A DNA stretch of 64,000 bases. Source: a virus. Lineage: Duplodnaviria; Caudoviricetes. Location: positions 417 through 64,416 of IMG/VR virus record IMGVR_UViG_3300042876_000250; one strand, written 5' to 3'. Positions 1 through 64,000 of this stretch are shown one piece after another (within the stretch, counting starts at the first letter, position 1; each line of letters begins with the position of its first letter). The notes below the pieces were generated by a model. That model was not told the origin of the DNA and made no database searches. It saw only the letters and a program-made list of their open reading frames with translations. The position numbers were made by a program, and so were the translations under genes.

Positions 1-48
1 CCGTAGAAGTGGTCGGCGTCGTGGTCTTGGAACCAGAGAGAGTCGCCC
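1..48. repeat. Terminal direct repeat, identical to 63953-64000 (circular assembly overlap)
   Basis: ccgtagaagt...gagtcgccc is identical at both ends of the window. Confidence 0.97.
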
Positions 49-134
49 GTGGCTTGGTGCGTGACCTCGTAGGCCCAGCCGTTGCCGTGGCTTGTGATGT
101 GGAATCGCCCGGTGGGCGTGGTGAATTGCAGCAT
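1..134 (-). CDS. 5' part of a 65-aa acidic hypothetical protein that spans the circular junction (continues to 63889)
   Basis: ATG at 134 with GGAGAA SD; MLQFTTPTGRFHITSHGNGWAYEV... continues in frame into 63952-63889. Confidence 0.8.
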   Translation of the reverse strand, partial: MLQFTTPTGRFHITSHGNGWAYEVTHQATGDSLWFQDHDADHFY

Positions 135-204
135 GGTGCGTTCTCCAAAGGTTGTCGGGCAGGATTGCCCCCTCAGCCCTGCACGCAAGGCTGAGAGAGT
201 TTCC

Positions 205-387
205 TCAAGAGTTGATGGCGCGGGCGTAGAGCGCTCGCTTGAACTCGAACTTGGCGTGCTCGAAGTTGAAGCTGCGGTTGAACTGGCGCTCGCGCTCCCT
301 GCGTTCGGCTTGTTCTTTGGCGGCTTCGGCATCGCCTTGGGCAATCCACTCGGCGAGTTCTTGGCATGTGCTGGGGAGTTTGTTCAT
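205..387 (-). CDS. Hypothetical early protein, 60 aa
   Basis: GGAGAACACACC-ATG start, helical charged sequence. Confidence 0.8.
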   Translation of the reverse strand: MNKLPSTCQELAEWIAQGDAEAAKEQAERRERERQFNRSFNFEHAKFEFKRALYARAINS

Positions 388-510
388 GGTGTGTTCTCCA
401 AAAGAAAGAGTCTTGCTCAGACTCGGGTTGACAGGAAAGGAAATAGCGGCCGGGCCTCACGCCCTGCGCCGCCAGGAAAAAGTGAGTGTGCACTCACTCC
501 ACGGGAAAAA

Positions 511-535
511 ACTCGCTGACAGGTTGTCAGCAACT
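511..535. promoter_or_regulatory. 25-bp palindromic motif, copy 1 (ACTCGCTGACA-GGT-TGTCAGCAACT)
   Basis: One of six copies, all in the early region. Confidence 0.7.
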
Positions 536-927
536 TACAGGGCAGCAAGCTGGGCCTTGAAGCTGCGCTTCTCACCGGCAGACAGCTTCGCGTAGTCGGC
601 CAGCAGCTTGGCCACGAGGTCGGCCTTGGCTTTGGTCTTGGCCTTGGCGGGCTTGGTGTCCACGCTCGGGAAGCACACGGCCAGCACGCGGTACATGGCG
701 CGCTCGGCGTCAGAGTTACGCGGCAGCATGTCACCGCGCTGGCCCTGGGTGATGGCGGCCTTGTACTTCTTGCTGGCCCACTCCATCGCCAGTGGCTTGG
801 CCGTGGCTTTGTCGCCGATGCCCAGCTTCAACAGGCGCTCGGTGAAACTCGCTGACGTGTTGTCAGCATCGTTGAAGACGGCGAAGGCAGCGGCTTTGGT
901 GGCGGCAGTGAGTTTGAATTGAGACAT
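535..927 (-). CDS. Ala/Lys-rich hypothetical protein, probably the first early gene
   Basis: GGAGAACCACC-ATG start; upstream TACAAT -10 at 988-993 on the - strand. Confidence 0.85.
   Translation of the reverse strand: MSQFKLTAATKAAAFAVFNDADNTSASFTERLLKLGIGDKATAKPLAMEWASKKYKAAITQGQRGDMLPRNSDAERAMYRVLAVCFPSVDTKPAKAKTKAKADLVAKLLADYAKLSAGEKRSFKAQLAAL
847..871. promoter_or_regulatory. 25-bp palindromic motif, copy 2 (inside CDS)
   Basis: ACTCGCTGACG-TGT-TGTCAGCATCG. Confidence 0.6.
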
Positions 928-1292
928 GGTGGTTCTCCAGTAGTGAGGTTGAGTATCGGCAGGGCGAACTCCCTAACCGATGACTCTATTGTACCTAAAC
1001 ACGTTTCAGAGCAGCCCTGGCAGCGGCTGGCGGCGAATGCTTTTGGCTACACATCGACCCCACCGTGGGGTGGGAACCCCTTTTTGGGCGTGCGGCGGCG
1101 TCATTACATGAACACTGTTCCACACCCGCTCCCACAACTTTGTAAAACGTTTGCCCAAACAACTCGCCCAGAGCTAAACATCCTACCAAAGGGCGTCTAT
1201 ATAAAAATTAGGGAAGTTATCGCCGGACGATAACTTTGCCCTGGCTCCAAATTTTTCAAAAAATTTTGGAAAACCTGTGTCAAACGCTGGCC

Positions 1293-1327
1293 AAAGAAAA
1301 GGCCCGGGTGTTTTCACACGCCGGGCC
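1293..1327 (-). terminator. Rho-independent terminator
   Basis: GGCCCGG(C)GTGT-GAAA-ACAC-CCGGGCC stem followed by TTTTCTTT on the - strand. Confidence 0.75.
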
Positions 1328-1394
1328 CAACACCTTCAACCAACAAGGAAAGCAAAATGAAACAAGGAGGAGCAGTTGCTTGCACAACGGCTCG
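1293..1394 (-). ncRNA. Candidate ~100-nt small antisense RNA
   Basis: TTGATA-18-TACACT promoter (1429-1400), 5' hairpin 1370-1393, anti-SD/anti-ATG core, intrinsic terminator 1293-1327. Confidence 0.5.
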
Positions 1395-1409
1395 ATGAAA
1401 GTGTACATT
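1380..1409 (+). promoter_or_regulatory. Sigma70-like promoter for the packaging/late operon
   Basis: TTGCAC-18-TACATT about 45 nt upstream of the 1453 start; overlaps the divergent - strand promoter. Confidence 0.55.
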
Positions 1410-1452
1410 ACGCCCCAACGAGGTATCAAGGGGGCAACCCCAGCCTGCGCAT

Positions 1453-2064
1453 ATGTTTGAACACTTGGTGCAATTCGAGCCGGAAGTCACACCGCCCGGA
1501 AAACTGACCACGCTGGAAAACGCGGGGCCGGAACAACTGTTGGCTGCCCAGACTGCCACGGCATCCTGGCTGGAAGAGATTGGTGCACCGCCAGACGAGG
1601 CGGTCGAGTTGGAAGTGGAGAAGTCCCGCGCCCGCACGGCGTTCTCCGCGCTCACCACAAACACCAACACGCTCGACCAGAAGGCCGCGCTCGTCACCCT
1701 CAAGACCCCCGAAGCTGTCCGGCACCTTACAGGCATGCTCACGGCCTACGACTGGGAGTTTGTCGAGCAGGCCAAGGAGCTGCGCGGGTACACGGTCGCC
1801 AAGATCGTGGAGGAAACCACCAACCCGAACCCCAACATCCGCCTCAAAGCGCTTCAGCTTCTGGGCAAGGTCACAGAAGTGGGCCTCTTCACCGAGAAGA
1901 TCGAGGTCAAGCAAGCTCCCGCCAGCGACGCGGAGCTGGACGCCCGCATCAAAGAGAAGCTGGGCAAGTTCATGGGTGTGGTTGATGTAATCGACATCAG
2001 TCAGCGGGAAGAAACCATCGAAAACGCTGAAGAAAAGCCCGCCCAAGAGGGCAGCGCCGAGTGA
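1453..2064 (+). CDS. Putative terminase small subunit
   Basis: Directly upstream of terL and coupled to it (GTGA overlap); size and helical content fit. Confidence 0.6.
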   Translation: MFEHLVQFEPEVTPPGKLTTLENAGPEQLLAAQTATASWLEEIGAPPDEAVELEVEKSRARTAFSALTTNTNTLDQKAALVTLKTPEAVRHLTGMLTAYDWEFVEQAKELRGYTVAKIVEETTNPNPNIRLKALQLLGKVTEVGLFTEKIEVKQAPASDAELDARIKEKLGKFMGVVDVIDISQREETIENAEEKPAQEGSAE

Positions 2065-3593
2065 AAACCCTAACTTCGTTGACGAAGTTGGAGCTTGAGG
2101 CGCTCCAGAAGGCCCTGCCGCTGATGTCAGCGCAGGAAAAGGCCGAGCTGCTGGCTGATCTTGAGGAGCGGGAAAAGCGCACGCGTCTGGCAGCAGCCCA
2201 GGACAACATGCTCGGGTTCGCCAGCGCGGTGTACCCAGGCTTCAAGATCGGGCCGCACCACAAAAAGCTGGCCAAAATATTCACGGACGTGATCGAGGGG
2301 CGCAAAAAGCGCGTCATCATCAACATCGCCCCGCGTATGGGGAAGTCCGAGTTCTCCAGCTACCTGTTCCCGGCGTATTTCTTGGGCAAATACCCCGAGA
2401 AGAAGATCATCATGGGCACGCACACGGCGGGCCTGTCGGAGGACTTCGGCCGCAGGATCAGAAACCTGCTGGACACGGAGGAGTACCGCGAGATTTTCCC
2501 CGCCACGGTGGTGGCAGACGACCAGAAAGCTGCGGGCAAGTGGTCTACGAGCGTCGGCGGCCAGTATTACGCAGCCGGTGTGGGCGGCGCGCTGGCCGGA
2601 CGGGGTGCTGACCTGTTCGTGATTGACGATCCGCACTCCGAGCAGGACGTAAAAACCAACAGCCGACTGGCATTCGACACCGCGTGGTCGTGGTTCCAGA
2701 CGGGCCCGCTTCAGCGCTTGATGCCGGGCGGCGCGATCATAATCATCATGACGCGCTGGTCGCTGCTCGACCTCACCGGCCGTCTCATCGACTACCAGAC
2801 AAAGAACCCGGACTCAATCCCGTGGGAGATTGTTGAACTCCCGGCGATCCTCCATGAGGACACGCCCAACGAGAAGTCCCTCTGGCCGGAGCAGTGGCCG
2901 CTGGCCTCGCTCAAGGCAACCAAGGCCTCGCTCGACCCGAAGTACTGGAACGCCCAGTACATGCAGCAGCCCACTTCCGACAGCTCGGCGGTCATCAGCA
3001 GGAAGAGCTGGCGTATTTGGGAAGGCGAGAACCCACCGCCGTGCGACTACGTGATTCAGTCCTGGGATACGGCCTTTGAGACCAAGAACTCCTCCGACTA
3101 CAGCGCCTGCACCACCTGGGGCGTGTTCTACAACGAGGAGGAGGGCAACAGCCCGCAGGTCATCCTGCTCGACGCGTTCAAGGACAGGATGGCGTTCCCA
3201 GAACTCAAGCAAATCGCGCTCAAGCACTACAAAGAGTGGGAGCCAGACGCGTTCATCGTGGAGAAGAAGGCGGCCGGTGCACCCTTGATCCAAGAGCTGC
3301 GTCAGATGGGCATCCCGGTTCAGGAGTTTTCACCGAGCCGGGGAAATGACAAAATGGTGCGGGTTAACGCCGTGGCCGATTTGTTTTCCTCCGGAAAAGT
3401 ATGGGCCCCGGATACGCGCTGGGCCCGGGAAGTCATCGAAGAAATCGCCGCGTTCCCCGTCGGAGAGCACGACGACTATGTGGACACGACAACTCAGGCG
3501 CTGCTGCGCTATCGCCAAGGGGGGTTCATCGCGCTGGACAGCGACGAGCCCGAGGACAGGTTTTTCCAGCGTCGCAGGGCGGCGTACTACTGA
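2061..3593 (+). CDS. terL: Terminase large subunit
   Basis: Walker A NIAPRMGKSE, Walker B LFVIDDPH, nuclease motifs QSWDTA and HDDYVD. Confidence 0.95.
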   Translation: MKTLTSLTKLELEALQKALPLMSAQEKAELLADLEEREKRTRLAAAQDNMLGFASAVYPGFKIGPHHKKLAKIFTDVIEGRKKRVIINIAPRMGKSEFSSYLFPAYFLGKYPEKKIIMGTHTAGLSEDFGRRIRNLLDTEEYREIFPATVVADDQKAAGKWSTSVGGQYYAAGVGGALAGRGADLFVIDDPHSEQDVKTNSRLAFDTAWSWFQTGPLQRLMPGGAIIIIMTRWSLLDLTGRLIDYQTKNPDSIPWEIVELPAILHEDTPNEKSLWPEQWPLASLKATKASLDPKYWNAQYMQQPTSDSSAVISRKSWRIWEGENPPPCDYVIQSWDTAFETKNSSDYSACTTWGVFYNEEEGNSPQVILLDAFKDRMAFPELKQIALKHYKEWEPDAFIVEKKAAGAPLIQELRQMGIPVQEFSPSRGNDKMVRVNAVADLFSSGKVWAPDTRWAREVIEEIAAFPVGEHDDYVDTTTQALLRYRQGGFIALDSDEPEDRFFQRRRAAYY

Positions 3594-3612
3594 GTTTTGA
3601 AAAGGATCGCGC

Positions 3613-6129
3613 ATGGCCACGAATATCGACAAAGCCCTCTTTCAAGCCCCGCAAGGCATTGATGCCGCAGGCGCGGACGAGGAGGCCCTGGAGATTGAGA
3701 TCGTTGACCCGGAGGAGGTGAACATCCACGCCGACGGCCTGGACATCTCGATCACCAAAGAAGAGCCCACGCTCGATGATTTCGACTCCAACCTCGCCGA
3801 GTACCTAGACGAAGGCGTGATGTCTTCGCAAGTCTCGGAGTTGGCCAGCGCCATCGACAACGACAAGAACTCCCGCAAGGACTGGGAGAAGGCTTATGTT
3901 ACAGGTCTGAAACTTTTGGGTTTACAGATTGAAGAGCGCACGGAGCCGTGGGACGGCGCGTCGGGTGTCTTTCATCCCATGATTACCGAGGCGGTGGTCA
4001 AGTTCCAGTCGGAGACCATCACCGAGACGTTCCCGGCCCAGGGCCCGGTGAAAACCAAGATCGTCGGCCGCCAGACTCCGGCCAAGCAAGAAGCCGCTGT
4101 TCGGGTGCAGGAGGACATGAACTTCCAGCTCACCGAGAAGATGCAGGAGTTCCGCCCCGAGCATGAGCGCATGCTGTGGTCGCTGCCTGCCACCGGCAGC
4201 GCCTTCAAGAAGGTGTACTACGACCCGAACCTGGGTCGTCAGGTCTCCATCTTCATCCCGGCCGAGGACATCATCCTGCCCTACGGCACCTCGGACATCC
4301 AGACTGCGCACCGCGTCTCGCACGTCATGCGTAAGACCGAGGACGAGATCAAGAAGCTCCAGATGCAGGGCTTCTACCGCGATGTGGACATCGGCTCGCC
4401 CGAGAAGAACATCGACGACATCAACCGCGCCAAGGACAAAGAGACCGGGTTCACCGACCTCAACGACGACAGGTACACCCTGATCGAGTCGCACGCCGAC
4501 CTCGTGCTGGAGGACGACCCGTACTGCGTGCGGGACGAAGAAGGCGAGCCTGCTGGCATCGCGCTGCCGTACGTGGTCACGTACATCAAGGGCACGAACA
4601 CGGTGCTGGCCATCCGCCGTAACTGGCGGGAGGATGACGAGCTGCACCTCAAGCGCCAGCACTTCGTCCACTACCAGTACATCCCGGGCTTCGGTGCCTA
4701 CGGCTTCGGCCTGTTCCACCTGATCGGTGGCTTTGCCAACTCGGCAACCAGCCTGATGCGCCAGCTCATCGACGCGGGCACGCTGTCGAACCTGCCCGGT
4801 GGCCTCAAGAGCCGGGGCCTGCGTATCAAGGGCGACGACACGCCGATTGCTCCGGGCGAGTTCCGCGACGTGGACATCGGCTCGGGCAGCCTGCGCGACA
4901 ACATCCTGCCGCTGCCGTACAAAGAGCCCTCGGCCACCCTGTTCAACCTGCTCCAGACTGTGGTGGAGGAGGGTCGCCGGTTCGCCGCCACGGCGGACAT
5001 GAAGGTCTCGGACATGTCGGCCCAGGCCCCGGTGGGAACGACCCTGGCCCTGCTGGAGCGCCAGCTCAAAGTCCTCACCGCCGTCCAGGCCCGGGTGCAC
5101 TACTCCCTCAAGCAGGAGCTTCAGCTCCTCAAGGCAATCATCCGCGACTACACGGACGACGAGTACAGCTACGAGCCCGACGCCAACAAGGACGAGGGCG
5201 ACCTGCGCCGGGTCAAGAAGTCGGACTACGACATCGTTGAGGTCATCCCGGTCAGCGATCCGAACGCCGCCACCCTCTCCCAGCGTCTGGTGCAGTACCA
5301 AGCGGTCATCCAGCTTTCGCAGACGGCCCCGGACATCTACAACCTGCCGCAGCTCCACCGGGGCATGCTGGAGGTTCTAGGCATCCGCAACGCTGACAAG
5401 CTGGTGCCGCTGCCCGACGACCAGAAGCCCAAAGACCCGGTGTCTGAGAACGTGGCGGCCCTCAAGGGCGAACCGCTCAAGGCGTTCCAGTACCAAGATC
5501 ACGAGTCCCACATCAAGGTGCACACCGCCGCGATGCAAGACCCGATCATCATGCAGCTTGTGGGACAGAACCCCCGCGCCCCGCAGATTCAGGCTGCCAT
5601 GATGGCGCACATTGCCGAGCACGTCGGCTTTGCCTACCGCCAGAAGATTGAGCAGCAACTGGGCATGGCCCTGCCGCCCGACGACGAGAAGCTGCCCCCG
5701 CAGATCGAGCTGTCGCTCTCGCAGATGATGGCTCAGGCTGCGCAGCAGGTGCTCCAGCAGTCGCAGACCATGGCGGCCCAGCAGCAGGCACAGCAGCAAG
5801 CCCAAGACCCGGTGCTCCAGATGCAGCAGCAAGAGTTGCAGCTCAAGCAGCAGGAGCTTCAGATCAAGGCGCAGAAGCTGCAACTGGACTCCCAGGCCAT
5901 GCAGCAGGACATGGCGCTCAAGGACAAGCAGATGCAGGTCAACGCGGCGACCAAGGCCGACGAGATCGCACTGAAAGAAAAAGCCCTCCAAGTGGACGCG
6001 GCCTACAAGGCTGACCAACTGGCCGCGCAGCAAGAACGCGAAGGTACCCGCATGGGTATCGACATTGCGAAGGCGAAAGCCGCTGAACGTGCGAGAGCAC
6101 AAAACCCCGGAGGTAAGTCCAACAAATGA
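3613..6129 (+). CDS. Portal protein (P22-like) with long Gln-rich C-terminal coiled coil
   Basis: Follows terL, 838 aa, KKVYYD and YGFGLFHLIGG motifs, Q-rich C-terminal helix. Confidence 0.9.
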   Translation: MATNIDKALFQAPQGIDAAGADEEALEIEIVDPEEVNIHADGLDISITKEEPTLDDFDSNLAEYLDEGVMSSQVSELASAIDNDKNSRKDWEKAYVTGLKLLGLQIEERTEPWDGASGVFHPMITEAVVKFQSETITETFPAQGPVKTKIVGRQTPAKQEAAVRVQEDMNFQLTEKMQEFRPEHERMLWSLPATGSAFKKVYYDPNLGRQVSIFIPAEDIILPYGTSDIQTAHRVSHVMRKTEDEIKKLQMQGFYRDVDIGSPEKNIDDINRAKDKETGFTDLNDDRYTLIESHADLVLEDDPYCVRDEEGEPAGIALPYVVTYIKGTNTVLAIRRNWREDDELHLKRQHFVHYQYIPGFGAYGFGLFHLIGGFANSATSLMRQLIDAGTLSNLPGGLKSRGLRIKGDDTPIAPGEFRDVDIGSGSLRDNILPLPYKEPSATLFNLLQTVVEEGRRFAATADMKVSDMSAQAPVGTTLALLERQLKVLTAVQARVHYSLKQELQLLKAIIRDYTDDEYSYEPDANKDEGDLRRVKKSDYDIVEVIPVSDPNAATLSQRLVQYQAVIQLSQTAPDIYNLPQLHRGMLEVLGIRNADKLVPLPDDQKPKDPVSENVAALKGEPLKAFQYQDHESHIKVHTAAMQDPIIMQLVGQNPRAPQIQAAMMAHIAEHVGFAYRQKIEQQLGMALPPDDEKLPPQIELSLSQMMAQAAQQVLQQSQTMAAQQQAQQQAQDPVLQMQQQELQLKQQELQIKAQKLQLDSQAMQQDMALKDKQMQVNAATKADEIALKEKALQVDAAYKADQLAAQQEREGTRMGIDIAKAKAAERARAQNPGGKSNK

Positions 6130-6320
6130 TCCATGAGTTCGCACGCGTACTGCGCGAGAAGCTACGCACCGACATGAACAACTACGCCGATGACATGGCT
6201 GGGGGTTCGTGCCGCTCTTTTGACGAATACCAAAAACTCTGCGGTGTGATCCAAGGTCTCGCCATCGCGGAGCGTTATCTCCTCGACCTTGCAGAGAAAG
6301 TAGAGAAATCCGATGAGTGA
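6126..6320 (+). CDS. Small conserved phage protein
   Basis: ATGA-coupled to the portal; EYQKLCGVIQGL motif of the kind seen in post-portal ORFs. Confidence 0.8.
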   Translation: MIHEFARVLREKLRTDMNNYADDMAGGSCRSFDEYQKLCGVIQGLAIAERYLLDLAEKVEKSDE

Positions 6321-6747
6321 ATCTGGCCTGATTCTTCCCCCGGGCGTGTCCATGCCTGCGACCATTCAACCCAAAGACACCCAGGACGAGAGCATTCCTG
6401 CGGAGCAGAAGGCGACCTCGCTGCCTGACCCGACTGGCTGGAAGCTCCTGTGCATCGTGCCGGACGTGTCTGACACGTTCGAGAACTCCAGCATCGTGAA
6501 AGCCGAGAGCTTCATGAAGCAGGAGGAGCACGCGACCACCGTGCTGTTCGTGCTCAAGGTTGGCCCCGACGCATACAAAGACCCGGCCAAGTTCCCCAAC
6601 GGTGCTTGGTGCAAAGAAGGCGACTTCATTCTCACCCGTACCTATTCTGGTACGCGTTTCAAAATCTTCGGGAAGGAGTTCCGTCTCCTGAACGACGACC
6701 AAGTGGACGCTGTTGTCCAAGACCCTCGCGGCATCACCCGCGCCTAA
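6313..6747 (+). CDS. groES: GroES/Cpn10-like co-chaperonin
   Basis: PTGWKLL..., VLKVGPDAY, WCKEGDFIL..YSGTRF, FRLLNDDQVDAVV match the Cpn10 pattern. Confidence 0.85.
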   Translation: MSESGLILPPGVSMPATIQPKDTQDESIPAEQKATSLPDPTGWKLLCIVPDVSDTFENSSIVKAESFMKQEEHATTVLFVLKVGPDAYKDPAKFPNGAWCKEGDFILTRTYSGTRFKIFGKEFRLLNDDQVDAVVQDPRGITRA

Positions 6748-6759
6748 ATAGGAGTAAGC

Positions 6760-7737
6760 ATGTCAGGATTTAAGTTCCCCGACGAACAGGATGACGACAA
6801 ACAAGTCGTTGATTCCACCGAGGACAACGAGGTCAAGATCACCGCTGACGCGGATGACGACGTTGAAATCGAGATCGTTGACGATACCCCCGAGCGGGAT
6901 CGTGGTCGCAAACCCCTTGAGCGGGAGGTTGCCGACCCCACGGACGATGAAATCGACAACTACTCCGAAGGCGTCAAGAAGCGCATCAAGGAGCTGACCC
7001 ACGCCCGTCACGACGAGCGCCGGGCCAAAGAAGCCTTGCTGCGTGAAAAGCAGGAGCTGGAGCGTCTTGCACAGCACATGGTTGAGGAGAACAAGAAACT
7101 CAAGCAGTATGTGCAGACCGGCACGGAGCACTACGTTGCGTCCCAGGTTCAGGTTGCTGAGTCGGAGGTCGAGAAGGCCAAGCAGCAACTGAAACAGGCC
7201 ACCGAGGCGTTTGATACTGAGGCCATCATTGCGGCCCAGGAAGCGCTGATGGAGGCGAAACTGAAGGTGCAGCAGGCGCGTTCTTTCCGCCCTGCCCCTT
7301 TACAAGAAGAAAGAGTTGAGGTACAAATTCCTCAACAGCAAGTATCTCAACAGTCGCTGGACGAGAAAACCCTGAACTGGCAGGCACGGAACCAGTGGTT
7401 TGGCGCGTCGGGATACGAGGAACTTACCAGCTTCGCACTGGGGCTGCATCAAAAACTGGTGAACTCGGGGGTTGACCCCCGCTCCGATGAGTACTTCGAG
7501 AGAATCGACTCTCGCATGAAGGACAAGTTTCCCGAAGTTTTCGGGGAATCGCAGTCCAAGCCGAAATCCGGCGATGGCTCCAAGAGGCCTACGACGGTTG
7601 TGGCTCCGGCGACTCGTTCGACGGGCGCAAAGAAAATCCAACTGACTCCGACGCAGATCGCGTTGGCAAAGAAGTTCGGACTGACTCCGCAGCAATATGC
7701 GGCCCAAGTAGCAAAACTGGAGAAATCGAATGGCTGA
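6760..7737 (+). CDS. Capsid scaffolding protein
   Basis: Acidic N-terminus, coiled coil, C-terminal LTPTQIALAKKFGLTPQQYA; lies before the capsid genes. Confidence 0.75.
   Translation: MSGFKFPDEQDDDKQVVDSTEDNEVKITADADDDVEIEIVDDTPERDRGRKPLEREVADPTDDEIDNYSEGVKKRIKELTHARHDERRAKEALLREKQELERLAQHMVEENKKLKQYVQTGTEHYVASQVQVAESEVEKAKQQLKQATEAFDTEAIIAAQEALMEAKLKVQQARSFRPAPLQEERVEVQIPQQQVSQQSLDEKTLNWQARNQWFGASGYEELTSFALGLHQKLVNSGVDPRSDEYFERIDSRMKDKFPEVFGESQSKPKSGDGSKRPTTVVAPATRSTGAKKIQLTPTQIALAKKFGLTPQQYAAQVAKLEKSNG
7299..7327 (+). promoter_or_regulatory. Internal sigma70-like promoter upstream of the capsid genes
   Basis: TTTACA-17-TACAAA in an AT-rich patch inside the scaffold gene. Confidence 0.45.
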
Positions 7738-8185
7738 AACCCAAAACCGGAATCCTCGTGAGTTGACCTCACGCGAAAAGACTGCCCGTGCGGTGTATGT
7801 CCCGCCGAGCGCACTGCCCGATCCGACCCCCGAGCCGGGGTATGTGTACCGCTGGATTGCGACGCACATTCTTGGCGAGGCCCAGAACGTCAACGTGTCC
7901 AACAAGATGCGTGAAGGCTGGGAGCCGGTGAAGGCTGTTGACCATCCTGAGCTGATGCTGGAAGGCAATGCCAAAACTGGCAACGTGGAAATTGGCGGTC
8001 TCATGCTTTGCAAGATGCCCGTCGAACGCGCCCGTGCCCGTGACGAGTATTACGCCAACCAAGCTCGTGCGCAGATGGAGTCTGTGGACAACAACTTCCT
8101 GCGAAACAACGACCCGCGCATGCCGCTGTTCTCGGAGAGGAAATCTTCGGCCAGCCGTGGCGGATTTGGTTCTGGTTCCAAGTAA
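7730..8185 (+). CDS. Conserved head-module protein
   Basis: GYVYRWI, MREGWEPVK and GGLMLCKMP motifs; coupled to the scaffold gene. Confidence 0.8.
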   Translation: MAETQNRNPRELTSREKTARAVYVPPSALPDPTPEPGYVYRWIATHILGEAQNVNVSNKMREGWEPVKAVDHPELMLEGNAKTGNVEIGGLMLCKMPVERARARDEYYANQARAQMESVDNNFLRNNDPRMPLFSERKSSASRGGFGSGSK

Positions 8186-8201
8186 CTTTAGGAGGCCTTA
8201 A

Positions 8202-8789
8202 ATGGCAACTACCGCTTCCCCCTACGGCCTGCGTGCCGTGAATGAGCTTGGGGGTCTGCCGTATGCTGGCAGCACCCGCACGTTCCTCATTGATCCCGCT
8301 GGCACCACCGGCTCGATCTTCAATGGCACTGTTGTCGGCATCGACAGCAACGGCTACATCAAGGCTGTGGACACCACTGGCGAAGATGGCACCACCAACG
8401 CGCTCAACGCCGTGGGTGTGTTCGTCGGCTGCTCGTACGTCAACGCCCAAGGCCAGCAAATCTGGTCGCAGTACTACCCCACGGGTGTGACTGGCGTGAT
8501 TACGGCTTCCGTCATCGACGACGACCGTGCCGTGTTCCAAGTCCAGGCCGCTGGCGTCATCAGCCAGAACGAGCTGGGCAAGAACGTGTACTTCTCGTCC
8601 GCCAGCCAAACTGGTTCGACCACCACTGGCAACTCCAACAACGCCGTCGTGGCCGTCTCTGTGGCGACCGCTGCCGCGTTCAAGATCATTGGTTTTGCCT
8701 CCGGCCCCGGCGACGCCTACACGGACGTGCTGGTGAAGTTCAACCCTGGTCAGCACGTGTACAACACGGCTACCTACACCGCTGTTTAA
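8202..8789 (+). CDS. Putative capsid decoration/cement protein
   Basis: AGGAGG SD; beta-rich, directly upstream of the major capsid gene. Confidence 0.65.
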   Translation: MATTASPYGLRAVNELGGLPYAGSTRTFLIDPAGTTGSIFNGTVVGIDSNGYIKAVDTTGEDGTTNALNAVGVFVGCSYVNAQGQQIWSQYYPTGVTGVITASVIDDDRAVFQVQAAGVISQNELGKNVYFSSASQTGSTTTGNSNNAVVAVSVATAAAFKIIGFASGPGDAYTDVLVKFNPGQHVYNTATYTAV

Positions 8790-8802
8790 GGAGTCCTGAA
8801 AA

Positions 8803-9732
8803 ATGGCTATTTCTCGTTCCCAACTTCTCAAGGAACTCCTGCCCGGCCTGAATGCCCTGTTCGGCATGGAGTACGCCCGTTACGGCGAAGAGCACAAAGA
8901 AATCTACGAGACCGAGAAATCGGAGCGTAGCTTCGAGGAGGAGACCAAGCTGTCCGGCTTCGGCGCTGCTCCGGTGAAGAACGAAGGCTCGGCAATCGCC
9001 TACGACAACGCGCAGGAAGCGTTCACCGCACGCTACACCCACGAGACCATCGCTCTGGGTTTCTCGATCACCGAGGAAGCTGTGGAAGACAACCTGTACG
9101 ACAGCCTGTCGGCCCGTTACACCAAAGCCCTGGCCCGCGCCATGGCCTACACCAAGCAGGTGAAAGCCGCTGCCGTTCTGAACAACGGCTTCAACGGCGC
9201 TTACGCTGGTGGTGACGGTGTTTCGCTGTTCGGCGTCAACAGCGGCGGCTCCCGCGTGGGCCACCCCCTGGTTGGTGGCGGTCAGAACTACAACAGCCCG
9301 GTGACTGGCGTTGACCTGAACGAAACCTCCCTGGAAAACGCAGTGATCCAGATCGCTGCCTGGACTGACGAGCGTGGTCTGCTGATCGCCGCCAAGCCCA
9401 AAAAGCTGGTGATCCCGCCCGCCCTGATGTTCGTGGCCAAGCGTCTGCTGGACACCGAACTGCGTGTCGCCACTGCCGACAACGACATCAACGCGTTGAA
9501 GCAGATGGGCTCCATCCCCGAGGGCTACACCGTCAACCACTTCCTGACGGACAACAACGCTTGGTTCCTGATGACCGACGTGCCCAACGGCCTGAAGCAC
9601 TTCGAGCGTGTGGCCCTGTCCACCTCGATGGACGGCGACTTTGACACCGGCAACGTCCGTTACAAGGCCCGCGAGCGTTACTCGTTCGGCTGGTCTGACC
9701 CGCTGGGCGTCTGGGGCTCGGCTGGCGCTTAA
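8803..9732 (+). CDS. Major capsid protein (HK97 fold, Mu GpT-like)
   Basis: MAISRSQLLKELLPGLNALFG...KARERYSFGWSDP; strongly biased codons; followed by a terminator. Confidence 0.92.
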   Translation: MAISRSQLLKELLPGLNALFGMEYARYGEEHKEIYETEKSERSFEEETKLSGFGAAPVKNEGSAIAYDNAQEAFTARYTHETIALGFSITEEAVEDNLYDSLSARYTKALARAMAYTKQVKAAAVLNNGFNGAYAGGDGVSLFGVNSGGSRVGHPLVGGGQNYNSPVTGVDLNETSLENAVIQIAAWTDERGLLIAAKPKKLVIPPALMFVAKRLLDTELRVATADNDINALKQMGSIPEGYTVNHFLTDNNAWFLMTDVPNGLKHFERVALSTSMDGDFDTGNVRYKARERYSFGWSDPLGVWGSAGA

Positions 9733-9749
9733 TACCGCGAGGTATGTGG

Positions 9750-9779
9750 AAAAGGGGGCCTTGTGCCCCCTTTTCTTTT
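9750..9779 (+). terminator. Rho-independent terminator after the capsid gene
   Basis: AAAAGGGGGC-CTTGT-GCCCCCTTTTCTTTT. Confidence 0.85.
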
Positions 9780-9798
9780 ACTGTATATTGCCTTTATT

Positions 9799-9867
9799 CC
9801 GGGGTATTTCCCAGCGCAGCAGACAGACCCGGCTGACGACATGCAGACTGCTGTGCTACTCGCATGT
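9799..9867 (+). ncRNA. Candidate cis-regulatory RNA with chained pseudoknots
   Basis: Three interleaved helices (9799-9803/9828-9832, 9813-9822/9848-9857, 9839-9844/9862-9867) that end at the GAGG SD. Confidence 0.5.
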
Positions 9868-9875
9868 GAGGCATC

Positions 9876-10064
9876 ATGGCTCAAACTACTTTCTCCGGCC
9901 CGGTCAACCTTGGCGTTTTCACCGTGGCCACCGCCCCCACCAACGCTTCCACTGGCTCTGTTGCTTACTTCAGCAACGGCGCTGCTGGCTCGCCTGTTCT
10001 GGCTTTCTGGAACGGCACCAACTGGCTGCGCGTTGACACCCTGGCCGCGATCTCCGCGTCCTGA
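9876..10064 (+). CDS. Small virion protein (head fibre/decoration-like)
   Basis: MAQTTFSGPV start, GAGG SD. Confidence 0.75.
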   Translation: MAQTTFSGPVNLGVFTVATAPTNASTGSVAYFSNGAAGSPVLAFWNGTNWLRVDTLAAISAS

Positions 10065-10076
10065 TAGGAGCCCGTC

Positions 10077-10355
10077 ATGGGTATGCAAACTGACATCAAA
10101 GCCACATCGCTGGCTGCGTCAGGCACCGCGTTCGATCAGCGTACCCGTGTTCGTGGCGCGTTGATTGAGCCCAGTGCCAGCGCGGGGAGCATTGTCTTCA
10201 AGGATGGCGGTGCCAGCGGTACCACCGTCTTCACGGTGAATACTCTCGCCAACGGCGAGTCGTTTTCCGTGGTGATCCCCGCCGATGGCATCGTGTTTCA
10301 AAACGACGTGTACGTGGTCTTGACCAACGCGAAAGTCACGGTGTTTTATGCCTAA
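10077..10355 (+). CDS. Small beta-rich virion protein
   Basis: AGGAG SD; IPADGIVF..VTVFY. Confidence 0.75.
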   Translation: MGMQTDIKATSLAASGTAFDQRTRVRGALIEPSASAGSIVFKDGGASGTTVFTVNTLANGESFSVVIPADGIVFQNDVYVVLTNAKVTVFYA

Positions 10356-10602
10356 GACAGCAGCATGGCAGCGCAAGGAAGGCAAGAACCCCAAAGGCGG
10401 CTTGAACGCCAAAGGTCGTGCCTCCTACAACAAGGCCAACCCGGGCAAGCCTGGGTTGAAGCCGCCCCAGCCCGAGGGCGGCAAACGCCGAGACTCTTTC
10501 TGTGCCCGCATGGAGGGCATGAAGAAGAAGCTGACCAGCGCCAAGACGGCGAAAGACCCGAACTCTCGCATTAACAAGAGCCTGCGGGCGTGGAACTGCT
10601 GA
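10348..10602 (+). CDS. Basic protein, DUF6321-like
   Basis: GGLNAKGR, SFCARM and DPNSRINKSLRAWNC motifs. Confidence 0.7.
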   Translation: MPKTAAWQRKEGKNPKGGLNAKGRASYNKANPGKPGLKPPQPEGGKRRDSFCARMEGMKKKLTSAKTAKDPNSRINKSLRAWNC

Positions 10603-10603
10603 C

Positions 10604-10810
10604 ATGCAACAGCACCATGACACGGTTAAAAACACCCTGGACATCCTTTCGGTTGTCGCAGCGGTGGGGTCTTTTCTCCAAGTGCTTACGCCCGTTTTTG
10701 GTTTGATTGGTGCTGTCTGGACGCTGATGCGGATTGCCGAAATGGTGACGGGTAAGCCGTTCGCCGAGCTGATTCGCCGTAAAAAGGCAGACGATGCCGA
10801 GCAGCAGTAA
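10604..10810 (+). CDS. Small membrane protein
   Basis: Long hydrophobic stretch followed by a basic tail. Confidence 0.7.
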   Translation: MQQHHDTVKNTLDILSVVAAVGSFLQVLTPVFGLIGAVWTLMRIAEMVTGKPFAELIRRKKADDAEQQ

Positions 10811-11201
10811 GAAGCAGCACAACTTCATGGCTGCGGTGGCCAAGAACCCCGCGTTTGCCAAGAAGGCTGGAGTCCCGCAGAGCGTGGGACAAGATTTTCT
10901 CAACGCGGACAAGGGCCGCAAATTTGCCGGAGGTGGTGAAATGAAAGAGTCGAAGAACATGATGAAAAAGGAAGTGGCCTTCATGAAAAAGAAAGGCGCT
11001 CCCAAGTCCATGGTCAAACACGAGATGGCTGAGATGGGCATGAAAAAAGGCGGCACCGCCAAGTATGCCAACGGCGGTATGACCACGGCCAAGATGGGCG
11101 CTGTGCGTACGGCCGCCCCCAGCCGCGACGGTATTGCCTCCAAGGGCAAAACCAAGGGCACCATGGTCAAGATGGCCTACGGCGGCAAAGCCTGCAAATA
11201 A
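10794..11201 (+). CDS. Lys/Met-rich basic protein with four GG tags
   Basis: FAGGG, MKKGG, YANGG, MAYGG. Confidence 0.8.
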   Translation: MPSSSKKQHNFMAAVAKNPAFAKKAGVPQSVGQDFLNADKGRKFAGGGEMKESKNMMKKEVAFMKKKGAPKSMVKHEMAEMGMKKGGTAKYANGGMTTAKMGAVRTAAPSRDGIASKGKTKGTMVKMAYGGKACK

Positions 11202-11210
11202 GCCACAGCC

Positions 11211-11423
11211 ATGGCCGACACCCCGCGCTTCAAAAGCAAGAAGGAGATGTACGAGGACATGCTCGTTGAGCCGACTCGTATCACTTCTGGGCACACCACC
11301 AAGCCGATGCAGCTCGCAGACAAGATGTTTGCTGCGCCGCAGGAAAAGAAGATGGCCAAAGGCGGTGTGACGCGGGGCGACGGCTGTGCCAAGCGCGGCA
11401 AGACGAAAGGTAGGATGGTATGA
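11211..11423 (+). CDS. Small basic protein with GG tag
   Basis: MAKGGVTRGDGCAKRGKTKGRMV. Confidence 0.75.
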   Translation: MADTPRFKSKKEMYEDMLVEPTRITSGHTTKPMQLADKMFAAPQEKKMAKGGVTRGDGCAKRGKTKGRMV

Positions 11424-11701
11424 AGCTCTCAGATGTCAATCTTCTGGCAGGTGCGCTGACTGGTAAAGGTGCGATGGGCAAAGCTCTTGCCCAGGGTTTT
11501 GGTGGCATTCTCCCTGCCGCGATTGCTCGTCGTGAGCAGCGCGAAGATGCAGAAGAAGCGCAGCGAAACGCTGCCGCCGAAGCCGCGCGTCAGCAGGCGC
11601 TCGCCGCATCCGCTGCCGGTCAGCCCATGAAAAAGGGCGGCGCAGTGAAGGCCAAGGGTTGGGGCAAAGCTCGCGGTGTTCGCGGAGCCAAGGTGTACTG
11701 A
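11420..11701 (+). CDS. Small protein with GG tag
   Basis: ATGA-coupled; MKKGGAV. Confidence 0.75.
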   Translation: MKLSDVNLLAGALTGKGAMGKALAQGFGGILPAAIARREQREDAEEAQRNAAAEAARQQALAASAAGQPMKKGGAVKAKGWGKARGVRGAKVY

Positions 11702-11702
11702 C

Positions 11703-11990
11703 GTGAGGGCCAGCCGTGGCATGGGGGCCATCAACCCCAGCAAGATGCCCAAGGCGAAGACGGTTGTTCGCAAGGACAACCCGAACGACGTGACCATGTA
11801 CGCCAAGGGCGGCAGCACGTCCAAGGTCAACGAGGCTGGAAACTACACCAAGCCCGGCATGCGCAAGGCGCTGTTCGAGTCCATCAAGGGTCGTGCGGTG
11901 CAGGGCACGGCTGCCGGACAGTGGAGCGCCCGCAAGGCGCAGTTGCTGGCCAAGAAGTACAAGGAAAAAGGCGGAGGCTATCGTGGCTGA
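11703..11990 (+). CDS. Basic protein, N-terminal half of DUF5872-like domain
   Basis: GTG start; NYTKPGMRK...GQWSARKAQLLAKKYKEKGGGY. Confidence 0.7.
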   Translation: MRASRGMGAINPSKMPKAKTVVRKDNPNDVTMYAKGGSTSKVNEAGNYTKPGMRKALFESIKGRAVQGTAAGQWSARKAQLLAKKYKEKGGGYRG

Positions 11991-12159
11991 GAAGTGGATT
12001 CAGAAGGCGATCAAGAAGCCCGGCGCTCTGCGCGAGTCTCTAGGCGTCAAGGGCGATAAGCCGATCCCCGCCAAGAAGCTGGCTGCTGCGGCCAAGAAGC
12101 CCGGCAAGATGGGGCAGCGTGCCCGACTGGCACAGACGCTCAAGGGCCTCAAGAAGTGA
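11983..12159 (+). CDS. Small Lys-rich protein
   Basis: GGAGG SD plus GTG; KWIQKAIKKPGALR...RARLAQTLK. Confidence 0.75.
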   Translation: MAEKWIQKAIKKPGALRESLGVKGDKPIPAKKLAAAAKKPGKMGQRARLAQTLKGLKK

Positions 12160-12389
12160 AAGCCCCGCAGAAATCGCTCAAGGATTGGACGGCGCAGAAA
12201 TGGCGCACCAAGTCCGGCAAGCCGTCGAGCAAGACGGGGGAGCGGTATCTGCCTGAGAACGCCATCAAGGCGTTGTCGCCTGCCGAGTACGCGGCCACCA
12301 CCCGGGCCAAGCGTGCTGGCAAAGCGGCGGGCAAGCAGTTTGTGAAGCAGCCGCCAAAGGTGGCGTCGAAGACAGCAAGGTACAGGTGA
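12156..12389 (+). CDS. Basic protein, C-terminal half of DUF5872-like domain
   Basis: QKSLKDWTAQKWRT..GERYLP..KQFVKQP. Confidence 0.7.
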   Translation: MKAPQKSLKDWTAQKWRTKSGKPSSKTGERYLPENAIKALSPAEYAATTRAKRAGKAAGKQFVKQPPKVASKTARYR

Positions 12390-12754
12390 TGGAAGAGGCG
12401 AAACCTGTTGAGACGGCCAAAGAAGTCGCTGGCAAGTCCATCGGCAGGTTTGGCCTCTTCTACATCACGCTGATTGTCCTGATCGGCGTGGGATCGTCGT
12501 ACTTTCTGTCTGAAGCGGCTATCACGGCCGTGATGACAATGGTGGGTGGTGCGTTGGTGGCCCTCATCAACATGATGAACGGGATTGCTGGCACGGCCGA
12601 GAAGCAGGAAAAGCCTGAGTTCAAAGTCATTGAGACCTTGATCCAGAAGCTCGACAAACTCGACAGGCAGGAGCTGCCGATGCGCGTGGATGTTGAGGGT
12701 GAGAAGGTCACGGTGCGCAAAGGCGACGACGTTGTAATGGCGAAGAGGGATTGA
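12386..12754 (+). CDS. Two-TM membrane protein
   Basis: Two hydrophobic segments and a charged C-terminus. Confidence 0.7.
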   Translation: MMEEAKPVETAKEVAGKSIGRFGLFYITLIVLIGVGSSYFLSEAAITAVMTMVGGALVALINMMNGIAGTAEKQEKPEFKVIETLIQKLDKLDRQELPMRVDVEGEKVTVRKGDDVVMAKRD

Positions 12755-12755
12755 T

Positions 12756-13457
12756 ATGGCAGGCGGATCAGGCTTTGTGAATCAAGCGGCGGGTGCAAGC
12801 CAAGGTGCTGGCGGCATGCCGCAGCCGGGCGGTGTTCTTGGCAACACCATGCAGCAGTACAACACGCCGCCCATGCAGCAGCCTGCGCAGCAGCCCACCG
12901 GCCTGTTTGGCGGCAATTTCCCGCAGCCGAACACCACGCCCGGCCAGCAAGCACCTGCCGTCGGGTTTGGCAACCTTGCCGGTGCGTCCCTTGCGATGCC
13001 GTACGACCAGCCGCAGCAGCCGCAGTATCAGCCTGCGCAGATGCCGCCCGCCTTTGAGCAACTGAAGAACCCCGAGTTCCAGGCGTACCGCACGCAAGCG
13101 CAAGACCTTCAGCGGCAGATGGACGAGTACATACGCAAAGCGCCTATGTACCAGCAGTTGCAAGATCTGCAATCCAAGATGAGGGGTTTTGGCCAGCCTT
13201 CGCCGATGCAGACTTCGCCGATGCAACCTTCGCTGCATCAGCAAAACCCCATGGAGCAGATGGCGCGGCAAAAAGCTATGGAGCAGATGCTTGGGCAACA
13301 GCCGATGAAGCCTGCCGGTGGCTTGGACGCACTGGCGCAGGCACAATCGCAACTCATGGCCCCACAACAGCCTGCGGCTCCGTCGCCGTCGGCATCCATG
13401 CAGCAACCCCAGCCTGCCCGCAGTCCGTTTGGCGGTTTCCGCCGCAGGAGAATGTAA
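12756..13457 (+). CDS. Gln/Pro/Met-rich low-complexity protein
   Basis: 233-aa ORF filling the gap in the operon; ends in RRRRM. Confidence 0.65.
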   Translation: MAGGSGFVNQAAGASQGAGGMPQPGGVLGNTMQQYNTPPMQQPAQQPTGLFGGNFPQPNTTPGQQAPAVGFGNLAGASLAMPYDQPQQPQYQPAQMPPAFEQLKNPEFQAYRTQAQDLQRQMDEYIRKAPMYQQLQDLQSKMRGFGQPSPMQTSPMQPSLHQQNPMEQMARQKAMEQMLGQQPMKPAGGLDALAQAQSQLMAPQQPAAPSPSASMQQPQPARSPFGGFRRRRM

Positions 13458-13460
13458 GAC

Positions 13461-14159
13461 ATGGCAACTTCCGGCGTAGCCAATTTCAACCTCGATCTGG
13501 CGGAGATCGTTGAGGAGGCGTTCGAGCGCTGCGGTGCCGAACTGCGCACCGGCTACGACCTGCGCACGGCTCGGCGTTCTCTGAACCTGCTGTTTGCCGA
13601 CTGGGCCAACCGTGGCATCAACATGTGGACGTTCGAGCAGGGCACGCAGGCTCTTACGCCCGGCACGGCCACGTACAACCTCCCCGCCGACACAGTGGAT
13701 TTGATGGAGCACGTCATCCGCACGGGGGCGGGCAACCAGTCCACGCAGGCAGACCTGACCATCACCAGGATCAGCGTCTCCACCTACGCGACCATCCCCA
13801 ACAAGTTGCAGCAAGGGCGGCCCATCCAGATTTGGATTGAACGACTCGACACACCGCGTTTCACTGTGTGGCCCGTCCCCGATAACTCGCAGACCTACCA
13901 GCTTGTCTACTGGCGTTTGAGGAGAATCCAAAATGCGGGCGATGGTACGAACACTATGGACATGCCGTTCCGGTTTATCCCGTGCATGGTGGCGGGACTG
14001 GCGTATTACCTGTCGATGAAGCTGCCCGAAGGCCTGGAGCGTATGCAGGTGCTCAAGGCGCAGTATGACGAGGCCTGGGCGCTGGCGGCCGAGGAAGACC
14101 GCGAGAAGGCTGCTGTGCGGTTTGTCCCGCGTCGTCAGTACCTGGGAAGCGGCACGTAA
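13461..14159 (+). CDS. Head-tail connector/adaptor protein
   Basis: EEAFERCG, ARRSLNLLFADWANRG, WPVPD, GLAYYL. Confidence 0.75.
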   Translation: MATSGVANFNLDLAEIVEEAFERCGAELRTGYDLRTARRSLNLLFADWANRGINMWTFEQGTQALTPGTATYNLPADTVDLMEHVIRTGAGNQSTQADLTITRISVSTYATIPNKLQQGRPIQIWIERLDTPRFTVWPVPDNSQTYQLVYWRLRRIQNAGDGTNTMDMPFRFIPCMVAGLAYYLSMKLPEGLERMQVLKAQYDEAWALAAEEDREKAAVRFVPRRQYLGSGT

Positions 14160-14548
14160 TGGCCAACCGTTTCGCGTCTGGCAAGAACGCCATCGCCATG
14201 TGCGATAGGTGCGGGCAGCGCTTTAAGCTGACCGAGCTGAAGACCGAAATCGTCAAGACCAAGAAGGTCAACATCCTCGTTTGCCGCACATGCTGGGATC
14301 CGGATCATCCGCAGCTCCAACTGGGTATGTATCCAGTGGATGATCCGCAAGCACTGCGCAACCCTCGCCCGGACAGCACCTACGTAACTGCGGGCGTTGG
14401 CCCAGACGGGTATGTGACGGGCGGCAGCAGGGACATCCAGTGGGGATGGAACCCCGTTGGTGGGGCCAGATTTTTCGATAACGCCTTGACGCCAAACGAC
14501 TTGGTTTCTGTTGGCGAAATTGGTACAGTCACGATTGTCACGACGTAA
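14159..14548 (+). CDS. Conserved Zn-ribbon protein
   Basis: CDRCG...CRTCWDPDHPQ. Confidence 0.8.
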   Translation: MANRFASGKNAIAMCDRCGQRFKLTELKTEIVKTKKVNILVCRTCWDPDHPQLQLGMYPVDDPQALRNPRPDSTYVTAGVGPDGYVTGGSRDIQWGWNPVGGARFFDNALTPNDLVSVGEIGTVTIVTT

Positions 14549-14558
14549 GGAGTCGATC

Positions 14559-14723
14559 ATGGACGCAAAGACCGCCGTGCGCAAGCACGAAAAGAACATG
14601 CACCCCGGCCAGAAGCCCACCAAACTGAAAGCTGGCGGCAAGACCAATGCCGACATGCTCAAGTACGGGCGCAACATGGCCAAGGTCATGAACCAGCGCA
14701 GCCCCGGCCGCAAAGGGGGCTGA
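14559..14723 (+). CDS. Small basic protein with GG tag
   Basis: AAGGAG SD; LKAGGKT. Confidence 0.7.
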   Translation: MDAKTAVRKHEKNMHPGQKPTKLKAGGKTNADMLKYGRNMAKVMNQRSPGRKGG

Positions 14724-14724
14724 T

Positions 14725-14925
14725 ATGGCAACGTACAAGAACCCCAAGTACTCGCCTTTGAAAGAGGCGGGCACGGAGCCGGTCAAAGAGTACCTGCGCA
14801 AGACTCCGCTGACGATTGCCAACGTCCGCAGCGATGAGTATGCCCCCGTCAAGACGGACGGCATCAAGATTCGCGGAACTGGCGCGGCCACCAAAGGCGT
14901 CAAAGCTCGGGGCCCGATGGCTTGA
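14725..14925 (+). CDS. Small basic protein
   Basis: GIKIRGTGAATKG..ARGPMA. Confidence 0.75.
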   Translation: MATYKNPKYSPLKEAGTEPVKEYLRKTPLTIANVRSDEYAPVKTDGIKIRGTGAATKGVKARGPMA

Positions 14926-14933
14926 GGTAGCGC

Positions 14934-15614
14934 ATGACGTACACCGAACTCGTTGCGGCGATCAAGGACTACACGCAGAACTTCGAGAACGACTTCTCTG
15001 CGAACATCCCGCTGTTTGTTCAGCAGGCGGAGCAGCGCATCTACAACACGGTGCAGTTCCCCAGCCTGCGGCGCAACGTTACGGGCGTCACGCTGGTGGG
15101 CAACAAGTATCTGCCTTGCCCCTCCGACTTCCTCGCGGTGTACTCCATGGCGGTGATCGACATGATGGGGAACTACGAGTACCTGCTGAACAAGGATGTG
15201 AACTTCATCCGGCAGGCGTACCCCAACCCCAACTCGCAGTCGATCCCTCGCTACTACTCGCTGTTTGGCCCGGCCACGACAAACACTTCTCCGCCCGTCA
15301 CGACCGACGAGCTGACGTTTCTTCTTGGCCCCACGCCAGACGCTGCCTACAACATCGAGCTGCATTATTACTACTACCCCGAGTCGATTTCTGTTGCTGC
15401 TGATGGCCGCACTTGGCTGGGCGACAACTTCGATTCTGTGCTGCTGTACGGCTCGCTGGTCGAGGCCTACACCTTCATGAAGGGTGAGCAGGACATGATG
15501 GCGCTCTACGACGGCAAGTACAAAGAAGCGCTTGCGCTGGCAAAACGCCTGGGTGATGGTCTGGAGCGCAGCGACGCGTACAGGTCTGGGCAGTATCGAC
15601 AGGCGGTGACTTGA
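14934..15614 (+). CDS. Adaptor / tail tubular A-like protein
   Basis: MTYTEL..I.DY, AEQRIY, PTPD..Y, LLYGSLVEA. Confidence 0.75.
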   Translation: MTYTELVAAIKDYTQNFENDFSANIPLFVQQAEQRIYNTVQFPSLRRNVTGVTLVGNKYLPCPSDFLAVYSMAVIDMMGNYEYLLNKDVNFIRQAYPNPNSQSIPRYYSLFGPATTNTSPPVTTDELTFLLGPTPDAAYNIELHYYYYPESISVAADGRTWLGDNFDSVLLYGSLVEAYTFMKGEQDMMALYDGKYKEALALAKRLGDGLERSDAYRSGQYRQAVT

Positions 15615-15615
15615 T

Positions 15616-16026
15616 ATGGCGTTTGACCAGACGATGACCACCGAGGCCAAGTACCAAGCGCTGTCCGCGCTGGTGCAGGGTACGGTCAAGATGGCGCTGT
15701 ACACGGCAAACGCCGATCTCAACGCGAACACGTTGGCATACACGACGGCTGGGGAAGTTCCCAGTACTGGCGGTTACTCCGCAGGCGGCCAAGTAATGTC
15801 TGGCGTGACCGTCAGCAAGAGTAACGGCGTGGCGTACTTGAGCTTCGACAACGTTGTGTGGAACCCCGCAGCTTTCACTGCTCGCGGAGCCCTTATCTAC
15901 AATGCCAGCTTGGGCAATATGGCTATTGCTGTTTTGGATTTCGGGGCCGACAAAACGGCCACGACGAGTTTCACGGTGCAGATGCCTGCGAACACGGCAG
16001 ACGCTGCTTTGGTTCGCATCGCTTAA
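15616..16026 (+). CDS. Virion structural protein
   Basis: KMALYT, GYSAGG, ARGALIYN, VLDFGADK. Confidence 0.75.
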   Translation: MAFDQTMTTEAKYQALSALVQGTVKMALYTANADLNANTLAYTTAGEVPSTGGYSAGGQVMSGVTVSKSNGVAYLSFDNVVWNPAAFTARGALIYNASLGNMAIAVLDFGADKTATTSFTVQMPANTADAALVRIA

Positions 16027-16034
16027 AGGAGTTC

Positions 16035-16586
16035 ATGATGCAGTCTGAAAAAATCAACCCTGTTGACTCTGCGGCCGTGTCTGTTGCGGCCGGTGCGGGT
16101 CAGGCAGAAACTGTTTTCGCAACCGGCCGGTATGTGGTCGAGTGCTTTGATGCCGAAGGCAACCTGAAATGGGAAGACGAGATTCAGAACCTCGTCGTGA
16201 CCGTCGGCAAGAATGACCTGCTGGACAAGTACTTCAGCGGCTCTTCGTACACGGCTGCTTGGTATCTGGGCCTCATCAACTCTGGCGGCACTTACGCTGC
16301 TGGCGATACGATGTCGTCGCACGGCGGCTGGACGGAGAACACCGACTACTCAAATCCGACTCGCCCGGCCCCTTCGTGGAACGCAGCTTCGAGCGGCTCC
16401 AAGTCCACGAACCCCACGGCATTCAGCATCAACGCTTCGGCCACGATTGGCGGCGCGTTTTTGACCGACAACAACGTTATAGGCGGCTTCAGCGGCATTC
16501 TGTACTCGGCTGGCAACTTCACTGGCGGCAGCCGCACGGTTGCCAACGGCGACACGCTGAACGTCACCTACGTCGCGTCTGTTTAA
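16035..16586 (+). CDS. Virion structural protein
   Basis: AAGGAG SD; NLVVTVGK, GDTLNVTY. Confidence 0.75.
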   Translation: MMQSEKINPVDSAAVSVAAGAGQAETVFATGRYVVECFDAEGNLKWEDEIQNLVVTVGKNDLLDKYFSGSSYTAAWYLGLINSGGTYAAGDTMSSHGGWTENTDYSNPTRPAPSWNAASSGSKSTNPTAFSINASATIGGAFLTDNNVIGGFSGILYSAGNFTGGSRTVANGDTLNVTYVASV

Positions 16587-16597
16587 GGAGAGACACC

Positions 16598-16777
16598 ATG
16601 GCAGCAAATTTCAAACCCGGCGCGCAGGTCAAGGTCAGTGCAACCCCGCCCCAAGGCGTGGTCTTGCAACTGTCTGTGAGCCAAGAAGGCGACATCGAGT
16701 ATCTGGTTGAGTACACCGACGCGCAGGGCAATGTGCACCAGCGCTGGTTCAAGGAAGCCGATCTCGTCGGAGCCTGA
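16598..16777 (+). CDS. Small SH3-like hypothetical protein
   Basis: AAGGAG SD; FKPG..V..QRWFKE.DL. Confidence 0.7.
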   Translation: MAANFKPGAQVKVSATPPQGVVLQLSVSQEGDIEYLVEYTDAQGNVHQRWFKEADLVGA

Positions 16778-16780
16778 TAG

Positions 16781-18361
16781 ATGGCGTACGTTGTAGCGGA
16801 TCGGGTCAAGGAGACCACCACCTCCACCGGCACGGGGAACATCACCCTGGCCGGTGCGGCCACGGGCTTCAAAACCTTCAGCTCGACCATCGGTGTTGGC
16901 AACACCACAACGTACGTCATCACGGACGCCACCGGCTCACAGTGGGAAGTTGGTCTCGGCACTTTGAGCGGCAGCACGACGCTGGTTCGCACGAGCGTCT
17001 TTTCCAACAGCGCAGGCACGACCACGCAGATCAACTTCTCGGCGGGTACAAAGAGTGTCTTTGTGTCGATGTCCGCTGCGCCAAGTAACTTCAACGTAGC
17101 GCTTGGGACGAGCCTGGGCTTTTCACCAAACACCTTGAGTTACACAACCGTTTTTGGGTTTGGTGCAGGCGCTGGCGCAGACGGGGCTACGGCTATCGGG
17201 CAATACTCCGCTGCAAACGGCGGAAATTCCACCGCCGTAGGTGGCGGCGCAACTGCGACAGGTCTAAATACCGTAGCTGTTGGAGAAACGTCCAACGCGG
17301 GCGGTGCCGGAGCTATTGCGGTTGGTAGCAGCGCAAACGCTGCTGGCTATCAAGGCGTTGCGATGGGGGATGACGCTATTGCATCTGCTAACTATTCGGT
17401 TGCGCTGGGGCCAAGCACTGCGGTTTACGGGCAGTACGGCGCGGTGGTCGGAGGTCAGTCTACGGCATATATAGATACCGGGGGTAGCCCCACTCCGGGT
17501 ATTGTTGTTGGCGGCAATTCCTCCAACTGGGGCGGCATCACAATCGGCAGCGGTTCCAACACGGCCTCTTCCACGGGTGAGCGCTCGATCATCATCGGGC
17601 ATAACATCACGGCCGCTGCTCCCGACGCCACCTACATGAACAAGTTCCGCACGGGTGTTACGCCTGTGGGCACTTCGTGGACTCTGAAGTGGGACGACTC
17701 TACCAAAGAGGTCTATGCTGATCCGGGTGGTGGCCCAACGGGCCCGAACTGGTACACGTACGAGACTGTGGCTTTCCCGGGCGGAACGTTTTCTTTGGCC
17801 ATGCCCAGCGGGATGCCGACTTCCAGTTTCGGGGCCGGTGGGGTGCTGATTTCTTCGCAGTCGGTGTACGGCGGCAGTGTCAATCCCGCCAGCGGAGCTT
17901 GGTCTTATTTTGGAAGCACCTCGTACTACAGCGGTGTGTACGGCGCGTACTCGCCGTCACCTGACCCCACGTCGTATTCTGGCTCTGGGTATGGCACTAT
18001 CGTTGTGTACTACTCTGGATACGAGACAGACTCTGGCACGGCCTCGGTGCACCAAGTAAATACTGGCACCACACTTTACAGCAACTTCTCGAACACCCTG
18101 AGTTGTAGCTCTTTCAGCCCTTTCGGGTCTACCCGTCACGGTCATGCAATTGTGGCCATCAACGGCAACTATGCTGGCACCATCACCCCTTCTTCGGGTG
18201 TGACGCTGGTTGAAGAGTTTTACGACAGCAACGCAGGCTACACGTACGCGTTTTTTGATCTCGACACGACGGCGGTTAGCAACGCGTCTATGGGTATGGG
18301 CTTTGCCACTTACGGCGGCTTTACCAGCTACGAGACCATTTTTTGGTACAACTACTCATGA
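16781..18361 (+). CDS. Tail fibre / receptor-binding protein with YadA-head-like repeats
   Basis: Conserved N-terminus (ADRVKETTT, WEVGLGT), ~14-aa A[IV]G..A.A repeats, divergent C-terminus. Confidence 0.8.
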   Translation: MAYVVADRVKETTTSTGTGNITLAGAATGFKTFSSTIGVGNTTTYVITDATGSQWEVGLGTLSGSTTLVRTSVFSNSAGTTTQINFSAGTKSVFVSMSAAPSNFNVALGTSLGFSPNTLSYTTVFGFGAGAGADGATAIGQYSAANGGNSTAVGGGATATGLNTVAVGETSNAGGAGAIAVGSSANAAGYQGVAMGDDAIASANYSVALGPSTAVYGQYGAVVGGQSTAYIDTGGSPTPGIVVGGNSSNWGGITIGSGSNTASSTGERSIIIGHNITAAAPDATYMNKFRTGVTPVGTSWTLKWDDSTKEVYADPGGGPTGPNWYTYETVAFPGGTFSLAMPSGMPTSSFGAGGVLISSQSVYGGSVNPASGAWSYFGSTSYYSGVYGAYSPSPDPTSYSGSGYGTIVVYYSGYETDSGTASVHQVNTGTTLYSNFSNTLSCSSFSPFGSTRHGHAIVAINGNYAGTITPSSGVTLVEEFYDSNAGYTYAFFDLDTTAVSNASMGMGFATYGGFTSYETIFWYNYS

Positions 18362-18789
18362 CGCACAAGCTGTTTGTCCTCGTTGTTGACGGCGTACCTG
18401 CGGGGGATGTAACCCCGCAGGGGCTTGTACCTGCTGACGCTGCTGGATACCAAGAAGTCTCGATCCCGCCGTACCCGCAGGATGGTCGTAGGTATGTCCC
18501 CGGCAACCCCCGGTTTGAAGGTGATGCCTTGATGGCCGACTGGCTACAAGTCGAAGACCCCGGCTACATTCTTCGTACAGCCATGCGTGCTCGTGCGGAA
18601 CGTGAATCCCGCGATGCTCGCATCAAGCTGGTAGAGTGGCGGTACGCACGATACGAGCGCAACGCCCGCTTGGGCCTGCCCCAACAAGACGACATGGCCA
18701 AACTGGACGCTTACGTCCAGGCGCTGGCTGACGTGCCCTCGCAGGAGGGTTTCCCCTGGCAGATTGACTGGCCGGTGTACACGCCGTAA
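18358..18789 (+). CDS. Tail fibre assembly chaperone
   Basis: YVQALADVPSQEGFPWQIDWP C-terminal motif. Confidence 0.8.
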   Translation: MTHKLFVLVVDGVPAGDVTPQGLVPADAAGYQEVSIPPYPQDGRRYVPGNPRFEGDALMADWLQVEDPGYILRTAMRARAERESRDARIKLVEWRYARYERNARLGLPQQDDMAKLDAYVQALADVPSQEGFPWQIDWPVYTP

Positions 18790-18801
18790 CGAGGACGCCA
18801 C

Positions 18802-19899
18802 ATGCTGTTTGGCGATTCCGCGTTCAGTGAAGTTGCATTTGCGGAGCAGCCAGCCGCAGGTGGAAACGTGTACTCGGTCTCTGTTGCCGAGGCCGTAACT
18901 GCGGCGGACGCAGTTTCCGCCACCATGGTTCGCGTTGCTTCCCTGACGGAAGCGGTCTCGGCGGCAGATGTCATCTCCGCCATCATGGCGTTGAGCGCGG
19001 CGGTTTCAGAGACTGCGACCGCAGCGGATTCCGTAAGCGGAGTCAGCACAATTGGTAGCAGCGTCACCGAAGCACTCGCGGCAACGGATTCTGTAGCTGG
19101 CGACATCTCGCTGGATTCCTCGCTTACGGAAGCTGCTACTGCCAGCGATTCCGTCTCCGCAACACCGGCTATTGCTGCGCAGGTTTCTGAATCTGCCCCC
19201 GCAACAGAAGCCGTTTCGTCTTCTGGAGACTTTGTAGCGGAGGTGGTTGCGGTGGCCAATGCCCAGGACTTTTCTGAAGGCATCGCTGGCATCGACACCT
19301 TTGTTTTTGAGTCCGGCGTTGCGGACGCATTTCCGTTCACGCAGGTCACGCAAGAAGCAGAAGTTCTTGAGACTGCGCTTGCCGAAGACTCCGTTGAAGG
19401 CGAGTTCAACATGTTCGTGGACGTGTCGGAGACGGCTGCTGCGGACGACGCGGTTTCGTACAGCTTCGAGGCATCTGGCACAGTTGATGAAGCGCTGACC
19501 GCCACGGATGTCTATGACGTTGTGCAGGAGTATGGCGGCCTTGTCGAGGAGTTTGTTCCGGTTGCTGACGATGTGACTTCACAGCAGATTGCGGGGGCAA
19601 CAGTGCAGGAGTTTGCTGCTGCGCAAGACGTGCTTACCGGCGTGCTGATTCAGAACGTTTCTGTGCAGGAGCTTGTGCAGGCTTTGGATGCGTACAGCGC
19701 CGCAGGCAGCAGCTACCAAGTCACGCTGAACGAGGCCGTGGCAATCACCGACCAATATGTGGCGCGGCTGCTCTGGGAAATTATTCAAACGGGTGTCACC
19801 AACACGTGGAACGTAAGCGCCACGGGTACATCCGCCACTTGGACGACGATTGCAACTACGACCGAAACCAACTGGCAGGTCATCAAAACCCAGCCGTAA
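18802..19899 (+). CDS. Acidic repeat-rich virion protein
   Basis: MLFGDSAFSEVAFAE start; ~19-aa repeats [VL].E...A.D.V. Confidence 0.75.
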   Translation: MLFGDSAFSEVAFAEQPAAGGNVYSVSVAEAVTAADAVSATMVRVASLTEAVSAADVISAIMALSAAVSETATAADSVSGVSTIGSSVTEALAATDSVAGDISLDSSLTEAATASDSVSATPAIAAQVSESAPATEAVSSSGDFVAEVVAVANAQDFSEGIAGIDTFVFESGVADAFPFTQVTQEAEVLETALAEDSVEGEFNMFVDVSETAAADDAVSYSFEASGTVDEALTATDVYDVVQEYGGLVEEFVPVADDVTSQQIAGATVQEFAAAQDVLTGVLIQNVSVQELVQALDAYSAAGSSYQVTLNEAVAITDQYVARLLWEIIQTGVTNTWNVSATGTSATWTTIATTTETNWQVIKTQP

Positions 19900-19964
19900 A
19901 GCGCGGCTAGACAAGTTGTTGGTATGACTCGACAATACCAAAACCGCACGACAGGAAGACTCAA

Positions 19965-21284
19965 ATGAGCACGTATTCCACCAATTTGCGCATCGAACTC
20001 ATCGGCACCGGCCAGCAGGCAGGTACGTGGGGCACAACCACGAACACCAACTTGGGCACGCTGATTGAGGATGCCATCTCCGGGTTTGAGACCGTGACGA
20101 TCACGTCTACCGCGCAGGCCTTCACCGCCGTGGACGGTGCTGCGGATCAGGCGCGCAACGCAGCAATCAAGCTGGAGACCTCCACTGTCACCACGGCGTT
20201 CAGCGTCTTTGCGCCGCCAGTGCCGAAGCTGTACGTCATCCACAACGCTTCGATTTACGCCGCCACGATCTACAACTCGACCGTTACGGGCAACACGACG
20301 GCCGCAGGCGATGGCGTGGTTATTCCTGCGGGCCAGACGGTTTCGGTTTACACCGACGGCACGGACTTTTTTGCACAGACCTCTTATCTGCCCTCGCTGA
20401 TTCTGGGCACTGACCTTGCCGTGGCCGACGGCGGCACGGGCGCATCGAATGCAGGGGATGCGCGTGTTAACCTGGGCCTGGGCTCCATGGCCACGCAGAA
20501 CGCCAACGGGGTAACAATTGTTGGTGGGGATATTGCTGGCGTCACGTTTGCTTCGTCTGGTGTAACCATCACAGGCGGCAACATTACGGGGACTTACATC
20601 ACCGTCCTTTCGGCCACGCTCCCTGTGTTGACCCAGGGGCAGCTTGCGTACAACATGTCCGATCAAACGCTTTCTGTGGGCCGGGCTTCCGACACGGTTT
20701 CGTTGGCCACTGTTTCTACAACGCAGACGCTCACGAACAAAACGCTGACCAGCCCGGTCATGACCGGGACGCCCACTGCACCCACGGCGGCCTCCGGCAC
20801 CAACACGACGCAGGTTGCCACCACCGCGTTCGTGCAAGCGGCTGTTACGGCCGCAGCGCAAGCAGCCTATCCGGTGGGCTCGATTTACATTAACGCCACG
20901 AACAGCACCAATCCAGCATCGCTTCTTGGCTTTGGCACTTGGGTTGCATTTGGTGCAGGCCGCGTACCCGTCGGCTTTGATTCAGGCAATGCACTGTTCA
21001 ACTCTGCCGAAGAGACGGGCGGCTCCTACGATGCTGTGGTGGTCTCCCACACTCACACTGCCACGGTGACAGACCCTGGACACAACCACACGTACCAGCG
21101 GCGCACGACGATCAGCAACGGCGAGTTTGCAAACGACCCGATGGCGTACATCAATCTGGAGACTGTGAACACCAGCACCAGCACGACCGGCATCACCGTG
21201 GCCAACTCCACCGAGGGTGTGTCCGGAACCAACGCCAACATTCAGCCGTACATCACGGTGTACATGTGGAAGCGCACGGCCTGA
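19965..21284 (+). CDS. Tail fibre with T4 gp10-like C-terminal domain
   Basis: GTWG.TTNTNL N-terminus; YPVGSIYI, FGAGRV.VG, HTH/HNH, QPYITVYMWKRT. Confidence 0.8.
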   Translation: MSTYSTNLRIELIGTGQQAGTWGTTTNTNLGTLIEDAISGFETVTITSTAQAFTAVDGAADQARNAAIKLETSTVTTAFSVFAPPVPKLYVIHNASIYAATIYNSTVTGNTTAAGDGVVIPAGQTVSVYTDGTDFFAQTSYLPSLILGTDLAVADGGTGASNAGDARVNLGLGSMATQNANGVTIVGGDIAGVTFASSGVTITGGNITGTYITVLSATLPVLTQGQLAYNMSDQTLSVGRASDTVSLATVSTTQTLTNKTLTSPVMTGTPTAPTAASGTNTTQVATTAFVQAAVTAAAQAAYPVGSIYINATNSTNPASLLGFGTWVAFGAGRVPVGFDSGNALFNSAEETGGSYDAVVVSHTHTATVTDPGHNHTYQRRTTISNGEFANDPMAYINLETVNTSTSTTGITVANSTEGVSGTNANIQPYITVYMWKRTA

Positions 21285-21295
21285 TTTAGGAGCCA

Positions 21296-21802
21296 ATGAT
21301 GCTGTCCCTTATCTCCACCCTCGGCGGGCTGCTCATCAGTGGACTGCCAAAACTGCTTGAGTTCTTCCAGAACAAGGCGGATCAGCAGCACGAACTGGCC
21401 CTGGCCCGGATTCAAACCGAGCGCGAACTGGCCCTGGCTGCTCAGGGCTTTGCCGCCCAGCAGCGTATTGAGGAGATCCGCACCGAGCAGGTCTCAATGC
21501 AGACCGAGGCCCAGATGACGGCTGCTGCGCTGCAACATGACGAGAAGGTGCTGGAGAAAGCCAGCCGCTGGGTTGCCAACTACGTGGGCACTGTTCGGCC
21601 TACAGTTACCTACATCTTCGTGCTGGAGCTTGTGGTCATCAACGCCTTCATGGCGGTGTACCTGTGGAACCACCCCAACCTGATTACCAGCATCGACGAC
21701 GTGGTGAAGTACTCCGAGCTGATCTTCTCCAGCGATGAGATGGCCATGCTGGGCGGCATCATCGGGTTCTGGTTCGGGTCGAGGCAGTGGGGCAAGAAGT
21801 GA
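21296..21802 (+). CDS. Putative holin
   Basis: Hydrophobic segments, VRPTVTY and GFWFGSR motifs; directly before the endolysin. Confidence 0.7.
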   Translation: MMLSLISTLGGLLISGLPKLLEFFQNKADQQHELALARIQTERELALAAQGFAAQQRIEEIRTEQVSMQTEAQMTAAALQHDEKVLEKASRWVANYVGTVRPTVTYIFVLELVVINAFMAVYLWNHPNLITSIDDVVKYSELIFSSDEMAMLGGIIGFWFGSRQWGKK

Positions 21803-22314
21803 AGCTCAGCAGTGCTGGCGCGGATTTGATGCACAAGTACGAAGGCTTCAGGAACAAGCCGTACCTTTGCCCCGCCCACATCTGGACAATCGGCTACGGC
21901 CACGTCCTCTACCAAGAGCAGATCAGGCTGCCGATGGTTCGGCCTCCGGGCAAGACCAAGGAGGACATCCCCATGATCCGCAGCGAGTACCCTTTGAGGC
22001 CGGAGGACAACCGTGTCTGGAGCAAGCAAGAAATTGAAGACCTGTTCAGTGTGGACGTCTCGTCTTTTGAACGTGGTGTTCTACGACTTGTTCCCGGCGT
22101 GGTTGGCCGTCAAGGCAGCTTTGACGCTCTGGTCAGTTTTGCCTTCAATGTCGGTGTAGGAAACCTACAGCGTAGTACCATCAGAATGCGGGCCAATCGC
22201 GGAGATTGGGAGCAGGCAGGCGACGCTTTCTTGCTTTGGAATAAGGCCGGGGGTAAAGTACTGCCTGGGTTGGATCGTCGGCGCAAAGATGAACGCGCTC
22301 TTTTTCTGTCGTAG
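21799..22314 (+). CDS. Endolysin, GH24 lysozyme
   Basis: EG...PY..WTIGYGH, FDALVSFAFNVG, WNKAGGKVLPGL.RRR..E. Confidence 0.92.
   Translation: MKLSSAGADLMHKYEGFRNKPYLCPAHIWTIGYGHVLYQEQIRLPMVRPPGKTKEDIPMIRSEYPLRPEDNRVWSKQEIEDLFSVDVSSFERGVLRLVPGVVGRQGSFDALVSFAFNVGVGNLQRSTIRMRANRGDWEQAGDAFLLWNKAGGKVLPGLDRRRKDERALFLS
22013..22159 (+). CDS. Candidate overprinted 48-aa hydrophobic peptide in the +1 frame of the endolysin
   Basis: GGAGG-6nt-GTG; host-frame codons become A/T-ending over this interval. Confidence 0.4.
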   Translation: MSGASKKLKTCSVWTSRLLNVVFYDLFPAWLAVKAALTLWSVLPSMSV

Positions 22315-22322
22315 GACAAGAC

Positions 22323-24302
22323 ATGCCGCTTCAAAGTTTGCAACTTCGTCCCGGGGTCAACCGCGAATCTACTTCTCTTGCCAACGAAGGCACTTGGTTC
22401 GAGATGGACAAAGTGCGCTTTCGCTCCGGCTACCCTGAAAAGCTGGGCGGTTGGGTCAAGGACACCGGGAGCGCATACGATCCTTCCGGCACCATTGCGA
22501 CTCCTCCTGCGGGTTCGTTTTGGGGTGTTTGTCGCAGCTTGCGCAACTGGGTCACGCTCGCCGGGTTCAACCTGTTGAGCCTGGGCACCAACCTCAAGCT
22601 GTACATCCAGCAGACGGTCGGCGGCAATTTCTATGACGTGACCCCTTTGCGGCTCACGGTGACTATCACGGGTACCGCGTTCACGACGACCAGTGGGTCG
22701 GGGGTTGTGGTGTGCAACGTCCCTGGGCATGGCTCCCAGACGGGCGACTTTGTGACGATTTCGGGAGTTGTGGGCTCCGTCAACGGTATTACGGACGCAC
22801 AGCTCAACCGCGAGTTTCAGATCACCTACATCGACAACAACAGCTTCAGCATCTCCACGACGGGCACGGCCAGTCCAGGCGTGAGTCCCGCAGGCACCGC
22901 CACTTTTGCTCTCCAGATCAACACCGGCAGCGACATCTACACCACGGGCGTGGGCTGGGGTGCTGGCGGCTGGGGCGGCGTTACTGGCTCTTCCACCCCT
23001 ACAGGTTGGGGGTCTGCCGCCCCTGCGGGCGTGGGTGTCGGTGTGCAGCTCCGGCTGTGGAGTCAGGCCAATTTCGGCGACCGGCTGGTGGCCAACCCGC
23101 GAGGCGGCCCAATCTATCTGTGGGTGCCTGCGGCAAGCCCCGCTACCTACTACCGGGCTCAGGTGCTGTCGTCCACCAACACGAGCACGCAGGACGGCCA
23201 GCAGTATTGGCTGACGGACTCTTCCTGCCCGGTCGTGGCCAACTCCATTGTTGTATCGGACGCTTCTCGCTTTCTGATTGCGTTTGGCTGCAACAACTAC
23301 GGCGAAACCACGCTCGACCCCATGCTGGTTCGCTGGTCTGACGCCGAGGACTACAGAATCTGGTTCCCCGATGAGGACAACCGTGCGGGCTTTGCTCGCC
23401 TGAGTTCAGGCTCCTCCATCATCGGCCAGCTCCAGTCCCGTCAGGAAATTCTGATCTGGACGGATTCTGCGCTGTACTCCATGCAGTTTGTGGGCGGCGA
23501 TCTGGTCTGGCAGTTCCAGATTCTTGGCGACAACCTGTCCATCATGGGCCCCAACACGGCGGCGCTGGCTTCTGGCGTGGCGTACTGGATGGGCCTGGAC
23601 AAGTTCTACGCCTATTCCGGCCGTGTGGAGACGCTGTACTGCCCGCTGCGCCAGTACATCTTTGGCGACATCAATCTGGATCAGAGCGCCCAGTTCTTTG
23701 CCAGCACCAACGAAGGCTTCAACGAGGTCTGGTGGTTCTACTGCTCGGCGAACAGCACCGTCATCGACAGGTACGTTGTCTACAACCACCTCGAAAAGCT
23801 GTGGTCTTACGGCAACCTGTCTCGCACGTCTTGGCTTGATTCCCCACTGCGCGACTACCCGATTGCTGCTGGCTACAACGGCCAGTTGTTCTACCACGAG
23901 CAGGGCGTGGACGACGGCTCTACCAACCCGCCCAGCCCGATCTCCTGCTACATCCAGTCGGCCGACTTCGACATCGGCGACGGGCACAACTACGGCTTCG
24001 TGTGGCGAATGATCCCCGACATCACGTTCGACGGCTCTTACGTCAACAACCCGGAGGTCACGTTCACGCTGCGCCCCCGGCAGAACCCAGGCTCCAACTA
24101 CGGGATGGCGGACACCCCCGCAGTCATCAGCGCGCAGAACTACCAGGGCCAGCGCAACTACACCGTGCAGCAGTTCACGGAGATCATCTACACGCGCCTG
24201 CGCGGCAGGCAGATGGCGTTCAGAGTGTCCTCTGACGGTCTTGGTGTGCAGTGGCAGCTTGGCGTTCCCCGGATGGACGTTCGCCCGGACGGCCGGAGGT
24301 AA
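22323..24302 (+). CDS. Tail nozzle / packaged-DNA stabilisation protein (tubular B-like)
   Basis: KVRFRSGYPEKLGGW, VRWSD.E, EVWWFY, R.RGRQ, W.LG.PR.D.RPDGRR. Confidence 0.75.
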   Translation: MPLQSLQLRPGVNRESTSLANEGTWFEMDKVRFRSGYPEKLGGWVKDTGSAYDPSGTIATPPAGSFWGVCRSLRNWVTLAGFNLLSLGTNLKLYIQQTVGGNFYDVTPLRLTVTITGTAFTTTSGSGVVVCNVPGHGSQTGDFVTISGVVGSVNGITDAQLNREFQITYIDNNSFSISTTGTASPGVSPAGTATFALQINTGSDIYTTGVGWGAGGWGGVTGSSTPTGWGSAAPAGVGVGVQLRLWSQANFGDRLVANPRGGPIYLWVPAASPATYYRAQVLSSTNTSTQDGQQYWLTDSSCPVVANSIVVSDASRFLIAFGCNNYGETTLDPMLVRWSDAEDYRIWFPDEDNRAGFARLSSGSSIIGQLQSRQEILIWTDSALYSMQFVGGDLVWQFQILGDNLSIMGPNTAALASGVAYWMGLDKFYAYSGRVETLYCPLRQYIFGDINLDQSAQFFASTNEGFNEVWWFYCSANSTVIDRYVVYNHLEKLWSYGNLSRTSWLDSPLRDYPIAAGYNGQLFYHEQGVDDGSTNPPSPISCYIQSADFDIGDGHNYGFVWRMIPDITFDGSYVNNPEVTFTLRPRQNPGSNYGMADTPAVISAQNYQGQRNYTVQQFTEIIYTRLRGRQMAFRVSSDGLGVQWQLGVPRMDVRPDGRR

Positions 24303-24304
24303 GC

Positions 24305-25420
24305 ATGGCCCGGCTTCGCCTGCCCGTAAATCCCCGGCTGCCGGTAGCGCCTGCTGCCTACGACGCCCGGTACCATAATCAGTTCGCAGATATTCTGCGG
24401 CTGTATTTCAACCAGCTCGACAATTTCGATGCGGGCCTTGCAAACGGCGGGCCGCCGTTCAACTACATCGACTTCAATACTGGGGCGATATACACCAGCC
24501 AGGAAGCCCGCCTTGGTTGGAACAACAGTGACAAAACGCTCAACCTGGGCATGGCCTACGGCGTCACGCAGCAGATCGGTCAGGAAACGTACGCCAGGGT
24601 CGGGAACACAACAGGCGTCACGATCCCCAACGGCACTGTAGTCGGGTTCGCAGGGGCGACCACCGAAGCGCTTTTGGTCGCGCCGTACCTTGCAGATGGT
24701 TCCCAGCCTTCGCTGTATATCCTGGGCGTTATGACTCACGACCTCCCTGACAGCGGGGAGAAAGGGTACTGCACGACCTGGGGCTTTGTGCGTGATCTCG
24801 ACACGAGCGCGTTCACTGCCGGGGACATTTTGTATGCCAGCCCGACGACGGCGGGGGCCTTTACCAACGTTAAGCCGACTGCACCTAACAGCGTAATTCC
24901 TGTGGCCGCGTGCGTTACTTCGCACCCGACGCAAGGTATTATTTTTGTTCGCCCAACTATTCAGCAGATGCAGTATTACGGGCAGTTTTCTAAAACTACC
25001 GATGATACCCCTGCGGTGATTAATACGGCGTATCCGCTTGTATTCGACAACACGGATATATCTAACGGTATTACGCTGGGAACCCCCGCGTCGCGTATTG
25101 TGGTTCCTCAGTCGGGGCTTTACTCCGTAGAGGCAAACCTGCAACTCATCAGCGGTAGCGCCGTGAACAAAACTGTTTGGTTTTGGCTGCGGAAAAACGG
25201 AGTTGACGTGCCGAACTCTGCCCGCATCGTTACGGTTGCTGTAAACAGCGCGTACACCACTGTCGCTTTGCGGGAAACCGTGTCTCTGGCAATCAACGAG
25301 TACATCGAGGTCTGCTGGGCTGCGGACAGTACCGCCGTAACGCTGGACTCCGTAAGCCCCACTGCATTTGCGCCCGCCGCGCCGTCAGTGGTTTTGAACA
25401 TCACCCAGGCCCAGCAGTAA
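24305..25420 (+). CDS. Tail protein with C-terminal C1q/TNF-like jelly-roll domain
   Basis: LRLYFNQLD N-terminus; SGLYSVEANLQ, WLRKNGVDV, EYIEVCW. Confidence 0.7.
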   Translation: MARLRLPVNPRLPVAPAAYDARYHNQFADILRLYFNQLDNFDAGLANGGPPFNYIDFNTGAIYTSQEARLGWNNSDKTLNLGMAYGVTQQIGQETYARVGNTTGVTIPNGTVVGFAGATTEALLVAPYLADGSQPSLYILGVMTHDLPDSGEKGYCTTWGFVRDLDTSAFTAGDILYASPTTAGAFTNVKPTAPNSVIPVAACVTSHPTQGIIFVRPTIQQMQYYGQFSKTTDDTPAVINTAYPLVFDNTDISNGITLGTPASRIVVPQSGLYSVEANLQLISGSAVNKTVWFWLRKNGVDVPNSARIVTVAVNSAYTTVALRETVSLAINEYIEVCWAADSTAVTLDSVSPTAFAPAAPSVVLNITQAQQ

Positions 25421-25486
25421 CGCTGGCTATAGACCCGTACCCCCTCAAATGATAGACTCAACCAACCCCTTTTCCGCGAGGCAACC

Positions 25487-26827
25487 ATGAGCCTGCAACT
25501 TGCCGCCCAGCACCTTGCATCCAAGGGCCGTGGCCCTGATACCCAACTCGTTCACATGGCCCCCAGCGAAGTCGCTGGGCTCCAAGCGCTTGCGCGTGCG
25601 GCCGGGGGTACGCTGACCGTCAACCCCGATACGGGTCTGCCGGAGGCGGGCTTTCTTGAGAAAATGCTCCCCGCGCTGATCGGCGTTGGCCTCATGGCTG
25701 CCACTGGCGGCGCAGCAGCTCCCGGTCTTTTTGGCCTGGGCATGCCTGCCACTATCGGCCTGGGTGTTGGCGGCGTCGAGGCGCTTCGCACTGGCAATCT
25801 CAGCAAAGGCCTGATGGCAGGTCTTGGTGCCTACGGCGGTGCCGGACTTGGTGCCGGTCTGCTGGGTGCGGGTGCCGCTGGTGCGGGTGCTGCCGGGGCT
25901 GGTGCTGGTGCGGCTGGTGCGGGAGCGGGCAGTGCGGCTTTGGACGTTCTCGGCCAGCCCATGACCGGCATGGCCCAGGCCGCTGGTCAGGGTTTCACGC
26001 AGAATCTGGCGCAGATGGGCCAGGGTATCGGTGCGCTGGCTTCCGGCACTCCCGGCGCTGGTTCCGCTGCAATGGGGGCCATGGGTGGTGGCGGCATGAA
26101 CGCTGCGCGTATGGGCCTTGCTGCCGCATCTCCCGCGCTGATGGCCAAGCCCAAACAAGCCGAAGGCCCCCAGGACGAACCCAACCCATACAAGTTCAAG
26201 TACGAGTACGAGCGGCCGGAAGACCCGTACTCCACCTCTTCGCGGGAGGCCATGCAGTATCGCGGACGCTACGTGCCTTACGCCACAGGCGGTACTGTCG
26301 AGGAAATGTCGGCGGCCAACGGCGCGCTGATGCGTGAGCAGGAAGCCAACGTTCCCGGCTACGCCATGGGCGGCGTGTTCAAAAAGATCAAAGAGTATCT
26401 TGATGGTCAAGGTGGCGGCGACTCGTTCACGTTCGACCCTGCCACGCAGACGTACACCCGCACGGGCGGTTCAGGCCCTGGCTCCTTCTCCTACGATCAA
26501 GCCACTGGCCAGTACAAAGAAATGGCTGCTGGCGGCCTCTCGCACCTCGGCGATTACTCCGATGGCGGCCGTCTGCTCAAGGGCCCCGGTGACGGCGTGA
26601 GCGACAGCATCCCTGCGGTGATCGCTGACAAGCGCCCTGCGCGTTTGGCTGACGGTGAGTTTGTGGTTCCCGCCCGCATCGTCTCTGAGCTGGGCAACGG
26701 CTCTACCGACGCAGGTGCACGCAAGCTGTACGCGATGATGGATCGGATTCAGCAGAACCGCGCCAAGACCGTCGGCAAAAACAAAGTGGCTGTGAACAGC
26801 CGTTCTGACAAACATCTCCCCGCGTAA
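25487..26827 (+). CDS. Putative DNA ejection (pilot) protein
   Basis: GRGPDT.LVH, INP-like VNPDTGLPE, Gly/Ala-rich hydrophobic core, GPGDGVSDSIPA..LADGEFVVPA. Confidence 0.7.
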   Translation: MSLQLAAQHLASKGRGPDTQLVHMAPSEVAGLQALARAAGGTLTVNPDTGLPEAGFLEKMLPALIGVGLMAATGGAAAPGLFGLGMPATIGLGVGGVEALRTGNLSKGLMAGLGAYGGAGLGAGLLGAGAAGAGAAGAGAGAAGAGAGSAALDVLGQPMTGMAQAAGQGFTQNLAQMGQGIGALASGTPGAGSAAMGAMGGGGMNAARMGLAAASPALMAKPKQAEGPQDEPNPYKFKYEYERPEDPYSTSSREAMQYRGRYVPYATGGTVEEMSAANGALMREQEANVPGYAMGGVFKKIKEYLDGQGGGDSFTFDPATQTYTRTGGSGPGSFSYDQATGQYKEMAAGGLSHLGDYSDGGRLLKGPGDGVSDSIPAVIADKRPARLADGEFVVPARIVSELGNGSTDAGARKLYAMMDRIQQNRAKTVGKNKVAVNSRSDKHLPA

Positions 26828-26829
26828 CT

Positions 26830-27240
26830 GTGCCGCTGTACCACGTCCAACCACGAGAACTGCCCCAGGTGTGGGCAACCGCTGCGCCGCTGCTTCAAAA
26901 AGCAATCGACCTTGAGCCTGAACTCATCACCATTGAGCAGGTCGAATACGCGATCCGCACGGGCACAACGCATCTGCTGGTTTGGGTTGAGGACGAGGAA
27001 AAGGGCATCACTGGGGCCGCCACGGTCGAGTTCATCGACTATCCCCGGGAGCGAGTGGCGCATGTGAACTTGATGGGTGGAAGCGGCATTGTGCGCAAGC
27101 ACGTGTTTGCCGACGCCATGAACTGGATGCGGCTGTTCGGTGCCACCAAAGCGCAATGCTGGGCCCGGGGGTCGCTGGTACAGATGTACGAGAAGATGGG
27201 CATGACGAACACCCATCAAGTCATGAGGATTGAGCTATGA
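26830..27240 (+). CDS. GNAT-like protein in the ejection module
   Basis: Position and size resemble the acetyltransferase-like internal virion protein of podoviruses. Confidence 0.55.
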   Translation: MPLYHVQPRELPQVWATAAPLLQKAIDLEPELITIEQVEYAIRTGTTHLLVWVEDEEKGITGAATVEFIDYPRERVAHVNLMGGSGIVRKHVFADAMNWMRLFGATKAQCWARGSLVQMYEKMGMTNTHQVMRIEL

Positions 27241-28535
27241 ACATCCTTCACGAAAAGCGCAAGCTGACGCCGTACGGCAATCCTCAGATGGGTGGCGGTG
27301 GCGGTGGTGGTCAGCCCGAGCGTACGACGCAGGTTCAAGACCTTCCGAGCTGGGCCAAACCGTACGCGCAGGAGACCCTGGCCAAAGGCCAAGCGCTCAC
27401 GGACATCAACCAGAACCCGTACCAGCAGTACGGCGGCGAGCGCATTGCGGGCTTCAACCCCCTGCAAAATCAGGCGTTCCAAAACGCGGCCAACATGCAG
27501 GTGTCCCCGCAAACCGGGCAGGCCACCAACATGGTCACGGATATTGCCAACCGCGCAGCAGGCATGGGTGCTGGGTACGCTCCCGCACGCGCCCAGTTCT
27601 TGGGCGTCAACGCCCCTCAGTTGCAGCAGTATCAGATGGGCCCTGTGGAGCGGGTCAGCGCCGACACCTTCGGCCGCACCCAGGCGGCGGACTACATGTC
27701 GCCGTTCATTGAGCAAGCGCTTGAGCCGCAGCTTCGCGCCGCCTCCCGTGCGTCTGAACAGCAGCGCCAGCAAAGTCAGGATCGTGCGATTGCTGCCGGG
27801 GCTTTTGGTGGTGGCCGCCACGCGGTCATGGAAGCGGCCCGTCGCCGCAACCTGAATGAGCTGCAAGGCGACATCCGGGCCCGTGGCATGCAGAGCGCCT
27901 ACGAGCAGGCGGCCAACCAGTTCAACCAAGACGCCGCACGGCGTATGCAAGCCGGTCTCGCAAATCAGCAGGCGGGTTTGAACGTCGGCCAGCAGAACCT
28001 TGCCGCACAGCTTGGAGTTCAGCAGCTTGGTGCACAGACCGGCTTGCAGGCGCAGACGGCCAATCAGCAGGCGTTTCAGCAGGCCCGGCAGCTTGCGGAG
28101 CAATCGCGCCAGTTCGGTGGGAACCTGGGACTGCAAGGTTTGCAGACGGCGCTGCAAGGCACCGGCCAGCTTGGCCAACTCGGCCAGCAGCAGTTCACGC
28201 AGGGCATGGACATCAACCGCCTCCAGCAGCAGGTTGGCGGGCAACAGCAACAGCAACAGCAGCAGCTCCTGTCGCAGCAGTACCAAGACTTCCTCAACCA
28301 GCAGCGCTACCCGTACCAGCAGCTTGAGTTCATGTCGAACCTGCTGCGCGGCACGCCCATGGGCACCGTCAGCTCGCTGTACTCACCCGCCGCAAGTCCG
28401 CTGGCTCAGTTGGCTGGCGCTGGCACCGCGCTCTACGGCCTGGGTCAAATGACAAGAACGGGCAAAGAAGGTGGTCTGATGGAGTCCGAGGACAAGCCTG
28501 CGGGACTTGCCGAACTGGCCTACACCAAGATTTGA
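27237..28535 (+). CDS. Gln-rich putative ejection protein
   Basis: GGGG leader, PYQQYGGERIAGF, AGAFGGGR, YPYQQL. Confidence 0.7.
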   Translation: MNILHEKRKLTPYGNPQMGGGGGGGQPERTTQVQDLPSWAKPYAQETLAKGQALTDINQNPYQQYGGERIAGFNPLQNQAFQNAANMQVSPQTGQATNMVTDIANRAAGMGAGYAPARAQFLGVNAPQLQQYQMGPVERVSADTFGRTQAADYMSPFIEQALEPQLRAASRASEQQRQQSQDRAIAAGAFGGGRHAVMEAARRRNLNELQGDIRARGMQSAYEQAANQFNQDAARRMQAGLANQQAGLNVGQQNLAAQLGVQQLGAQTGLQAQTANQQAFQQARQLAEQSRQFGGNLGLQGLQTALQGTGQLGQLGQQQFTQGMDINRLQQQVGGQQQQQQQQLLSQQYQDFLNQQRYPYQQLEFMSNLLRGTPMGTVSSLYSPAASPLAQLAGAGTALYGLGQMTRTGKEGGLMESEDKPAGLAELAYTKI

Positions 28536-28542
28536 GGACGCC

Positions 28543-30663
28543 ATGATTAACGTCAACCAGATCACCTCCACGCTGGCCAAGCTGCCGGATCAGGCGTTGC
28601 AGCAGTATGCTGCAATGCACAAAAACGACCCGTACATCATGGCCCTGGCCGTGGCCGAGTCCAACCGCCGCAAAGAGATGCGCGGTGCCGCTCAAGCAGC
28701 GCAGGGCCAGATGGAGCAGCCCAAGGTGGCTGACCAAGCGATTGCCGCGATGGCTCCCGCTCCTGCCCCGCAGGCCCCCGCTCCGCAGGAAATGCTGCCC
28801 GAGGAGCAAGGCATCGGCCGACTGCCCGCAGGCGACATGAACTTTGCCGATGGCGGCATCGTGGCGTTTGCACGCGGCGGGGATATGCCCAAGCGCGACG
28901 AATTTGAGCAGGCGCTGGATTCGGAGGGTGTCACCGATCCACGGGAGCGGGCGTTCCTCAAAGCGCTGTATGCCCAAGAGTCGAGCAGCGGGAAGAACAC
29001 GAAGACTTCTAATCGTGGCGCTCGTGGGCCCATGCAGATTCTTCCCAGCACGTTCAAGGAAGTGGCCGACGAGGGCATGGACATCAACAACAAGATGGAC
29101 AACCTGCGCGCAGGCATCCGTTACGGCCGTCAAGGCTTTCGTGCAGCAGGGGGAGACCCGGTGCTAGGAGGCGCGTATTACTACGGCGGCCCTGGCGGCA
29201 TGGAGAAAGCGCGGGCTGGTGTTGCTGTTGCTGACCCGCAAAATCCGAAAGCGCCCAACACACTCCAGTACGGCGAGTCGATTGCATCGCGCATGACCAA
29301 GCTGCTGCCAATCGGCTCGGCGGTTGCGGCTGAACAGCGTTCTGCTGCTCCGGCAAAGTCTGCGGTTGACCTGATTCCCGGGCAGGATGGCCGCCCCGTT
29401 GCGCTTGACTCCAAAGCCGGGCCGCCTGTTACTGGCAACGAGATCGTCAAAGGCACCGCCAAAACTGCGGCGGCCCTGGGTTGGAACACTGCGGCTATGC
29501 CGCTTGCAGGACTTGCCACGCTGGGCAGGCGTATGTTTGGTGACAAAGATGCCAAGTTCGAGGACATCTACGGCGGCATGACGTACTCGCCTGATGATCG
29601 CGTGTCGCGTGAGCAGCTTGAAACAGTTGGGCGCGTTGCGCAGGACTTGAAGATTCCTCCGTACATTCCCGTCATTGGCGGCCTGCCCGGAACTCGCGGC
29701 ACCCCGTCGGCGGCAGACGCTGCGGCCATCGCCAAGACCCAGAACCTGCGCCTCGGCAACAACCCCACGCCAACTGGCGTGAGTGCTCGGCAAGCAGCCG
29801 TGTTGGAGAGAAGCCAAGCCGCCCGCACCGCAGCGCAGCAAGCCGCCATGCAGACCGACGAAGCTGCGGCGGCTGCGGCTCGCGGGCGTATTGCCGATTC
29901 GGCCATGGCCAACGCCGGGGCCCGTGCAGCAAACGAAGCGCTCCCCGGTGTAACCAACCGTGCAGGCTTGGCGGGCATCGCTGGGGCTGGCGTCAGCACC
30001 GCGCTGGACAACCCCGACCCCACCGGCATCGCGGCCGTCAATCCCGAAGACGGTTCCTACGACCGCCTGGAGCGCAATCGTCTGAAAGATCGCTCGTTCA
30101 ACACGGCTGAGTCGCTGCCCACCGAGGTCAAAAAGGACGTCGTGGACGCCGCCAAAGCGGTTACTCCCGAGAAAAAAGGACGCGGCCTGACCGGCGAAGA
30201 CTGGCTGATGCTGGGTCTGGGCATGATGCAGAGCAAGTCTCCGCGCTTCCTGTCGGCGCTGGGAGAAGCAGGTCTTGGTGCCATGAAAGCACGCCAAGAG
30301 CGCTTCAAAGAAGAACGGGAAGCCGCAGCCGACGAAGCGCGCAGCAAGTATCTTTCTGCCATGGGCGACTACTCGGCAGCGCAGGCGGAAGAATTGCGCG
30401 GGGGCGGTCGTAAAACGAATATGGCCATGGATATGGTCAACAAGTACTACGACAACTGGTTGCAGACGGAGAAGGCGAACCCGCTGAACGCCATGGGCAT
30501 CAACCCGCAAAAAGCCAACGCGGCGTACCAGCAGATTTTGCAAAATGTCTTCGGTGCGTATAACATTCCGGTACCTACAGGCATGGGCTCTGTGGGGGCG
30601 GGTGGCTCCGCACAACTTACTCCCTCCGATCTCGCACTGATTGGCAGGTACACCGCAAGGTAG
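28543..30663 (+). CDS. Internal virion protein with SLT lytic transglycosylase domain
   Basis: QESS (catalytic Glu), GARGPMQILPST, NLRAGIRY, YYGGPG. Confidence 0.8.
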   Translation: MINVNQITSTLAKLPDQALQQYAAMHKNDPYIMALAVAESNRRKEMRGAAQAAQGQMEQPKVADQAIAAMAPAPAPQAPAPQEMLPEEQGIGRLPAGDMNFADGGIVAFARGGDMPKRDEFEQALDSEGVTDPRERAFLKALYAQESSSGKNTKTSNRGARGPMQILPSTFKEVADEGMDINNKMDNLRAGIRYGRQGFRAAGGDPVLGGAYYYGGPGGMEKARAGVAVADPQNPKAPNTLQYGESIASRMTKLLPIGSAVAAEQRSAAPAKSAVDLIPGQDGRPVALDSKAGPPVTGNEIVKGTAKTAAALGWNTAAMPLAGLATLGRRMFGDKDAKFEDIYGGMTYSPDDRVSREQLETVGRVAQDLKIPPYIPVIGGLPGTRGTPSAADAAAIAKTQNLRLGNNPTPTGVSARQAAVLERSQAARTAAQQAAMQTDEAAAAAARGRIADSAMANAGARAANEALPGVTNRAGLAGIAGAGVSTALDNPDPTGIAAVNPEDGSYDRLERNRLKDRSFNTAESLPTEVKKDVVDAAKAVTPEKKGRGLTGEDWLMLGLGMMQSKSPRFLSALGEAGLGAMKARQERFKEEREAAADEARSKYLSAMGDYSAAQAEELRGGGRKTNMAMDMVNKYYDNWLQTEKANPLNAMGINPQKANAAYQQILQNVFGAYNIPVPTGMGSVGAGGSAQLTPSDLALIGRYTAR

Positions 30664-30667
30664 CAAA

Positions 30668-33600
30668 ATGGAACTCAGTCAAGTCCTTCAAGCACTCCGT
30701 AACGCAGACGCCGCAGGCGACAAGGAGGCAGCAAGAAGGCTGGCTGAGATTGCCAGGGAAATGGCGGGCGTTGAGCCCCCGGCACCGGAGAAGAAAAGCT
30801 CCGGTGTTCTGGCATCTGCGGCCAAGGGCATCGAGGCCCTCATTTCTTCTGGCCGTACAGCAGCAGGCGCGATCACCGGGGACGCCAACGAAGCTGCCCG
30901 CGCCGCACTTGAGCGCAGCGCCAGCATGGAGCGCCGCTATGCGGACGATGTAAGTCTTGAAAAGGTTAAGCAGGCTTACGAGCAGCGAGGTCTGCTGCCT
31001 GCGGCGGGCGAGGCCATCAGCCAGATTCCAAAAGCTCTGGCTGAACAGGCACCCAACATTGCGGCCACCCTTGGCAGCGCCCGTCTTGGCGCGATGGCAG
31101 GCGCTCCGTTCGGCCCTGTTGGTGCGATTGTTGGGGGTACCGCAGGCGCGGTTGCGCCCGGTTTGGCTCAGATGTTCGGCTCCAACGTTGAGCGCCAAGC
31201 TGCTGAACAGCAACGTGCCGGGCAGCCCATCAACGTCGATGTGGGCGCAGCAGGAGCTGCCGCAGTCCCGCAAGCCGCGCTTGACGCCGCCGCCACTTTC
31301 ATCCCCCTTGGCGGACGCATCGTCAGCAAAGTTACCGGCATCTCCCTGGAGTCACTTGGCACGCGCACTGCTGCTGAGACCGCCAAGCTGGCAGAAGAAC
31401 GGCTGTTGGCGGTGCTGGCCAAGGGCGGGGCAAAAGGTATTGCCGCCGAGGTGCCGACGGAAGTTGCCCAGCAAATGCTGGAGCGCGCGCAGGCAGGGCT
31501 GTCGCTGACATCGCCCGAAGCCCTTCAAGAGTACGGCGAGACCGCATATCAAGTGTCGCTGCTTGCACCGTTGGGCGCAGCCGGTCGTATCTCCGAACGT
31601 AGTGGCGCTCGCCAAGAAGTTGCCAAGCAGCAAGACGCAGAGCGCAAAGCCGCGCAGCAAGCACGCATTCAACAAGAGCGCGTTGCCAAAGAGCAGCAAG
31701 CCCAGGCAGCCGCAGCCGAAGAAGCGCGTCGGCAAACGCCCGGGTACGCGCTGGAAGTGCAAGCCAAATATCAAGCGCTTGAGGGTCGGGCCGCAGAGCT
31801 GCGTGGGCAACTCCGCGAAGTGAAGAAGGACTCTCCCACGGCTACGGCAGACGCGGAGTTCAACAAAGACATCAAGGCCCAGCTCAAACAGCTTGGCAAA
31901 GAGTTGAGTGAAACCGCGAAAGAATACAACCGCGTTCGGCCTGTCCTGACATCCATGACTGCGCAGCAAGCGCAGGCCCAGGCAGCGCAGCAAGCCGCTG
32001 CGGAGGAGTATCAGAAGCGGCAGCAACAAGCCTACGCTGACCAAGAGCAGCAGTACCAACTGCAAGCCATGCGGCAGCAGATGGAGCAAACGCCGGGCTA
32101 CCAGCAGCAGATTCCTGGCCTTGCCCCCATGGAGACCGAGGGCGCGCCGCAAACAACGACGCCGATGCCTGACACGGCGGCGCAGGCGCGGGAGTTTGCA
32201 GCCAAGCAGCAAGAGATGGCGCAGCTCTTGGAGAATGCCCAGGAGCAAGAGTCCGAAGCCGCAGGTCGCGGTGACATCGACTCGCTCAAAGCCCTGCGCC
32301 AGCGCAGGCAGATGCTCCAGAACGAGTACGAGTACGTCTCCAAACAACTCGCTGCACTGGGTGGTGTCCCGGCAAACGACGCCGAGAGTCTTCAAAACAA
32401 GATTGCTTCGCTGCAAGAAAAGCTCAAGGCGATGGCAGGGCCCGGCTACGACCCGGCCAAGGCTGACAAGATCATCGACCAGATCGACTCCTTGCAGAAG
32501 CAACTCAAAGAGCTGGGGCTTCCTGAGAGAGCAGGCGTGCAGCAGCGCCTTGACTACGGCCCGGCCAACCAGACGCAGAAGATTGCCACCTGGGAAGAAG
32601 CCGGACGCCAAGAGCTTGGCCGCCGCGACGAAGACCTCAAGCGCCAGACTGGCCAGCAGGACGGTTTTGACTTTGGTGAGTTTGACGAGCAGACCCGCGA
32701 ACTGGATAAGCAGCGCAGGGAAGGCTTTACTGCCGCAGAAATTGCGGCGATGGAACGCGCTCGGTTGGACACCTCGCGTACTGCACAAGGCACCCTGTTT
32801 GGTGAAGAGGCGAAAGAAGGGATCGAGACCGGGATCGGAAGCCAGAAGTCCCGTCAACAACTGGTCAACGATCTGCGTCTTGCCCGCGCTGCGCGCAACG
32901 CCCAGCCGGATCGCCGTGCCGGGGGCACCCAAGCCGTCAGCCAAGCACTGGAGGCACTGCGCGACTATGACGCCCGCGTTGCGGCTGAACAAGAGCGTGG
33001 CACCTCCAAGCTGGGAGAGATTGACGAAGACACCCAGAAGGCGCTGGCCGGAGCGGCCGTGCCCGAACGCGAGAAGGCGGTGCAGTCTGCGCGTGAACTG
33101 CGCGACGGTGCATATGCAGACATCGTTGACATGGTGTCCCGCTCCGACCGGGGCCGTTCGTTTACGAATCAGATTGCCGCTGCGCAGCAAAAGCTCGTGG
33201 ACTTCTCGATCAAGGAAGCCGAGTTCCGTCGCGGTGAGGCTCTGACCGCTGAAGAGAAGCAACAGCTAACCGCCAAGATTTACGAGACTGTCCGTGAGCT
33301 ACGTGGCCGCATGGGCGACACCCGCAACATCGTCAACGTTGGCACCAAAGATGAGCCGCGTTACGTTGACGCTGCATACACCACGGAGGGCGGTGCTGGC
33401 ACTGGCCCAACTGGCATGGGGCTGGCCAACATTGAGAGTCGCGCTCCTGGCCAGCGTACGTTTGCCAACACGTTTGCCGCAATCAAGTCGCTGCAAGAAG
33501 GTCTGGATCGCGCCATCAGTGGTTCGGCCAAACGTCGCACCGGATCGGTAGAGACCACCATCACCCCCGAGAAGACATCCGCGCAAATGCTGGCGCGGGA

Positions 33601-36600
33601 GTTGGAGAAGGCTTCGCGCAACCCAGATGTGCCTGCCGAAGCCCGGGATTTGATCGACCAGATCGCAGACAACGCCAAGCTGATCGCCACGCGGCAAGAG
33701 CTGCTGGATGACGCCACGCGATTCGTGTACCGTGCAAATAACGGGGACTTCGACGCACTCTTGGCCCGTGATGTGCGGGAGGGCATGGCAGGATTCGAGC
33801 AAGGCAAGCGCTCGGAGACTGAGGCTGAAACTGAGATGGCTCCGGCCGGGCGGGTGCAGCCTAAAGGTACGGCCGCGCCTGTCACCACCTACGCGCAGCG
33901 AGCCACGGGTGTTACGCGAATTGCCGAGCAGCGTGACATGTTCCCTGACGTGCAACTGCAAGGACTTGTGTTTGGTACGTCGCCGGAGTTTCAGCGGTTC
34001 ATGGGCAGCGACGCCCTGGACACGATGCGCCGCCTCAAGGGTATTCCTGGCGAGACCGCCGCTCGCACGCTCAACCGCCTCAAACCGCTGGAAGCGCAGA
34101 TCAACCGTTACGAGCAGCAGATGGCTGCGCTGCGGCAGCAGTACGAGAAGGCCAAAGCGCAAAGCGCTGAGGCAGCGGCGCTGGCTCCCGAAGCCCAAGA
34201 AGCCCTGCGTAAAGCCGTCGCCCTGCGCACGCAGATGGGCGTCAAGATCGAGCAAAGGCTCGCCGCTGTCGAGGCCGACTACATCCGCGCCAGCCTGAAG
34301 TACAACTTCACCAGCAGCGTCATTGACGATCTGACCTCCATGATCTCAAAGAACGTGGAGAAGTTCAGCAGCCCCTTGGACGGTCTGGCAAAGCGGTACT
34401 TGAAAGAGATTGCAGACGCTGAACAACCTGCGGCCAAATTGCGCGCCGAGGTGATGGACAGGATTCGTACGGCCATCATCATGATGCGTGACTCGCAGTA
34501 CACGCCTGAACAGTTTGTTGCGGCTGCACAAAAAGGCACGCGCCCCGCCACTGCGTACAAAGCGCTGGCAGGAATGCCCAAGCAAATGCAGTACACGCCG
34601 AAACAAATTGGCCACCTGCTTGGGTTGTCGGACGCTGCTGTAGACAAACTGAAAGCGTACGCGGAAGAGGCTGCGCTCAAGAAAGACATCTATGTGCAGC
34701 GCCAAGCTGCTTGGATGTCGGATGCCCGCGTTATTGCTGCGCTGGACGAGCACCTGAAGCTGACGATGCAGCTTCGGGAAGAAGAGCGGCAGATCAACAA
34801 GCTCGGCAAAGAGTTGATGAATGCGTCACTGGCTGTGCGAGAAGCGCGCAGCATGCTGGAAGACGACCCCCGGGTCAAAGCGCGTTACGCCCGCCAAGAA
34901 GAACTGGCCGCAAAAGCACTGGCCGATCTTGAGGCCGCACGGGAAATCCTGGGCGAGACCGATGCAACTGTTCGCGCTATCTCCGCGCAGATCAACGCAC
35001 TGGCCGACAAACAGGACAAACTCAAGCGCGTTGTCAGTGGCACCCAGAAACAGGTGGCTGCCAAGGCGGCCGAACGTGTTGTGCCCGAGGGCGTTACCGC
35101 CGAGACGCAAGGGGATCGTGAAGCCAAAGATGCCGAAGCCCGCAAGGCGGAGCAGGAAGCGCTTGAGCGCCGAGCCGACGACGTAAATCGCAAGCTGGTG
35201 TCGTTTGAGCCGAAGCGTCAGCAGGAACAAAAGCGCATCCGCAACGCGAAGGAAATTCTGGATTTGCAGGAGCAAGCTGCCACGGCTGCCGATCCGCAAG
35301 AACGTACCGCCGCGCAGAAGCAGCTTACGGCTTTCATGGACGAGTTGTACAAAACGTCTATGGGCGCGGCCAAGAAGCTGCAAGGTAGCATCAATGCGCA
35401 GGCAAAGCTGATTAAGCAAATTCAGAAAAGCGATGCCGCACTGGAAGACCCCAAGCTGGGCAAGAAAGCGCGTGCAGAAGAGCAGGCCAACAACGCCGCG
35501 CTGCGTGAAAAACTGAAAGCGCTGAGTGCCAAGATCAACAAGCAGCTTGGTTCTGTGCAGGAAGACATTCCGACCCGCGCCGACATCAAAGCCGAGCGCG
35601 AGGAGCAGTATCAGCGCGAGACCGCTGAAAAGTTGCAGTCGCTTGAAGAAGAGGGCAAGACCGAACGCCTGCCCGCCCGGCAAGTAGGCCCTGTTGTGAA
35701 GAAGACGGTGCAGGCTGGCACCGTGCGTACCGGCGAGCTTTCAACTACCGAAGAACGCAAAGTCGGCATGCGCAACACGCCGACGCAAGCTGGTGCCCCG
35801 CGCAGCTTGACTGGTAAACAAGCGCAGGTTGCCGCTGCCAAAGATGTTGAAGTTGAGCAGTTGCTGCTGCGCGAATCCAACCTGTCCGATTTGAAGGAAC
35901 GTGTTGAGGCTGCACTGGAGAAAGCGCAGGAGTCTGGCAACGAGGCGCAAATTGCAGGACGCCAAGACCAGCTTTCCCGCGTGGAAAAAGAACTTGCCAA
36001 GACCCAGCGCAAGCTGGAGAGCCTGGGCAAAACGCCAAAGCCACGCAAGCAAAAGACTATTGCCGCCGTCGAAGACCTCTACAACGAGCTTGGCGACGCC
36101 AAATTCCAGCTTGCAGCAACGGCCACGCAAGGCCCCAAGGTTGCCGTGGAGCCGGAGTCGAACGCCGCCAATGTGATGGACGAGATCACGGCCACCAGTA
36201 CCAACCCGCTTAACCGCGCTGTGGCTGAGCGGCTGCGCACGCTGCTGGGCAACACCAAGATCAAACTGGTGCGGGACTTGCGCGACGACAAAGGCAACCC
36301 GGTATACGGCAGCGCCAAGGTGGACGGCTCCGAGATTTCTCTGGACTTGCAGTACGGCACCAATGAACAGACAGTGCTGCACGAGGGTGTGCACGCGGCG
36401 ATTGAGCGCGCTTTGCGCCTGCCCGAAGACAAGCTCACCGACGACCAGCGCGCGGCCAAGCGCGAACTGGAGGAGTTGTTCAAGGCGTACAAGGCTGACA
36501 AGACAGCGCCCAACGCAAACGCCAAGCAAGACATCAGCGAGTTTGTCGCCGAGGCGCTGTCAGACGCCGAACTGCAAAGCTACTTGGCGTCCAAGAAGTG

Positions 36601-39322
36601 GACGCTCAAGAACATGTGGAACGCCGTGAAGAATGGCATCTTGCGCATGATCGGCGTCGAGGTGCCCACCAACATGCGCGACGCCACCCTGGCCGCAGCA
36701 GACCGCCTGATGATGCGCGTGATGCGCCCGACGGCGGCCGACCAAAACCTTTTGGTGCCGTCACTCAACCGCCCTCGGTTGAACGAGTCTCTGCGCAGCA
36801 GCATCGAGGTGGCCGACAAGCTCATTGCCAAGGAGCGGCCGTGGGCAGACCGCGTGCTGGCCGAGAACTCTGGCCTGTCTTTCGCCACGCGCTACGTTGA
36901 CCGCTTCGCCGGGTTCGAGCGGCTGGCCAAGCAAATGGGCGACCTCGAAGGCACCCAGATGCTGTACTACCTGCGCATGTACGACCAGCGCATGAACTTC
37001 GTGGCGCAGTCGGCAGGTAACGGGGCACTGGCCCTGGTCAAGAAAGAGCGCCGCGACGGCAGCTTCGAGTACCTGATTGAGAGCCAGGAAGGCGCAAGCC
37101 TGCGAACGGTAGTGGAGACCTTGAAAGAGGCGACCCCCATGGTTGGCGATGTCGATGCTGTAAACCGCCTGTTTACGACGTATCTGGCTGCCGAGCGTGC
37201 ACGCCGCGTGGGGTTCGACAAGCTGAACTTTGGTGGCAGCGTTACGGAAGCAGAACTCAGGAACGCCGTGGCCGAGATCAACAGCGTCGAGGGGCTGAAG
37301 GATGTGTTTGACCGCGCCCGCCGCGAGTACAACGACTACAACGAAGGCCTCGTTCGCTTCGCCCAACAGACAGGCGCGCTGAGTAAAGAACTTGCGGACA
37401 AACTTCTTGCCAGCAAAGACTACATCCCGTACTACCGCCAGACCAAAGATGGCGGCGTGGATTTGGTGATTGGTGGTGAAGCGCCCATCCGCATCGGCAG
37501 CATCAAGGAGCAGCCATACCTGCAAGAGCTTGTTGGCGGCGACGAGCCGATCTTTGACTTCTTCAAGGCCTCGGTGCAGAACACCAACCTCATGGTGGAT
37601 ATGGCGCTGCGCAATCTCTCCACCAAAAACGCCATGATCGAACTGGCCGAACTTGGTGGCGCGACCATCACCAAGTCGCAGATCATCGGCAACGACGTTG
37701 TGAAGTTCAAGGTGGATGGCGAAGACCGCTACGCTCGCGTAGACACCGACATGTTTGGCGTGCCCGCCGAAGTTCTGGTCAAGGGCATGGAAGGCATCCC
37801 CATGCAGCTTACGGGCGTCATGCGGATTGCGTCGATGCCTGCTATGCTGTTGCGCAGGGCCGTGACGCTCTCGCCGCTTTACGTTGCTCGCCAGTTGTTC
37901 CGCGACTCGTTGGCTGCTCCTATCCTGTCCGGCGCAGATTTCACCCCCGTGCTTGGCGCGCTGCGGGAGATCAACCGCCCCAGCGGCAAAACTCTTGAGC
38001 AACGCGGCATCACTGGCGGCCAGTACTTCACCGGCACGCAAGAAGACCTGTCTCGCATCATGCGAGAGATCGCAGACGGCAAACCCGGATGGGCCAAAGC
38101 GCTGGGCAAGCTGGAGTCTTTCGGCATGCAGGCTGACGCCCTGACCCGCCGCGCGCAGTACAACAGCTACATCAAACAGGGCCTGTCGGAGATGGAGGCC
38201 ACGCTGCTCTCGCTGGAGTCTATGAACTTCAACAAGCGCGGTGCTTCTCCCAGCATCCACATGGCCAACTCGCTGATCCCGTTCTTCAACGCCCAGATTC
38301 AGGGCTTGAATGTGTTGTACCGGGCGCTTACGGGTAAAGCCACGCAGGCTGAGAAAGTGCGGTTGCAGTCCAAGCTGCTCACCCGTGGCGCTCTGCTGTT
38401 TGCCGTTTCTCTGGCCTACGCCGCGTCGATGCAGGACGACGAGGCCTACAAGAACGCCATGCCCGATCAGAAGTACGGCAACTGGTTCATTCGGATTCCC
38501 GGTGTTGATGAGCCGGTCAAGTTGCCCGTCCCGTTCGAGGTCGGCTACATCTTCAAGGCGCTGCCCGAGGCGCTGTACAACATGGCAGTCAACGGCGAGC
38601 GCGGCAAAGAGGAAGCAGGCGATGCGTTCATGGGCATCCTGCGCAACGTAATCCCAGGCGGTTCGTCGTTCCTCATTCCGCAGATCGCCAAGCCCGCCAT
38701 CGAGGCGGGGCTGGGCAAGTCGTTCTACACCGGCCGAGACATTCTGTCCGCACGGGAGGCCAAGCTGCGCCCCGAGGAGCAGTTCCGCGACAGCACCAGC
38801 GAGATCGCCAAGTCTCTTGGGGCAGCTTTCGGCATCTCGCCCATCAAGATTGAAGAACTCATCAAGGGCTATACGGGTACGCTGGGGTTGGCGGTTCTGC
38901 AAATGGGCAACCTGGGTTTTGATACCTCGGAGTCTCCGGCCAAGGCAATGAAGCGCTTGTCCGACATGCCTGTGGTGGGTGGTGCATTCCAGCCCAACGA
39001 CGCTGGCTACATCATCAACAGCACCTACGACAAGCTCAAGGATGCGGAGGCGGTGAAGAACTCCGTTGACAGCCTGATTCAGCGCGGTGAAAAAGCCAAA
39101 GCCATGGCGCTGATTCAGGAGAAGGCCAACGAGTACGCGCAGAGCGGGTTGAGCACTTGGTACGGAAACGCAATCTCGCAACTGACCAAGTACGAGACCG
39201 CCATCAAAGCGTCCGACATGAGCCCCGAAGAAAAGCGCAGGCGGCTTGATGAAGCGCGGCAGATGAAGATCAGGTTGGCTACGTCCGTGCGGGAGGCGGC
39301 AGATAGAACCACACCCCAATGA
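30668..39322 (+). CDS. Giant polyvalent ejection protein, 2,884 aa (coiled coils, zincin MPTase-like domain, LPD38-like C-terminus)
   Basis: LHEGVHAA plus SEFVAEALS; C-terminal IPFFNAQIQG, PVPFEVG, KSFYTGRDI, SPIKIE.LIKGYTG. Confidence 0.85.
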   Translation: MELSQVLQALRNADAAGDKEAARRLAEIAREMAGVEPPAPEKKSSGVLASAAKGIEALISSGRTAAGAITGDANEAARAALERSASMERRYADDVSLEKVKQAYEQRGLLPAAGEAISQIPKALAEQAPNIAATLGSARLGAMAGAPFGPVGAIVGGTAGAVAPGLAQMFGSNVERQAAEQQRAGQPINVDVGAAGAAAVPQAALDAAATFIPLGGRIVSKVTGISLESLGTRTAAETAKLAEERLLAVLAKGGAKGIAAEVPTEVAQQMLERAQAGLSLTSPEALQEYGETAYQVSLLAPLGAAGRISERSGARQEVAKQQDAERKAAQQARIQQERVAKEQQAQAAAAEEARRQTPGYALEVQAKYQALEGRAAELRGQLREVKKDSPTATADAEFNKDIKAQLKQLGKELSETAKEYNRVRPVLTSMTAQQAQAQAAQQAAAEEYQKRQQQAYADQEQQYQLQAMRQQMEQTPGYQQQIPGLAPMETEGAPQTTTPMPDTAAQAREFAAKQQEMAQLLENAQEQESEAAGRGDIDSLKALRQRRQMLQNEYEYVSKQLAALGGVPANDAESLQNKIASLQEKLKAMAGPGYDPAKADKIIDQIDSLQKQLKELGLPERAGVQQRLDYGPANQTQKIATWEEAGRQELGRRDEDLKRQTGQQDGFDFGEFDEQTRELDKQRREGFTAAEIAAMERARLDTSRTAQGTLFGEEAKEGIETGIGSQKSRQQLVNDLRLARAARNAQPDRRAGGTQAVSQALEALRDYDARVAAEQERGTSKLGEIDEDTQKALAGAAVPEREKAVQSARELRDGAYADIVDMVSRSDRGRSFTNQIAAAQQKLVDFSIKEAEFRRGEALTAEEKQQLTAKIYETVRELRGRMGDTRNIVNVGTKDEPRYVDAAYTTEGGAGTGPTGMGLANIESRAPGQRTFANTFAAIKSLQEGLDRAISGSAKRRTGSVETTITPEKTSAQMLARELEKASRNPDVPAEARDLIDQIADNAKLIATRQELLDDATRFVYRANNGDFDALLARDVREGMAGFEQGKRSETEAETEMAPAGRVQPKGTAAPVTTYAQRATGVTRIAEQRDMFPDVQLQGLVFGTSPEFQRFMGSDALDTMRRLKGIPGETAARTLNRLKPLEAQINRYEQQMAALRQQYEKAKAQSAEAAALAPEAQEALRKAVALRTQMGVKIEQRLAAVEADYIRASLKYNFTSSVIDDLTSMISKNVEKFSSPLDGLAKRYLKEIADAEQPAAKLRAEVMDRIRTAIIMMRDSQYTPEQFVAAAQKGTRPATAYKALAGMPKQMQYTPKQIGHLLGLSDAAVDKLKAYAEEAALKKDIYVQRQAAWMSDARVIAALDEHLKLTMQLREEERQINKLGKELMNASLAVREARSMLEDDPRVKARYARQEELAAKALADLEAAREILGETDATVRAISAQINALADKQDKLKRVVSGTQKQVAAKAAERVVPEGVTAETQGDREAKDAEARKAEQEALERRADDVNRKLVSFEPKRQQEQKRIRNAKEILDLQEQAATAADPQERTAAQKQLTAFMDELYKTSMGAAKKLQGSINAQAKLIKQIQKSDAALEDPKLGKKARAEEQANNAALREKLKALSAKINKQLGSVQEDIPTRADIKAEREEQYQRETAEKLQSLEEEGKTERLPARQVGPVVKKTVQAGTVRTGELSTTEERKVGMRNTPTQAGAPRSLTGKQAQVAAAKDVEVEQLLLRESNLSDLKERVEAALEKAQESGNEAQIAGRQDQLSRVEKELAKTQRKLESLGKTPKPRKQKTIAAVEDLYNELGDAKFQLAATATQGPKVAVEPESNAANVMDEITATSTNPLNRAVAERLRTLLGNTKIKLVRDLRDDKGNPVYGSAKVDGSEISLDLQYGTNEQTVLHEGVHAAIERALRLPEDKLTDDQRAAKRELEELFKAYKADKTAPNANAKQDISEFVAEALSDAELQSYLASKKWTLKNMWNAVKNGILRMIGVEVPTNMRDATLAAADRLMMRVMRPTAADQNLLVPSLNRPRLNESLRSSIEVADKLIAKERPWADRVLAENSGLSFATRYVDRFAGFERLAKQMGDLEGTQMLYYLRMYDQRMNFVAQSAGNGALALVKKERRDGSFEYLIESQEGASLRTVVETLKEATPMVGDVDAVNRLFTTYLAAERARRVGFDKLNFGGSVTEAELRNAVAEINSVEGLKDVFDRARREYNDYNEGLVRFAQQTGALSKELADKLLASKDYIPYYRQTKDGGVDLVIGGEAPIRIGSIKEQPYLQELVGGDEPIFDFFKASVQNTNLMVDMALRNLSTKNAMIELAELGGATITKSQIIGNDVVKFKVDGEDRYARVDTDMFGVPAEVLVKGMEGIPMQLTGVMRIASMPAMLLRRAVTLSPLYVARQLFRDSLAAPILSGADFTPVLGALREINRPSGKTLEQRGITGGQYFTGTQEDLSRIMREIADGKPGWAKALGKLESFGMQADALTRRAQYNSYIKQGLSEMEATLLSLESMNFNKRGASPSIHMANSLIPFFNAQIQGLNVLYRALTGKATQAEKVRLQSKLLTRGALLFAVSLAYAASMQDDEAYKNAMPDQKYGNWFIRIPGVDEPVKLPVPFEVGYIFKALPEALYNMAVNGERGKEEAGDAFMGILRNVIPGGSSFLIPQIAKPAIEAGLGKSFYTGRDILSAREAKLRPEEQFRDSTSEIAKSLGAAFGISPIKIEELIKGYTGTLGLAVLQMGNLGFDTSESPAKAMKRLSDMPVVGGAFQPNDAGYIINSTYDKLKDAEAVKNSVDSLIQRGEKAKAMALIQEKANEYAQSGLSTWYGNAISQLTKYETAIKASDMSPEEKRRRLDEARQMKIRLATSVREAADRTTPQ

Positions 39323-39473
39323 GGCCGTCCCTGATGCAGGGCACCGCCTTGATACGGAGCCGCGTTGCTACCGCAGCGCGGAGCCCGAGTTCTCGGGCTT
39401 TCTCCGTATCAAGTGCCGGGACAAAGAAGCCCTCACCCGGCTTGAGCTTCGACCAGGGGTAGATCAGCTTCAT
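39279..39473 (-). CDS. Small protein (YPW..L..G..FF family)
   Basis: Resembles 53014-53211; overlaps the primase end and the giant gene end. Confidence 0.6.
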   Translation of the reverse strand: MKLIYPWSKLKPGEGFFVPALDTEKARELGLRAAVATRLRIKAVPCIRDGLIGVWFYLPPPART

Positions 39474-42399
39474 CTATCTCGGCCGTGCGGCGGCTGATGT
39501 GCATGACGTTGACGCGCATGACGGGGCCGTTGGTGCCCTGCATCATGTTTTTCTTGCAGTAGGTCACGCGGAACTGCTTCTCAAGCTGCGCCTTGAAGTC
39601 CGCGTACCCGTAGCTCATGGACACGCAGTGCTGGCGCAGTAGCTGCTCCTCGATGAACATCTCGGTGTAGCCCTCTTGGATCGTGTCGCGCTCGATGCGG
39701 CCCAGCACCCGCGTACGGGTGATCGACTTGTCCACCGTCTCGCCACTGCCCCACGACGCCAGGATGCCACGGCCCTCGGCTTTGACCACGGCAACGAAGC
39801 CGCCGTAGTTGTCCCGGGTGTAGGCGTTGAGCACGTCCTCGGCCGAGCGCACGGCGCGGCGCATCACGCCACGACCACGGATGACCAACTCCTTGAGCGC
39901 CCCCATGATGCCCTTGACCGGCACCGCCAGGATGTCGGCGTACCTGGGGCCCATCAAGATGCCAGCGGCGATGATGACGGTGCACCCCGTGTGCCAGTAG
40001 CGCTCGTCGTCGGTGAAGCTGAACTCCTCCTTCAGACGCTCGTGGACATCACGCACCACCTGGGCGGCAGTGTCTTGGTTGCGTACCAGCCAGCGCACCC
40101 ACTTCTCTCCGGCAACGCCGTAGTGGTCTTTGATCTTGCGCAGCACCGCCCGTTCCTCGTCCGTCCACTGGAGCGGTTGGGTGGGCGTCCACTCCAGCAT
40201 GCGCAGCAGCTCGCCGTTCGATGAGTGCTTCCTGGCCCCCGACATGTAGTCGGTCAGGTGCGTGTTGGAGGTCATCGTGCAGGTCAGCTTCCAGACCGAG
40301 TTGTTCACCCGCTCCCGGTTCGCGCCCGACTCCATGCGCTCCTTGCCCTGGCCCTCGGACACGTCGAAGATGAAGGCCGGTGCCCACTCAAAGTCCTCCC
40401 GCGCTTTGGCCGTGATCTCGTCGATCAGCAGCGGCAGCGAGTTCAGCAGGCCAGCCCTTTGCTGCATTGCAACAGGAGACGTGCCCTTGCCGGTGCGGTA
40501 GCGCAGGGGGTGCCCCCAGACGCCAGCCTTGAACGACAGCGCCAGCGACTTGCCGGTGCCCGACTCGGTTGAGCCGATGTGCCAGACGAAGCCCTCGTAG
40601 TCCGTGAAGTGCATCAGCGGGCAGCCGAACGAGTCCACCATGAGCGCCAGCATCGTGTAGTTCTTGCGCTGGATGACCAGTTGCCACGGCTGCCGCCATT
40701 CCTCGATGTTGCCTTTGCCCATGGTGCGGGCGTTGATGTTCTCCAGCCCAGGCATCGGCACCGAAATCTCGCGCCCGTCACGGGTGAACACCCGGTAGTT
40801 GTAGACGAAGCTGCCGTCCTTCTGCCAGCCACACTGCTGGGGGATCAACACCGCGCGCTTGCTCGTGGACGCCTCCTCGACAGCCGCCCGCACGTAGTCG
40901 AACAGGTTGTTGTCGTTGTTCTTGCCGAAGCTGGCAATCACGTTCTGGCTGGCCAAGAACTTCACCGTCTCGTCCTTGCTGACGACCGCCTTGGTGGGCA
41001 TGGTGATATTTTTCGGGCCATCGGGACGCAGCGCCACGAGGTGGGCGAGGTAGTCGTTCTCCTGCTCAAGGATGTCTACGACAAACAAGTCGTACGGAAG
41101 AACTTGCACCTGCTTCTTGGTCTTCGTGCCGTCATCGTCCTCGACCATCTTGGTGCAGTAGATGCCGCCGTTCTGGCCGTAGCTGAACCCCTTGGGCGGT
41201 TGGGGCCGCTTGATGACCTGATGGGGGGTCTGCCCGGCCACGCCGTCCAGCTCCAGCTCCTCGGCGTCCAGCCCGTCAAACTCGGACTCGTCGAGCATGG
41301 ACATGGGCGTGGCCTCGGACAGGGGCGCTATGGGGATGATCTTCTCGGTGTCGTCGGTCTTGATCTCCCGGCCGAACACCAGGGGGTTGGTGATCTTGCC
41401 GAAGTGCGGGCAGTTGCCGCAGATGCCGGGGTTCTCGCTATCCATCTTCGTGCACGGATAGGGGCCCTTGATCTCGGCCAGCTTCTGGTTCATGCGCTGC
41501 TCGGAGTACGGGTGCAGATCGCTGAGCCAGGGGGCCCAGGCGTCCACGTCCTCGCACACCTTCGTCCATGACAGCAGCCCGCGCCAGATCGGCTCCAGCC
41601 CATCTTCGCTGGGGTTGTCGATGTACGCCTTGAGCTGTCCGCAGCCGGTGCCCGCCACCGTGCGGTCGTAGATGTTCTCAAACAGCGTCACGCTGTTCTG
41701 GAGCAGCTTGATCTGCGTTGCCCCCTTGGACTTGTTGGGCCGCACGCCCTCCAGAGGAGCCACTACCTTGACTTGGTACTCGGGGCGCAGCACCGCCTCG
41801 ATGGCGGTCTTGATGGCATCAAGCGTGAAAGTGTCCCCAGCGTTGAGGAACTTGACCTCTCGGGGCGTGCCGTACTTCTTCTTGTGGTTGCGCGTGCCAG
41901 GAACCCGCAGAACGCGTGAGGCGTCAGCCGTCACGGTCATGTCGATGCGCAGTCCCTCCTGCTTGCACAGACGCTTGAAGTTCTCGGCCACCGGCCGCCA
42001 CACAGCAGGCTCGACCTCGGCCGTAAGCGGCCAGTAAACATGCAGCCCGCCGCCAGAGCCGACGAACCAGGGACGACCCAGCGCGTCCAGACCAGTTTTT
42101 GCCAAGAAGTTTTGGAGTTCGGCTGCTGCCGCTTTCTTCGTGGCGTACCCGTCCATGTCAATGAAGAAGGACTTCAGGCACTGGGCGTTGTCAGCCTCGC
42201 GGCTGCCCTTCTTCTTAAACGTGCCCAGGGCAAAGTAGATGTCGCAGTCTTTGGCTTTCCACCCGTCGATGGCGGGGATCAGGTTCTGTAGCTCCTCCTC
42301 ATACCTGTGCTCCTTTGTTGTTGTGCTGAGTTCTGCCGCGCAGTAGTACCCGTTTCCCGGGGACGGCAGGACAGCCGCCAAGAAATCCAGCGGTTCCAT
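39433..42399 (-). CDS. Primase-helicase (RepB/AEP primase, DUF927-like region, P-loop helicase)
   Basis: FIDMD, SGGGLHVYW, D..RVLRVPGT.N.K; Walker A GSTESGTGKS; LIDEIT. Confidence 0.88.
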   Translation of the reverse strand: MEPLDFLAAVLPSPGNGYYCAAELSTTTKEHRYEEELQNLIPAIDGWKAKDCDIYFALGTFKKKGSREADNAQCLKSFFIDMDGYATKKAAAAELQNFLAKTGLDALGRPWFVGSGGGLHVYWPLTAEVEPAVWRPVAENFKRLCKQEGLRIDMTVTADASRVLRVPGTRNHKKKYGTPREVKFLNAGDTFTLDAIKTAIEAVLRPEYQVKVVAPLEGVRPNKSKGATQIKLLQNSVTLFENIYDRTVAGTGCGQLKAYIDNPSEDGLEPIWRGLLSWTKVCEDVDAWAPWLSDLHPYSEQRMNQKLAEIKGPYPCTKMDSENPGICGNCPHFGKITNPLVFGREIKTDDTEKIIPIAPLSEATPMSMLDESEFDGLDAEELELDGVAGQTPHQVIKRPQPPKGFSYGQNGGIYCTKMVEDDDGTKTKKQVQVLPYDLFVVDILEQENDYLAHLVALRPDGPKNITMPTKAVVSKDETVKFLASQNVIASFGKNNDNNLFDYVRAAVEEASTSKRAVLIPQQCGWQKDGSFVYNYRVFTRDGREISVPMPGLENINARTMGKGNIEEWRQPWQLVIQRKNYTMLALMVDSFGCPLMHFTDYEGFVWHIGSTESGTGKSLALSFKAGVWGHPLRYRTGKGTSPVAMQQRAGLLNSLPLLIDEITAKAREDFEWAPAFIFDVSEGQGKERMESGANRERVNNSVWKLTCTMTSNTHLTDYMSGARKHSSNGELLRMLEWTPTQPLQWTDEERAVLRKIKDHYGVAGEKWVRWLVRNQDTAAQVVRDVHERLKEEFSFTDDERYWHTGCTVIIAAGILMGPRYADILAVPVKGIMGALKELVIRGRGVMRRAVRSAEDVLNAYTRDNYGGFVAVVKAEGRGILASWGSGETVDKSITRTRVLGRIERDTIQEGYTEMFIEEQLLRQHCVSMSYGYADFKAQLEKQFRVTYCKKNMMQGTNGPVMRVNVMHISRRTAEIDEADLPLVEAQAG

Positions 42400-42417
42400 T
42401 CGAGTCCTTGGGGTGGG

Positions 42418-42558
42418 TTACTTGTTGTCGTCCAGCAGCCGCGCAAAGCGCTCAACGAGTTCTTGCACCCACTCCGCAGGCACCTTGTCGAACCCATAGA
42501 TATACATATAACGAAGCAGTTCGTTATCACTCAGGGTTGATGGTCGAATGCCTTGCAT
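42418..42558 (-). CDS. 46-aa hypothetical protein (below the ORF-track cutoff)
   Basis: GGAGGA SD; MQGIRPSTLSDNELLRY... Confidence 0.6.
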   Translation of the reverse strand: MQGIRPSTLSDNELLRYMYIYGFDKVPAEWVQELVERFARLLDDNK

Positions 42559-42809
42559 GCTTTCCTCCAGGCGTCGTCGGCTGTGGCCGAAGACCGCAAA
42601 ATGGTTAAGAGATTGGTGACGGCTGGCCTGTACGCGCCGAAGACTTCCCCGCCCGCGAACCAGTTGTAGACGGTCTGGCGGGTAGCGCCGGTCAGCTTTG
42701 AGATTTTCGTCACGGGGAAGTCTAGGTGAACTGCCCAGCGCCCAAGCTGATTGCCCAGCGTCTTGGGTGCCTTCTTCACCGTGTCGATTGTTTGAGTTGA
42801 GTACGCCAT
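42531..42809 (-). CDS. Cro/CI-type HTH DNA-binding protein
   Basis: VTKISKLTGATRQTVYNWFAG helix-turn-helix. Confidence 0.8.
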   Translation of the reverse strand: MAYSTQTIDTVKKAPKTLGNQLGRWAVHLDFPVTKISKLTGATRQTVYNWFAGGEVFGAYRPAVTNLLTILRSSATADDAWRKACKAFDHQP

Positions 42810-42878
42810 GGTATAGGTGGGGAGGGGGCCCGGGTCGTCGGCCCGGGTGAAGGGTGACGCACCCCCTCCCCGAACTCC

Positions 42879-43835
42879 TTACTCGTCGTCCCAGTCGTCA
42901 ACCATGGAGGCGAGGTTGGCCTTGGCAGCGGGCACCGCGCTGGGCTTCTTCTCCTCCTTGCGCACCACCGGCTCGTCGGGCTCCTCGGCAACCGGCTCGG
43001 CCTTGGCCTTCTTGGCCTTGGGCGGCGGGGGCGGGGCCTCGTCTTCCTCGGCCTCCACCTTGGCGGCAGCGCGCGGCTTCACGCCTTCCAGGGGAGCGGC
43101 AACCTGCGGGGCATCCATCTTGGCCACGGTCATCGTCACGGCCTTGGTGGCGTCGTCGCTCTTGCCCTGCTTCTGGCACTCGGCGTACTCGTCGTCGGTC
43201 AGGTAGCGCATGGCCTTGAAGTACAGCTTGGGGCTCTCGCTCTTGGTGTCGAACTTCAGGCGCGTGACCACATCGGAGGGGTCAACATTCTGCGCGGCCA
43301 ACCAGCGGGCGTAGGCTTGCAGAGGGCGGTTCTCACCATCTTCTTTGCCGAAGATGCTGGTGGCAGGCAGCGCCAGTTGCAGCACGTCGCCTTCGACGTT
43401 GTTGGCCAGCACCACAGCAAGACGTTGCTGGTAGCGGCAGGCGCGGCTGTTGCCCTGGCCCGAGCCTGCGATGTTCTGCGGGCACTCGCTGCACTTGACC
43501 GACTGGCGGTTGGCGCTGTCGGGGCTGGAGGTCTCGCCGTCGGCAGACCAGCAATCGGGCGCTGCACCCGTGGCGTCCTTGTCGAACTTCTTCATGTAGA
43601 ACACGCGGTTCACGGTGGGCGCGGCCTTGACGATCACCACGTCCAGATGGCGGTCTTCGATGGAGGCCACCTCTTTGCCAGCGGACATCAGGCGGAACAC
43701 GCCGCCCTTGATCGAGATGCGCTTGCCGCCGCCCACACCGCCACCGGCCAGGGCCTTGGCAATGTCGGTCAGGCCTTCACGGCGCTTGACGAAATCCGGC
43801 ACTTGGCCGGGGTTGAAAACAGCTACGTTGCTCAT
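42879..43835 (-). CDS. Putative ssDNA-binding/recombination protein
   Basis: KRISIKGGVF, C..CPQN..GS...AC, acidic C-terminal tail DDWDDE. Confidence 0.65.
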   Translation of the reverse strand: MSNVAVFNPGQVPDFVKRREGLTDIAKALAGGGVGGGKRISIKGGVFRLMSAGKEVASIEDRHLDVVIVKAAPTVNRVFYMKKFDKDATGAAPDCWSADGETSSPDSANRQSVKCSECPQNIAGSGQGNSRACRYQQRLAVVLANNVEGDVLQLALPATSIFGKEDGENRPLQAYARWLAAQNVDPSDVVTRLKFDTKSESPKLYFKAMRYLTDDEYAECQKQGKSDDATKAVTMTVAKMDAPQVAAPLEGVKPRAAAKVEAEEDEAPPPPPKAKKAKAEPVAEEPDEPVVRKEEKKPSAVPAAKANLASMVDDWDDE

Positions 43836-43847
43836 TTGACTTTCTCC

Positions 43848-44309
43848 TTACTGAGTGGGTTTGCGAACAGAAATCTGGTACTCGGTCGTCGAGTTCATGC
43901 CGGGAGGCAGGACGCCGGGGTTGTCCTTGAGGAACGTCGCCATGTTCGTCTGGGCAATACGTTTCTCCAAAAGGTCAAGGGCGTCATGTTCCTTGATGAA
44001 CTCTTTGAAAGAGTCCCAGTCCTGGGTTTGGTAGCGCGTCTTGGTGGAGAGCACCACGGTGCCGTTGGCGGTACGCACAGAGTTGATGCCCAGCACGAGC
44101 ATCTGATCCTTCAGCGCGTTCTTCACAGCTTCCTGCTGGCGCTTGACCTCTGCAACAGCGGTGTCGTATTCAGTCGTGAGTTCCTGAATCTTCGCCGCCA
44201 TCTTGCGGTAGACCTTGGCCAGCTTGTCCATGGGGATCGCGGCCAGCGCAGCAGCTTCTGCTTCGTCGTTCTGAGCCGGGGGCGGCTCCTCGTCATCAAT
44301 GTCGTGCAT
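43848..44309 (-). CDS. Conserved replication-module protein (coiled coil, Gam-like)
   Basis: AAGGAG SD; DWDSFKEFI..H..DLLEKRI, LPPG. Confidence 0.7.
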   Translation of the reverse strand: MHDIDDEEPPPAQNDEAEAAALAAIPMDKLAKVYRKMAAKIQELTTEYDTAVAEVKRQQEAVKNALKDQMLVLGINSVRTANGTVVLSTKTRYQTQDWDSFKEFIKEHDALDLLEKRIAQTNMATFLKDNPGVLPPGMNSTTEYQISVRKPTQ

Positions 44310-44378
44310 TTTTGCTCCTTGTTGTTTGTCTAAGGTTGGACATGTTACTCGGTTTTTGTGGTCGTGCAATAGCCTCCT

Positions 44379-45941
44379 TCAAAAATTTTTGATTTCGCTG
44401 TCAAACAGGCCAACCAGCAGCGCGTGGTCGCTGACTTTGGTATCCATGGCCTTGAACAGCTTGCGCTCAATCGGGCTTGACTGGATGTGGTACACCGTGA
44501 CCTTATCGGCGTCTTGACCTTTGCGGTCTGCTCGTGCTATGCACTGCGTGTACATCTCCACCGACATGAGCGGGCCATAGAACACCACCGTGTCGGCAGC
44601 GGTCAGCGTGATACCGTGCGCCGTGGCCTGGGGCTGCATGACCAGCACGCGGATGTTGGGCGTGGTCTGGAAGTCGTTGATGATCTTGCCGCGCTTTGTT
44701 GCGGTGACATCGCCGTGGATGGTGTCCACGCCCACGCCTTGCTTCTGGAGGTGCGTGACGATGGTGTCGATGCTGGAGCGGTACAGCGCGAAGATGATGA
44801 CCTTGCGGTCGGTCTCCTCCAGAATCTCATCCAGCACGTTCAGGCGCGGCGCTGCGTCGAACTCCACCACCTCCTTGTCGTCGGTGTATGCTGCACCGCA
44901 AGAAATCTGGAGCAACTTGTTGACAGCAACTCCAGCGTTGACTGCGCTGATGGTCTCGCCCGCAGCGCGCACCAGCATCTGCTCCTTGAGCAGCTTGTAG
45001 TACTTGTTCTGCTGGGCCGTCATCGGCACCTCACGCGTGACCGTCACGACCGGGGGCAGGTCGAGACACTGGGCCTTGGTAAACCGGATAGCCGGTTGGA
45101 GCGCCGCGTAGACGGTGGCGGTGGCGTCGGCCTTGGGGGCCCACTTGAACATGCTGATCTTGTTCATCACCTTGTCGCGCCATGCGGTCTGGAACTTGGG
45201 CACACCGCCCGGGTTCACCAGCTTGGCCAAGCCGTACGCATCAACAGGCGACTGCGAAGCAGGCGTGCCCGTCATCATCCACAGGTAGGTCTCGGGCTTG
45301 ATGATCGACGCCAGGGCCTTCCAGCGCCGCGTGCTCGGGTTCTTGTACGCGTTGGCTTCATCGACGATGACCAGATCGAAGCGCCCATCGTTCACAACTT
45401 CTTGTGCAATGAGGTTCAGGCCGTCATAGTTGGTGATGACGATCTCGTAGTCCTTCTGAATCATCTCGATGCGCCGTGATGCCTGCGCATGGTGGGCGAT
45501 GACAGCAGAGCGGTGAATGATTGACTTGTTGATGTCCTCCATCCACGCTGACTGCATGATCGACAGCGGGCACAGGATCAACACCCTGCGCACGTCTCCC
45601 CGCTTCATGAGGTAGTCGGCTGCCCACAGCGCTGAGAGCGTCTTGCCGGTGCCCGGGTCATTAAAGCAGAACGAGCGCCGGTAAAGCGTGAGGAAGGATG
45701 CAGTCTCAATCTGGTGCTGCATCGGCTTGAAGCGGCCGGGCCAGTCATAGCGCTTGACGATGGGGCTTGGCGCGTTCTTCACGCCCAGGTTGCGCAGCAC
45801 CCTCGTCTCATCCAGGCCCCAGTACACCGCCACTTCGTAGGTGCCGTTGTCCTCGGAGAGAACTTTGTGTTTGGGAATGACTGCGTACTTGCCGGGGTTG
45901 CGCGTACGCAGCACCAGCGCCTTGTTGTCAACGATCTGCAT
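44379..45941 (-). CDS. SNF2-family helicase
   Basis: PGTGKT, IVDEA, MTGTP, HGITLTAA, QCIARADRKGQ. Confidence 0.92.
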   Translation of the reverse strand: MQIVDNKALVLRTRNPGKYAVIPKHKVLSEDNGTYEVAVYWGLDETRVLRNLGVKNAPSPIVKRYDWPGRFKPMQHQIETASFLTLYRRSFCFNDPGTGKTLSALWAADYLMKRGDVRRVLILCPLSIMQSAWMEDINKSIIHRSAVIAHHAQASRRIEMIQKDYEIVITNYDGLNLIAQEVVNDGRFDLVIVDEANAYKNPSTRRWKALASIIKPETYLWMMTGTPASQSPVDAYGLAKLVNPGGVPKFQTAWRDKVMNKISMFKWAPKADATATVYAALQPAIRFTKAQCLDLPPVVTVTREVPMTAQQNKYYKLLKEQMLVRAAGETISAVNAGVAVNKLLQISCGAAYTDDKEVVEFDAAPRLNVLDEILEETDRKVIIFALYRSSIDTIVTHLQKQGVGVDTIHGDVTATKRGKIINDFQTTPNIRVLVMQPQATAHGITLTAADTVVFYGPLMSVEMYTQCIARADRKGQDADKVTVYHIQSSPIERKLFKAMDTKVSDHALLVGLFDSEIKNF

Positions 45942-45949
45942 GGTTCTCC

Positions 45950-46306
45950 TTATTCTGGCCTTCTGCAAACAAACCGTGCCCGGTCGGTAAGGAAGTGCAC
46001 CTCAAGCTCACTCATGGTTTTCAAACGCTTGTAGACGCGTCCGTAGAACACGTCCTCCATGACCTGATCCAAGTCCACCCAAGCGTTGCCATAACGTGTT
46101 ACCCAGAGGTCGATGAGCGTCTCGACCTTGGCATTGAAGACATCACTGTTCATGTCCTCCATGTTGATCCTCGGCACGGCGTCAGGCGTCTGCGGGCGAA
46201 CCCTGTTTGATGCGCTGAGGGTGTTAATGGCGCTGGCGGCGTCGGCGGTGTACACGTAGCCACCAGCAGGCAGTGGCTGCGGCAACATGGTGTTTGTAGT
46301 CAGCAT
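45950..46306 (-). CDS. Hypothetical protein
   Basis: LIDLWVTRYGNAWVD core; fills the operon gap. Confidence 0.65.
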   Translation of the reverse strand: MLTTNTMLPQPLPAGGYVYTADAASAINTLSASNRVRPQTPDAVPRINMEDMNSDVFNAKVETLIDLWVTRYGNAWVDLDQVMEDVFYGRVYKRLKTMSELEVHFLTDRARFVCRRPE

Positions 46307-46308
46307 TG

Positions 46309-46578
46309 TTATTTCATCGAGTGGTCTTTGTTGCGCTTGAACGACCGATTGGCGCTGGCCGATTTGACCGCGAGGTTGCTGCGCGTCGTCGTGCCGCCCT
46401 TGGACAGGGGCTTCTTGTGGTGCACGTCTTTGCCGTCGCCCTTGTGCACCAGCCCCTCGCGCTCCAGCATGCGCCGCGCCTTGTTGTTCTCGGCCCTGCG
46501 CTTCTTGGCGGTCTCGGTGCCGTTGTAGTTTTCGTACTCCGCTTTGTAGTCGCGGTCTTTTTTGTTTGCGTAAGGCAT
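46309..46578 (-). CDS. HNH endonuclease-like protein
   Basis: DVHHKKPLSKGG...NL......NR. Confidence 0.8.
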   Translation of the reverse strand: MPYANKKDRDYKAEYENYNGTETAKKRRAENNKARRMLEREGLVHKGDGKDVHHKKPLSKGGTTTRSNLAVKSASANRSFKRNKDHSMK

Positions 46579-46589
46579 GTGATAACTCC

Positions 46590-47254
46590 TTAATGTTTGG
46601 GGTTGAACTCGCAACCAGTAACTTGGCACCAGTTGCACAGCGGTGTCTGGGTGGGGTTCCACACACCTGTTTCAAAGCACTGCTCCAGCCGGGCCGTGCG
46701 CTCACGGTACTTCCACCAGATCGCGTCCTTGGCGTCGCGCATCATCTGCATCTTCACCATGGAGTTCTTGACAATGAACATCAGCGCCGAGTTCACCTTG
46801 CGGATGTGCGGGAAGTGCTCGAACACCATCACCGACATCAGCATCAACTGGTCGCGGTCGGGGTACTTGTCGTTGCCGGTCTTGTAGTCCAGACCCAGGC
46901 GGTCAGGTTCTCGTCGTCCAGAATCAAGAGGTCAGCGATGCCGCGCACCCAGACATCCTTGGCCTTCCACTCCGTGGGCTTGAGGTCAACAGTCAGCGCC
47001 ATCTCGTACTCGGCCAGCTTGCGGCCGGGCTTCTTGAGCAGCGCATCGGCCACCTCTTGGAACTGCTTGAACTCAGGCGGCAGCGGCTTGCCATCACGCA
47101 CGTAGAACTCCAGCGCTTCGTGCACCCGATTGCCGTAACGCGTTTGCTCCGTCTCTTGGAACGGGTACTTCTTGAGCACCTTGACCTCGTGGTAGCGGCG
47201 GGCGCAGCCTTCAAAGTCTTTCAGCGAGGAGTGTGACCAAGCGGGTTTTTTCAT
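46590..47254 (-). pseudogene. PD-(D/E)XK (Cas4/RecB-like) exonuclease interrupted by a 1-nt frameshift at ~46891
   Basis: WSHSSL..FEGC, RGIADLL, then DYKTG..YPD.DQL and LCNWC....C in the next frame. Confidence 0.8.
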
Positions 47255-47448
47255 TCTGATTCGTCGGTGGTGAGAAACTTGGCAACGCGTTCAAGCGTTT
47301 GGAAAGAGCAGGCGTACGGGCCGTTGATTCTGGACAGCACGTACGTTGGTGGCTCGTCAATAGCGTAAGAGGGGAGCGTCTCCAGCTCCCAGCCCTTGTA
47401 CTGCGCCAGCGAGTACATCGCGTCAAAGCTCAGCGGAGTGGATGGCAT
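47251..47448 (-). CDS. Hypothetical protein
   Basis: Stop coupled to the nuclease start; start position uncertain. Confidence 0.5.
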   Translation of the reverse strand: MPSTPLSFDAMYSLAQYKGWELETLPSYAIDEPPTYVLSRINGPYACSFQTLERVAKFLTTDESE

Positions 47449-47719
47449 CGTTGAGTCGCTTGGCAAAGGCATCCACGAACTCCTCGTTGTGCTCCAGCCG
47501 GTGCCCCATGTCGCGCAGGATGGCGTGCGTCATCTCGTGCCAGAAGGTGTGCGACTGCTGCTGGGGAGACCTGCGGCGCTGGGTGAGTTGTGAGTGGGTG
47601 CCGACGACGATGCGCTGCTGCTCATAGTCAATGAAGCCGAAGCGGTGCTTGCCGGGAGTCTTGACGACATCGACGGTGTACCTGCTGCGGCCCACGCTGA
47701 TGTGTTTGGGAATCATCAT
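47423..47719 (-). CDS. Small zincin-like metallopeptidase
   Basis: TFWHEMTHAIL...NEEFVD. Confidence 0.75.
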   Translation of the reverse strand: MMIPKHISVGRSRYTVDVVKTPGKHRFGFIDYEQQRIVVGTHSQLTQRRRSPQQQSHTFWHEMTHAILRDMGHRLEHNEEFVDAFAKRLNDAIHSAEL

Positions 47720-47731
47720 TGCTTGGTTCTC

Positions 47732-49702
47732 CTAGTTCTTGGCATTGCCATATCTACGGTGAGCGCCACCGTCAGCGGCCAGGGGAATCCCCGGCATATA
47801 GCTCGGCTCCATGGTCATCTGCGCCAAGACCCAAGTCTTAGCGTGTGCCACTTCGTCGTCAGGCACGACGGCAATCAGCTCGTCATGCACGGTGCCTGCT
47901 ATGGGGTACTTCTTGTTCACCCGCAGCATCCCGTCCGTCATCACGATCCTGGCGGTGCCCTGCACCACGTTGTTCGTGATCTTGCCAGGGTACAGCTTGG
48001 TCTCGTCCTCGCCATACACCCAGTTCATGCCGCCCGTCTCTTTGTCCTTGACCTGACGCAGGTTCGGGTACAACAGCTTCATGCCGTTGGGCAGCACGAT
48101 CTCTTCCTTGCGGAAGGTCAAACATTTATACACGACCTCCTTGCCGCCTGCAAGACTCTTGACCAACAAATCACCCATCGCCTCCCAGAATGACACGACA
48201 GGCCACGCAGTGGCACGGTACTTGTCGATGATCTTCTTGGCCGCCACGCAGTGCGTGAGCAGCTCCTCGTCGGTGCAGGTGTGGGGAATCTCCAGCATCT
48301 TCTTGATGTAGTCGTCGTTGTTCAGGAACGTCTCCACGTAAGCCCGGCCAACGCCCAACTTCTTGGCAAACTCCCGGTCATAGCGCACGGGCGGTGCGCC
48401 CAGAAAGCCAACGAGTAGCTGCGCCGCGAAGCTCGCCCAGCCCAGGCCGTACCCGCACCCCAGCAGCGCACTCTTGGCGCTCTGCCGCAGGTCTGGGTGG
48501 CTCTCCTTGGTCATGCCGGGTATGCCGAACATCTGGGAGCCGAACTGCGCGTACGCGTCCTGGCCCGAGCGGAAGATGTCCAGCAGCTCCTCGTAGTCCG
48601 ACAGCCACGCCAGCACCCGGGGCTCGATCTGGGAGAGGTCGCCCACCACAAGCTGGTGTCCCTCGGGGGCCATGATCGCCTTGCGCAGGAAGCTGCCGCG
48701 CTTCAAGTTCTGCATGTTGATGGCGCTCCCCTTGGAGGCAGTCCACCGCCCAGACAGCGCGCCGTAATAACTCAGGGGGACAGGCAGACGGCCGCGCCGG
48801 GAGATGTCGAGGAAGCGCTGCGCGCGCGTGCGCTCGGTCGTTGACTTCACCTTGAGCCGGGCTTCGCAAAGCGCCGCAACGTCTTCGTTGTCACCGTTGA
48901 GAAGCGCCTGGAACAGCGCATCGTTCTTGGCCAAGGCGAGGGTTTCTTTTCCAGTGGCCTTACTCTTCTTTGTAGGAGGCGCGATGCCAAGCCCTTTGAG
49001 GACTTCCGCAAACTGCTTATTTGAAGCAAGCGCAGCTTCATCCACGCCGATCCTCTGTAGAAGTCCTTCACGCTTTTCCTTTTCCTCGGCCAGCGCCTTC
49101 TCCAACATCTCGCTGTCCAGCTCCAGCAGCGGGCGCACGTACATGCGCAGGGTCATGTCGATGAGGCGCAGTTCACTCTTGGGGTAGCCCTGGCTCAGTC
49201 GCCGAAAGATTTCTTCGCAGAGGAAGACATCGTGAGCGCAATAATCCGCAAGTTCTCTTTCAATTTGTTCTGGGAGTACCTCAAGTCCGTCCGTCGAATG
49301 AACGGCTTGTCCTTTGGGGGGAAGGCCGTAATCTCTTGCGAGGTCTTCGAGGCGATTGCCAGCCCCCACGCCGCGCAAAGCTCTTGCCATTGATAGCGTG
49401 TCGAAGATGAACGCGGGAACAACTCCGTACTCCCATGCGAGAATTGAGACATCGAACTGTGCGTTGTGTGCAAGCACGGCAGTTCGTCCCCAGTCGATTC
49501 CAGAAAGGTACTGAGGTAGGTCGCATCCTCGTACCCACAGAACTGGGTCATCGCTTCCAAGCTCGTGGAAGCAGCATCCGAAAGCAGTGAAACGGGGGTC
49601 ACGTATGTACTCCTCGGTGGTCATCTTCGACAGCGTGTAGTCGGCCTTCGACCAGCGCGTCTCAAAATCTACGGCAATGATGCGGTCAAACGGGGCGCTC
49701 AT
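47732..49702 (-). CDS. polA: DNA polymerase family A with 3'-5' exonuclease
   Basis: DFET, AHNAQFD, YC..D; DLSQIEPR, RQSAK...G..YG, TVHDE. Confidence 0.95.
   Translation of the reverse strand: MSAPFDRIIAVDFETRWSKADYTLSKMTTEEYIRDPRFTAFGCCFHELGSDDPVLWVRGCDLPQYLSGIDWGRTAVLAHNAQFDVSILAWEYGVVPAFIFDTLSMARALRGVGAGNRLEDLARDYGLPPKGQAVHSTDGLEVLPEQIERELADYCAHDVFLCEEIFRRLSQGYPKSELRLIDMTLRMYVRPLLELDSEMLEKALAEEKEKREGLLQRIGVDEAALASNKQFAEVLKGLGIAPPTKKSKATGKETLALAKNDALFQALLNGDNEDVAALCEARLKVKSTTERTRAQRFLDISRRGRLPVPLSYYGALSGRWTASKGSAINMQNLKRGSFLRKAIMAPEGHQLVVGDLSQIEPRVLAWLSDYEELLDIFRSGQDAYAQFGSQMFGIPGMTKESHPDLRQSAKSALLGCGYGLGWASFAAQLLVGFLGAPPVRYDREFAKKLGVGRAYVETFLNNDDYIKKMLEIPHTCTDEELLTHCVAAKKIIDKYRATAWPVVSFWEAMGDLLVKSLAGGKEVVYKCLTFRKEEIVLPNGMKLLYPNLRQVKDKETGGMNWVYGEDETKLYPGKITNNVVQGTARIVMTDGMLRVNKKYPIAGTVHDELIAVVPDDEVAHAKTWVLAQMTMEPSYMPGIPLAADGGAHRRYGNAKN
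48125..48153 (-). promoter_or_regulatory. Internal sigma70-like promoter in polA
   Basis: TTGCAG-17-TATAAA. Confidence 0.45.
48847..49071 (-). CDS. Candidate overprinted 74-aa basic ORF in the +1 frame of polA
   Basis: GAGGAAAAGGAAAAGC-GTG; A/T-ending polA codons begin at this start. Confidence 0.4.
   Translation of the reverse strand: MKDFYRGSAWMKLRLLQISSLRKSSKGLASRLLQRRVRPLEKKPSPWPRTMRCSRRFSTVTTKTLRRFAKPGSR
49195..49602 (-). CDS. Candidate overprinted 135-aa ORF in the +1 frame of polA
   Basis: GAGGAG-7nt-GTG; polA GC3 collapses over this same interval. Confidence 0.55.
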   Translation of the reverse strand: MTPVSLLSDAASTSLEAMTQFCGYEDATYLSTFLESTGDELPCLHTTHSSMSQFSHGSTELFPRSSSTRYQWQELCAAWGLAIASKTSQEITAFPPKDKPFIRRTDLRYSQNKLKENLRIIALTMSSSAKKSFGD

Positions 49703-49815
49703 TTACGCTCCACCATGTTGTTGCCCTGCGCCCAGCGCATTCCAGGCAAAGGTTTCACGCGGCGCATGTGTGCGCGGCGCAGACCTCCGACCAACCACCA
49801 AAACTGTTTACGCAT
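49699..49815 (-). CDS. 38-aa basic peptide
   Basis: ATGA-coupled to the polA start. Confidence 0.4.
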   Translation of the reverse strand: MRKQFWWLVGGLRRAHMRRVKPLPGMRWAQGNNMVERK

Positions 49816-49826
49816 TTTTCTGAGTT

Positions 49827-50114
49827 TCAATTAAGCCTCCCATGGTCTGGCTGCGCGGCGCGGATCAGCTCGTCGTGGAACGGCATGGCGTTGTGCAGCA
49901 GACCGTGAGCTTCGTACTCGTTGGCGTTCATGCGGACGATGGACTGCCCTTCTTCGTCGGCCAGCACCATAACGCCGCGCACCTTGGAGTCGTTGCGGTA
50001 GAGCTTGGAAAGCAGCGGCAGCAGCGTCAGGAAGGCGTTGCGCTCGGTCTCGCCCATGTATTTCACGTCTTCTTCGAGTGCGCTCACGCACTCGTCCAGC
50101 AGTTTCTGGTTCAT
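49827..50114 (-). CDS. Hypothetical protein
   Basis: AAGGAG SD; ATGA-coupled. Confidence 0.7.
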   Translation of the reverse strand: MNQKLLDECVSALEEDVKYMGETERNAFLTLLPLLSKLYRNDSKVRGVMVLADEEGQSIVRMNANEYEAHGLLHNAMPFHDELIRAAQPDHGRLN

Positions 50115-50404
50115 TGGGACTCCTTCAAAAGCAGTGGCAAGCCACCGATGTTGTTCTCGTTGATGACTACGGCGTGGCCTCCGCATTCCTTGATCCTTGC
50201 AATGTGCGCCTCTTGCAGCGCAGTCGTTGTGCCCTTGCCAGCCTTGGCCTCAATGGCCAGGAACTTGCCGCGCACGCAGCACAGAAAGTCCGGCACGCCA
50301 GAGTTACCGTAGCCGGTACCAATCGGCATGGCGTAGTACACGCCATGCTCGTCCAAGATTTTTCTGATCTTGGCTTTCACTTTAGCTTCTGGAGTTGATG
50401 CCAT
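50111..50404 (-). CDS. VRR-NUC nuclease / putative Holliday junction resolvase
   Basis: PEAKVK, GVPDFL, FLAIEAK, TALQ. Confidence 0.9.
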   Translation of the reverse strand: MASTPEAKVKAKIRKILDEHGVYYAMPIGTGYGNSGVPDFLCCVRGKFLAIEAKAGKGTTTALQEAHIARIKECGGHAVVINENNIGGLPLLLKESQ

Positions 50405-50778
50405 ATGTCTCGAAAATATCTTGCGGGGACTTCGCGTTCCTCGCTTTGGAAAAACATCTCTGCGTCATAGCGCTGCGCAAACTCGTCGAGTTCATCACCC
50501 GAGAAGAATTTGAACTGGCCCTCGTCTTCGACCAGCACACCGCGCCTGCGCAGCACCTCGTACATGTGGGCTTTGGCTGCGTACCGCATGGCGGTATTTC
50601 TCGTATCGCCCAATTCGCGCTGGAGTGAAGCAAGCCTTTCGCGCAGTTCGTACTGCTCATAGTTCATGCGAACCATCTTGGCATGTGCTTCGATTACCTT
50701 CGCAGCGTCTTGCTCTTGCTGGGTCAGCGGCCTTTGCTGCGCCAGCTCAAGCGGTTTCTTTTTCCATTGTGCTTTCAT
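50377..50778 (-). CDS. Hypothetical coiled-coil protein
   Basis: AAGGAG SD directly downstream of a structured element. Confidence 0.7.
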   Translation of the reverse strand: MKAQWKKKPLELAQQRPLTQQEQDAAKVIEAHAKMVRMNYEQYELRERLASLQRELGDTRNTAMRYAAKAHMYEVLRRRGVLVEDEGQFKFFSGDELDEFAQRYDAEMFFQSEEREVPARYFRDIWHQLQKLK

Positions 50779-50792
50779 CTTGCGCTCCTTGT

Positions 50793-50936
50793 GTTGGGGT
50801 AGGGGGTCATGTAGATTCAGCGCCCCCTGTCGCTGTGAGGAGAACGGTGCGGGTGGAACATCTCACTGCTGCCGACCCCGGCCCGCACCGGGCAAAACGT
50901 GTTCGCATCTACAAGGCTTGCACGCGTTGCCCCAAC
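50793..50936 (-). ncRNA. Candidate structured RNA with kissing-loop pseudoknot
   Basis: Closing stem plus three hairpins; loops UGUAGAU and AUCUACA are complementary. Confidence 0.55.
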
Positions 50937-50962
50937 CAATCCTGTCGGCATTGGTGTTCTTA

Positions 50963-51163
50963 TCAGTACGGCGCTTCAGGCAGCGCCGCGAATTCTTTTT
51001 TCTTCAGCAGTCTTTCGATCTGCTCCAGCTTCTCCGGGTCGGCCTTCTCGAAGGGCCACCACTTGCCGGTCTGAATTTTTTCTGCGAGTTGTTGCGATGA
51101 GCACTTCCGCAGTCTTAAACCTGTGCTCGTTTCCGCAGACTCTGGTTCGGATGTTGTTCTCAT
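50963..51163 (-). CDS. Hypothetical protein overlapping the Zn-ribbon ORF
   Basis: ATGA-coupled to 51160-51534; TGKWWPFEK..EAPY. Confidence 0.45.
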   Translation of the reverse strand: MRTTSEPESAETSTGLRLRKCSSQQLAEKIQTGKWWPFEKADPEKLEQIERLLKKKEFAALPEAPY

Positions 51164-51218
51164 TTTGCTTTCTTGTCTCGACCACCATCGTCCACGCTCC
51201 GCACTCGGGGCACTTCAT
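50976..51218 (-). CDS. NrdR-N-like Zn-ribbon protein
   Basis: MKCPECG..T.V.ETR....RTRVC...HRFKT.E. Confidence 0.7.
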   Translation of the reverse strand: MKCPECGAWTMVVETRKQNENNIRTRVCGNEHRFKTAEVLIATTRRKNSDRQVVALREGRPGEAGADRKTAEEKRIRGAA

Positions 51219-51534
51219 CTTTCTTCTCCAGCCAAACAATGATCTCGCCCGTCCCGCGCTTGACTGCCTGCCGCACCGCGACCTTGCCCCGCAGGTCTTT
51301 GTTGAGGATGTAGCGTTGCAGCGCGCGACGGACGCTTTGGAAATTTCTCTCGGGGAACTCAATAGCCGACTTCATCTGCACCAGCTTGTCGAACTCCGCG
51401 TCGTACTTGGTCATGCCCTTGGAGACGCGGTTGATCGCGGGGATCGGTACCTCTTTCAGCACGGGCTTGCCGGTGAACGGGTTGGTTGCAGTTGCAAAGG
51501 AAGTGGTCGGTTTCTTGGTGTTCATTTTGCTCAT
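51160..51534 (-). CDS. Hypothetical protein
   Basis: ATGA-coupled; KEVPIP..TKY..F..VW. Confidence 0.7.
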   Translation of the reverse strand: MSKMNTKKPTTSFATATNPFTGKPVLKEVPIPAINRVSKGMTKYDAEFDKLVQMKSAIEFPERNFQSVRRALQRYILNKDLRGKVAVRQAVKRGTGEIIVWLEKKDEVPRVRSVDDGGRDKKAK

Positions 51535-51872
51535 TTGCGGGGGGTTGTGTCGAGCCCTTTAAGGGTTTCTTTGATGAGGTCTTGCTCCGACATCTTGTCC
51601 AGAGCCAGAATAAAAAGCAGACTGCATATGGCGTGCGCCATGTGGTTGAGTCCGGTCTCGGGGTCGTACTTCTGCCCTTGCAGGTAGGCGCTGATGTGGC
51701 GCATGGCGGCGGCCGGGTATCGCTGCTCTTTGCCCTCAACGTGTTGCCAGTTGTTGTCGGCGTACTTCTGCGCCCCGTACGTCAGCACCCGCACCACATC
51801 GTCCAGCGCCGCCCATGGTACGAGATCGTAGCGCGGCTTGCCGTGGTCAAACTTCATTCCCAGTTGGCTCAT
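51531..51872 (-). CDS. dATP/dGTP diphosphohydrolase domain protein (DUF5664-like)
   Basis: KFDHGKPRYDLVP, GAQKY..NNW, AAMRH, DPETGLNHMAHA. Confidence 0.85.
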   Translation of the reverse strand: MSQLGMKFDHGKPRYDLVPWAALDDVVRVLTYGAQKYADNNWQHVEGKEQRYPAAAMRHISAYLQGQKYDPETGLNHMAHAICSLLFILALDKMSEQDLIKETLKGLDTTPRK

Positions 51873-52329
51873 TTATCTTCCTCACTTTCTTTGATCGCAG
51901 TTCTTTCTGCACGAGCGCGTTGGCGTTCTCAAGGTCGAGGATTGTGCAGGCATCGAGCTGCGCATCGTGAATGTCCATGCCCAGGTTCATGGCTTGCAGC
52001 TCCTCCCCCGTGAACACGAAGCGCCCCGTCGCTGCACCCCGCCTGCACATGGTGTACAGCGCGTCCTGGGCAGCGCGGATGTCTTCCCTGATGTCAGCGC
52101 CCAGGTCTGGGTTCACGCGGTACAGCGCCTCCGACACATTCATTGCGGCAATAAGTATGTCGATGGCGTTGCGCGTGCCCCGGCCTTGTGTCACATCCAG
52201 CAGCGCCTGATGGTTCTTGATCTTCAGGGTGACAGCGCCCTCATGGCTTTTGACCATGGAGCACCGCTCCAGCACCCGCGTAAGTGGGTTAATCAGCGGG
52301 CGAGGTTTGTAGCTGCTGCGTTTGCGCAT
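51847..52329 (-). CDS. Hypothetical protein
   Basis: MRKRSSYKPR start; HDAQLD. Confidence 0.75.
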   Translation of the reverse strand: MRKRSSYKPRPLINPLTRVLERCSMVKSHEGAVTLKIKNHQALLDVTQGRGTRNAIDILIAAMNVSEALYRVNPDLGADIREDIRAAQDALYTMCRRGAATGRFVFTGEELQAMNLGMDIHDAQLDACTILDLENANALVQKELRSKKVRKINEPTGNEV

Positions 52330-52517
52330 CAGAGTAGTTGTTCAGAAGGTTCGTCGAAATCGAATGCTTCGTGTAGTTGCAGCCAGATGGCGTCACGCAC
52401 GTGCTCTCGAATCATATCTTCGCTGGGGCTGTCTGCATGTTTGTGCGCCCTGCGCCAGCCCTGCGCGAAACCGTTCTCAATGCACTGGTCAAGCAGCGGA
52501 ATGATCTTGGGTTTCAT
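52329..52517 (-). CDS. Hypothetical protein
   Basis: CIENG...GWRRAHKH motif. Confidence 0.7.
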   Translation of the reverse strand: MKPKIIPLLDQCIENGFAQGWRRAHKHADSPSEDMIREHVRDAIWLQLHEAFDFDEPSEQLL

Positions 52518-52729
52518 GTGTTCCCCCTTGCTCGGATGGCGGCGGCAACGCGGTCTTTGGCTTCCATAGTGATGTCGTCCTGCTCGCCCGATACCGGCGT
52601 TTCGGCAATCACCGCACACGCCTCGCGCTCTGCTGCGGCTACCGTTTCAACGATGTACAAGAGGCTGTCGATGTCTTTTTGTGACCAGCCAGCCTCCCGC
52701 GCCATGCGGATGATGTCGTCTTGGGTCAC
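52514..52729 (-). CDS. Hypothetical modular protein
   Basis: DIIRMAREAG / AAAEREACA / AAAIRARG blocks. Confidence 0.75.
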   Translation of the reverse strand: MTQDDIIRMAREAGWSQKDIDSLLYIVETVAAAEREACAVIAETPVSGEQDDITMEAKDRVAAAIRARGNT

Positions 52730-52857
52730 TGCGGGTTCTCCTCTTCATCAAAAGTCATGTCGGGCGGGTGAGGCACAGCGTCATGCACAATCACCCCATG
52801 CTCGTCTGCGGGTAGAAAGCGCCCGCACACCACGCAGTAGTAACCTTCATTTTCCAC
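52726..52857 (-). CDS. 43-aa Cys/His peptide
   Basis: AGGAGAACCGCC-GTG; YYCVVCGRFL..IVHD..H. Confidence 0.6.
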   Translation of the reverse strand: MENEGYYCVVCGRFLPADEHGVIVHDAVPHPPDMTFDEEENPQ

Positions 52858-53017
52858 GGCGGTTCTCCTTAATCTTTTTGGCTAGTACTTCGATGTAATC
52901 GCGCGCCTGCTCAACGGGCACTTCGGCGTGATAAAAAATAAGTGCGGCCTCCACGAGTTGCGGACTCATCGGTAGCGTGTAGAAAACCTGCTCCAGGTAC
53001 ACTCGTTTTTCGCTCAT
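52847..53017 (-). CDS. 56-aa hypothetical protein
   Basis: GGAGG SD; ATGA-coupled. Confidence 0.55.
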   Translation of the reverse strand: MSEKRVYLEQVFYTLPMSPQLVEAALIFYHAEVPVEQARDYIEVLAKKIKENRRGK

Positions 53018-53211
53018 GCCACCCTCCAGCAGCGAAAGCCCTCGGGCGTCTTGCGGATGGTGAACCGCCTGCCCAGGGGGTTGCCGTACCTCATGGCTGC
53101 AACGCTGGCTGCGTTTCGCTTCATGCCTTCAGGCAGCAGGAAGCTGTCCCCCACCTCCATCTGCGCGAAGGGGTACTTGATCGGCAACGGGATGTTCTTT
53201 TCTATTTTCAT
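53014..53211 (-). CDS. Small protein (KYPF..M.VGDSF family)
   Basis: IEKNIPLP.KYPFAQMEVGDSF...GFRCWRV. Confidence 0.75.
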   Translation of the reverse strand: MKIEKNIPLPIKYPFAQMEVGDSFLLPEGMKRNAASVAAMRYGNPLGRRFTIRKTPEGFRCWRVA

Positions 53212-53450
53212 GTTTCCTCCCTGGCAGCAGCGATGGCGGCGCGGGCTTTGACGACCGGGCACCACTTCAAGTCTTCGCAGATATGGTCGTCGTGCTGAGT
53301 GTCTTGCAAGAGGTCTTCCAACGCCTCCAGCAGTTGCGCGTTCACTTCGTCTAGGCGGCGTAGTTCCGCCACTGCCCCTCGTTGCCAGCCCACGCGATGG
53401 CTTATGTGGGCGGAATCAATTAGCTGCTGGGCTTTGCTTTGTTTGGTCAT
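53208..53450 (-). CDS. Hypothetical modular protein
   Basis: AELRRL / LLEALE / ARAAIA blocks. Confidence 0.7.
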   Translation of the reverse strand: MTKQSKAQQLIDSAHISHRVGWQRGAVAELRRLDEVNAQLLEALEDLLQDTQHDDHICEDLKWCPVVKARAAIAAAREET

Positions 53451-53947
53451 TTCTGGCCCCCATTCTTCTCGCGCAGCTTGGCTTCAATGGCGCGGGCGAA
53501 ATGCCAATACGGGTCATCGGCGGCTGTAAACTGTTGACCGCGAATGCGCGCATCGTGTTTGCGGAACGAAATGACCGACTCGATCTTGGCATCGACTATC
53601 TCGTCCACGGTCAGCGACACCCACTCTCGGCGAGGCGGGGCAGGGTAGGGTTGCACATGAAATGATGCGAGTGAACCAGACAAGTTGTACCGCTTTTGCA
53701 TTTCTGCGGCCAAGGCGTCTGCTTGTTCTTTCGATTCAAGAAGCTGGTAGTCACAAACCCCGTTCATCACCATCCAACCCAACGGCTCCTGCTCCGTCTG
53801 GGCCAGCCTCTCTTGCAGGGCGGCTCTCAACGGCCCATTGCGGTCAACGTAGTCGTCGCAGTGTGTGCAGCGATGGCCGGGGTCGTCGTCCTCGCCAGAA
53901 CAAGTCAGCGCCTCCAGCGCCTGCTGCATCAGTTCGCGGTCAGTCAT
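53447..53947 (-). CDS. Modular protein, paralogue A
   Basis: MTDRELMQQALEAL..EQEP..APPRREWV.LT..AIEAKL. Confidence 0.75.
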   Translation of the reverse strand: MTDRELMQQALEALTCSGEDDDPGHRCTHCDDYVDRNGPLRAALQERLAQTEQEPLGWMVMNGVCDYQLLESKEQADALAAEMQKRYNLSGSLASFHVQPYPAPPRREWVSLTVDEIVDAKIESVISFRKHDARIRGQQFTAADDPYWHFARAIEAKLREKNGGQK

Positions 53948-54345
53948 GTGTTCTTCTCCTTGAGTTTGGCTTCGATGGCTTCGTACAAGTACAGCATCAT
54001 GGGCGCCCACACGGGGCCGAGTTCTTCTTGAATGCGCCGCCATTCACGAATGCCTCTGCGCTCCTCCTCCGTCAGCCCCACCCATTCACGGCGCGGCGGG
54101 GCGGTGTAGAGGGGCGTTACTGGCCAGCCTTTTTCTCTCCACCGCTCCGACATTTTTTTGCTGTAAGTAGTAGCCGACTTGTCCTCTCGATGGTTTTCGG
54201 TAAACCACGCCACCGGCTCCTGTTCCGGCTGCGCCAGCCTCTCGTTCAAATTTTTCATAGCCAGCTTTGCCACAGGAAACGGCATGGCATCGTCAATCAA
54301 CTTCAGCGCCTCCAGCGCCTGCTGCATGATCTCTCGGTCGGTCAT
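53944..54345 (-). CDS. Modular protein, paralogue B
   Basis: Same conserved blocks as 53447-53947. Confidence 0.75.
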   Translation of the reverse strand: MTDREIMQQALEALKLIDDAMPFPVAKLAMKNLNERLAQPEQEPVAWFTENHREDKSATTYSKKMSERWREKGWPVTPLYTAPPRREWVGLTEEERRGIREWRRIQEELGPVWAPMMLYLYEAIEAKLKEKNT

Positions 54346-54671
54346 GTCCCGCTCCCCCGTTGGTTGCTGCGCTGGCACGGCCACACGCGGCTGAGGGCCC
54401 GGTTGACCAGGGAGTCGGCAGACAGGTGGCGGATAGCGGGGTTGTCCTCCAGATAGCGCTTCACAATGTCATGCGCTTGGCCCACCGTCACGCCGTCTGG
54501 CATGCACACAGTCACCGTGGTCAGGGCATCGGATGCGCCCATCACGTAGCCGACCGCAGACATCTGGCGCATCTGGGTGCCGTTCATGTCAGCCAGCAGG
54601 CGGTTGCCGTCCATGAACTCTGCATGTGCGGCGCTGGCGCACAGCGCCAGCATGAGGAGTGCTTTCTTCAT
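54342..54671 (-). CDS. Secreted Rap1a-like (T6SS amidase immunity family) protein
   Basis: Signal peptide ending AHA; F.DGN.L, GYV.G..D, C.P.GVT..Q, YL..NP..RH..A, AL...WPC. Confidence 0.75.
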   Translation of the reverse strand: MKKALLMLALCASAAHAEFMDGNRLLADMNGTQMRQMSAVGYVMGASDALTTVTVCMPDGVTVGQAHDIVKRYLEDNPAIRHLSADSLVNRALSRVWPCQRSNQRGSGT

Positions 54672-54826
54672 TGGTCGATCCTACCTTTCTTTTGAGCAAG
54701 CAGCCACTTGTCGCCGAGCCTGCGAATCTGCCTGACCCATTGGCGCTGGTAGCTGCGGTTGTGTTCGCGCGGCACCCATTCAGAGTTGAACAGGCGGCGC
54801 ACATGCTTGAGTCGTTCGGTGTTCAT
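54668..54826 (-). CDS. 52-aa basic protein
   Basis: AGGAGG SD; RQWVRQIRRLGDKWLLA. Confidence 0.7.
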   Translation of the reverse strand: MNTERLKHVRRLFNSEWVPREHNRSYQRQWVRQIRRLGDKWLLAQKKGRIDQ

Positions 54827-54842
54827 GTGTCGCCTCCTTGTC

Positions 54843-55766
54843 TCAGTTGAAGAGCTTCTTGAGTTCGTCGTACACGGCCTTGGCTTGCAGCACCGACAGC
54901 CCTTCGAGGTGCGCCTGGGGAGACCACGCTTCCTTGCGCGGCAGCACCGCAGCGATACCGACAGGGGCAGCGCTCACAGCGGGGGCAGGCGCAGGCGCTG
55001 CCTGCACTTTGACCTTGGACTTGGGGCCGGGCTTGCTACGCACAGCCTTGGGCGTGCGGTTGACCGCTGCTTTGATGGGCGTGTACTCATTCTGGGTGGC
55101 AAACAGTCCGGTGTCCGCGTCGCCCTTGAGCATCCCCGCCTTGAGCATCTGGCCCAGCAAAGAGTCAACCGAGTTGGGCTTGAACCCCCGAGCGACCATA
55201 GCTTCAGCGGCCTGCCTGCGAGTGCAGCCAGGGTTGTCGCGCACGTAGTTGAAGGTCTCGCGGGAGACGTTGTTGGTGATCTGGAAAAGATGTGCAGGCA
55301 TGGTTTGCTCCTTCTTGGTAGTGATTGCGTGGTTGGTGGAAACTTCTTCGATCTTCTGCGCGCCGCCCTCGTCGTCCCAGTCATCGGGGATTTCTTTCGG
55401 GGGAGTAGGCACGGGTTGCAGTGTTTGCGCAGCGCGTTCAATTGCGGTTTGCAGCGCGGTCTTGAGGTCGGGCATGATGAGAGTTCCTTTCTTGCTTGCT
55501 TCGATTTGTTGCTTAACTTGCTGCACCCACTGCACTACTTCCTTCTTGCGGTAATAGGTTCGTGGGTGTTGTGTGGCTGATGCTGGCACTTTGAGTGCTG
55601 GTTTGGGAGCGCCTGGGTACTTCCTGGCCATCTTCCCAAACCATGTCGGGTGTATGCCTGCTGCTTCGCAGCACTCTGCGAGCGTGTAGAGAGGGGTGTG
55701 CTTGACCCCCGCTTTCATGTCTCGCAGGCGCTGGGCATGCATGGCGCCTAGGCCTTCGTGTTTCAC
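54843..55766 (-). CDS. Putative DNA-binding protein (possible internal start at MPDLK)
   Basis: HTH-like N-terminal part; TFNYVRDNPG.T winged-helix-like part. Confidence 0.6.
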   Translation of the reverse strand: MKHEGLGAMHAQRLRDMKAGVKHTPLYTLAECCEAAGIHPTWFGKMARKYPGAPKPALKVPASATQHPRTYYRKKEVVQWVQQVKQQIEASKKGTLIMPDLKTALQTAIERAAQTLQPVPTPPKEIPDDWDDEGGAQKIEEVSTNHAITTKKEQTMPAHLFQITNNVSRETFNYVRDNPGCTRRQAAEAMVARGFKPNSVDSLLGQMLKAGMLKGDADTGLFATQNEYTPIKAAVNRTPKAVRSKPGPKSKVKVQAAPAPAPAVSAAPVGIAAVLPRKEAWSPQAHLEGLSVLQAKAVYDELKKLFN

Positions 55767-55778
55767 ATATAGCCCCTT

Positions 55779-56669
55779 TCAAAAAGAAAATTTGTCGAGG
55801 ATGGCATCGACGTTCTTCTTCACATCCTGGCGCACCGCCTCGTTCTTGCGAAGCTCGGCAGGGGTCACGCCACACAGCAGTTGCTCCAGGCTAGAGCGCA
55901 CGCTCTCCAGTTGCTGGTCGCCAACCACATTCAATGCGCGAGTCAGGTCGCACAGCTCCAGCGCACCATCGACAAGGGAGTCGTGGAAGCGCCGCGTCTT
56001 GGCCTCGCCCGCTACGTAGTCGGTGGTCAGGCGGTCAGACATACGCTTGAGGTGTTCGCCCAGGCGCTTGCGCACGTCAGCCATAGCGGCCTCCACCCGC
56101 TCGTCAGCAAGACGTTGCAGCTTGCTCTGAATGTCCTGCATCGCAGCGTTGCCCACGTCAACGCGGAAGTCGCCAGCCGTAGGCACAGGCATGTAGTTCA
56201 CGCGGAAAGCGAACTTGGTCATGATCTCGTTCTGCGTGGGGTAGTCGTCCCTGCGGAACATGCCGCCCAGCGCCATGGCCTGCGCCGTAATCAGCGTGGG
56301 ATAGATGGCCACGAAGTCGTGCACCAGCCGCTCGAACTCCTCCTCGAAGGCGTTCATCTTGGCCGCGAAGTTCTCGAAGTTGAGCACCGGCAGCAGGCGC
56401 AGGCCAGAGTCAGACCAGGGCAGCGTGTTGTCGTACACGTATTGCCGAGCGCGGCCGACCATCTGCTGGATAACCTCCAGCTCGTTGCGGCCAGCAAGCA
56501 GGTGCTTGTTGACCCGCGCCGCGTCTTTGGCCGCAGCGTTCTTGGAGGTGACGACCTCCTCGGTCGCGCTCTTGTCGAGCTTGCGCGCAGTCCAGACCGA
56601 TGCGTTGAACTCGGCCAGCATGGCGCAGGTGTCGATGTTGTAGCGAGGGGTGTTGATTGCTTGGTTCAT
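55779..56669 (-). CDS. DUF3150-like protein
   Basis: WTARKLDK, TLPWSDSGLRLLP, F...DYP, F.F....P.P..GDF. Confidence 0.6.
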   Translation of the reverse strand: MNQAINTPRYNIDTCAMLAEFNASVWTARKLDKSATEEVVTSKNAAAKDAARVNKHLLAGRNELEVIQQMVGRARQYVYDNTLPWSDSGLRLLPVLNFENFAAKMNAFEEEFERLVHDFVAIYPTLITAQAMALGGMFRRDDYPTQNEIMTKFAFRVNYMPVPTAGDFRVDVGNAAMQDIQSKLQRLADERVEAAMADVRKRLGEHLKRMSDRLTTDYVAGEAKTRRFHDSLVDGALELCDLTRALNVVGDQQLESVRSSLEQLLCGVTPAELRKNEAVRQDVKKNVDAILDKFSF

Positions 56670-56681
56670 GGTGGTTCTCCT

Positions 56682-56900
56682 TTAGTAAATGTCAGACACG
56701 CTGTTGAGATGATTCTTGAGCGCGCGCAGCGCCACGCGCTCAAGCGTCGAGACGTGAAACCCGAGTATCCGGGCACCTACCTCGTTGGTGTTATTCGCTA
56801 TGTACGCCGCCACAATCTTCTCGATGTCCAGCCTAATCTTCTCGGCAAGCTCAGGGTTGCAGTCCCCGAGCGACAGCAGCGATGCGGTCTCGTCGTGCAT
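56682..56900 (-). CDS. Hypothetical protein
   Basis: AGGAGAACCAACC-ATG. Confidence 0.7.
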   Translation of the reverse strand: MHDETASLLSLGDCNPELAEKIRLDIEKIVAAYIANNTNEVGARILGFHVSTLERVALRALKNHLNSVSDIY

Positions 56901-56912
56901 GGTTGGTTCTCC

Positions 56913-58112
56913 TTACTCTTTGATGTGCATGACCTTGCCGCGCAGCGGGACGAACGAGTCGTTCTCCACTACGCCCCAGAGGACAGGAACGTCCGGCAAG
57001 CTGTACTGAGGTTCGATGTAGCCATCGGTCAGCATGATGACTGCCATGGGCTTGTACTCCTTCTCGGCAATGTACTGGGCAACGCACGAGACCGTGGTGC
57101 CGCCACCGCCAACAGGCTTGAGAAGCTCGGGCATGCGCTCGTAGTCCTCGGGCAGGAACTCCTGATCGCCGCCGACCTTGGTGTCCCACCACAGCACGCG
57201 CACCTTCTCGGGCTTGACGTGCTGGCACACACGCGAGACCTCACCGAAGATGATGGGGTAGTACGGGTGCATGGAGCCTGACGTGTCAGTGGCAATGATG
57301 ATCTCGCCGATGGTCTCGTCGAAGTGCGAGGGCATGATGAAGCCGCTGGCAAGCAGGCGCTTGTTGGGCGGGCAGAAGCGCGAGTTCTCGTCGCCCTTGC
57401 ACACGGTGGTGATGAAGTCGATGAGCGCCTCGCGCCAGTTGGTCTGGCGCTCTTGCATGGTGCCGAGCAGGTCACGGCCACCGCTACCCTCGCCGCGCAT
57501 CTTGCGCACGAGCAGCTCACCCTGGCGGTTGGCATCGTCCACGATCTTCTCGATGGCGTCGCGCTCCTCCTGGCTCATGCCATCGGACATCTGGTGGTCG
57601 TCCATCGGGCCGGGCTTACCGTCGCCACCCTGGCCGTCACCTTCGCCGCCCTGGCCCTCGTCGAGCAGGGTCTTGAGCACCTGGGGGAAAGACATGCCCT
57701 TGAAGCGCACGTCAACGAGGGGCTCGACCTTGGTCGGACGCTCAACGAATTGCAGGTTGGGATCAAGCTCCTCGATCATGCCGTTGACCACGTAGTCCAT
57801 GGCCATGTTGCACACTCGGCCGCCGAAGCGCTTGACGTAGGCGTGGTACTCGGCCAGCACGCAGTGCTTGAGCGCGATGTGGAAGTTCTCGTGCAGCACG
57901 AGGTAGCGCAGTTGCTTGCGCGTCATGCCGCTGATGAACTCCTCGCCATAGTACTTGTCGAGACCGTTGGTGCAGGCCGTGGGGATGTCGGCTTTGACCT
58001 CAGACTTACCGGCGCAGATGTGGCCGGAGAGAAGCGCGAAGTTGCGGTCGCGCATGCAGTCGATGTTGACTGCCTGAATCTTCTGGGTAGGTGTCAGTTT
58101 GTCGAAGGACAT
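56913..58112 (-). CDS. Metallopeptidase plus vWA domain protein (DUF2201-like)
   Basis: TACTNG, LHENFHIAL.H, NMAMDYVVN; MIDAS DTSGSM, GGGGT, LTDGY. Confidence 0.88.
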   Translation of the reverse strand: MSFDKLTPTQKIQAVNIDCMRDRNFALLSGHICAGKSEVKADIPTACTNGLDKYYGEEFISGMTRKQLRYLVLHENFHIALKHCVLAEYHAYVKRFGGRVCNMAMDYVVNGMIEELDPNLQFVERPTKVEPLVDVRFKGMSFPQVLKTLLDEGQGGEGDGQGGDGKPGPMDDHQMSDGMSQEERDAIEKIVDDANRQGELLVRKMRGEGSGGRDLLGTMQERQTNWREALIDFITTVCKGDENSRFCPPNKRLLASGFIMPSHFDETIGEIIIATDTSGSMHPYYPIIFGEVSRVCQHVKPEKVRVLWWDTKVGGDQEFLPEDYERMPELLKPVGGGGTTVSCVAQYIAEKEYKPMAVIMLTDGYIEPQYSLPDVPVLWGVVENDSFVPLRGKVMHIKE

Positions 58113-58134
58113 GATTGGTTCTCCTTGGGTTGAT

Positions 58135-58148
58135 GGGGCCGAAGCCCC
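58135..58148 (-). other. C(UUCG)G tetraloop hairpin between the AAA and vWA genes
   Basis: GGGGC-TTCG-GCCCC on the - strand, no U tract. Confidence 0.6.
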
Positions 58149-58154
58149 GAGTGA

Positions 58155-59285
58155 TTACTTGGTGGTGAAGAAAATCTTGTGCTCGGCCAGCATCTTGCCG
58201 AAGTTGGCAAGCGTGACGTACATGCCCACGCGCTGCGACTGAGCGACAGAGTTGCAGAAGATGGACTGCATCTCAGCGCGCATGCGGTGCACGTAGGTCA
58301 CGATCTTCTCGGCGTCCTCGCGGTTGTCACAGCGAGAGACGAACTGCATCACCTGCACAAGCTGCGCCGTGGGGTTGTTCGAGATCGGTGCAGTCTCCGG
58401 CTCCTTGAGCACACGGGCGTACTCGCAAATCTCCTTGCCGAAGCGAATGAACGATGCAAGGTTCTGCGCAGCCACAGAGCCGATGGTGCCAGACAGCGCA
58501 ACCTCCAGCGTGTCATCGTCGAGCACACCGAGACCCTCGTGCAGGATGTCAGAGGCAGCAACGAGCGAGCGCATGGTCACGTAGGCCATAGCGGTGGAGC
58601 GAGGGTTGAAGATCATGGCGTTGTCCTTGGCCATGTCCTTGCCCGCATGCTTGCCGCCCTTCTCGTAGTCGAGGAAGGAGTCGAACACCACGTCATAGTT
58701 CTTGGCAAAGGCCACGACCATCTCGTGCACACCGTTGTCCAGCGCCCAGGTGATCCACTCCTGAGCCGTAGGCTTGCGCATACGCACGAACACCAGACGG
58801 TTGCGCAGGTGAGCCTGGATGCTATCGCCAAGACCCTCGACGGCGAGGTTGGTAGCGCAGAACACAACCGAACCCTCGGGCATGTGGTAGTTACCGACGC
58901 GGTGCTCGTAGATGATCGGGGCCAGCACGTTCTTGATGAACTGCGGAGCCTTGGCCACCTCGTCGAGGAAGCACACGATCGGGCGGCTGCCGTTGATGCC
59001 CTTCTGGTTGGTGCGGCTGACACCGAAGCGCTCGTTGGGAAGCTCACGCGAGACACCGTTCTCACGGTCGAGATCAGGCATCCACACCGAGCCATCGGAC
59101 AGTTGCGTGCAGTCGATGGGGTCAACAGCGATGTGGTTGGCGAACTTGGGATGCGCCTTGAGGGCGTGGAACAGCGCGGTCTTACCGATGCCGTTCTCGC
59201 CCTCGACGATCACGGTGCGCTTGTGACCGACAGCAGCGATGAGGTTGAGGGTCTGGGTGAAGGAGAGCATTTTGATTGCGGACAT
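58155..59285 (-). CDS. MoxR/dynein-related AAA+ ATPase
   Basis: GENGIGKT, CFLDEVAK, ATN, HLRNR. Confidence 0.88.
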   Translation of the reverse strand: MSAIKMLSFTQTLNLIAAVGHKRTVIVEGENGIGKTALFHALKAHPKFANHIAVDPIDCTQLSDGSVWMPDLDRENGVSRELPNERFGVSRTNQKGINGSRPIVCFLDEVAKAPQFIKNVLAPIIYEHRVGNYHMPEGSVVFCATNLAVEGLGDSIQAHLRNRLVFVRMRKPTAQEWITWALDNGVHEMVVAFAKNYDVVFDSFLDYEKGGKHAGKDMAKDNAMIFNPRSTAMAYVTMRSLVAASDILHEGLGVLDDDTLEVALSGTIGSVAAQNLASFIRFGKEICEYARVLKEPETAPISNNPTAQLVQVMQFVSRCDNREDAEKIVTYVHRMRAEMQSIFCNSVAQSQRVGMYVTLANFGKMLAEHKIFFTTK

Positions 59286-59331
59286 GATTGGTTCCTTGAG
59301 GTTAGGTTGGTTGGGTTGGTTGAGGAATCGA

Positions 59332-59356
59332 ACTCGCTGACACCGTGTCAGCGAGT
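59332..59356. promoter_or_regulatory. 25-bp palindromic motif, copy 3 (perfect arms)
   Basis: ACTCGCTGACAC-C-GTGTCAGCGAGT just downstream of a promoter. Confidence 0.75.
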
Positions 59357-59366
59357 GGTTGCAGAG

Positions 59367-59396
59367 AGTGTATCTGATCTGTCTAGTGTTTGACAA
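59367..59396 (-). promoter_or_regulatory. Sigma70-like promoter of the AAA-vWA operon
   Basis: TTGTCA-18-TACACT. Confidence 0.6.
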
Positions 59397-59411
59397 CTCC
59401 TTTCATTAGGG

Positions 59412-60389
59412 TTATTTGGGATAGCACGTCACATTGGAGAGCGTGATCTCGTCGGGCTGCGGGAACTGAGGGTAGGGCTTGGTGCTGTTGGGCTTGTTGA
59501 GACCGACCATCTCCACAATACGTTTCCACAAAGCTGCCTGGAACTCCTTGGCCGTGATGCGCTTGTCTGCGGGCAGCACTTCGTACGGCGCGGTGTGTGA
59601 TGAGTTGCCCCAGGTATGCAGGAGGTTGAGGTCGTAGGCCCGTGTCGATGCCAGCTTCTCGAAGACGCGCAGGCCCATATCGAAGAAGCGGGTGTACGCC
59701 TCGGTGGTGGCGGTGCCAAGGCCCATGTACTCCTTGTAGATAGCAACCACGGCGTTCTTGTGCACCCAGGTGATGTTCGAGTCACCGAACGGCCCACCGA
59801 CGTAGCCTTTGAGTTCAGCGTCGTGCTCGTACTCGGGCATACGCATGATAGCCAGCGACAGCAGCGGCTCGAACAGTTGCTTGGTGTGAGCACGTTTGGC
59901 CTTGTCGTCCTGGCCGCTGATGCGCTTGTAGATCGGCGTGTGCGATGACTTGGCCAGGAGCAGCCTGTCGTTTTGGAAGTACAGGTCGGTGCTGAAGTCA
60001 CTGCCCGGCATCTTCACAGCGGCGATGGGCACAACCCTGGTGGTGCCATCGTCGGCCTTGACGTGGTTGAAAGCCTCCACGCCAAGCACGTCCCACATGA
60101 AGCCCTTGCTGGTGTTAGTGTGGTGGCCGCAGAACTGCGTGCGCAGCACGCCATCGTCGTCGGGCTTGTGAAAGCGGGCCATCACCGTGGAGTACAGGCA
60201 CAGGTCGTAGTACTCACCAGGGTTGCTGATGCTGGTCTCGATGCGGTAGTGCTGGAAACGCGCGCCGCGCAGCGGGCGCTGGTAGTCCTCCCACTTGGTG
60301 CTGCGGGGTTTGTTGGTGTTGCGGAAGTGCTTCTCGGCAGCGGCGTAGTTGGTGATGCGCGAAATCGAACTTGTTTGTCCTGCGAACAT
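59412..60389 (-). CDS. Hypothetical early protein, 325 aa
   Basis: AGGAGAACCACC-ATG; phage-like codon usage. Confidence 0.8.
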   Translation of the reverse strand: MFAGQTSSISRITNYAAAEKHFRNTNKPRSTKWEDYQRPLRGARFQHYRIETSISNPGEYYDLCLYSTVMARFHKPDDDGVLRTQFCGHHTNTSKGFMWDVLGVEAFNHVKADDGTTRVVPIAAVKMPGSDFSTDLYFQNDRLLLAKSSHTPIYKRISGQDDKAKRAHTKQLFEPLLSLAIMRMPEYEHDAELKGYVGGPFGDSNITWVHKNAVVAIYKEYMGLGTATTEAYTRFFDMGLRVFEKLASTRAYDLNLLHTWGNSSHTAPYEVLPADKRITAKEFQAALWKRIVEMVGLNKPNSTKPYPQFPQPDEITLSNVTCYPK

Positions 60390-60428
60390 GGTGGTTCTCC
60401 TTGTGGTTGAGGTTGGGTTGGGGGTTGG

Positions 60429-60686
60429 TTAAATGCGGTGCTCGTCGGCTTGGCGTGCGAGCGTTGGGTTGAGCCTGTTGAGTGCTGCGACAACGACAGG
60501 CTTGTGCTTGCGAAGGCGCTGCACCACGTCCTTGTAGCGCGGCGCTGCATCGGCCAAGTACTTGCAGTTTGGCGGGGCGTCAGGGTGCGCTGCAATCTCC
60601 AGCACCTTGCGGCCCATGTCTTCCTTGAGCTTGACGAGCGCAAGCCAAGAGCGGTAAAGCTCTGTTGCTTTATCTTTGTTTGTCAT
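60429..60686 (-). CDS. Hypothetical protein
   Basis: ATGA-coupled. Confidence 0.7.
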   Translation of the reverse strand: MTNKDKATELYRSWLALVKLKEDMGRKVLEIAAHPDAPPNCKYLADAAPRYKDVVQRLRKHKPVVVAALNRLNPTLARQADEHRI

Positions 60687-61378
60687 TGCAGTGTCCCTTC
60701 TTCGTCAAAGAGGTAGTTGTTGGCAAAGGCGACCTCGGCGAAGCAATCCGCGCTGGTCTCCCATTCGTACGCCTCCTCAAGCCTCGCGTAGATTTCATCG
60801 GCGTACTCTTTGGCTTTCTCCAGCACGAGTTCTTCAAGCTCACCGACGAGTAGCTCGGCGTCGATACCCTCGGCAAGGTCTTTCACGTTGGCACCCTTGA
60901 GTGGGCATTCGTGTGTGATGAAGTCCGTGGGGGCCTCCACGTCGTAGTCGTTGCGCAGCAAAAAACTCAGCGCACTGTCGTCAATGCTGTCCAGCGACAT
61001 GCCACCCGAGTGCACATAGAACGTGCTTCGCAGCGAGACGTTGGTGTAGTGCTGCACCCAGCCCTCGTTGACGAGCATGGCGTAGACCTGCGCACGAGCG
61101 TGCAGCGGGTGCGTGTCGGGGATGCAGGCCTCGATGAACTTGGGTAGGTTCACACGCCCGATCCACGACGCGCCATCGCCTTGCGACCAGAAGCCCGACC
61201 AGCGCACGTCGTCGATGTCGAAGCCCTTGGCCTTGCCCTGCTCCTTGGCCTCTTCAATCACGTAGTGGGCCCAGTCGTTGTCGAGCACGCTGGCCCACCA
61301 ATCCAGCGCTTTGGTCTTGGCCCTGTCGCTGAGCTGATCGAAGGTGTAGGTTTTGGTTGGTTCCATTGTGTCGGTCAT
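60683..61378 (-). CDS. Acidic early protein of the SGFWSQGDGA family (mobile-element type)
   Basis: Y.F..L...AK.KA, SGFWSQGDGA, IY..LE..YE..TS, AN.Y.FDE.G. Confidence 0.7.
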   Translation of the reverse strand: MTDTMEPTKTYTFDQLSDRAKTKALDWWASVLDNDWAHYVIEEAKEQGKAKGFDIDDVRWSGFWSQGDGASWIGRVNLPKFIEACIPDTHPLHARAQVYAMLVNEGWVQHYTNVSLRSTFYVHSGGMSLDSIDDSALSFLLRNDYDVEAPTDFITHECPLKGANVKDLAEGIDAELLVGELEELVLEKAKEYADEIYARLEEAYEWETSADCFAEVAFANNYLFDEEGTLQ

Positions 61379-61390
61379 TTGCTCTCTCCT

Positions 61391-61666
61391 TTACTTGTCA
61401 CGGTACTCGATGAGCGTCTTGTACTTGTCGAGCAGTTGCTCGGGCCAGACCTTCACGCCCTGCGCATGCAGCGCGGCGTCGAAGTCGCGGAAGGCAATGT
61501 CTTGGTCGAGGTCACGACCGAAGAATCCCTGGCCTTGGCCACGCCAGCGCGTCTCCATCACTTCGCAGTCTTGCAAGATGTTGTAGAGGGACTCAGCTTG
61601 CTGAGGCGTAAGCAGGCACTCGGTGCCGCCGATTTGGATTTGAATACGCATGGTCAGGGTCTCCAA
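61391..61666 (-). CDS. Hypothetical protein
   Basis: In operon; true start probably MRIQI. Confidence 0.65.
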   Translation of the reverse strand: METLTMRIQIQIGGTECLLTPQQAESLYNILQDCEVMETRWRGQGQGFFGRDLDQDIAFRDFDAALHAQGVKVWPEQLLDKYKTLIEYRDK

Positions 61667-61881
61667 AAAGTAACGTCAAAGAAAACCACCGCGAGAGCGA
61701 TGGCGCAGGAAAGGGCCAAGGCCCAGGACTCAGGACTTGCTGACAGGTTGTCAGCGAGTTGCCTTCTACGCGAGCGCAGTTTGATGCGCTCGGCCGGGCC
61801 GGTGTAGCGGCGCGGAGAGAAGTGATGAGAGTAGCGCGAGAGCGCGTAAGGGTGAGGTGGTTTGTGTCTGGTCGGTTTCAT
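61654..61881 (-). CDS. Small protein with C-terminal TM helix
   Basis: AGGAGAACCAAGA-ATG; WALALSCAIALAVVFF. Confidence 0.6.
   Translation of the reverse strand: MKPTRHKPPHPYALSRYSHHFSPRRYTGPAERIKLRSRRRQLADNLSASPESWALALSCAIALAVVFFDVTFWRP
61735..61759. promoter_or_regulatory. 25-bp palindromic motif, copy 4 (inside CDS)
   Basis: ACTTGCTGACA-GGT-TGTCAGCGAGT. Confidence 0.65.
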
Positions 61882-62396
61882 TCTTGGTTCTCCTCTTTGT
61901 TGGTGGGGGTCAGCAGCAACTGCACGGTCAGGTTGGCCAGCATCTCGCGCAGCTTCTCATCCATTTGCTCGTCCAGCTTCTCGTCCAACTGCTCCTGCAC
62001 CTTCTCTTCGAGGGTGCTCTCGGTTACGTACTCGTCCTCGAAGAGCTTCTCCTCCAGCGCATCGCTGATCTTCGAGTCGAGCTTGTCCTCGTTCACGTAG
62101 TCGTGGCGGTTAAGGTAGTTGGCGATAAAGTTGTCAACGTCGTCCTCGGTGTAGTGGCACTCCTCGGCCTCGTGCTCTCCGATTGCGTCCTGCGCGGCAT
62201 CCTGAGCAATCACCTTCATCTTCTCCTCCAGCTTCTCGTCCATCAGCGCCAGGGTGCTGGCGTTCTGGAGGGCTGCGGTGAGTTCCTTGTTGACGACGTT
62301 CTTGATGTGTTGGTTGAACGCAGTCAGGATGGCGTTAAATAGGGCGGCGTTGCCGGTGGAGGTTTGGGTTTGGTTGGTTGCGGTCTCGTTGGTCAT
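61878..62396 (-). CDS. Highly acidic helical protein
   Basis: AGGAGAACCACC-ATG; D/E-rich repeats (LDEKLDEQMDEKL). Confidence 0.8.
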   Translation of the reverse strand: MTNETATNQTQTSTGNAALFNAILTAFNQHIKNVVNKELTAALQNASTLALMDEKLEEKMKVIAQDAAQDAIGEHEAEECHYTEDDVDNFIANYLNRHDYVNEDKLDSKISDALEEKLFEDEYVTESTLEEKVQEQLDEKLDEQMDEKLREMLANLTVQLLLTPTNKEENQE

Positions 62397-62413
62397 GGTG
62401 GTTCTCCTAAACA

Positions 62414-62438
62414 AGTTGCTGACAATGTGTCAGCGAGT
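62414..62438. promoter_or_regulatory. 25-bp palindromic motif, copy 5
   Basis: AGTTGCTGACA-ATG-TGTCAGCGAGT just upstream of an SD. Confidence 0.7.
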
Positions 62439-62475
62439 TTTCAAAGGTTGTGGGGAAGGTTTCTTCCCCGGTTGC

Positions 62476-63267
62476 TTACATGGCGTCCCAGTCGGTCTCT
62501 GGGCGTGTGCTCTCCTCTGGGTTGGTTGGTGGGGTTGGTTCGGGTTCCTCAGCATCTTTCACGTAGACCATCGGCACGACTGGCCGGGTGAGCCTGTCCG
62601 TGGCGAACGCACCCGGAGGTCGCATCGAGGCTGATTTGTTGGGGTTGATGCGCCCCCACGCTGCGGCGATGGCGTCTTTCTCCTGGTGGGTCAGGTACTC
62701 CTGCCAGCGTTCGTGCTCCACCTTGAAGGCCAAGCGCCGCCCGGCAAGGGTGAGATCAGCGCGCAGGCGGCGCAGGATGGCCAGATAGGTGTCGGCGTAC
62801 ACCTCCACGCTTTGCGCCATTGGCGCAGATGCTGCCCGCCCCCTCGCGTGCTTGCGCTGCTGTGTAACGGCGATGATTTCCGCCTTTATCTCTTTCATCA
62901 GCGCTTGGTATTGCGACAGCTTGGCCTTGTCCCACCGGGCAACGACAGCCGAGCGCATCCGGGCACGGGCGGTGGCCGTCCGGGTTTTTTCCAGCGCTTT
63001 GACGATGGGCGCTGCGATTTCCCCACGCTTGAGCTTCTTCTTGAGTTCGGCCGTGGTGAAGGCCTCGGGCTTGGTGCGGCGGCGTGGGCGGCAATCCTTG
63101 CAGTGCGCGGTCTCGATGAGCACGCGGCGGTTCCCCGTGTACCCCCTGGCCTTGGCCTCGGCGGGGGTGAGGTAGCGCCTGAATGCGCTGGCTTCGAGTA
63201 CGCGGTTGCACTTGGCGCAGTGCTGATGGGAGGGTGGCGGGAAGGTTTCTTCCCCGAGTTCTGACAT
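62476..63267 (-). CDS. Basic Zn-finger protein next to the putative origin
   Basis: CAKC...CKDC; GGAG SD. Confidence 0.75.
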   Translation of the reverse strand: MSELGEETFPPPSHQHCAKCNRVLEASAFRRYLTPAEAKARGYTGNRRVLIETAHCKDCRPRRRTKPEAFTTAELKKKLKRGEIAAPIVKALEKTRTATARARMRSAVVARWDKAKLSQYQALMKEIKAEIIAVTQQRKHARGRAASAPMAQSVEVYADTYLAILRRLRADLTLAGRRLAFKVEHERWQEYLTHQEKDAIAAAWGRINPNKSASMRPPGAFATDRLTRPVVPMVYVKDAEEPEPTPPTNPEESTRPETDWDAM

Positions 63268-63309
63268 GGTGAGTGCTCCGTTAACGGTGTGAAGGAGTGT
63301 AAATTGTAC

Positions 63310-63633
63310 GCCAAAAACGAGGTTGTCCTGGGCCGTACATCAGGTGTGCACGGGTACTGGACACTTGAAAAGCCCAGTATTCATGCGGGTTGGCGGGCCG
63401 ACACCCACCTTACCTACGTGCTAGAGAGAACGCCTGGACGAACACAAAGAAAAAGCCAGGAAGGTGTCCACTTGCACACACGTATATACATATCTAAGGA
63501 AAAGAGTATGTATATATGTAGGTAAGCTGGGTGCGAACTGGACGGCGCTAGCATTGGCGCGGGTTTGCGGACGCCCAGTACCCCTGCACAGTCGGTGTCA
63601 GACCCGGGACAAGTGGACAGGGGGGTTTTTGGC
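63310..63633. other. Nested inverted-repeat region with AT-rich core, putative replication origin
   Basis: Five pairs of inverted arms arranged concentrically in a long intergenic region. Confidence 0.55.
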
Positions 63634-63637
63634 AACA

Positions 63638-63662
63638 AGTTGCTGACAAGTTGTCAGCGAGT
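63638..63662. promoter_or_regulatory. 25-bp palindromic motif, copy 6
   Basis: AGTTGCTGACA-AGT-TGTCAGCGAGT. Confidence 0.7.
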
Positions 63663-63874
63663 CACCAGAGGCGGCGTTGTTTGCCGCGCAGGGGGTTGAT
63701 GGTGGTGACGTACTCGGCCCACTCTTGGTCGCGGGCACGGGCTTCCTCGATGATGCGCTTGCGGGCGGCGTTGTCGGCCTGGATGCGGAGGTAGTCCTCT
63801 TTGAGGTCGCGAAGGCGGGCGATGGCTGCGGGCTTGAATTGGGTGTGGATGGCGTAGCGGTTGGTCTTGGACAT
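63662..63874 (-). CDS. Hypothetical early protein, 70 aa
   Basis: AGGAGAACCCGCC-ATG. Confidence 0.75.
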   Translation of the reverse strand: MSKTNRYAIHTQFKPAAIARLRDLKEDYLRIQADNAARKRIIEEARARDQEWAEYVTTINPLRGKQRRLW

Positions 63875-63888
63875 GGCGGGTTCTCCTT

Positions 63889-64000
63889 TCATTCGTAGAG
63901 GTAGTCGAAGTAGGTCTGGATGGCGTCCTCGTCTTCCAGCTTGGCGGTCTCGCCGTAGAAGTGGTCGGCGTCGTGGTCTTGGAACCAGAGAGAGTCGCCC
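63889..64000 (-). CDS. 3' part of the junction-spanning 65-aa ORF
   Basis: ...FYGETAKLEDEDAIQTYFDYLYE-stop at 63889. Confidence 0.8.
   Translation of the reverse strand, partial: GDSLWFQDHDADHFYGETAKLEDEDAIQTYFDYLYE
63953..64000. repeat. Terminal direct repeat, identical to 1-48
   Basis: Exact 48-bp match. Confidence 0.97.

What the first reader, a model, noticed from the sequence alone, without database searches (positions are those of the whole stretch)
1293..1429. Candidate trans-acting antisense sRNA that matches several phage ribosome-binding sites
Seen: a - strand promoter (TTGATA-18-TACACT) overlaps the late promoter and shares its AGTGTACATT -10 region. It is followed by a 5' hairpin (1370-1393), a pyrimidine-rich core 5'-CUCCUCCUUGUUUCAUUUUGCUUUCCUUGUUGGUUG-3' and a clear intrinsic terminator, about 100 nt with no ORF. 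The core's complement CAACCAACAAGGAAAGCAAAATGAAAC resembles three start regions: 44309 (CAAACAACAAGGAGCAAAAATG), the giant protein at 30668 (CAAGGTAGCAAAATGGAAC) and 50778 (CCAACACAAGGAGCGCAAGATGAAA). Inference: an sRNA at the early/late switch that blocks translation of selected phage, and possibly host, mRNAs. Caveat: SD regions are compositionally alike, so some similarity is expected by chance.
Basis: partly seen in the sequence, partly recalled or inferred. Interest (0 to 1): 0.75.

Follow-up and report, generated by a model that had tools for sequence, protein, structure and literature searches.

The report
Conserved phage small RNA with anti-ribosome-site core
A roughly 100-base non-coding RNA gene sits between the two divergent control regions of this uncultured freshwater phage; in related phages its exposed pyrimidine-rich stretch changes together with the ribosome-binding region of one phage gene, as expected of an antisense translation regulator.

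Summary
Window 1293-1429 carries a - strand sigma-70-like promoter (TTGATA-18-TACACT), a 5' hairpin, an unpaired CU-rich core and a strong intrinsic terminator.

The unit is conserved. It is present in 62 of the 77 sequences compared (the window plus 76 relatives of an uncultured ~64 kb phage family).
- The stems covary and are rich in G.U pairs, which form only in the - strand RNA.
- The 15 relatives that lack the core and terminator have also lost the final T of the - strand -10.
- A + strand micro-ORF is rejected.

In relatives, the complement of each phage's RNA best matches the translation start region of its own SprT-like 99-aa gene, next to the DNA polymerase gene. Own pairs beat permuted pairs (at most 1 of 50,000 permutations), and there are lineage-specific co-changes.

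In this window that pairing is lost. The core looks tandemly duplicated.

The closest known family is the betaproteobacterial CU-rich "toxic/double-hairpin" sRNAs (RF02278). The architecture is similar but the score is below the family's threshold. No expression data could be obtained.

Verdict: a real, undescribed phage sRNA family, probably a translational repressor. Its targets in this window remain unresolved.

The parts
1424..1429 (-). -35 box of the sRNA promoter (TTGATA)
   Evidence: In 35 of 37 unique promoter contexts of relatives that carry the module, the -35 hexamer starts with TTG; in 33 of these it lies 17 nt from the -10, in the window and L002 18 nt.
1400..1405 (-). -10 box of the sRNA promoter (TACACT). 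It overlaps the + strand -10 by 2 bp.
   Evidence: The hexamer is TAnACT in 37 of 37 unique module-bearing contexts, and TACACC or TACACA in 6 of 6 unique module-lacking contexts.
1293..1394 (-). Predicted sRNA of about 100 nt. The start site is inferred about 7 nt after the -10; the 3' end is the U-tract.
   Evidence: Fold z = -3.37, 0 of 200 shuffles as stable. nhmmer finds one copy per genome in 6 of 6 genomes. No Rfam family reaches its gathering score.
1370..1393 (-). 5' hairpin with a GCAA (GNRA) tetraloop
   Evidence: In the alignment, 7 of 9 pairs of this helix have a change on both sides. The 5' part is more stable as - strand RNA in 39 of 44 unique sequences.
1363..1374 (-). CU-rich core copy 1 (UGCUCCUCCUUG). 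It sits at the position of the family core UGCUUCUCCU; CUCCUU (1364-1369) is unpaired.
   Evidence: Read. The UC of the family core is invariant across the 44 aligned sequences. MAFFT placed the window's second copy on these columns, so assigning copy 1 to the family core is my own reading.
1340..1354 (-). CU-rich core copy 2 (UGCUUUCCUUGUUGG). This copy is shared with the closest relative, L002.
   Evidence: The tandem duplication is my reading of the sequence.
1300..1328 (-). Intrinsic terminator stem-loop (12 pairs, GAAA loop)
   Evidence: A terminator is kept in all 44 unique relatives with different stem sequences; 4 of 5 scored pairs have changes on both sides.
1293..1299 (-). Terminator U-tract (UUUCUUU; the preceding U pairs with the first G of the stem)
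1380..1409 (+). Rightward promoter of the TerS/structural operon (TTGCAC, 18 nt, TACATT). It would be mutually exclusive with the sRNA promoter.
   Evidence: Read. The -10 is conserved in relatives with and without the sRNA module. AGTGTACATTAC occurs only once in the window. Activity and timing are inferred.
1278..1283 (-). TTGACA -35 of the leftward (replication/early-side) promoter, about 10 nt after the sRNA terminator
   Evidence: GTTTGACA is conserved in most relatives, followed about 17 nt later by an AT-rich TATAAA-like box. In the window itself the -10 is poor.
50773..50796 (-). Best candidate target start region in this window (133-aa gene 50377-50778). A 20-nt duplex with core copy 2: 17 Watson-Crick pairs, 2 G.U pairs, 1 mismatch, spanning SD to AUG+3.
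   Evidence: Rank 2 of 93 start regions. Tied for second- to fourth-best non-self site genome-wide, score 34, equal to the 99.9th percentile. No covariation in the 2 genomes that have an orthologue. Weak.
47423..47719 (-). SprT-like 99-aa HExxH gene, the conserved target in relatives. Here its start region pairs only at background level.
   Evidence: Pfam PF10263 E = 1.7e-3, below the cut-off. phrog_1233 E = 8e-17. Rank 38 of 93. Own score 21.

Best explanation
Window 1293-1394 (- strand) encodes a trans-acting base-pairing small RNA of the phage.

Proposed mechanism:
- Host sigma-70 RNA polymerase starts at TTGATA-18-TACACT. The -10 overlaps the -10 of the rightward structural-operon promoter, so one polymerase can occupy only one of the two.
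- The transcript forms a GNRA-capped 5' hairpin and exposes a CU-rich, anti-Shine-Dalgarno-like core. It ends at a strong intrinsic terminator just before the leftward promoter.
- The core pairs with the Shine-Dalgarno/start-codon region of phage mRNAs and blocks ribosome loading.
- In relatives, the best-matching and co-evolving partner is the SprT-like metalloprotease-like gene downstream of the DNA polymerase gene.
- In this window the core is diverged and apparently duplicated. Pairing to that gene is lost, and the present targets are unresolved; the best candidate is the start region at 50778.

Shown: the anatomy; conservation; strand-specific structure; loss of the - strand -10 and, in most, of its -35 in the relatives that lack the module; and genome-specific complementarity to one orthologous start region.

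Inferred: transcription itself, the start site, repression of translation, timing, and promoter competition.
For: Anatomy: one promoter-like site against 0.2 expected. Fold z = -3.37, 0 of 200 shuffles as stable.

Conservation: 392 TerS relatives were found in IMG/VR and 80 were kept.
- Of the 77 sequences compared (window plus 76 relatives), 62 carry the same unit; 44 of these are unique.
- The order is always the same: -10, 5' hairpin, unpaired (U)UCUCC(U) core, variable hairpin, terminator, then GTTTGACA.
- By eye, the unit recurs in the 40 of 80 metagenome loci that I inspected, except L206.

Strand:
- The 5' part folds better as - strand RNA in 39 of 44 unique sequences (mean difference -5.3 kcal/mol), with up to 8 G.U pairs per stem.
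- 83.3% of cells pair against 73.0% in shuffles.
- The covariation score is 0.309 against 0.171 in shuffles (0 of 500 reach it), and at most 0.095 with slid partners.
- 11 of 14 pairs have changes on both sides.

Promoter and module go together: the - strand -10 is TAnACT in 37 of 37 unique module-bearing contexts. It is TACACC or TACACA in 6 of 6 module-lacking ones, and 4 of those 6 also have GTGTAA instead of TTGTAA at the -35.

Target:
- The complement of each phage's own RNA was blasted against its own genome. The best non-self hit is the SprT-like start region in G001 (18/19), G003 (16/17) and G005 (23/25). It ranks 2-3 in G004 and about 6 in G002.
- Own sRNA against own start region sums to 403 over 15 genomes. 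Permuted pairings give 319 +/- 17, and 0 of 20,000 permutations reach it.
- With one genome per lineage (12): 321 against 252 +/- 15, reached by 1 of 50,000 permutations. With Watson-Crick pairs only, 0 of 50,000 reach it.
- Lineage-specific co-changes: GCAGAUG (G005/G019), GCGA (G009), GAAAGCAUG (G026), GCAAUGGAGAUA (G001), GAGGAGAAUC inside codons 3-8 (G020).
- In G001 the SprT-like gene has the only GGAGAAGCA start region followed directly by ATG, whereas 7 other genes share GGAGAACCA.

In this window: the mean duplex energy with 93 start regions is -21.5. Shuffled cores give -19.6 +/- 0.7, and 0 of 100 shuffles do as well. - strand genes pair better than + strand genes (p = 0.001).
Against: - No expression data: no RNA run was listed for this phage. 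The promoter, start site and RNA are predictions.
- In this very window the conserved target pairs at background level (score 21 against an off-diagonal mean of 20.5; rank 38 of 93).
- The window's best start-region hit is matched by 3 of 100 shuffled cores. It sits only at the 99.9th percentile of genome windows.
- The top non-self hit, at 51177, lies inside a coding region.
- 4 of the 12 lineages give weak own pairings: the window, G008 (a 10-nt generic motif only), G013 and G023.
- The own start region is the best partner of its sRNA in only 6 of 12 lineages.
- Start regions are compositionally alike, and many genes in G004 and G005 share AGGAGAAGCAA. Part of the complementarity is therefore generic.
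- Conservation of the hairpin loop GCGCAAGC is confounded with the + strand -35 (GCTTGC).
- The sequences are related, so the shuffle and Wilcoxon figures overstate independence.
Confidence: 0.62

Rival explanations
1. Promoter-occlusion or insulator element. What matters is the act of leftward transcription from a promoter that overlaps the structural-operon promoter, together with a terminator that shields the neighbouring leftward promoter. The RNA would be a by-product with no base-pairing role.
For: The -10 boxes overlap by 2 bp in all relatives. The terminator sits about 10-25 nt before the conserved GTTTGACA box. In this window no target stands clearly above chance.
Against: A by-product RNA would not keep an unpaired (U)UCUCC(U) core across the 44 unique sequences (the UC is invariant). 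It would not keep G.U-rich stems that form only in the RNA. It would not co-vary with the start region of a gene 16-18 kb away.
Confidence: 0.15
2. A host-directed mimic. The RNA is a phage copy or convergent look-alike of the host's CU-rich 'toxic/double-hairpin' sRNAs (RF02278). It acts mainly on ribosome-binding sites of host mRNAs to reprogram or shut off host translation.
For: - Below-threshold RF02278 matches fall on the - strand at the sRNA locus in the window (14.3 bits) and in 9 of 15 relatives (20-27 bits; gathering score 50).
- The layout matches: UGUCUCCU, hairpin, AUUCA, terminator.
- RF02278 passes its cut-off in 38 of 61 genomes of the family of the one MAG that holds a TerS relative, an uncultured Limnohabitans.
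- Members of that family are predicted to cover ribosome-binding sites, and overexpression of ncS27 slows growth (PMC5688073, passages read).
Against: - The scores are far below the cut-off, and most of the bits come from the terminator.
- At E <= 1, weak hits occurred in 11 of 14 control genomes.
- The host assignment rests on a single 1.7-kb binned contig.
- The covariation found is with a phage gene, not a host gene.
- This rival does not exclude the main explanation.
Confidence: 0.15
3. A + strand element. The conserved AGGAGAAGCAA(A)TG would be a real ribosome-binding site and start of a tiny leader peptide (here MKQGGAVACTTAR, ATG at 1357), or a decoy site, upstream of the TerS operon.
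For: On the + strand the motif looks like this phage's typical start region. 27 of 44 unique relatives have an ATG 6-12 nt after the SD-like motif.
Against: - 17 of 44 have no such ATG by that parse. The script read the wrong motif in the window and in L070, so the true count without ATG is about 15. Three of them have ACG, which still pairs with AUG through G.U when read as antisense RNA.
- Peptide length and sequence are not conserved.
- The motif lies upstream of the + strand promoter, so no + transcript is expected to carry it.
- The adjacent hairpin is a terminator only on the - strand (A-run before it, no T-run after it).
- The G.U-rich stems cannot form in + strand RNA.
Confidence: 0.04

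Closest known systems
Betaproteobacteria toxic small RNA / 'double-hairpin RNAs' (Rfam RF02278; ncS03, ncS05, ncS27, ncS62 of Burkholderia cenocepacia)
   Same: - Short (57-92 nt), independently transcribed and terminator-ended sRNAs.
[quoted passage not shown] 55-80% of predicted interactions lie within about 20 nt of gene starts (PMC5688073, PMC4603805; passages read).
- The model consensus UGUCUCCU, hairpin, AUUCA, GC-rich terminator parallels the phage's UGCUUCUCCU, hairpin, (C)UUCA, terminator.
- The family is common in the putative host's bacterial family: 38 of 61 genomes pass the cut-off.
   Different: - The score is 14.3 bits in the window and 20-27 bits in 9 of 15 relatives, against a gathering score of 50. 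It is not a member by Rfam's criterion.
- The phage RNA has an extra 5' hairpin.
- The loop of its middle hairpin carries no second CU motif in most relatives.
- It is phage-borne, and it co-varies with a phage gene.
c4 antisense RNA of phages P1 and P7
   Same: A phage-encoded RNA that binds complementary sequences around the ribosome-binding site of a phage mRNA (ant) and blocks its translation. The pairing specificity differs between related phages (PMC12197685, passage read).
   Different: c4 is cut out of the leader of the operon it controls and serves lysogenic immunity (recalled, beyond the passage read). Here the RNA has its own promoter and terminator, lies 16-18 kb from the co-varying target, and no lysogeny function is evident.
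T4 RegA translational repressor
   Same: A phage-encoded factor that binds the translation start regions of several phage early mRNAs and shuts off their translation. The logic would be the same if the sRNA acts on the shared early start-region motif.
   Different: RegA is a protein. Multi-target action of this sRNA has not been shown.
Anti-SD-motif sRNAs of alpha-proteobacteria (NfeR1, MmgR/RF00519)
   Same: Trans-acting sRNAs. MmgR (RF00519) gave below-threshold hits of 20-25 bits at the locus in 4 of 15 relatives; gathering score 41. That these sRNAs carry CCUCC-type motifs aimed at ribosome-binding sites is my recollection; the alignment shows only a CUCCCU stretch in the MmgR consensus. 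For NfeR1 I saw only the search listing and abstracts.
   Different: Different sequence and structure, chromosomal, below threshold.

Membership tests
Rfam RF02278 (Betaproteobacteria toxic small RNA) | Covariance-model score at or above the gathering score (50 bits) | tested here: not met
   14.3 bits in the window. 20.3-27.2 bits in 9 of 15 relatives and no hit in 6. No family reaches its gathering score anywhere in the 64 kb.
Rfam RF02278 (Betaproteobacteria toxic small RNA) | Layout: unpaired 5' UGUCUCCU, hairpin 1 with a CU-rich loop, AUUCA linker, GC-rich terminator | tested here: inconclusive
   The core, the linker and the terminator align. The CU-rich hairpin loop is missing in most relatives, and an extra 5' hairpin is present.
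Independently transcribed bacterial or phage sRNA gene | Own promoter and own intrinsic terminator, with no conserved ORF | tested here: met
   These are sequence-level predictions only.
Independently transcribed bacterial or phage sRNA gene | A detectable transcript of the predicted size and strand | not testable with these tools
   No RNA holder was listed. No cultured relative was found.
Trans-encoded base-pairing sRNA that occludes ribosome-binding sites | Unpaired seed complementary to the SD/start-codon region of a distant mRNA, kept by co-variation | tested here: met
   Met for the family. Own pairs sum to 321 against 252 +/- 15 for permuted pairs, reached by at most 1 of 50,000 permutations, with lineage-specific co-changes. 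Not met for this window's own copy (score 21, background 20.5).
Trans-encoded base-pairing sRNA that occludes ribosome-binding sites | Repression of the target's translation that depends on the pairing | not testable with these tools
   Needs reporter fusions with compensatory mutations.
P1/P7 c4-type immunity RNA | Processed from the leader of the operon it represses; target sites in the same transcript | tested here: not met
   The RNA has its own promoter and terminator. The co-varying target lies 16-18 kb away. No Rfam C4 hit.

The most novel reading that the evidence does not exclude
A large family of uncultured freshwater phages carries a derivative, captured or convergent, of its host's CU-rich 'toxic' sRNA. 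It would work as an RNA counterpart of T4 RegA. Transcribed from a promoter that physically excludes the structural-operon promoter, it would titrate the shared start-region motif of phage early genes, above all a SprT-like protease, and possibly host mRNAs. Translational shut-off of one gene set would then be wired directly to the firing of the other promoter.
Probability: 0.2. Interest if true: 0.8.

Novelty: new member of a known kind. Interest (0 to 1): 0.62.

Why it matters
Few phage-encoded sRNAs that regulate the phage's own genes in trans are known. Those I found in the review passages I read (PMC12197685) come from cultured temperate phages.

Here a new sRNA family is defined purely from sequence in hundreds of uncultured lake-phage contigs. 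It comes with a concrete target that can be tested by covariation. Its promoter architecture suggests a built-in either/or choice with the structural operon.

The family also links phage regulation to the poorly understood CU-rich sRNAs of Betaproteobacteria. One 2015 paper I read in passages (PMC4603805) still called the native function of those sRNAs unknown.

If confirmed, it gives a model for RNA-based control of translation timing in environmental phages, and a search recipe: a terminator-ended anti-start-region RNA in a divergent control region.

Tried and rejected
- RNA evidence: the look-up of sequencing runs on window 1-6000 (kind rna) listed no RNA holder.
- Known families: no Rfam family reached its gathering score in 64 kb.
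- Cultured relatives: blastn of 900-3600 against phage records hit only the TerL gene of 4 distant phages at 67-69% identity. Their annotated neighbourhoods are organised differently. tblastn with TerS found no phage record.
- The three isolated Limnohabitans phages in PMC12195039 (abstract and section 3.3 read) differ from this phage in size and G+C.
- Earlier notes of this scan held nothing on this locus.
- + strand micro-ORF: rejected (see the rival explanations).
- A phage-polymerase promoter repeated through the genome: rejected. AGTGTACATTAC and the downstream conserved box each occur only once.
- A near-exact target for core copy 2: none within 3 mismatches.
- Genome-wide duplex-energy scan: the first attempt timed out. 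I repeated it with a coarser step. The energies of long imperfect duplexes proved poorly discriminating, so I moved to blastn-short and a local-alignment score.
- The cores I had cut for G004 and G005 were badly chosen and were redefined.
- RNAalifold on the MAFFT alignment recovered only the terminator. I therefore supplied the 5' hairpin by hand, and some relatives (the L030 type) use a shifted register.
- RF02278 in the Limnohabitans MAG itself: only a 16-bit hit.
- Closer relatives carrying the window-type core: none beyond L002, in either IMG/VR or the metagenome scan.
- No fold, complex or atlas job was run.
- Supplementary files of the papers were not opened.
Full report
Setting. The window is bases 417-64416 of a 64,416-base IMG/VR virus record rated 99% complete.
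- Plus-strand genes run from a 203-aa TerS-like gene (1453) through terminase, portal and virion genes to a giant protein ending at 39322.
- Minus-strand genes fill 64000->39433 and 927->1.
- The finding therefore lies in the single divergent control region, 928-1452.

The observation.
- The promoter scan of 900-1600 returns one sigma-70-like site, against 0.2 expected. It is on the - strand: TTGATA (1429-1424), 18 nt, TACACT (1405-1400).
- Its -10 overlaps by 2 bp a + strand TACATT (1404-1409). That hexamer has TTGCAC 18 nt upstream.
- The RNA 1394->1293 folds into a 5' hairpin with a GCAA loop (1393-1370), an unpaired stretch (1369-1329) and a 12-pair terminator followed by UUUUCUUU.
- The fold energy is -38.0 kcal/mol against -26.9 +/- 3.3 for shuffles, and 0 of 200 shuffles are as stable.
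- The RNA has no AUG.
- No Rfam family reaches its gathering score.

Conservation. The TerS-like protein has 392 relatives in IMG/VR, of which the best 80 were kept.
- I dropped L036, L053 and L075 because they had too little upstream DNA. L074 failed my -10 pattern.
- Of the remaining 77 sequences (window plus 76 relatives), 62 carry the same unit; 44 of these are unique.
- Read on the - strand, the order is: TAnACT, about 7 nt, a 5' hairpin, an unpaired (U)UCUCC(U) core, a variable second hairpin, a (C)UUCA-like linker, a GC-rich terminator with 5-9 U, then GTTTGACA and an AT-rich -10-like box.
- Fifteen relatives (L016-L029 and L054) lack the core and the terminator.
- The unit recurs in the 40 of 80 metagenome loci that I inspected by eye. 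L206 lacks it, and L246 has a CCUCCU variant.
- Each of six complete or near-complete genomes has exactly one copy.

Which strand is functional.
- The terminator is a terminator only on the - strand.
- The 5' part folds better as - strand RNA in 39 of 44 unique sequences (mean difference -5.3 kcal/mol), because its stems are rich in G.U pairs.
- For the hairpin-plus-terminator structure on the alignment, 83.3% of cells pair, against 73.0% in shuffles.
- The covariation score is 0.309 against 0.171 in shuffles (0 of 500 reach it), and at most 0.095 when partners are slid.
- 11 of 14 pairs show changes on both sides.
- The sequences are related, so these figures are not probabilities.
- All 37 unique promoter contexts with the module keep TAnACT, and 35 of them have a -35 hexamer starting with TTG, 17 nt from the -10 in 33 and 18 nt in the window and L002.
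- All 6 unique contexts without the module read TACACC or TACACA, and 4 of them read GTGTAA at the -35. The - strand promoter is thus kept only where there is something to transcribe. These 6 contexts amount to about two independent losses.
- A + strand micro-ORF is rejected. 27 of 44 have an ATG after the SD-like motif, but by that parse 17 do not (about 15 after correcting two mis-parsed rows). Three read ACG, which as antisense CGU still pairs with AUG. The peptides are not conserved.

What it pairs with. I blasted the complement of each phage's own RNA against its own genome.
- The best non-self hit is the translation start region of one orthologous gene in G001 (18/19), G003 (16/17) and G005 (23/25 with one gap). 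It ranks 2-3 in G004 and about 6 in G002.
- That gene encodes a 99-aa HExxH protein immediately downstream of the family-A DNA polymerase gene.
- Its Pfam SprT-like match has E = 1.7e-3, below the cut-off. Its phrog_1233 match has E = 8e-17.
- I then gathered 15 genomes that hold both loci.
- A local-alignment score of own sRNA complement against own start region sums to 403. Permuted pairings give 319 +/- 17, and 0 of 20,000 permutations reach it.
- With one genome per lineage (12), the sum is 321 against 252 +/- 15, reached by 1 of 50,000 permutations. With Watson-Crick pairs only it is 287 against 217 +/- 13, reached by 0 of 50,000.
- The own start region is the best partner of its sRNA in 6 of 12 lineages.
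- Under neutral drift from a shared ancestor, own pairs should not beat cross pairs. The excess therefore points to co-evolution.
- Concrete co-changes are GCAGAUG in G005/G019, GCGA in G009, GAAAGCAUG in G026 and GCAAUGGAGAUA in G001.
- In G020 the pairing shifts to GAGGAGAAUC in codons 3-8.
- In G001 the SprT-like gene has the only GGAGAAGCA start region followed directly by ATG, while 7 other genes share GGAGAACCA. The match there is therefore specific.
- In G004 and G005, AGGAGAA(A)GCAA(A)UG is shared by 7 and 9 - strand sites, nearly all at gene starts. There the RNA could reach many genes.
- Weak own pairings are the window, G008 (a generic 10-mer), G013 and G023.

This window's copy.
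- The window and its nearest relative L002 are outliers.
- By my reading the core is a tandem duplication: UGCUCCUCCUUGUU (in the family-core position) followed by UGCUUUCCUUGUU.
- Pairing with the window's SprT-like start region (47719) is at background level: score 21 against 20.5, and rank 38 of 93.
- Across 93 start regions the real core pairs better on average than any of 100 shuffled cores (-21.5 against -19.6 +/- 0.7).
- It also pairs better with - strand than with + strand genes (p = 0.001).
- Its best hit, however, is equalled by 3 of 100 shuffles.
- The 50778 duplex is the most convincing: 20 nt, 17 Watson-Crick pairs, 2 G.U pairs and 1 mismatch, running from the SD to AUG+3.
- The top non-self site at 51177 lies inside a coding region.

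Closest known.
- With relaxed thresholds, the locus gives below-threshold - strand hits to RF02278, the "Betaproteobacteria toxic small RNA". The score is 14.3 bits in the window and 20-27 bits in 9 of 15 relatives; the gathering score is 50.
- The alignment matches UGUCUCCU, hairpin, AUUCA, terminator.
- The only genome-collection hit for TerS is a 1.7-kb contig binned to an uncultured Limnohabitans, which is a weak hint at the host.
- In that MAG's bacterial family, RF02278 passes its cut-off in 38 of 61 genomes, with the layout just described.
- Papers read in passages describe these RNAs as 57-92-nt "double-hairpin" sRNAs.
- They were reported toxic when cloned in E. coli, and overexpression of ncS27 slows growth (PMC4603805, PMC5688073).
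- The phage RNA works like them on paper but fails the membership score. Weak hits to this model are also common: at E <= 1 they occurred in 11 of 14 control genomes.
- Among phage RNAs, c4 of P1/P7 is the nearest in logic (PMC12197685, passage read).

Verdict.
- The feature is a real, conserved, previously undescribed small-RNA gene of an uncultured phage family.
- The antisense-to-start-region reading is well supported for the family by covariation.
- It remains unproven for this window's copy, and nothing shows expression.
- My searches for phage-encoded small RNAs aimed at ribosome-binding sites, for the toxic small RNAs and for phages of Limnohabitans found no description of this element.

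Noticed in passing
window 1278-1293, 44327-44342, 59380-59395: Palindromic box TGTCnAAnnnTnGACA. It overlaps the TTGACA -35 next to the sRNA terminator. It recurs, perfect or with 1 mismatch, upstream of the gene at 44309 and in the 59.4 kb intergenic gap. It may be a repeated promoter/operator of the - strand genes. The loose pattern itself is not enriched (7 hits; 13 of 100 shuffles reach 7). The same box sits upstream of the 44309 orthologues in G001-G004.
   Followed up: partly
window 1214-1236 and 1246-1270: Two more symmetric elements lie between the sRNA terminator and the first leftward gene. One is a perfect 9-bp inverted repeat, AAGTTATCG-TCCGG-CGATAACTT, listed as terminator-like on the - strand. 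The other is an AT-rich palindrome, CCAAATTTTTCAAAAAATTTTGG, conserved as AAATTTTATAAAAATTT in relatives.
   Followed up: no
window - strand gene starts, e.g. 62407, 61893, 60400, 58124, 56912, 56680, 47732, 938: Nine - strand sites share the identical extended motif GGAGAACCA, 8 of them followed 2-4 nt later by ATG; none occurs on the + strand. Relatives have either this motif or GGAGAA(A)GCAaATG. Identity this long among start regions is unusual in itself.
   Followed up: partly
window 50976-51218 (- strand): A zinc-ribbon-like N-terminus (MKCPECGAW...VCGNEH) is in one frame. A protein-like C-terminal half is in another frame that opens at ATG 51162. Both overlap the end of ORF 51160-51534. 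This may be a frameshift, a sequencing indel or overlapping genes.
   Followed up: no
L016-L029, L054, L206: A clade of relatives lacks the sRNA core and terminator altogether. There the rightward -10 sits only about 35 nt from the leftward TTGACA box, and the + strand -35 is also different.
   Followed up: partly
L059:2833-2953 and L068:1918-2039 (- strand): In these two relatives the 5' hairpin of the sRNA carries an insertion of about 35 nt that forms an extra GGCC-UCAC-GGCC hairpin. The RNA is about 120 nt long and the core is unchanged.
   Followed up: no
L278 (genome contigs): The only TerS relative in 185,579 species genomes is a 1.7-kb contig binned to an uncultured Limnohabitans MAG (72% identity). 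This is a weak host hint, consistent with the phage's 60% G+C and the lake sources of its relatives.
   Followed up: partly

What the first reader, a model, noticed from the sequence alone, without database searches (positions are those of the whole stretch)
50779..50960. ~145-nt multi-stem RNA with kissing loops directly upstream of an SD
Seen (+ coordinates): closing stem 50793-50799/50930-50936 (7 bp); hairpin A 50801-50806/50823-50828; hairpin B 50845-50853/50882-50890 (9 bp); hairpin C 50898-50901/50921-50924. On the transcribed - strand, loop C carries UGUAGAU-GCG and loop A carries CGC-UGA-AUCUACA, giving a 7+3 bp loop-loop helix with a UGA bulge. A second cross-pair is possible (50835-50839 with 50862-50866). 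It is the only long gap in a tightly coupled operon and ends 2 nt before the AAGGAG of gene 50778. Inference: a riboswitch-like or ribozyme-like RNA. It does not match the hammerhead, twister, pistol or HDV consensus as I recall them.
Basis: partly seen in the sequence, partly recalled or inferred. Interest (0 to 1): 0.75.

Follow-up and report, generated by a model that had tools for sequence, protein, structure and literature searches.

The report
New triple-pseudoknot RNA of uncultured phages
A roughly 150-base stretch between two phage genes folds into an intricately knotted RNA that over a hundred uncultured phages keep, with matching base-pair changes, just ahead of their DNA-replication genes; it fits no catalogued RNA family and its job is still unknown.

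Summary
The structure is real. The gap at 50779-50962 (- strand) holds one copy of a conserved RNA family. I found it on 125 other contigs (108 distinct sequences). All but one are uncultured viral contigs.

Over the whole structure, 96.6% of cells are paired against 69.7% in shuffles (0 of 500 shuffles reach it). The loop-loop helix occurs in 19 sequence types.

One is a 5-bp stem that turns hairpin A into an H-type pseudoknot. The other is a 7-13-bp pseudoknot between the 5' flank and the hairpin B loop. His closing stem and his second cross-pair are not conserved, and his GCG/CGC extension is inconclusive.

Rfam 15 gives no match, and I found no description in the papers searched.

The element lies upstream of VRR-NUC and DNA polymerase A genes. 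Polymerase is present in 70 of 72 loci with at least 3 kb downstream. In 20 of 104 loci a promoter, in 15 of them with a terminator, separates the element from the next gene.

Function is unresolved. My best guess is a cis-acting gate at the junction between early and replication genes. A ribozyme or a stand-alone RNA remain live options.

Other first readers in this scan noted the same family on other DNA (e1-6181261, e1-5920451, perhaps e1-6171544).

The parts
50944..50950 (-). PK2 5' strand (UGCCGAC). It begins 12 nt after the upstream ORF's stop codon (TGA, 50963-50965) and pairs with the P3 apical loop.
   Evidence: best flank-to-loop duplex has z below -2 in 61 of 84 distinct copies; own partner -18.0 against other loci's partners -10.5 kcal/mol, 0 of 5000 permutations as low. 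For the window copy alone z is only -0.5.
50891..50931 (-). P2 hairpin. P2a is 50927-50931 with 50891-50895. P2b is 50921-50925 with 50897-50901. The 19-nt loop (50902-50920) carries the conserved CAAGCC...AGAUGYGA.
   Evidence: all 10 pairs have changes on both sides, 90-95% paired. Loop conservation.
50907..50913 (-). PK1 5' strand (UGUAGAU) in the P2 loop.
   Evidence: helix 4: 98.3% paired, 3 covarying and 4 invariant pairs; 19 sequence types.
50845..50890 (-). The stem is 50882-50890 with 50845-50853. The apical loop is variable.
   Evidence: helix 5: 8 of 8 pairs covary, 98.4% paired.
50870..50876 (-). PK2 3' strand (GUCGGCA) inside the P3 loop.
50836..50844 (-). Pyrimidine-rich linker (UUCUCCUCA), complementary to SD-type sequences.
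   Evidence: mean z -1.04, with 22 of 56 below -1.5; no locus-specific covariation; mixed result.
50818..50835 (-). S1. CAGCG (50831-50835) pairs with CGCUG (50818-50822) and encloses the S2 5' strand.
   Evidence: helix 6: 5 of 5 pairs covary, 99.0% paired; 20 distinct 3' strands.
50801..50828 (-). AGGGGG (50823-50828) pairs with CCCCCU (50801-50806). It interleaves with S1 to form an H-type pseudoknot with no nucleotide between the S2 5' strand and the S1 3' strand.
   Evidence: helix 7: 98.8% paired. Variants GUGGG/CCCAC, CCGGGC/GCCCGG and GAGGG/CCCUC.
50810..50816 (-). PK1 3' strand (AUCUACA) in the last loop of the H-type pseudoknot.
50776..50800 (-). Tail with few G before the ribosome site, starting ACC (50798-50800), then SD AAGGAG (50785-50790) and the ATG (50776-50778) of the 133-aa ORF.
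   Evidence: Tail composition. ACC follows S2 in 35 of 83 copies.

Best explanation
Shown: the gap holds one member of an uncatalogued family of 150-165-nt RNAs, read from the gene strand, that a lineage of uncultured phages keeps between the end of an early-type gene and the VRR-NUC nuclease / DNA polymerase A genes.

The fold runs 5' to 3' as follows:
- a 5' strand that pairs with the P3 loop (PK2);
- a two-part hairpin P2 whose large conserved loop pairs with a downstream loop (PK1, the 'kissing' helix);
- a variable hairpin P3;
- a pyrimidine-rich linker;
- an H-type pseudoknot S1/S2 whose last loop supplies the other PK1 strand.

Inferred: it is a cis-acting gate in the polycistronic mRNA. 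The compact folded state, probably stabilised by a ligand or protein that reads the invariant AGAU/AUCU and G5/C5 helices, would set how much of the downstream replication operon is expressed. It could act through translation initiation at the SD 16-31 nt downstream, or through continuity of the transcript.

The upstream ORF usually stops inside or just before the PK2 5' strand. A terminating ribosome would therefore have to melt the fold, which would tie folding to upstream translation.
For: That it is a real RNA family:
- An exact 18-mer from the window occurs on 27 viral contigs.
- Covariance models find it in 22 of 80 loci fetched only by polymerase similarity, and in 98 of 107 new viral loci that match a degenerate pattern.
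- The 84 distinct sequences average 47% identity.
- 96.6% of cells are paired against 69.7% in shuffles; the covariation score is 0.742 against 0.198, reached by 0 of 500 shuffles; slid controls give 35-49%.
- PK1 and S2 were not pairs in the search model, so their counts do not lean on it.
- Many G-U pairs (GU 33 at columns 11/50, GU 28 at 24/36) fix the gene strand as the folded one.

That it acts in cis:
- VRR-NUC lies downstream on the same strand in 98 of 108 copies and polymerase A in 70 of 72 loci with at least 3 kb downstream. Upstream, VRR-NUC was found in 1 of 108 and polymerase in 0 of 50 with at least 3 kb.
- 72 of 104 copies have an SD and start within 50 nt with no promoter or terminator between.
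- Linkers carry SD-complementary CUCC-type runs, stronger in SD-type loci (-7.1) than in promoter/terminator-type loci (-5.6, Mann-Whitney p = 0.024, not corrected for relatedness).
- In relatives without the element, the VRR-NUC start abuts or overlaps the upstream stop (median gap 1 nt, 26 of 38 at 8 nt or less). The element therefore replaces direct translational coupling.
Against: - In 20 of 104 loci a sigma-70-like promoter lies between the element and the next gene, and 15 of these also have an intrinsic terminator-like hairpin. The element is fully conserved there, so it cannot be a leader of the transcript made from that promoter.
- No locus-specific covariation links the linker to its own SD (own -5.38 against other loci's -5.35 kcal/mol; 2228 of 5000 permutations as low).
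- The 10 distinct linkers from loci whose start codon lacks an SD still carry strong CUCC runs.
- No conserved alternative fold was found.
- Only 22 of 80 close relatives carry the element, so it is dispensable.
- There are few conserved unpaired nucleotides.
- No expression or binding data exist.
Confidence: 0.4

Rival explanations
1. It is a self-cleaving ribozyme of a new class, or another RNA-processing signal. It would cut the polycistronic mRNA between the early-type genes and the replication genes, so the two halves get separate stabilities.
For: - The fold is very intricate: an H-type pseudoknot plus two long-range pseudoknots, with invariant helices.
- It is scattered among close relatives, 22 of 80.
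- It works in varied surroundings: before an SD, before a terminator, or before a promoter.
- No neighbouring protein goes with it. The best cluster is present in 7 of 22 loci with the element against 4 of 58 without.
Against: - It matches no known ribozyme model.
- There are few conserved unpaired nucleotides for a catalytic core.
- At 150-165 nt it is larger than most small self-cleaving ribozymes (size comparison recalled, not from a call).
- No cleavage data exist.
Confidence: 0.2
2. It is a self-contained RNA module whose function does not depend on the next gene. It could be a nuclease-resistant or tRNA-like 3' end for the upstream transcript, or a stable RNA processed out of the mRNA that acts in trans, for example by binding a host or defence factor.
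For: - The one constant neighbour relation is to the upstream stop codon. In most copies the stop lies a few to about 20 nt before the model start.
- Of 104 loci, 16 have a terminator-like hairpin within 90 nt after the element; in the clear cases it starts 21-24 nt after.
- S1 and S2 are contiguous (0 nt between strands), which would give a 10-13-bp stack. The next base is A in 63 of 83 copies and the next three are ACC in 35 of 83, followed by a tail with few G. This is reminiscent of a pseudoknotted acceptor arm (resemblance recalled).
Against: - ARAGORN finds no tRNA or tmRNA.
- ACC is present in fewer than half of the copies.
- In 72 of 104 loci there is no terminator and a gene starts 16-45 nt later.
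- No promoter of its own was seen upstream.
- No RNA data exist.
Confidence: 0.2
3. It is a processive antitermination RNA, working like HK022 put. The nascent element would modify the transcribing RNA polymerase so that it reads through terminators into the replication genes.
For: In 15-16 of 104 loci the order is early-type gene, element, intrinsic terminator, then replication genes. This is the order of nutR/putR, tR1 and the replication genes in lambdoid phages (recalled).
Against: - Most loci have no terminator after the element.
- Relatives without the element have no terminator at this junction but directly coupled genes.
- The architecture is unlike the two-hairpin put RNA (recalled).
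- The terminator-bearing loci also have their own promoter downstream.
Confidence: 0.1
4. It is not a functional RNA. The region would be a chance fold, a conserved small protein-coding gene or a DNA-level site.
For: The single-sequence MFE is not unusual (z = -1.24). An AUG in the conserved loop opens short ORFs in many copies.
Against: - Covariation in 29 of 37 pairs.
- P3 varies in length and sequence, and ORFs differ in frame and product.
- G-U pairs are tolerated on one strand only.
Confidence: 0.02

Closest known systems
Pseudoknotted riboswitch aptamers that control translation in bacterial and phage mRNAs (as a class)
   Same: It is a conserved, covarying, pseudoknotted fold on the mRNA strand. 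In 72 of 104 loci it ends 16-45 nt before a start codon with an SD. It has invariant nucleotides inside helices and a pyrimidine run able to pair with an SD.
   Different: It matches no Rfam riboswitch model. No expression platform or alternative fold is demonstrable. A promoter or terminator lies between it and the gene in 20 of 104 loci. It sits between genes and not at a transcript start. No ligand is known.
Autogenous translational operators of phage replication genes (T4 gene 32 pseudoknot, T4/RB69 gene 43 hairpin; gene 32 as described in PMC10690425, passages seen; gene 43 recalled)
   Same: It is an RNA structure just upstream of phage replication genes, including a DNA polymerase operon. 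A pseudoknot is involved.
   Different: It is far larger and more knotted. The gene directly downstream varies (VRR-NUC, unknown small proteins, polymerase). No protein co-occurs with it. There is no sequence or model similarity.
Small self-cleaving ribozymes with double pseudoknots (twister, HDV-like, glmS)
   Same: It has several interlocked pseudoknots, a phage-associated and patchy distribution, and a variable peripheral hairpin.
   Different: The helix order differs: S1/S2 has no nested hairpins where HDV has P3 and P4 (my reading, with HDV topology recalled). No covariance-model match. Catalysis is untested.
HK022 put / lambda nut antitermination sites (recalled)
   Same: It is a cis-acting RNA between an early gene and a terminator that precedes replication genes. 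This arrangement is seen in 15-16 of 104 loci.
   Different: The architecture is unrelated, and most loci have no terminator.
Candidate structured RNAs of IMG/VR viruses (Fremin, Bhatt, Kyrpides 2023, PMC10690425)
   Same: It comes from the same data source and is the same kind of object. The family may be among their 10,006 candidates.
   Different: The main text does not mention 'polymerase' or 'VRR' (find; outline and abstract). The supplementary tables that list the candidates were closed, so prior listing cannot be excluded.

Membership tests
Any Rfam 15 family (includes hammerhead, twister, twister-sister, pistol, hatchet, HDV-like, glmS, known riboswitches, phi29 pRNA) | Match to the family's covariance model | tested here: not met
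   0 matches at gathering score in the window. Only 4 chance-level matches at E up to 10 in 50600-51150, and none covers the fold. 0 matches at E up to 5 in 11 homologous loci.
Self-cleaving ribozyme (any class) | Site-specific self-cleavage | not testable with these tools
   No RNA run was listed. This needs a bench assay.
Riboswitch | Conserved aptamer-like fold supported by covariation | tested here: met
   29 of 37 pairs have changes on both sides, and 0 of 500 shuffles reach the score.
Riboswitch | Lies in the 5' leader of the regulated gene | tested here: inconclusive
   72 of 104 copies are directly before an SD and start. 20 of 104 have a promoter in between. 11 of 104 have a start without an SD.
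Riboswitch | Expression platform with mutually exclusive pairing | tested here: inconclusive
   The linker can pair with the SD, but without locus-specific covariation. No conserved terminator or antiterminator overlap was seen.
Riboswitch | Binds a small ligand | not testable with these tools
   Needs in-line probing or a similar assay.
H-type pseudoknot | Two interleaved helices, each supported on its own | tested here: met
   S1: 5 of 5 pairs covary. S2: 98.8% paired with three variant types.
   helix 4; 13 fully complementary sequence combinations, and 95 of 108 copies pair 7 of 7. Whether the pairing is within one molecule or between two cannot be told.
tRNA / tmRNA / tRNA-like structure | Recognised by a tRNA finder; acceptor-like helix ending in NCCA | tested here: not met
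   ARAGORN finds 0 genes. ACC follows S2 in only 35 of 83 copies.
put-type antiterminator RNA | Precedes a terminator that it overrides | tested here: inconclusive
   A terminator-like hairpin follows in 16 of 104 loci only. Activity is not testable here.

The most novel reading that the evidence does not exclude
This is the founding member of a new class of catalytic or ligand-sensing RNA confined to phage replication modules. For example, it could be a riboswitch that reads a nucleotide-pool or host-immunity signal and times synthesis of the nuclease and DNA polymerase. Alternatively it could be a new self-cleaving ribozyme fold built from three interlocked pseudoknots.
Probability: 0.35. 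Interest if true: 0.92.

Novelty: new variant of a known kind. Interest (0 to 1): 0.8.

Why it matters
Structured RNAs this complex, with covariation this clean and more than 100 distinct members, have usually turned out to be riboswitches, ribozymes or other RNA machines (my own knowledge of the field, not from a call). This one is absent from Rfam 15 and from the papers I could search. It sits at the switch point between early genes and DNA-replication genes of a widespread group of uncultured phages.

It offers four things:
- a well-defined new fold for structural work;
- a testable handle on how these phages time replication;
- a possible new regulatory or catalytic part;
- a sequence marker for this phage lineage in metagenomes.

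The case also shows that a single-sequence energy score (z = -1.24) would have missed it.

Tried and rejected
- **Single-sequence folding.** MFE z = -1.24, not informative. It also mis-pairs the PK2 strand locally.
- **Rfam.** Gathering and E-value modes on the window and on 11 homologous loci gave nothing.
- **tRNA/tmRNA scan.** None found.
- **DNA similarity to deposited phages.** No match.
- **Protein search with the 133-aa downstream ORF in viral contigs.** No match.
- **Cultured relatives.** The best polymerase identity is 32.5%. At E up to 10, the element was absent from the Rhizobium phage RHph_TM3_14A and Pseudomonas phage KPP25 regions. It was also absent from 57 of the 58 polymerase-related loci searched with them. 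The exception is a 22-nt piece cut off at the end of L083, plus four chance-level matches.
- **Closing stem between the 5' and 3' flanks.** Rejected for the family.
Rejected.
Inconclusive.
- **Linker as a locus-specific anti-SD.** No covariation. The group comparison is mixed.
- **Partner protein encoded nearby.** None enriched.
- **Conserved peptide.** None.
- **GC-skew landmark for an origin.** No feature at the element.
- **Bacterial genomes.** It is L234, a 6.5-kb contig binned with a betaproteobacterial MAG. A 29-nt, 18-bit match in L228 was taken as chance.
- **Expression data.** No RNA holder was listed.
- **Literature.** Three searches and two papers found no description. For PMC10690425 I saw the outline, abstract and found passages. 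For PMC12397905 I saw found passages only.
- **Supplements.** The supplements of PMC10690425 were not opened and may list this family.
- **Metagenome-contig scan.** Not used.

Full report
**What the window is.** It is almost the whole of a 64.4-kb viral record rated 99% complete. The finding lies in a - strand block of replication genes. The block holds a DUF927 primase-helicase-like protein, an SNF2 helicase, a PD-(D/E)XK nuclease, family A DNA polymerase (47732-49702), a VRR-NUC-like nuclease (50111-50404), a dATP/dGTP diphosphohydrolase-type protein and an NrdR-type zinc ribbon. The 184-nt gap at 50779-50962 separates a stop codon (50963-50965) from the AAGGAG and ATG of a 133-aa ORF with no family match.

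**Checking the observation in the sequence.** The minimum-energy fold of the gap is not better than shuffles (z = -1.24). The sequence alone therefore proves nothing. Rfam 15 gives no match at gathering score for the window and only four chance-level matches at E up to 10 around the gap. ARAGORN finds no tRNA or tmRNA.

**Relatives.**
Their flanks align into one conserved element.
- To avoid bias from that string, I fetched 80 loci by polymerase similarity alone. I built a covariance model from the window copy with my own structure, searched (39 hits in 99 sources) and rebuilt the model.
- The second model finds full-length copies in 22 of the 80 polymerase loci, plus one cut off at a contig end.
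The model confirms 62 of 70 and 36 of 37 of the new loci.
Only one is a real copy, on a 6.5-kb contig of a betaproteobacterial MAG.
- Altogether there are 126 copies, the window's included, with 108 distinct sequences. The 84 distinct aligned sequences average 47% identity. The window copy is at most 66% identical to any other.

**The fold.** On the 90-row alignment (84 distinct rows) with pseudoknots written in, 96.6% of cells are standard pairs against 69.7% in column shuffles. 29 of 37 pairs change on both sides. The covariation score is 0.742 against 0.198, reached by 0 of 500 shuffles. Sliding the partners by 1-3 columns drops pairing to 35-49%. In detail:
- **P3** (hairpin B): 8 of 8 pairs covary.
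- **S2** (hairpin A, G5/C5): nearly invariant, with three compensated variants.
- **S1 and S2 interleave** with no nucleotide between the S2 5' strand and the S1 3' strand. This is an H-type pseudoknot.
There are 19 sequence types. 95 of 108 copies pair 7 of 7 and 11 pair 6 of 7. PK1 and S2 were not pairs in the search model, so these counts are not fitted.
- **Strand:** frequent G-U pairs show that the gene strand is the folded one.

**A further pseudoknot, PK2.** The 7-13 nt that end 5-9 nt before P2a pair with the 5' part of the P3 apical loop. The paired sequences are unrelated between subfamilies.
- The best flank-to-loop duplex beats shuffled flanks at z below -2 in 61 of 84 distinct copies (median -2.8).
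- A locus's own flank pairs with its own loop at -18.0 kcal/mol on average, against -10.5 for other loci's loops. 0 of 5000 permutations are as low. Relatedness inflates such tests, but the gap is large.
- In the window PK2 is UGCCGAC (50944-50950) with GUCGGCA (50870-50876). For this copy alone z is only -0.5.
- In most loci the upstream ORF's stop codon lies in or next to this 5' strand.

**What the comparative data do not support.**
- His second cross-pair is no better with its own partner than with others.
- His GCG/CGC extension is compatible in 86.9% of cells, but shuffles give 84.9%. Only the middle pair changes on both sides, and it competes with S1. It could at most be an alternative state.
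- No conserved peptide exists. ORFs that start in the element differ in frame, length and product, and P3 varies in length.

**Gene context.**
- The element lies on the gene strand, upstream of a VRR-NUC homologue in 98 of 108 distinct copies. Polymerase A is downstream in 91 of 108, and in 70 of 72 loci with at least 3 kb downstream. Upstream, VRR-NUC was found in 1 of 108 and polymerase in 0 of 50 with at least 3 kb.
- The gene just upstream is a DUF3310 protein in 6 of 10 sampled loci. Elsewhere it is something else. The gene just downstream also varies.
- Of 104 copies with at least 100 nt downstream, 72 are followed within 50 nt by an SD and start, with no promoter or terminator between. 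11 are followed by a start without a recognisable SD. One has an SD and start followed by a terminator-like hairpin 59 nt after the element. 20 are followed by a sigma-70-like promoter before the next gene, and 15 of those have an intrinsic terminator-like hairpin in between (confirmed with the scan tool for L110).
- The window has neither signal near the element on the - strand.
- No protein family within 3.5 kb goes with presence of the element (best 7 of 22 against 4 of 58).
- In relatives that lack it, the VRR-NUC start abuts or overlaps the upstream stop (median gap 1 nt, 26 of 38 at 8 nt or less). The element therefore looks like an optional module placed between two otherwise coupled genes.

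**How it may work.** None of what follows has been shown.
- The steady link to the VRR-NUC/polymerase genes, the usual closeness to an SD, the SD-complementary linker and the replacement of direct coupling favour a cis-acting gate. Its folding would also respond to ribosomes terminating in PK2. I give this 0.4.
- Against it stand the 20 loci with an intervening promoter, the lack of locus-specific linker-SD covariation and the absence of a conserved alternative fold.
- These same facts favour functions that do not depend on context: a new self-cleaving ribozyme or processing signal (0.2), or a stand-alone or 3'-terminal RNA module (0.2). The module might be tRNA-like: S1 and S2 would give a contiguous 10-13-bp stack, followed by A in 63 of 83 copies and ACC in 35 of 83.
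- A put-like antiterminator fits the 15-16 loci where a terminator follows, but not the rest (0.1).
- Covariation cannot tell whether PK1 forms within one molecule or between copies.

**Comparison with what is known.**
- No Rfam 15 model matches the window or 11 homologous loci.
- Three literature searches found no description. One used short sequence strings from the element.
- The catalogue of 10,006 candidate structured RNAs from IMG/VR (PMC10690425; outline, abstract and found passages seen) does not mention polymerase or VRR-NUC in its main text.
- The xrRNA paper PMC12397905 (found passages only) does not mention phages at all.
- No cultured phage is close (polymerase at most 32.5% identical), and the two nearest lack the element.
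- Earlier notes of this scan describe the same family on other genomes. e1-6181261 shares 76 of 76 short words with the L128 copy, and e1-5920451 describes the same helices. e1-6171544 (a tandem pair of about 165 nt ahead of replication genes) may be the same family. I could not check that.

**Verdict.** This is a real, widespread and structurally exceptional phage RNA family with no catalogued relative. Its function awaits experiment.

Noticed in passing
window 50963-51218 (- strand): An NrdR-type zinc-ribbon ORF (51218..50976, Pfam hit) overlaps, in another frame, the 66-aa ORF that ends at 50963. That ORF's C-terminal half resembles the protein ending just before the element in L002/L019-type loci. 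The two frames overlap across a run of six A. L002-type loci show the same pair of overlapping ORFs. This could be two overlapping genes, a programmed frameshift or a sequencing slip. I could not tell which.
   Followed up: partly
window 46706-46843 (- strand): This is a second ORF-free gap of 138 nt in the same operon, between the PD-(D/E)XK nuclease gene and a 251-aa ORF. No - strand promoter-like or terminator-like site was found there. It was not folded or compared.
   Followed up: partly
L110 3771-3860 and the same place in L113, L117, L133, L137, L153, L172, L186, L202, L234, L121, L177: In one subfamily the element is followed by a small covarying hairpin (CCUAACA...UGUUAGG type), an intrinsic terminator, and a near-consensus promoter (TTGACA-17-TACACT with TG) before the next gene.
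   Followed up: partly
L165, L149, L100, L141, L075 and 6 more loci, just after the element: The next gene starts 10-35 nt after the element with no recognisable Shine-Dalgarno sequence. Its leader is C/A-rich with few G.
   Followed up: no
window 30641-39322 (+ strand): This is a 2893-aa ORF whose only Pfam hit is LPD38 (large polyvalent protein-associated domain 38) near the C-terminus.
   Followed up: no
L123, L138, L149, L119 (downstream of the element): In these loci a protein with DUF3310-like sequence motifs lies after the element and before VRR-NUC. In most other loci DUF3310 lies before the element. These downstream proteins were not scanned against Pfam; the DUF3310 hits are for upstream proteins. 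The element's place relative to this gene is therefore not fixed.
   Followed up: no
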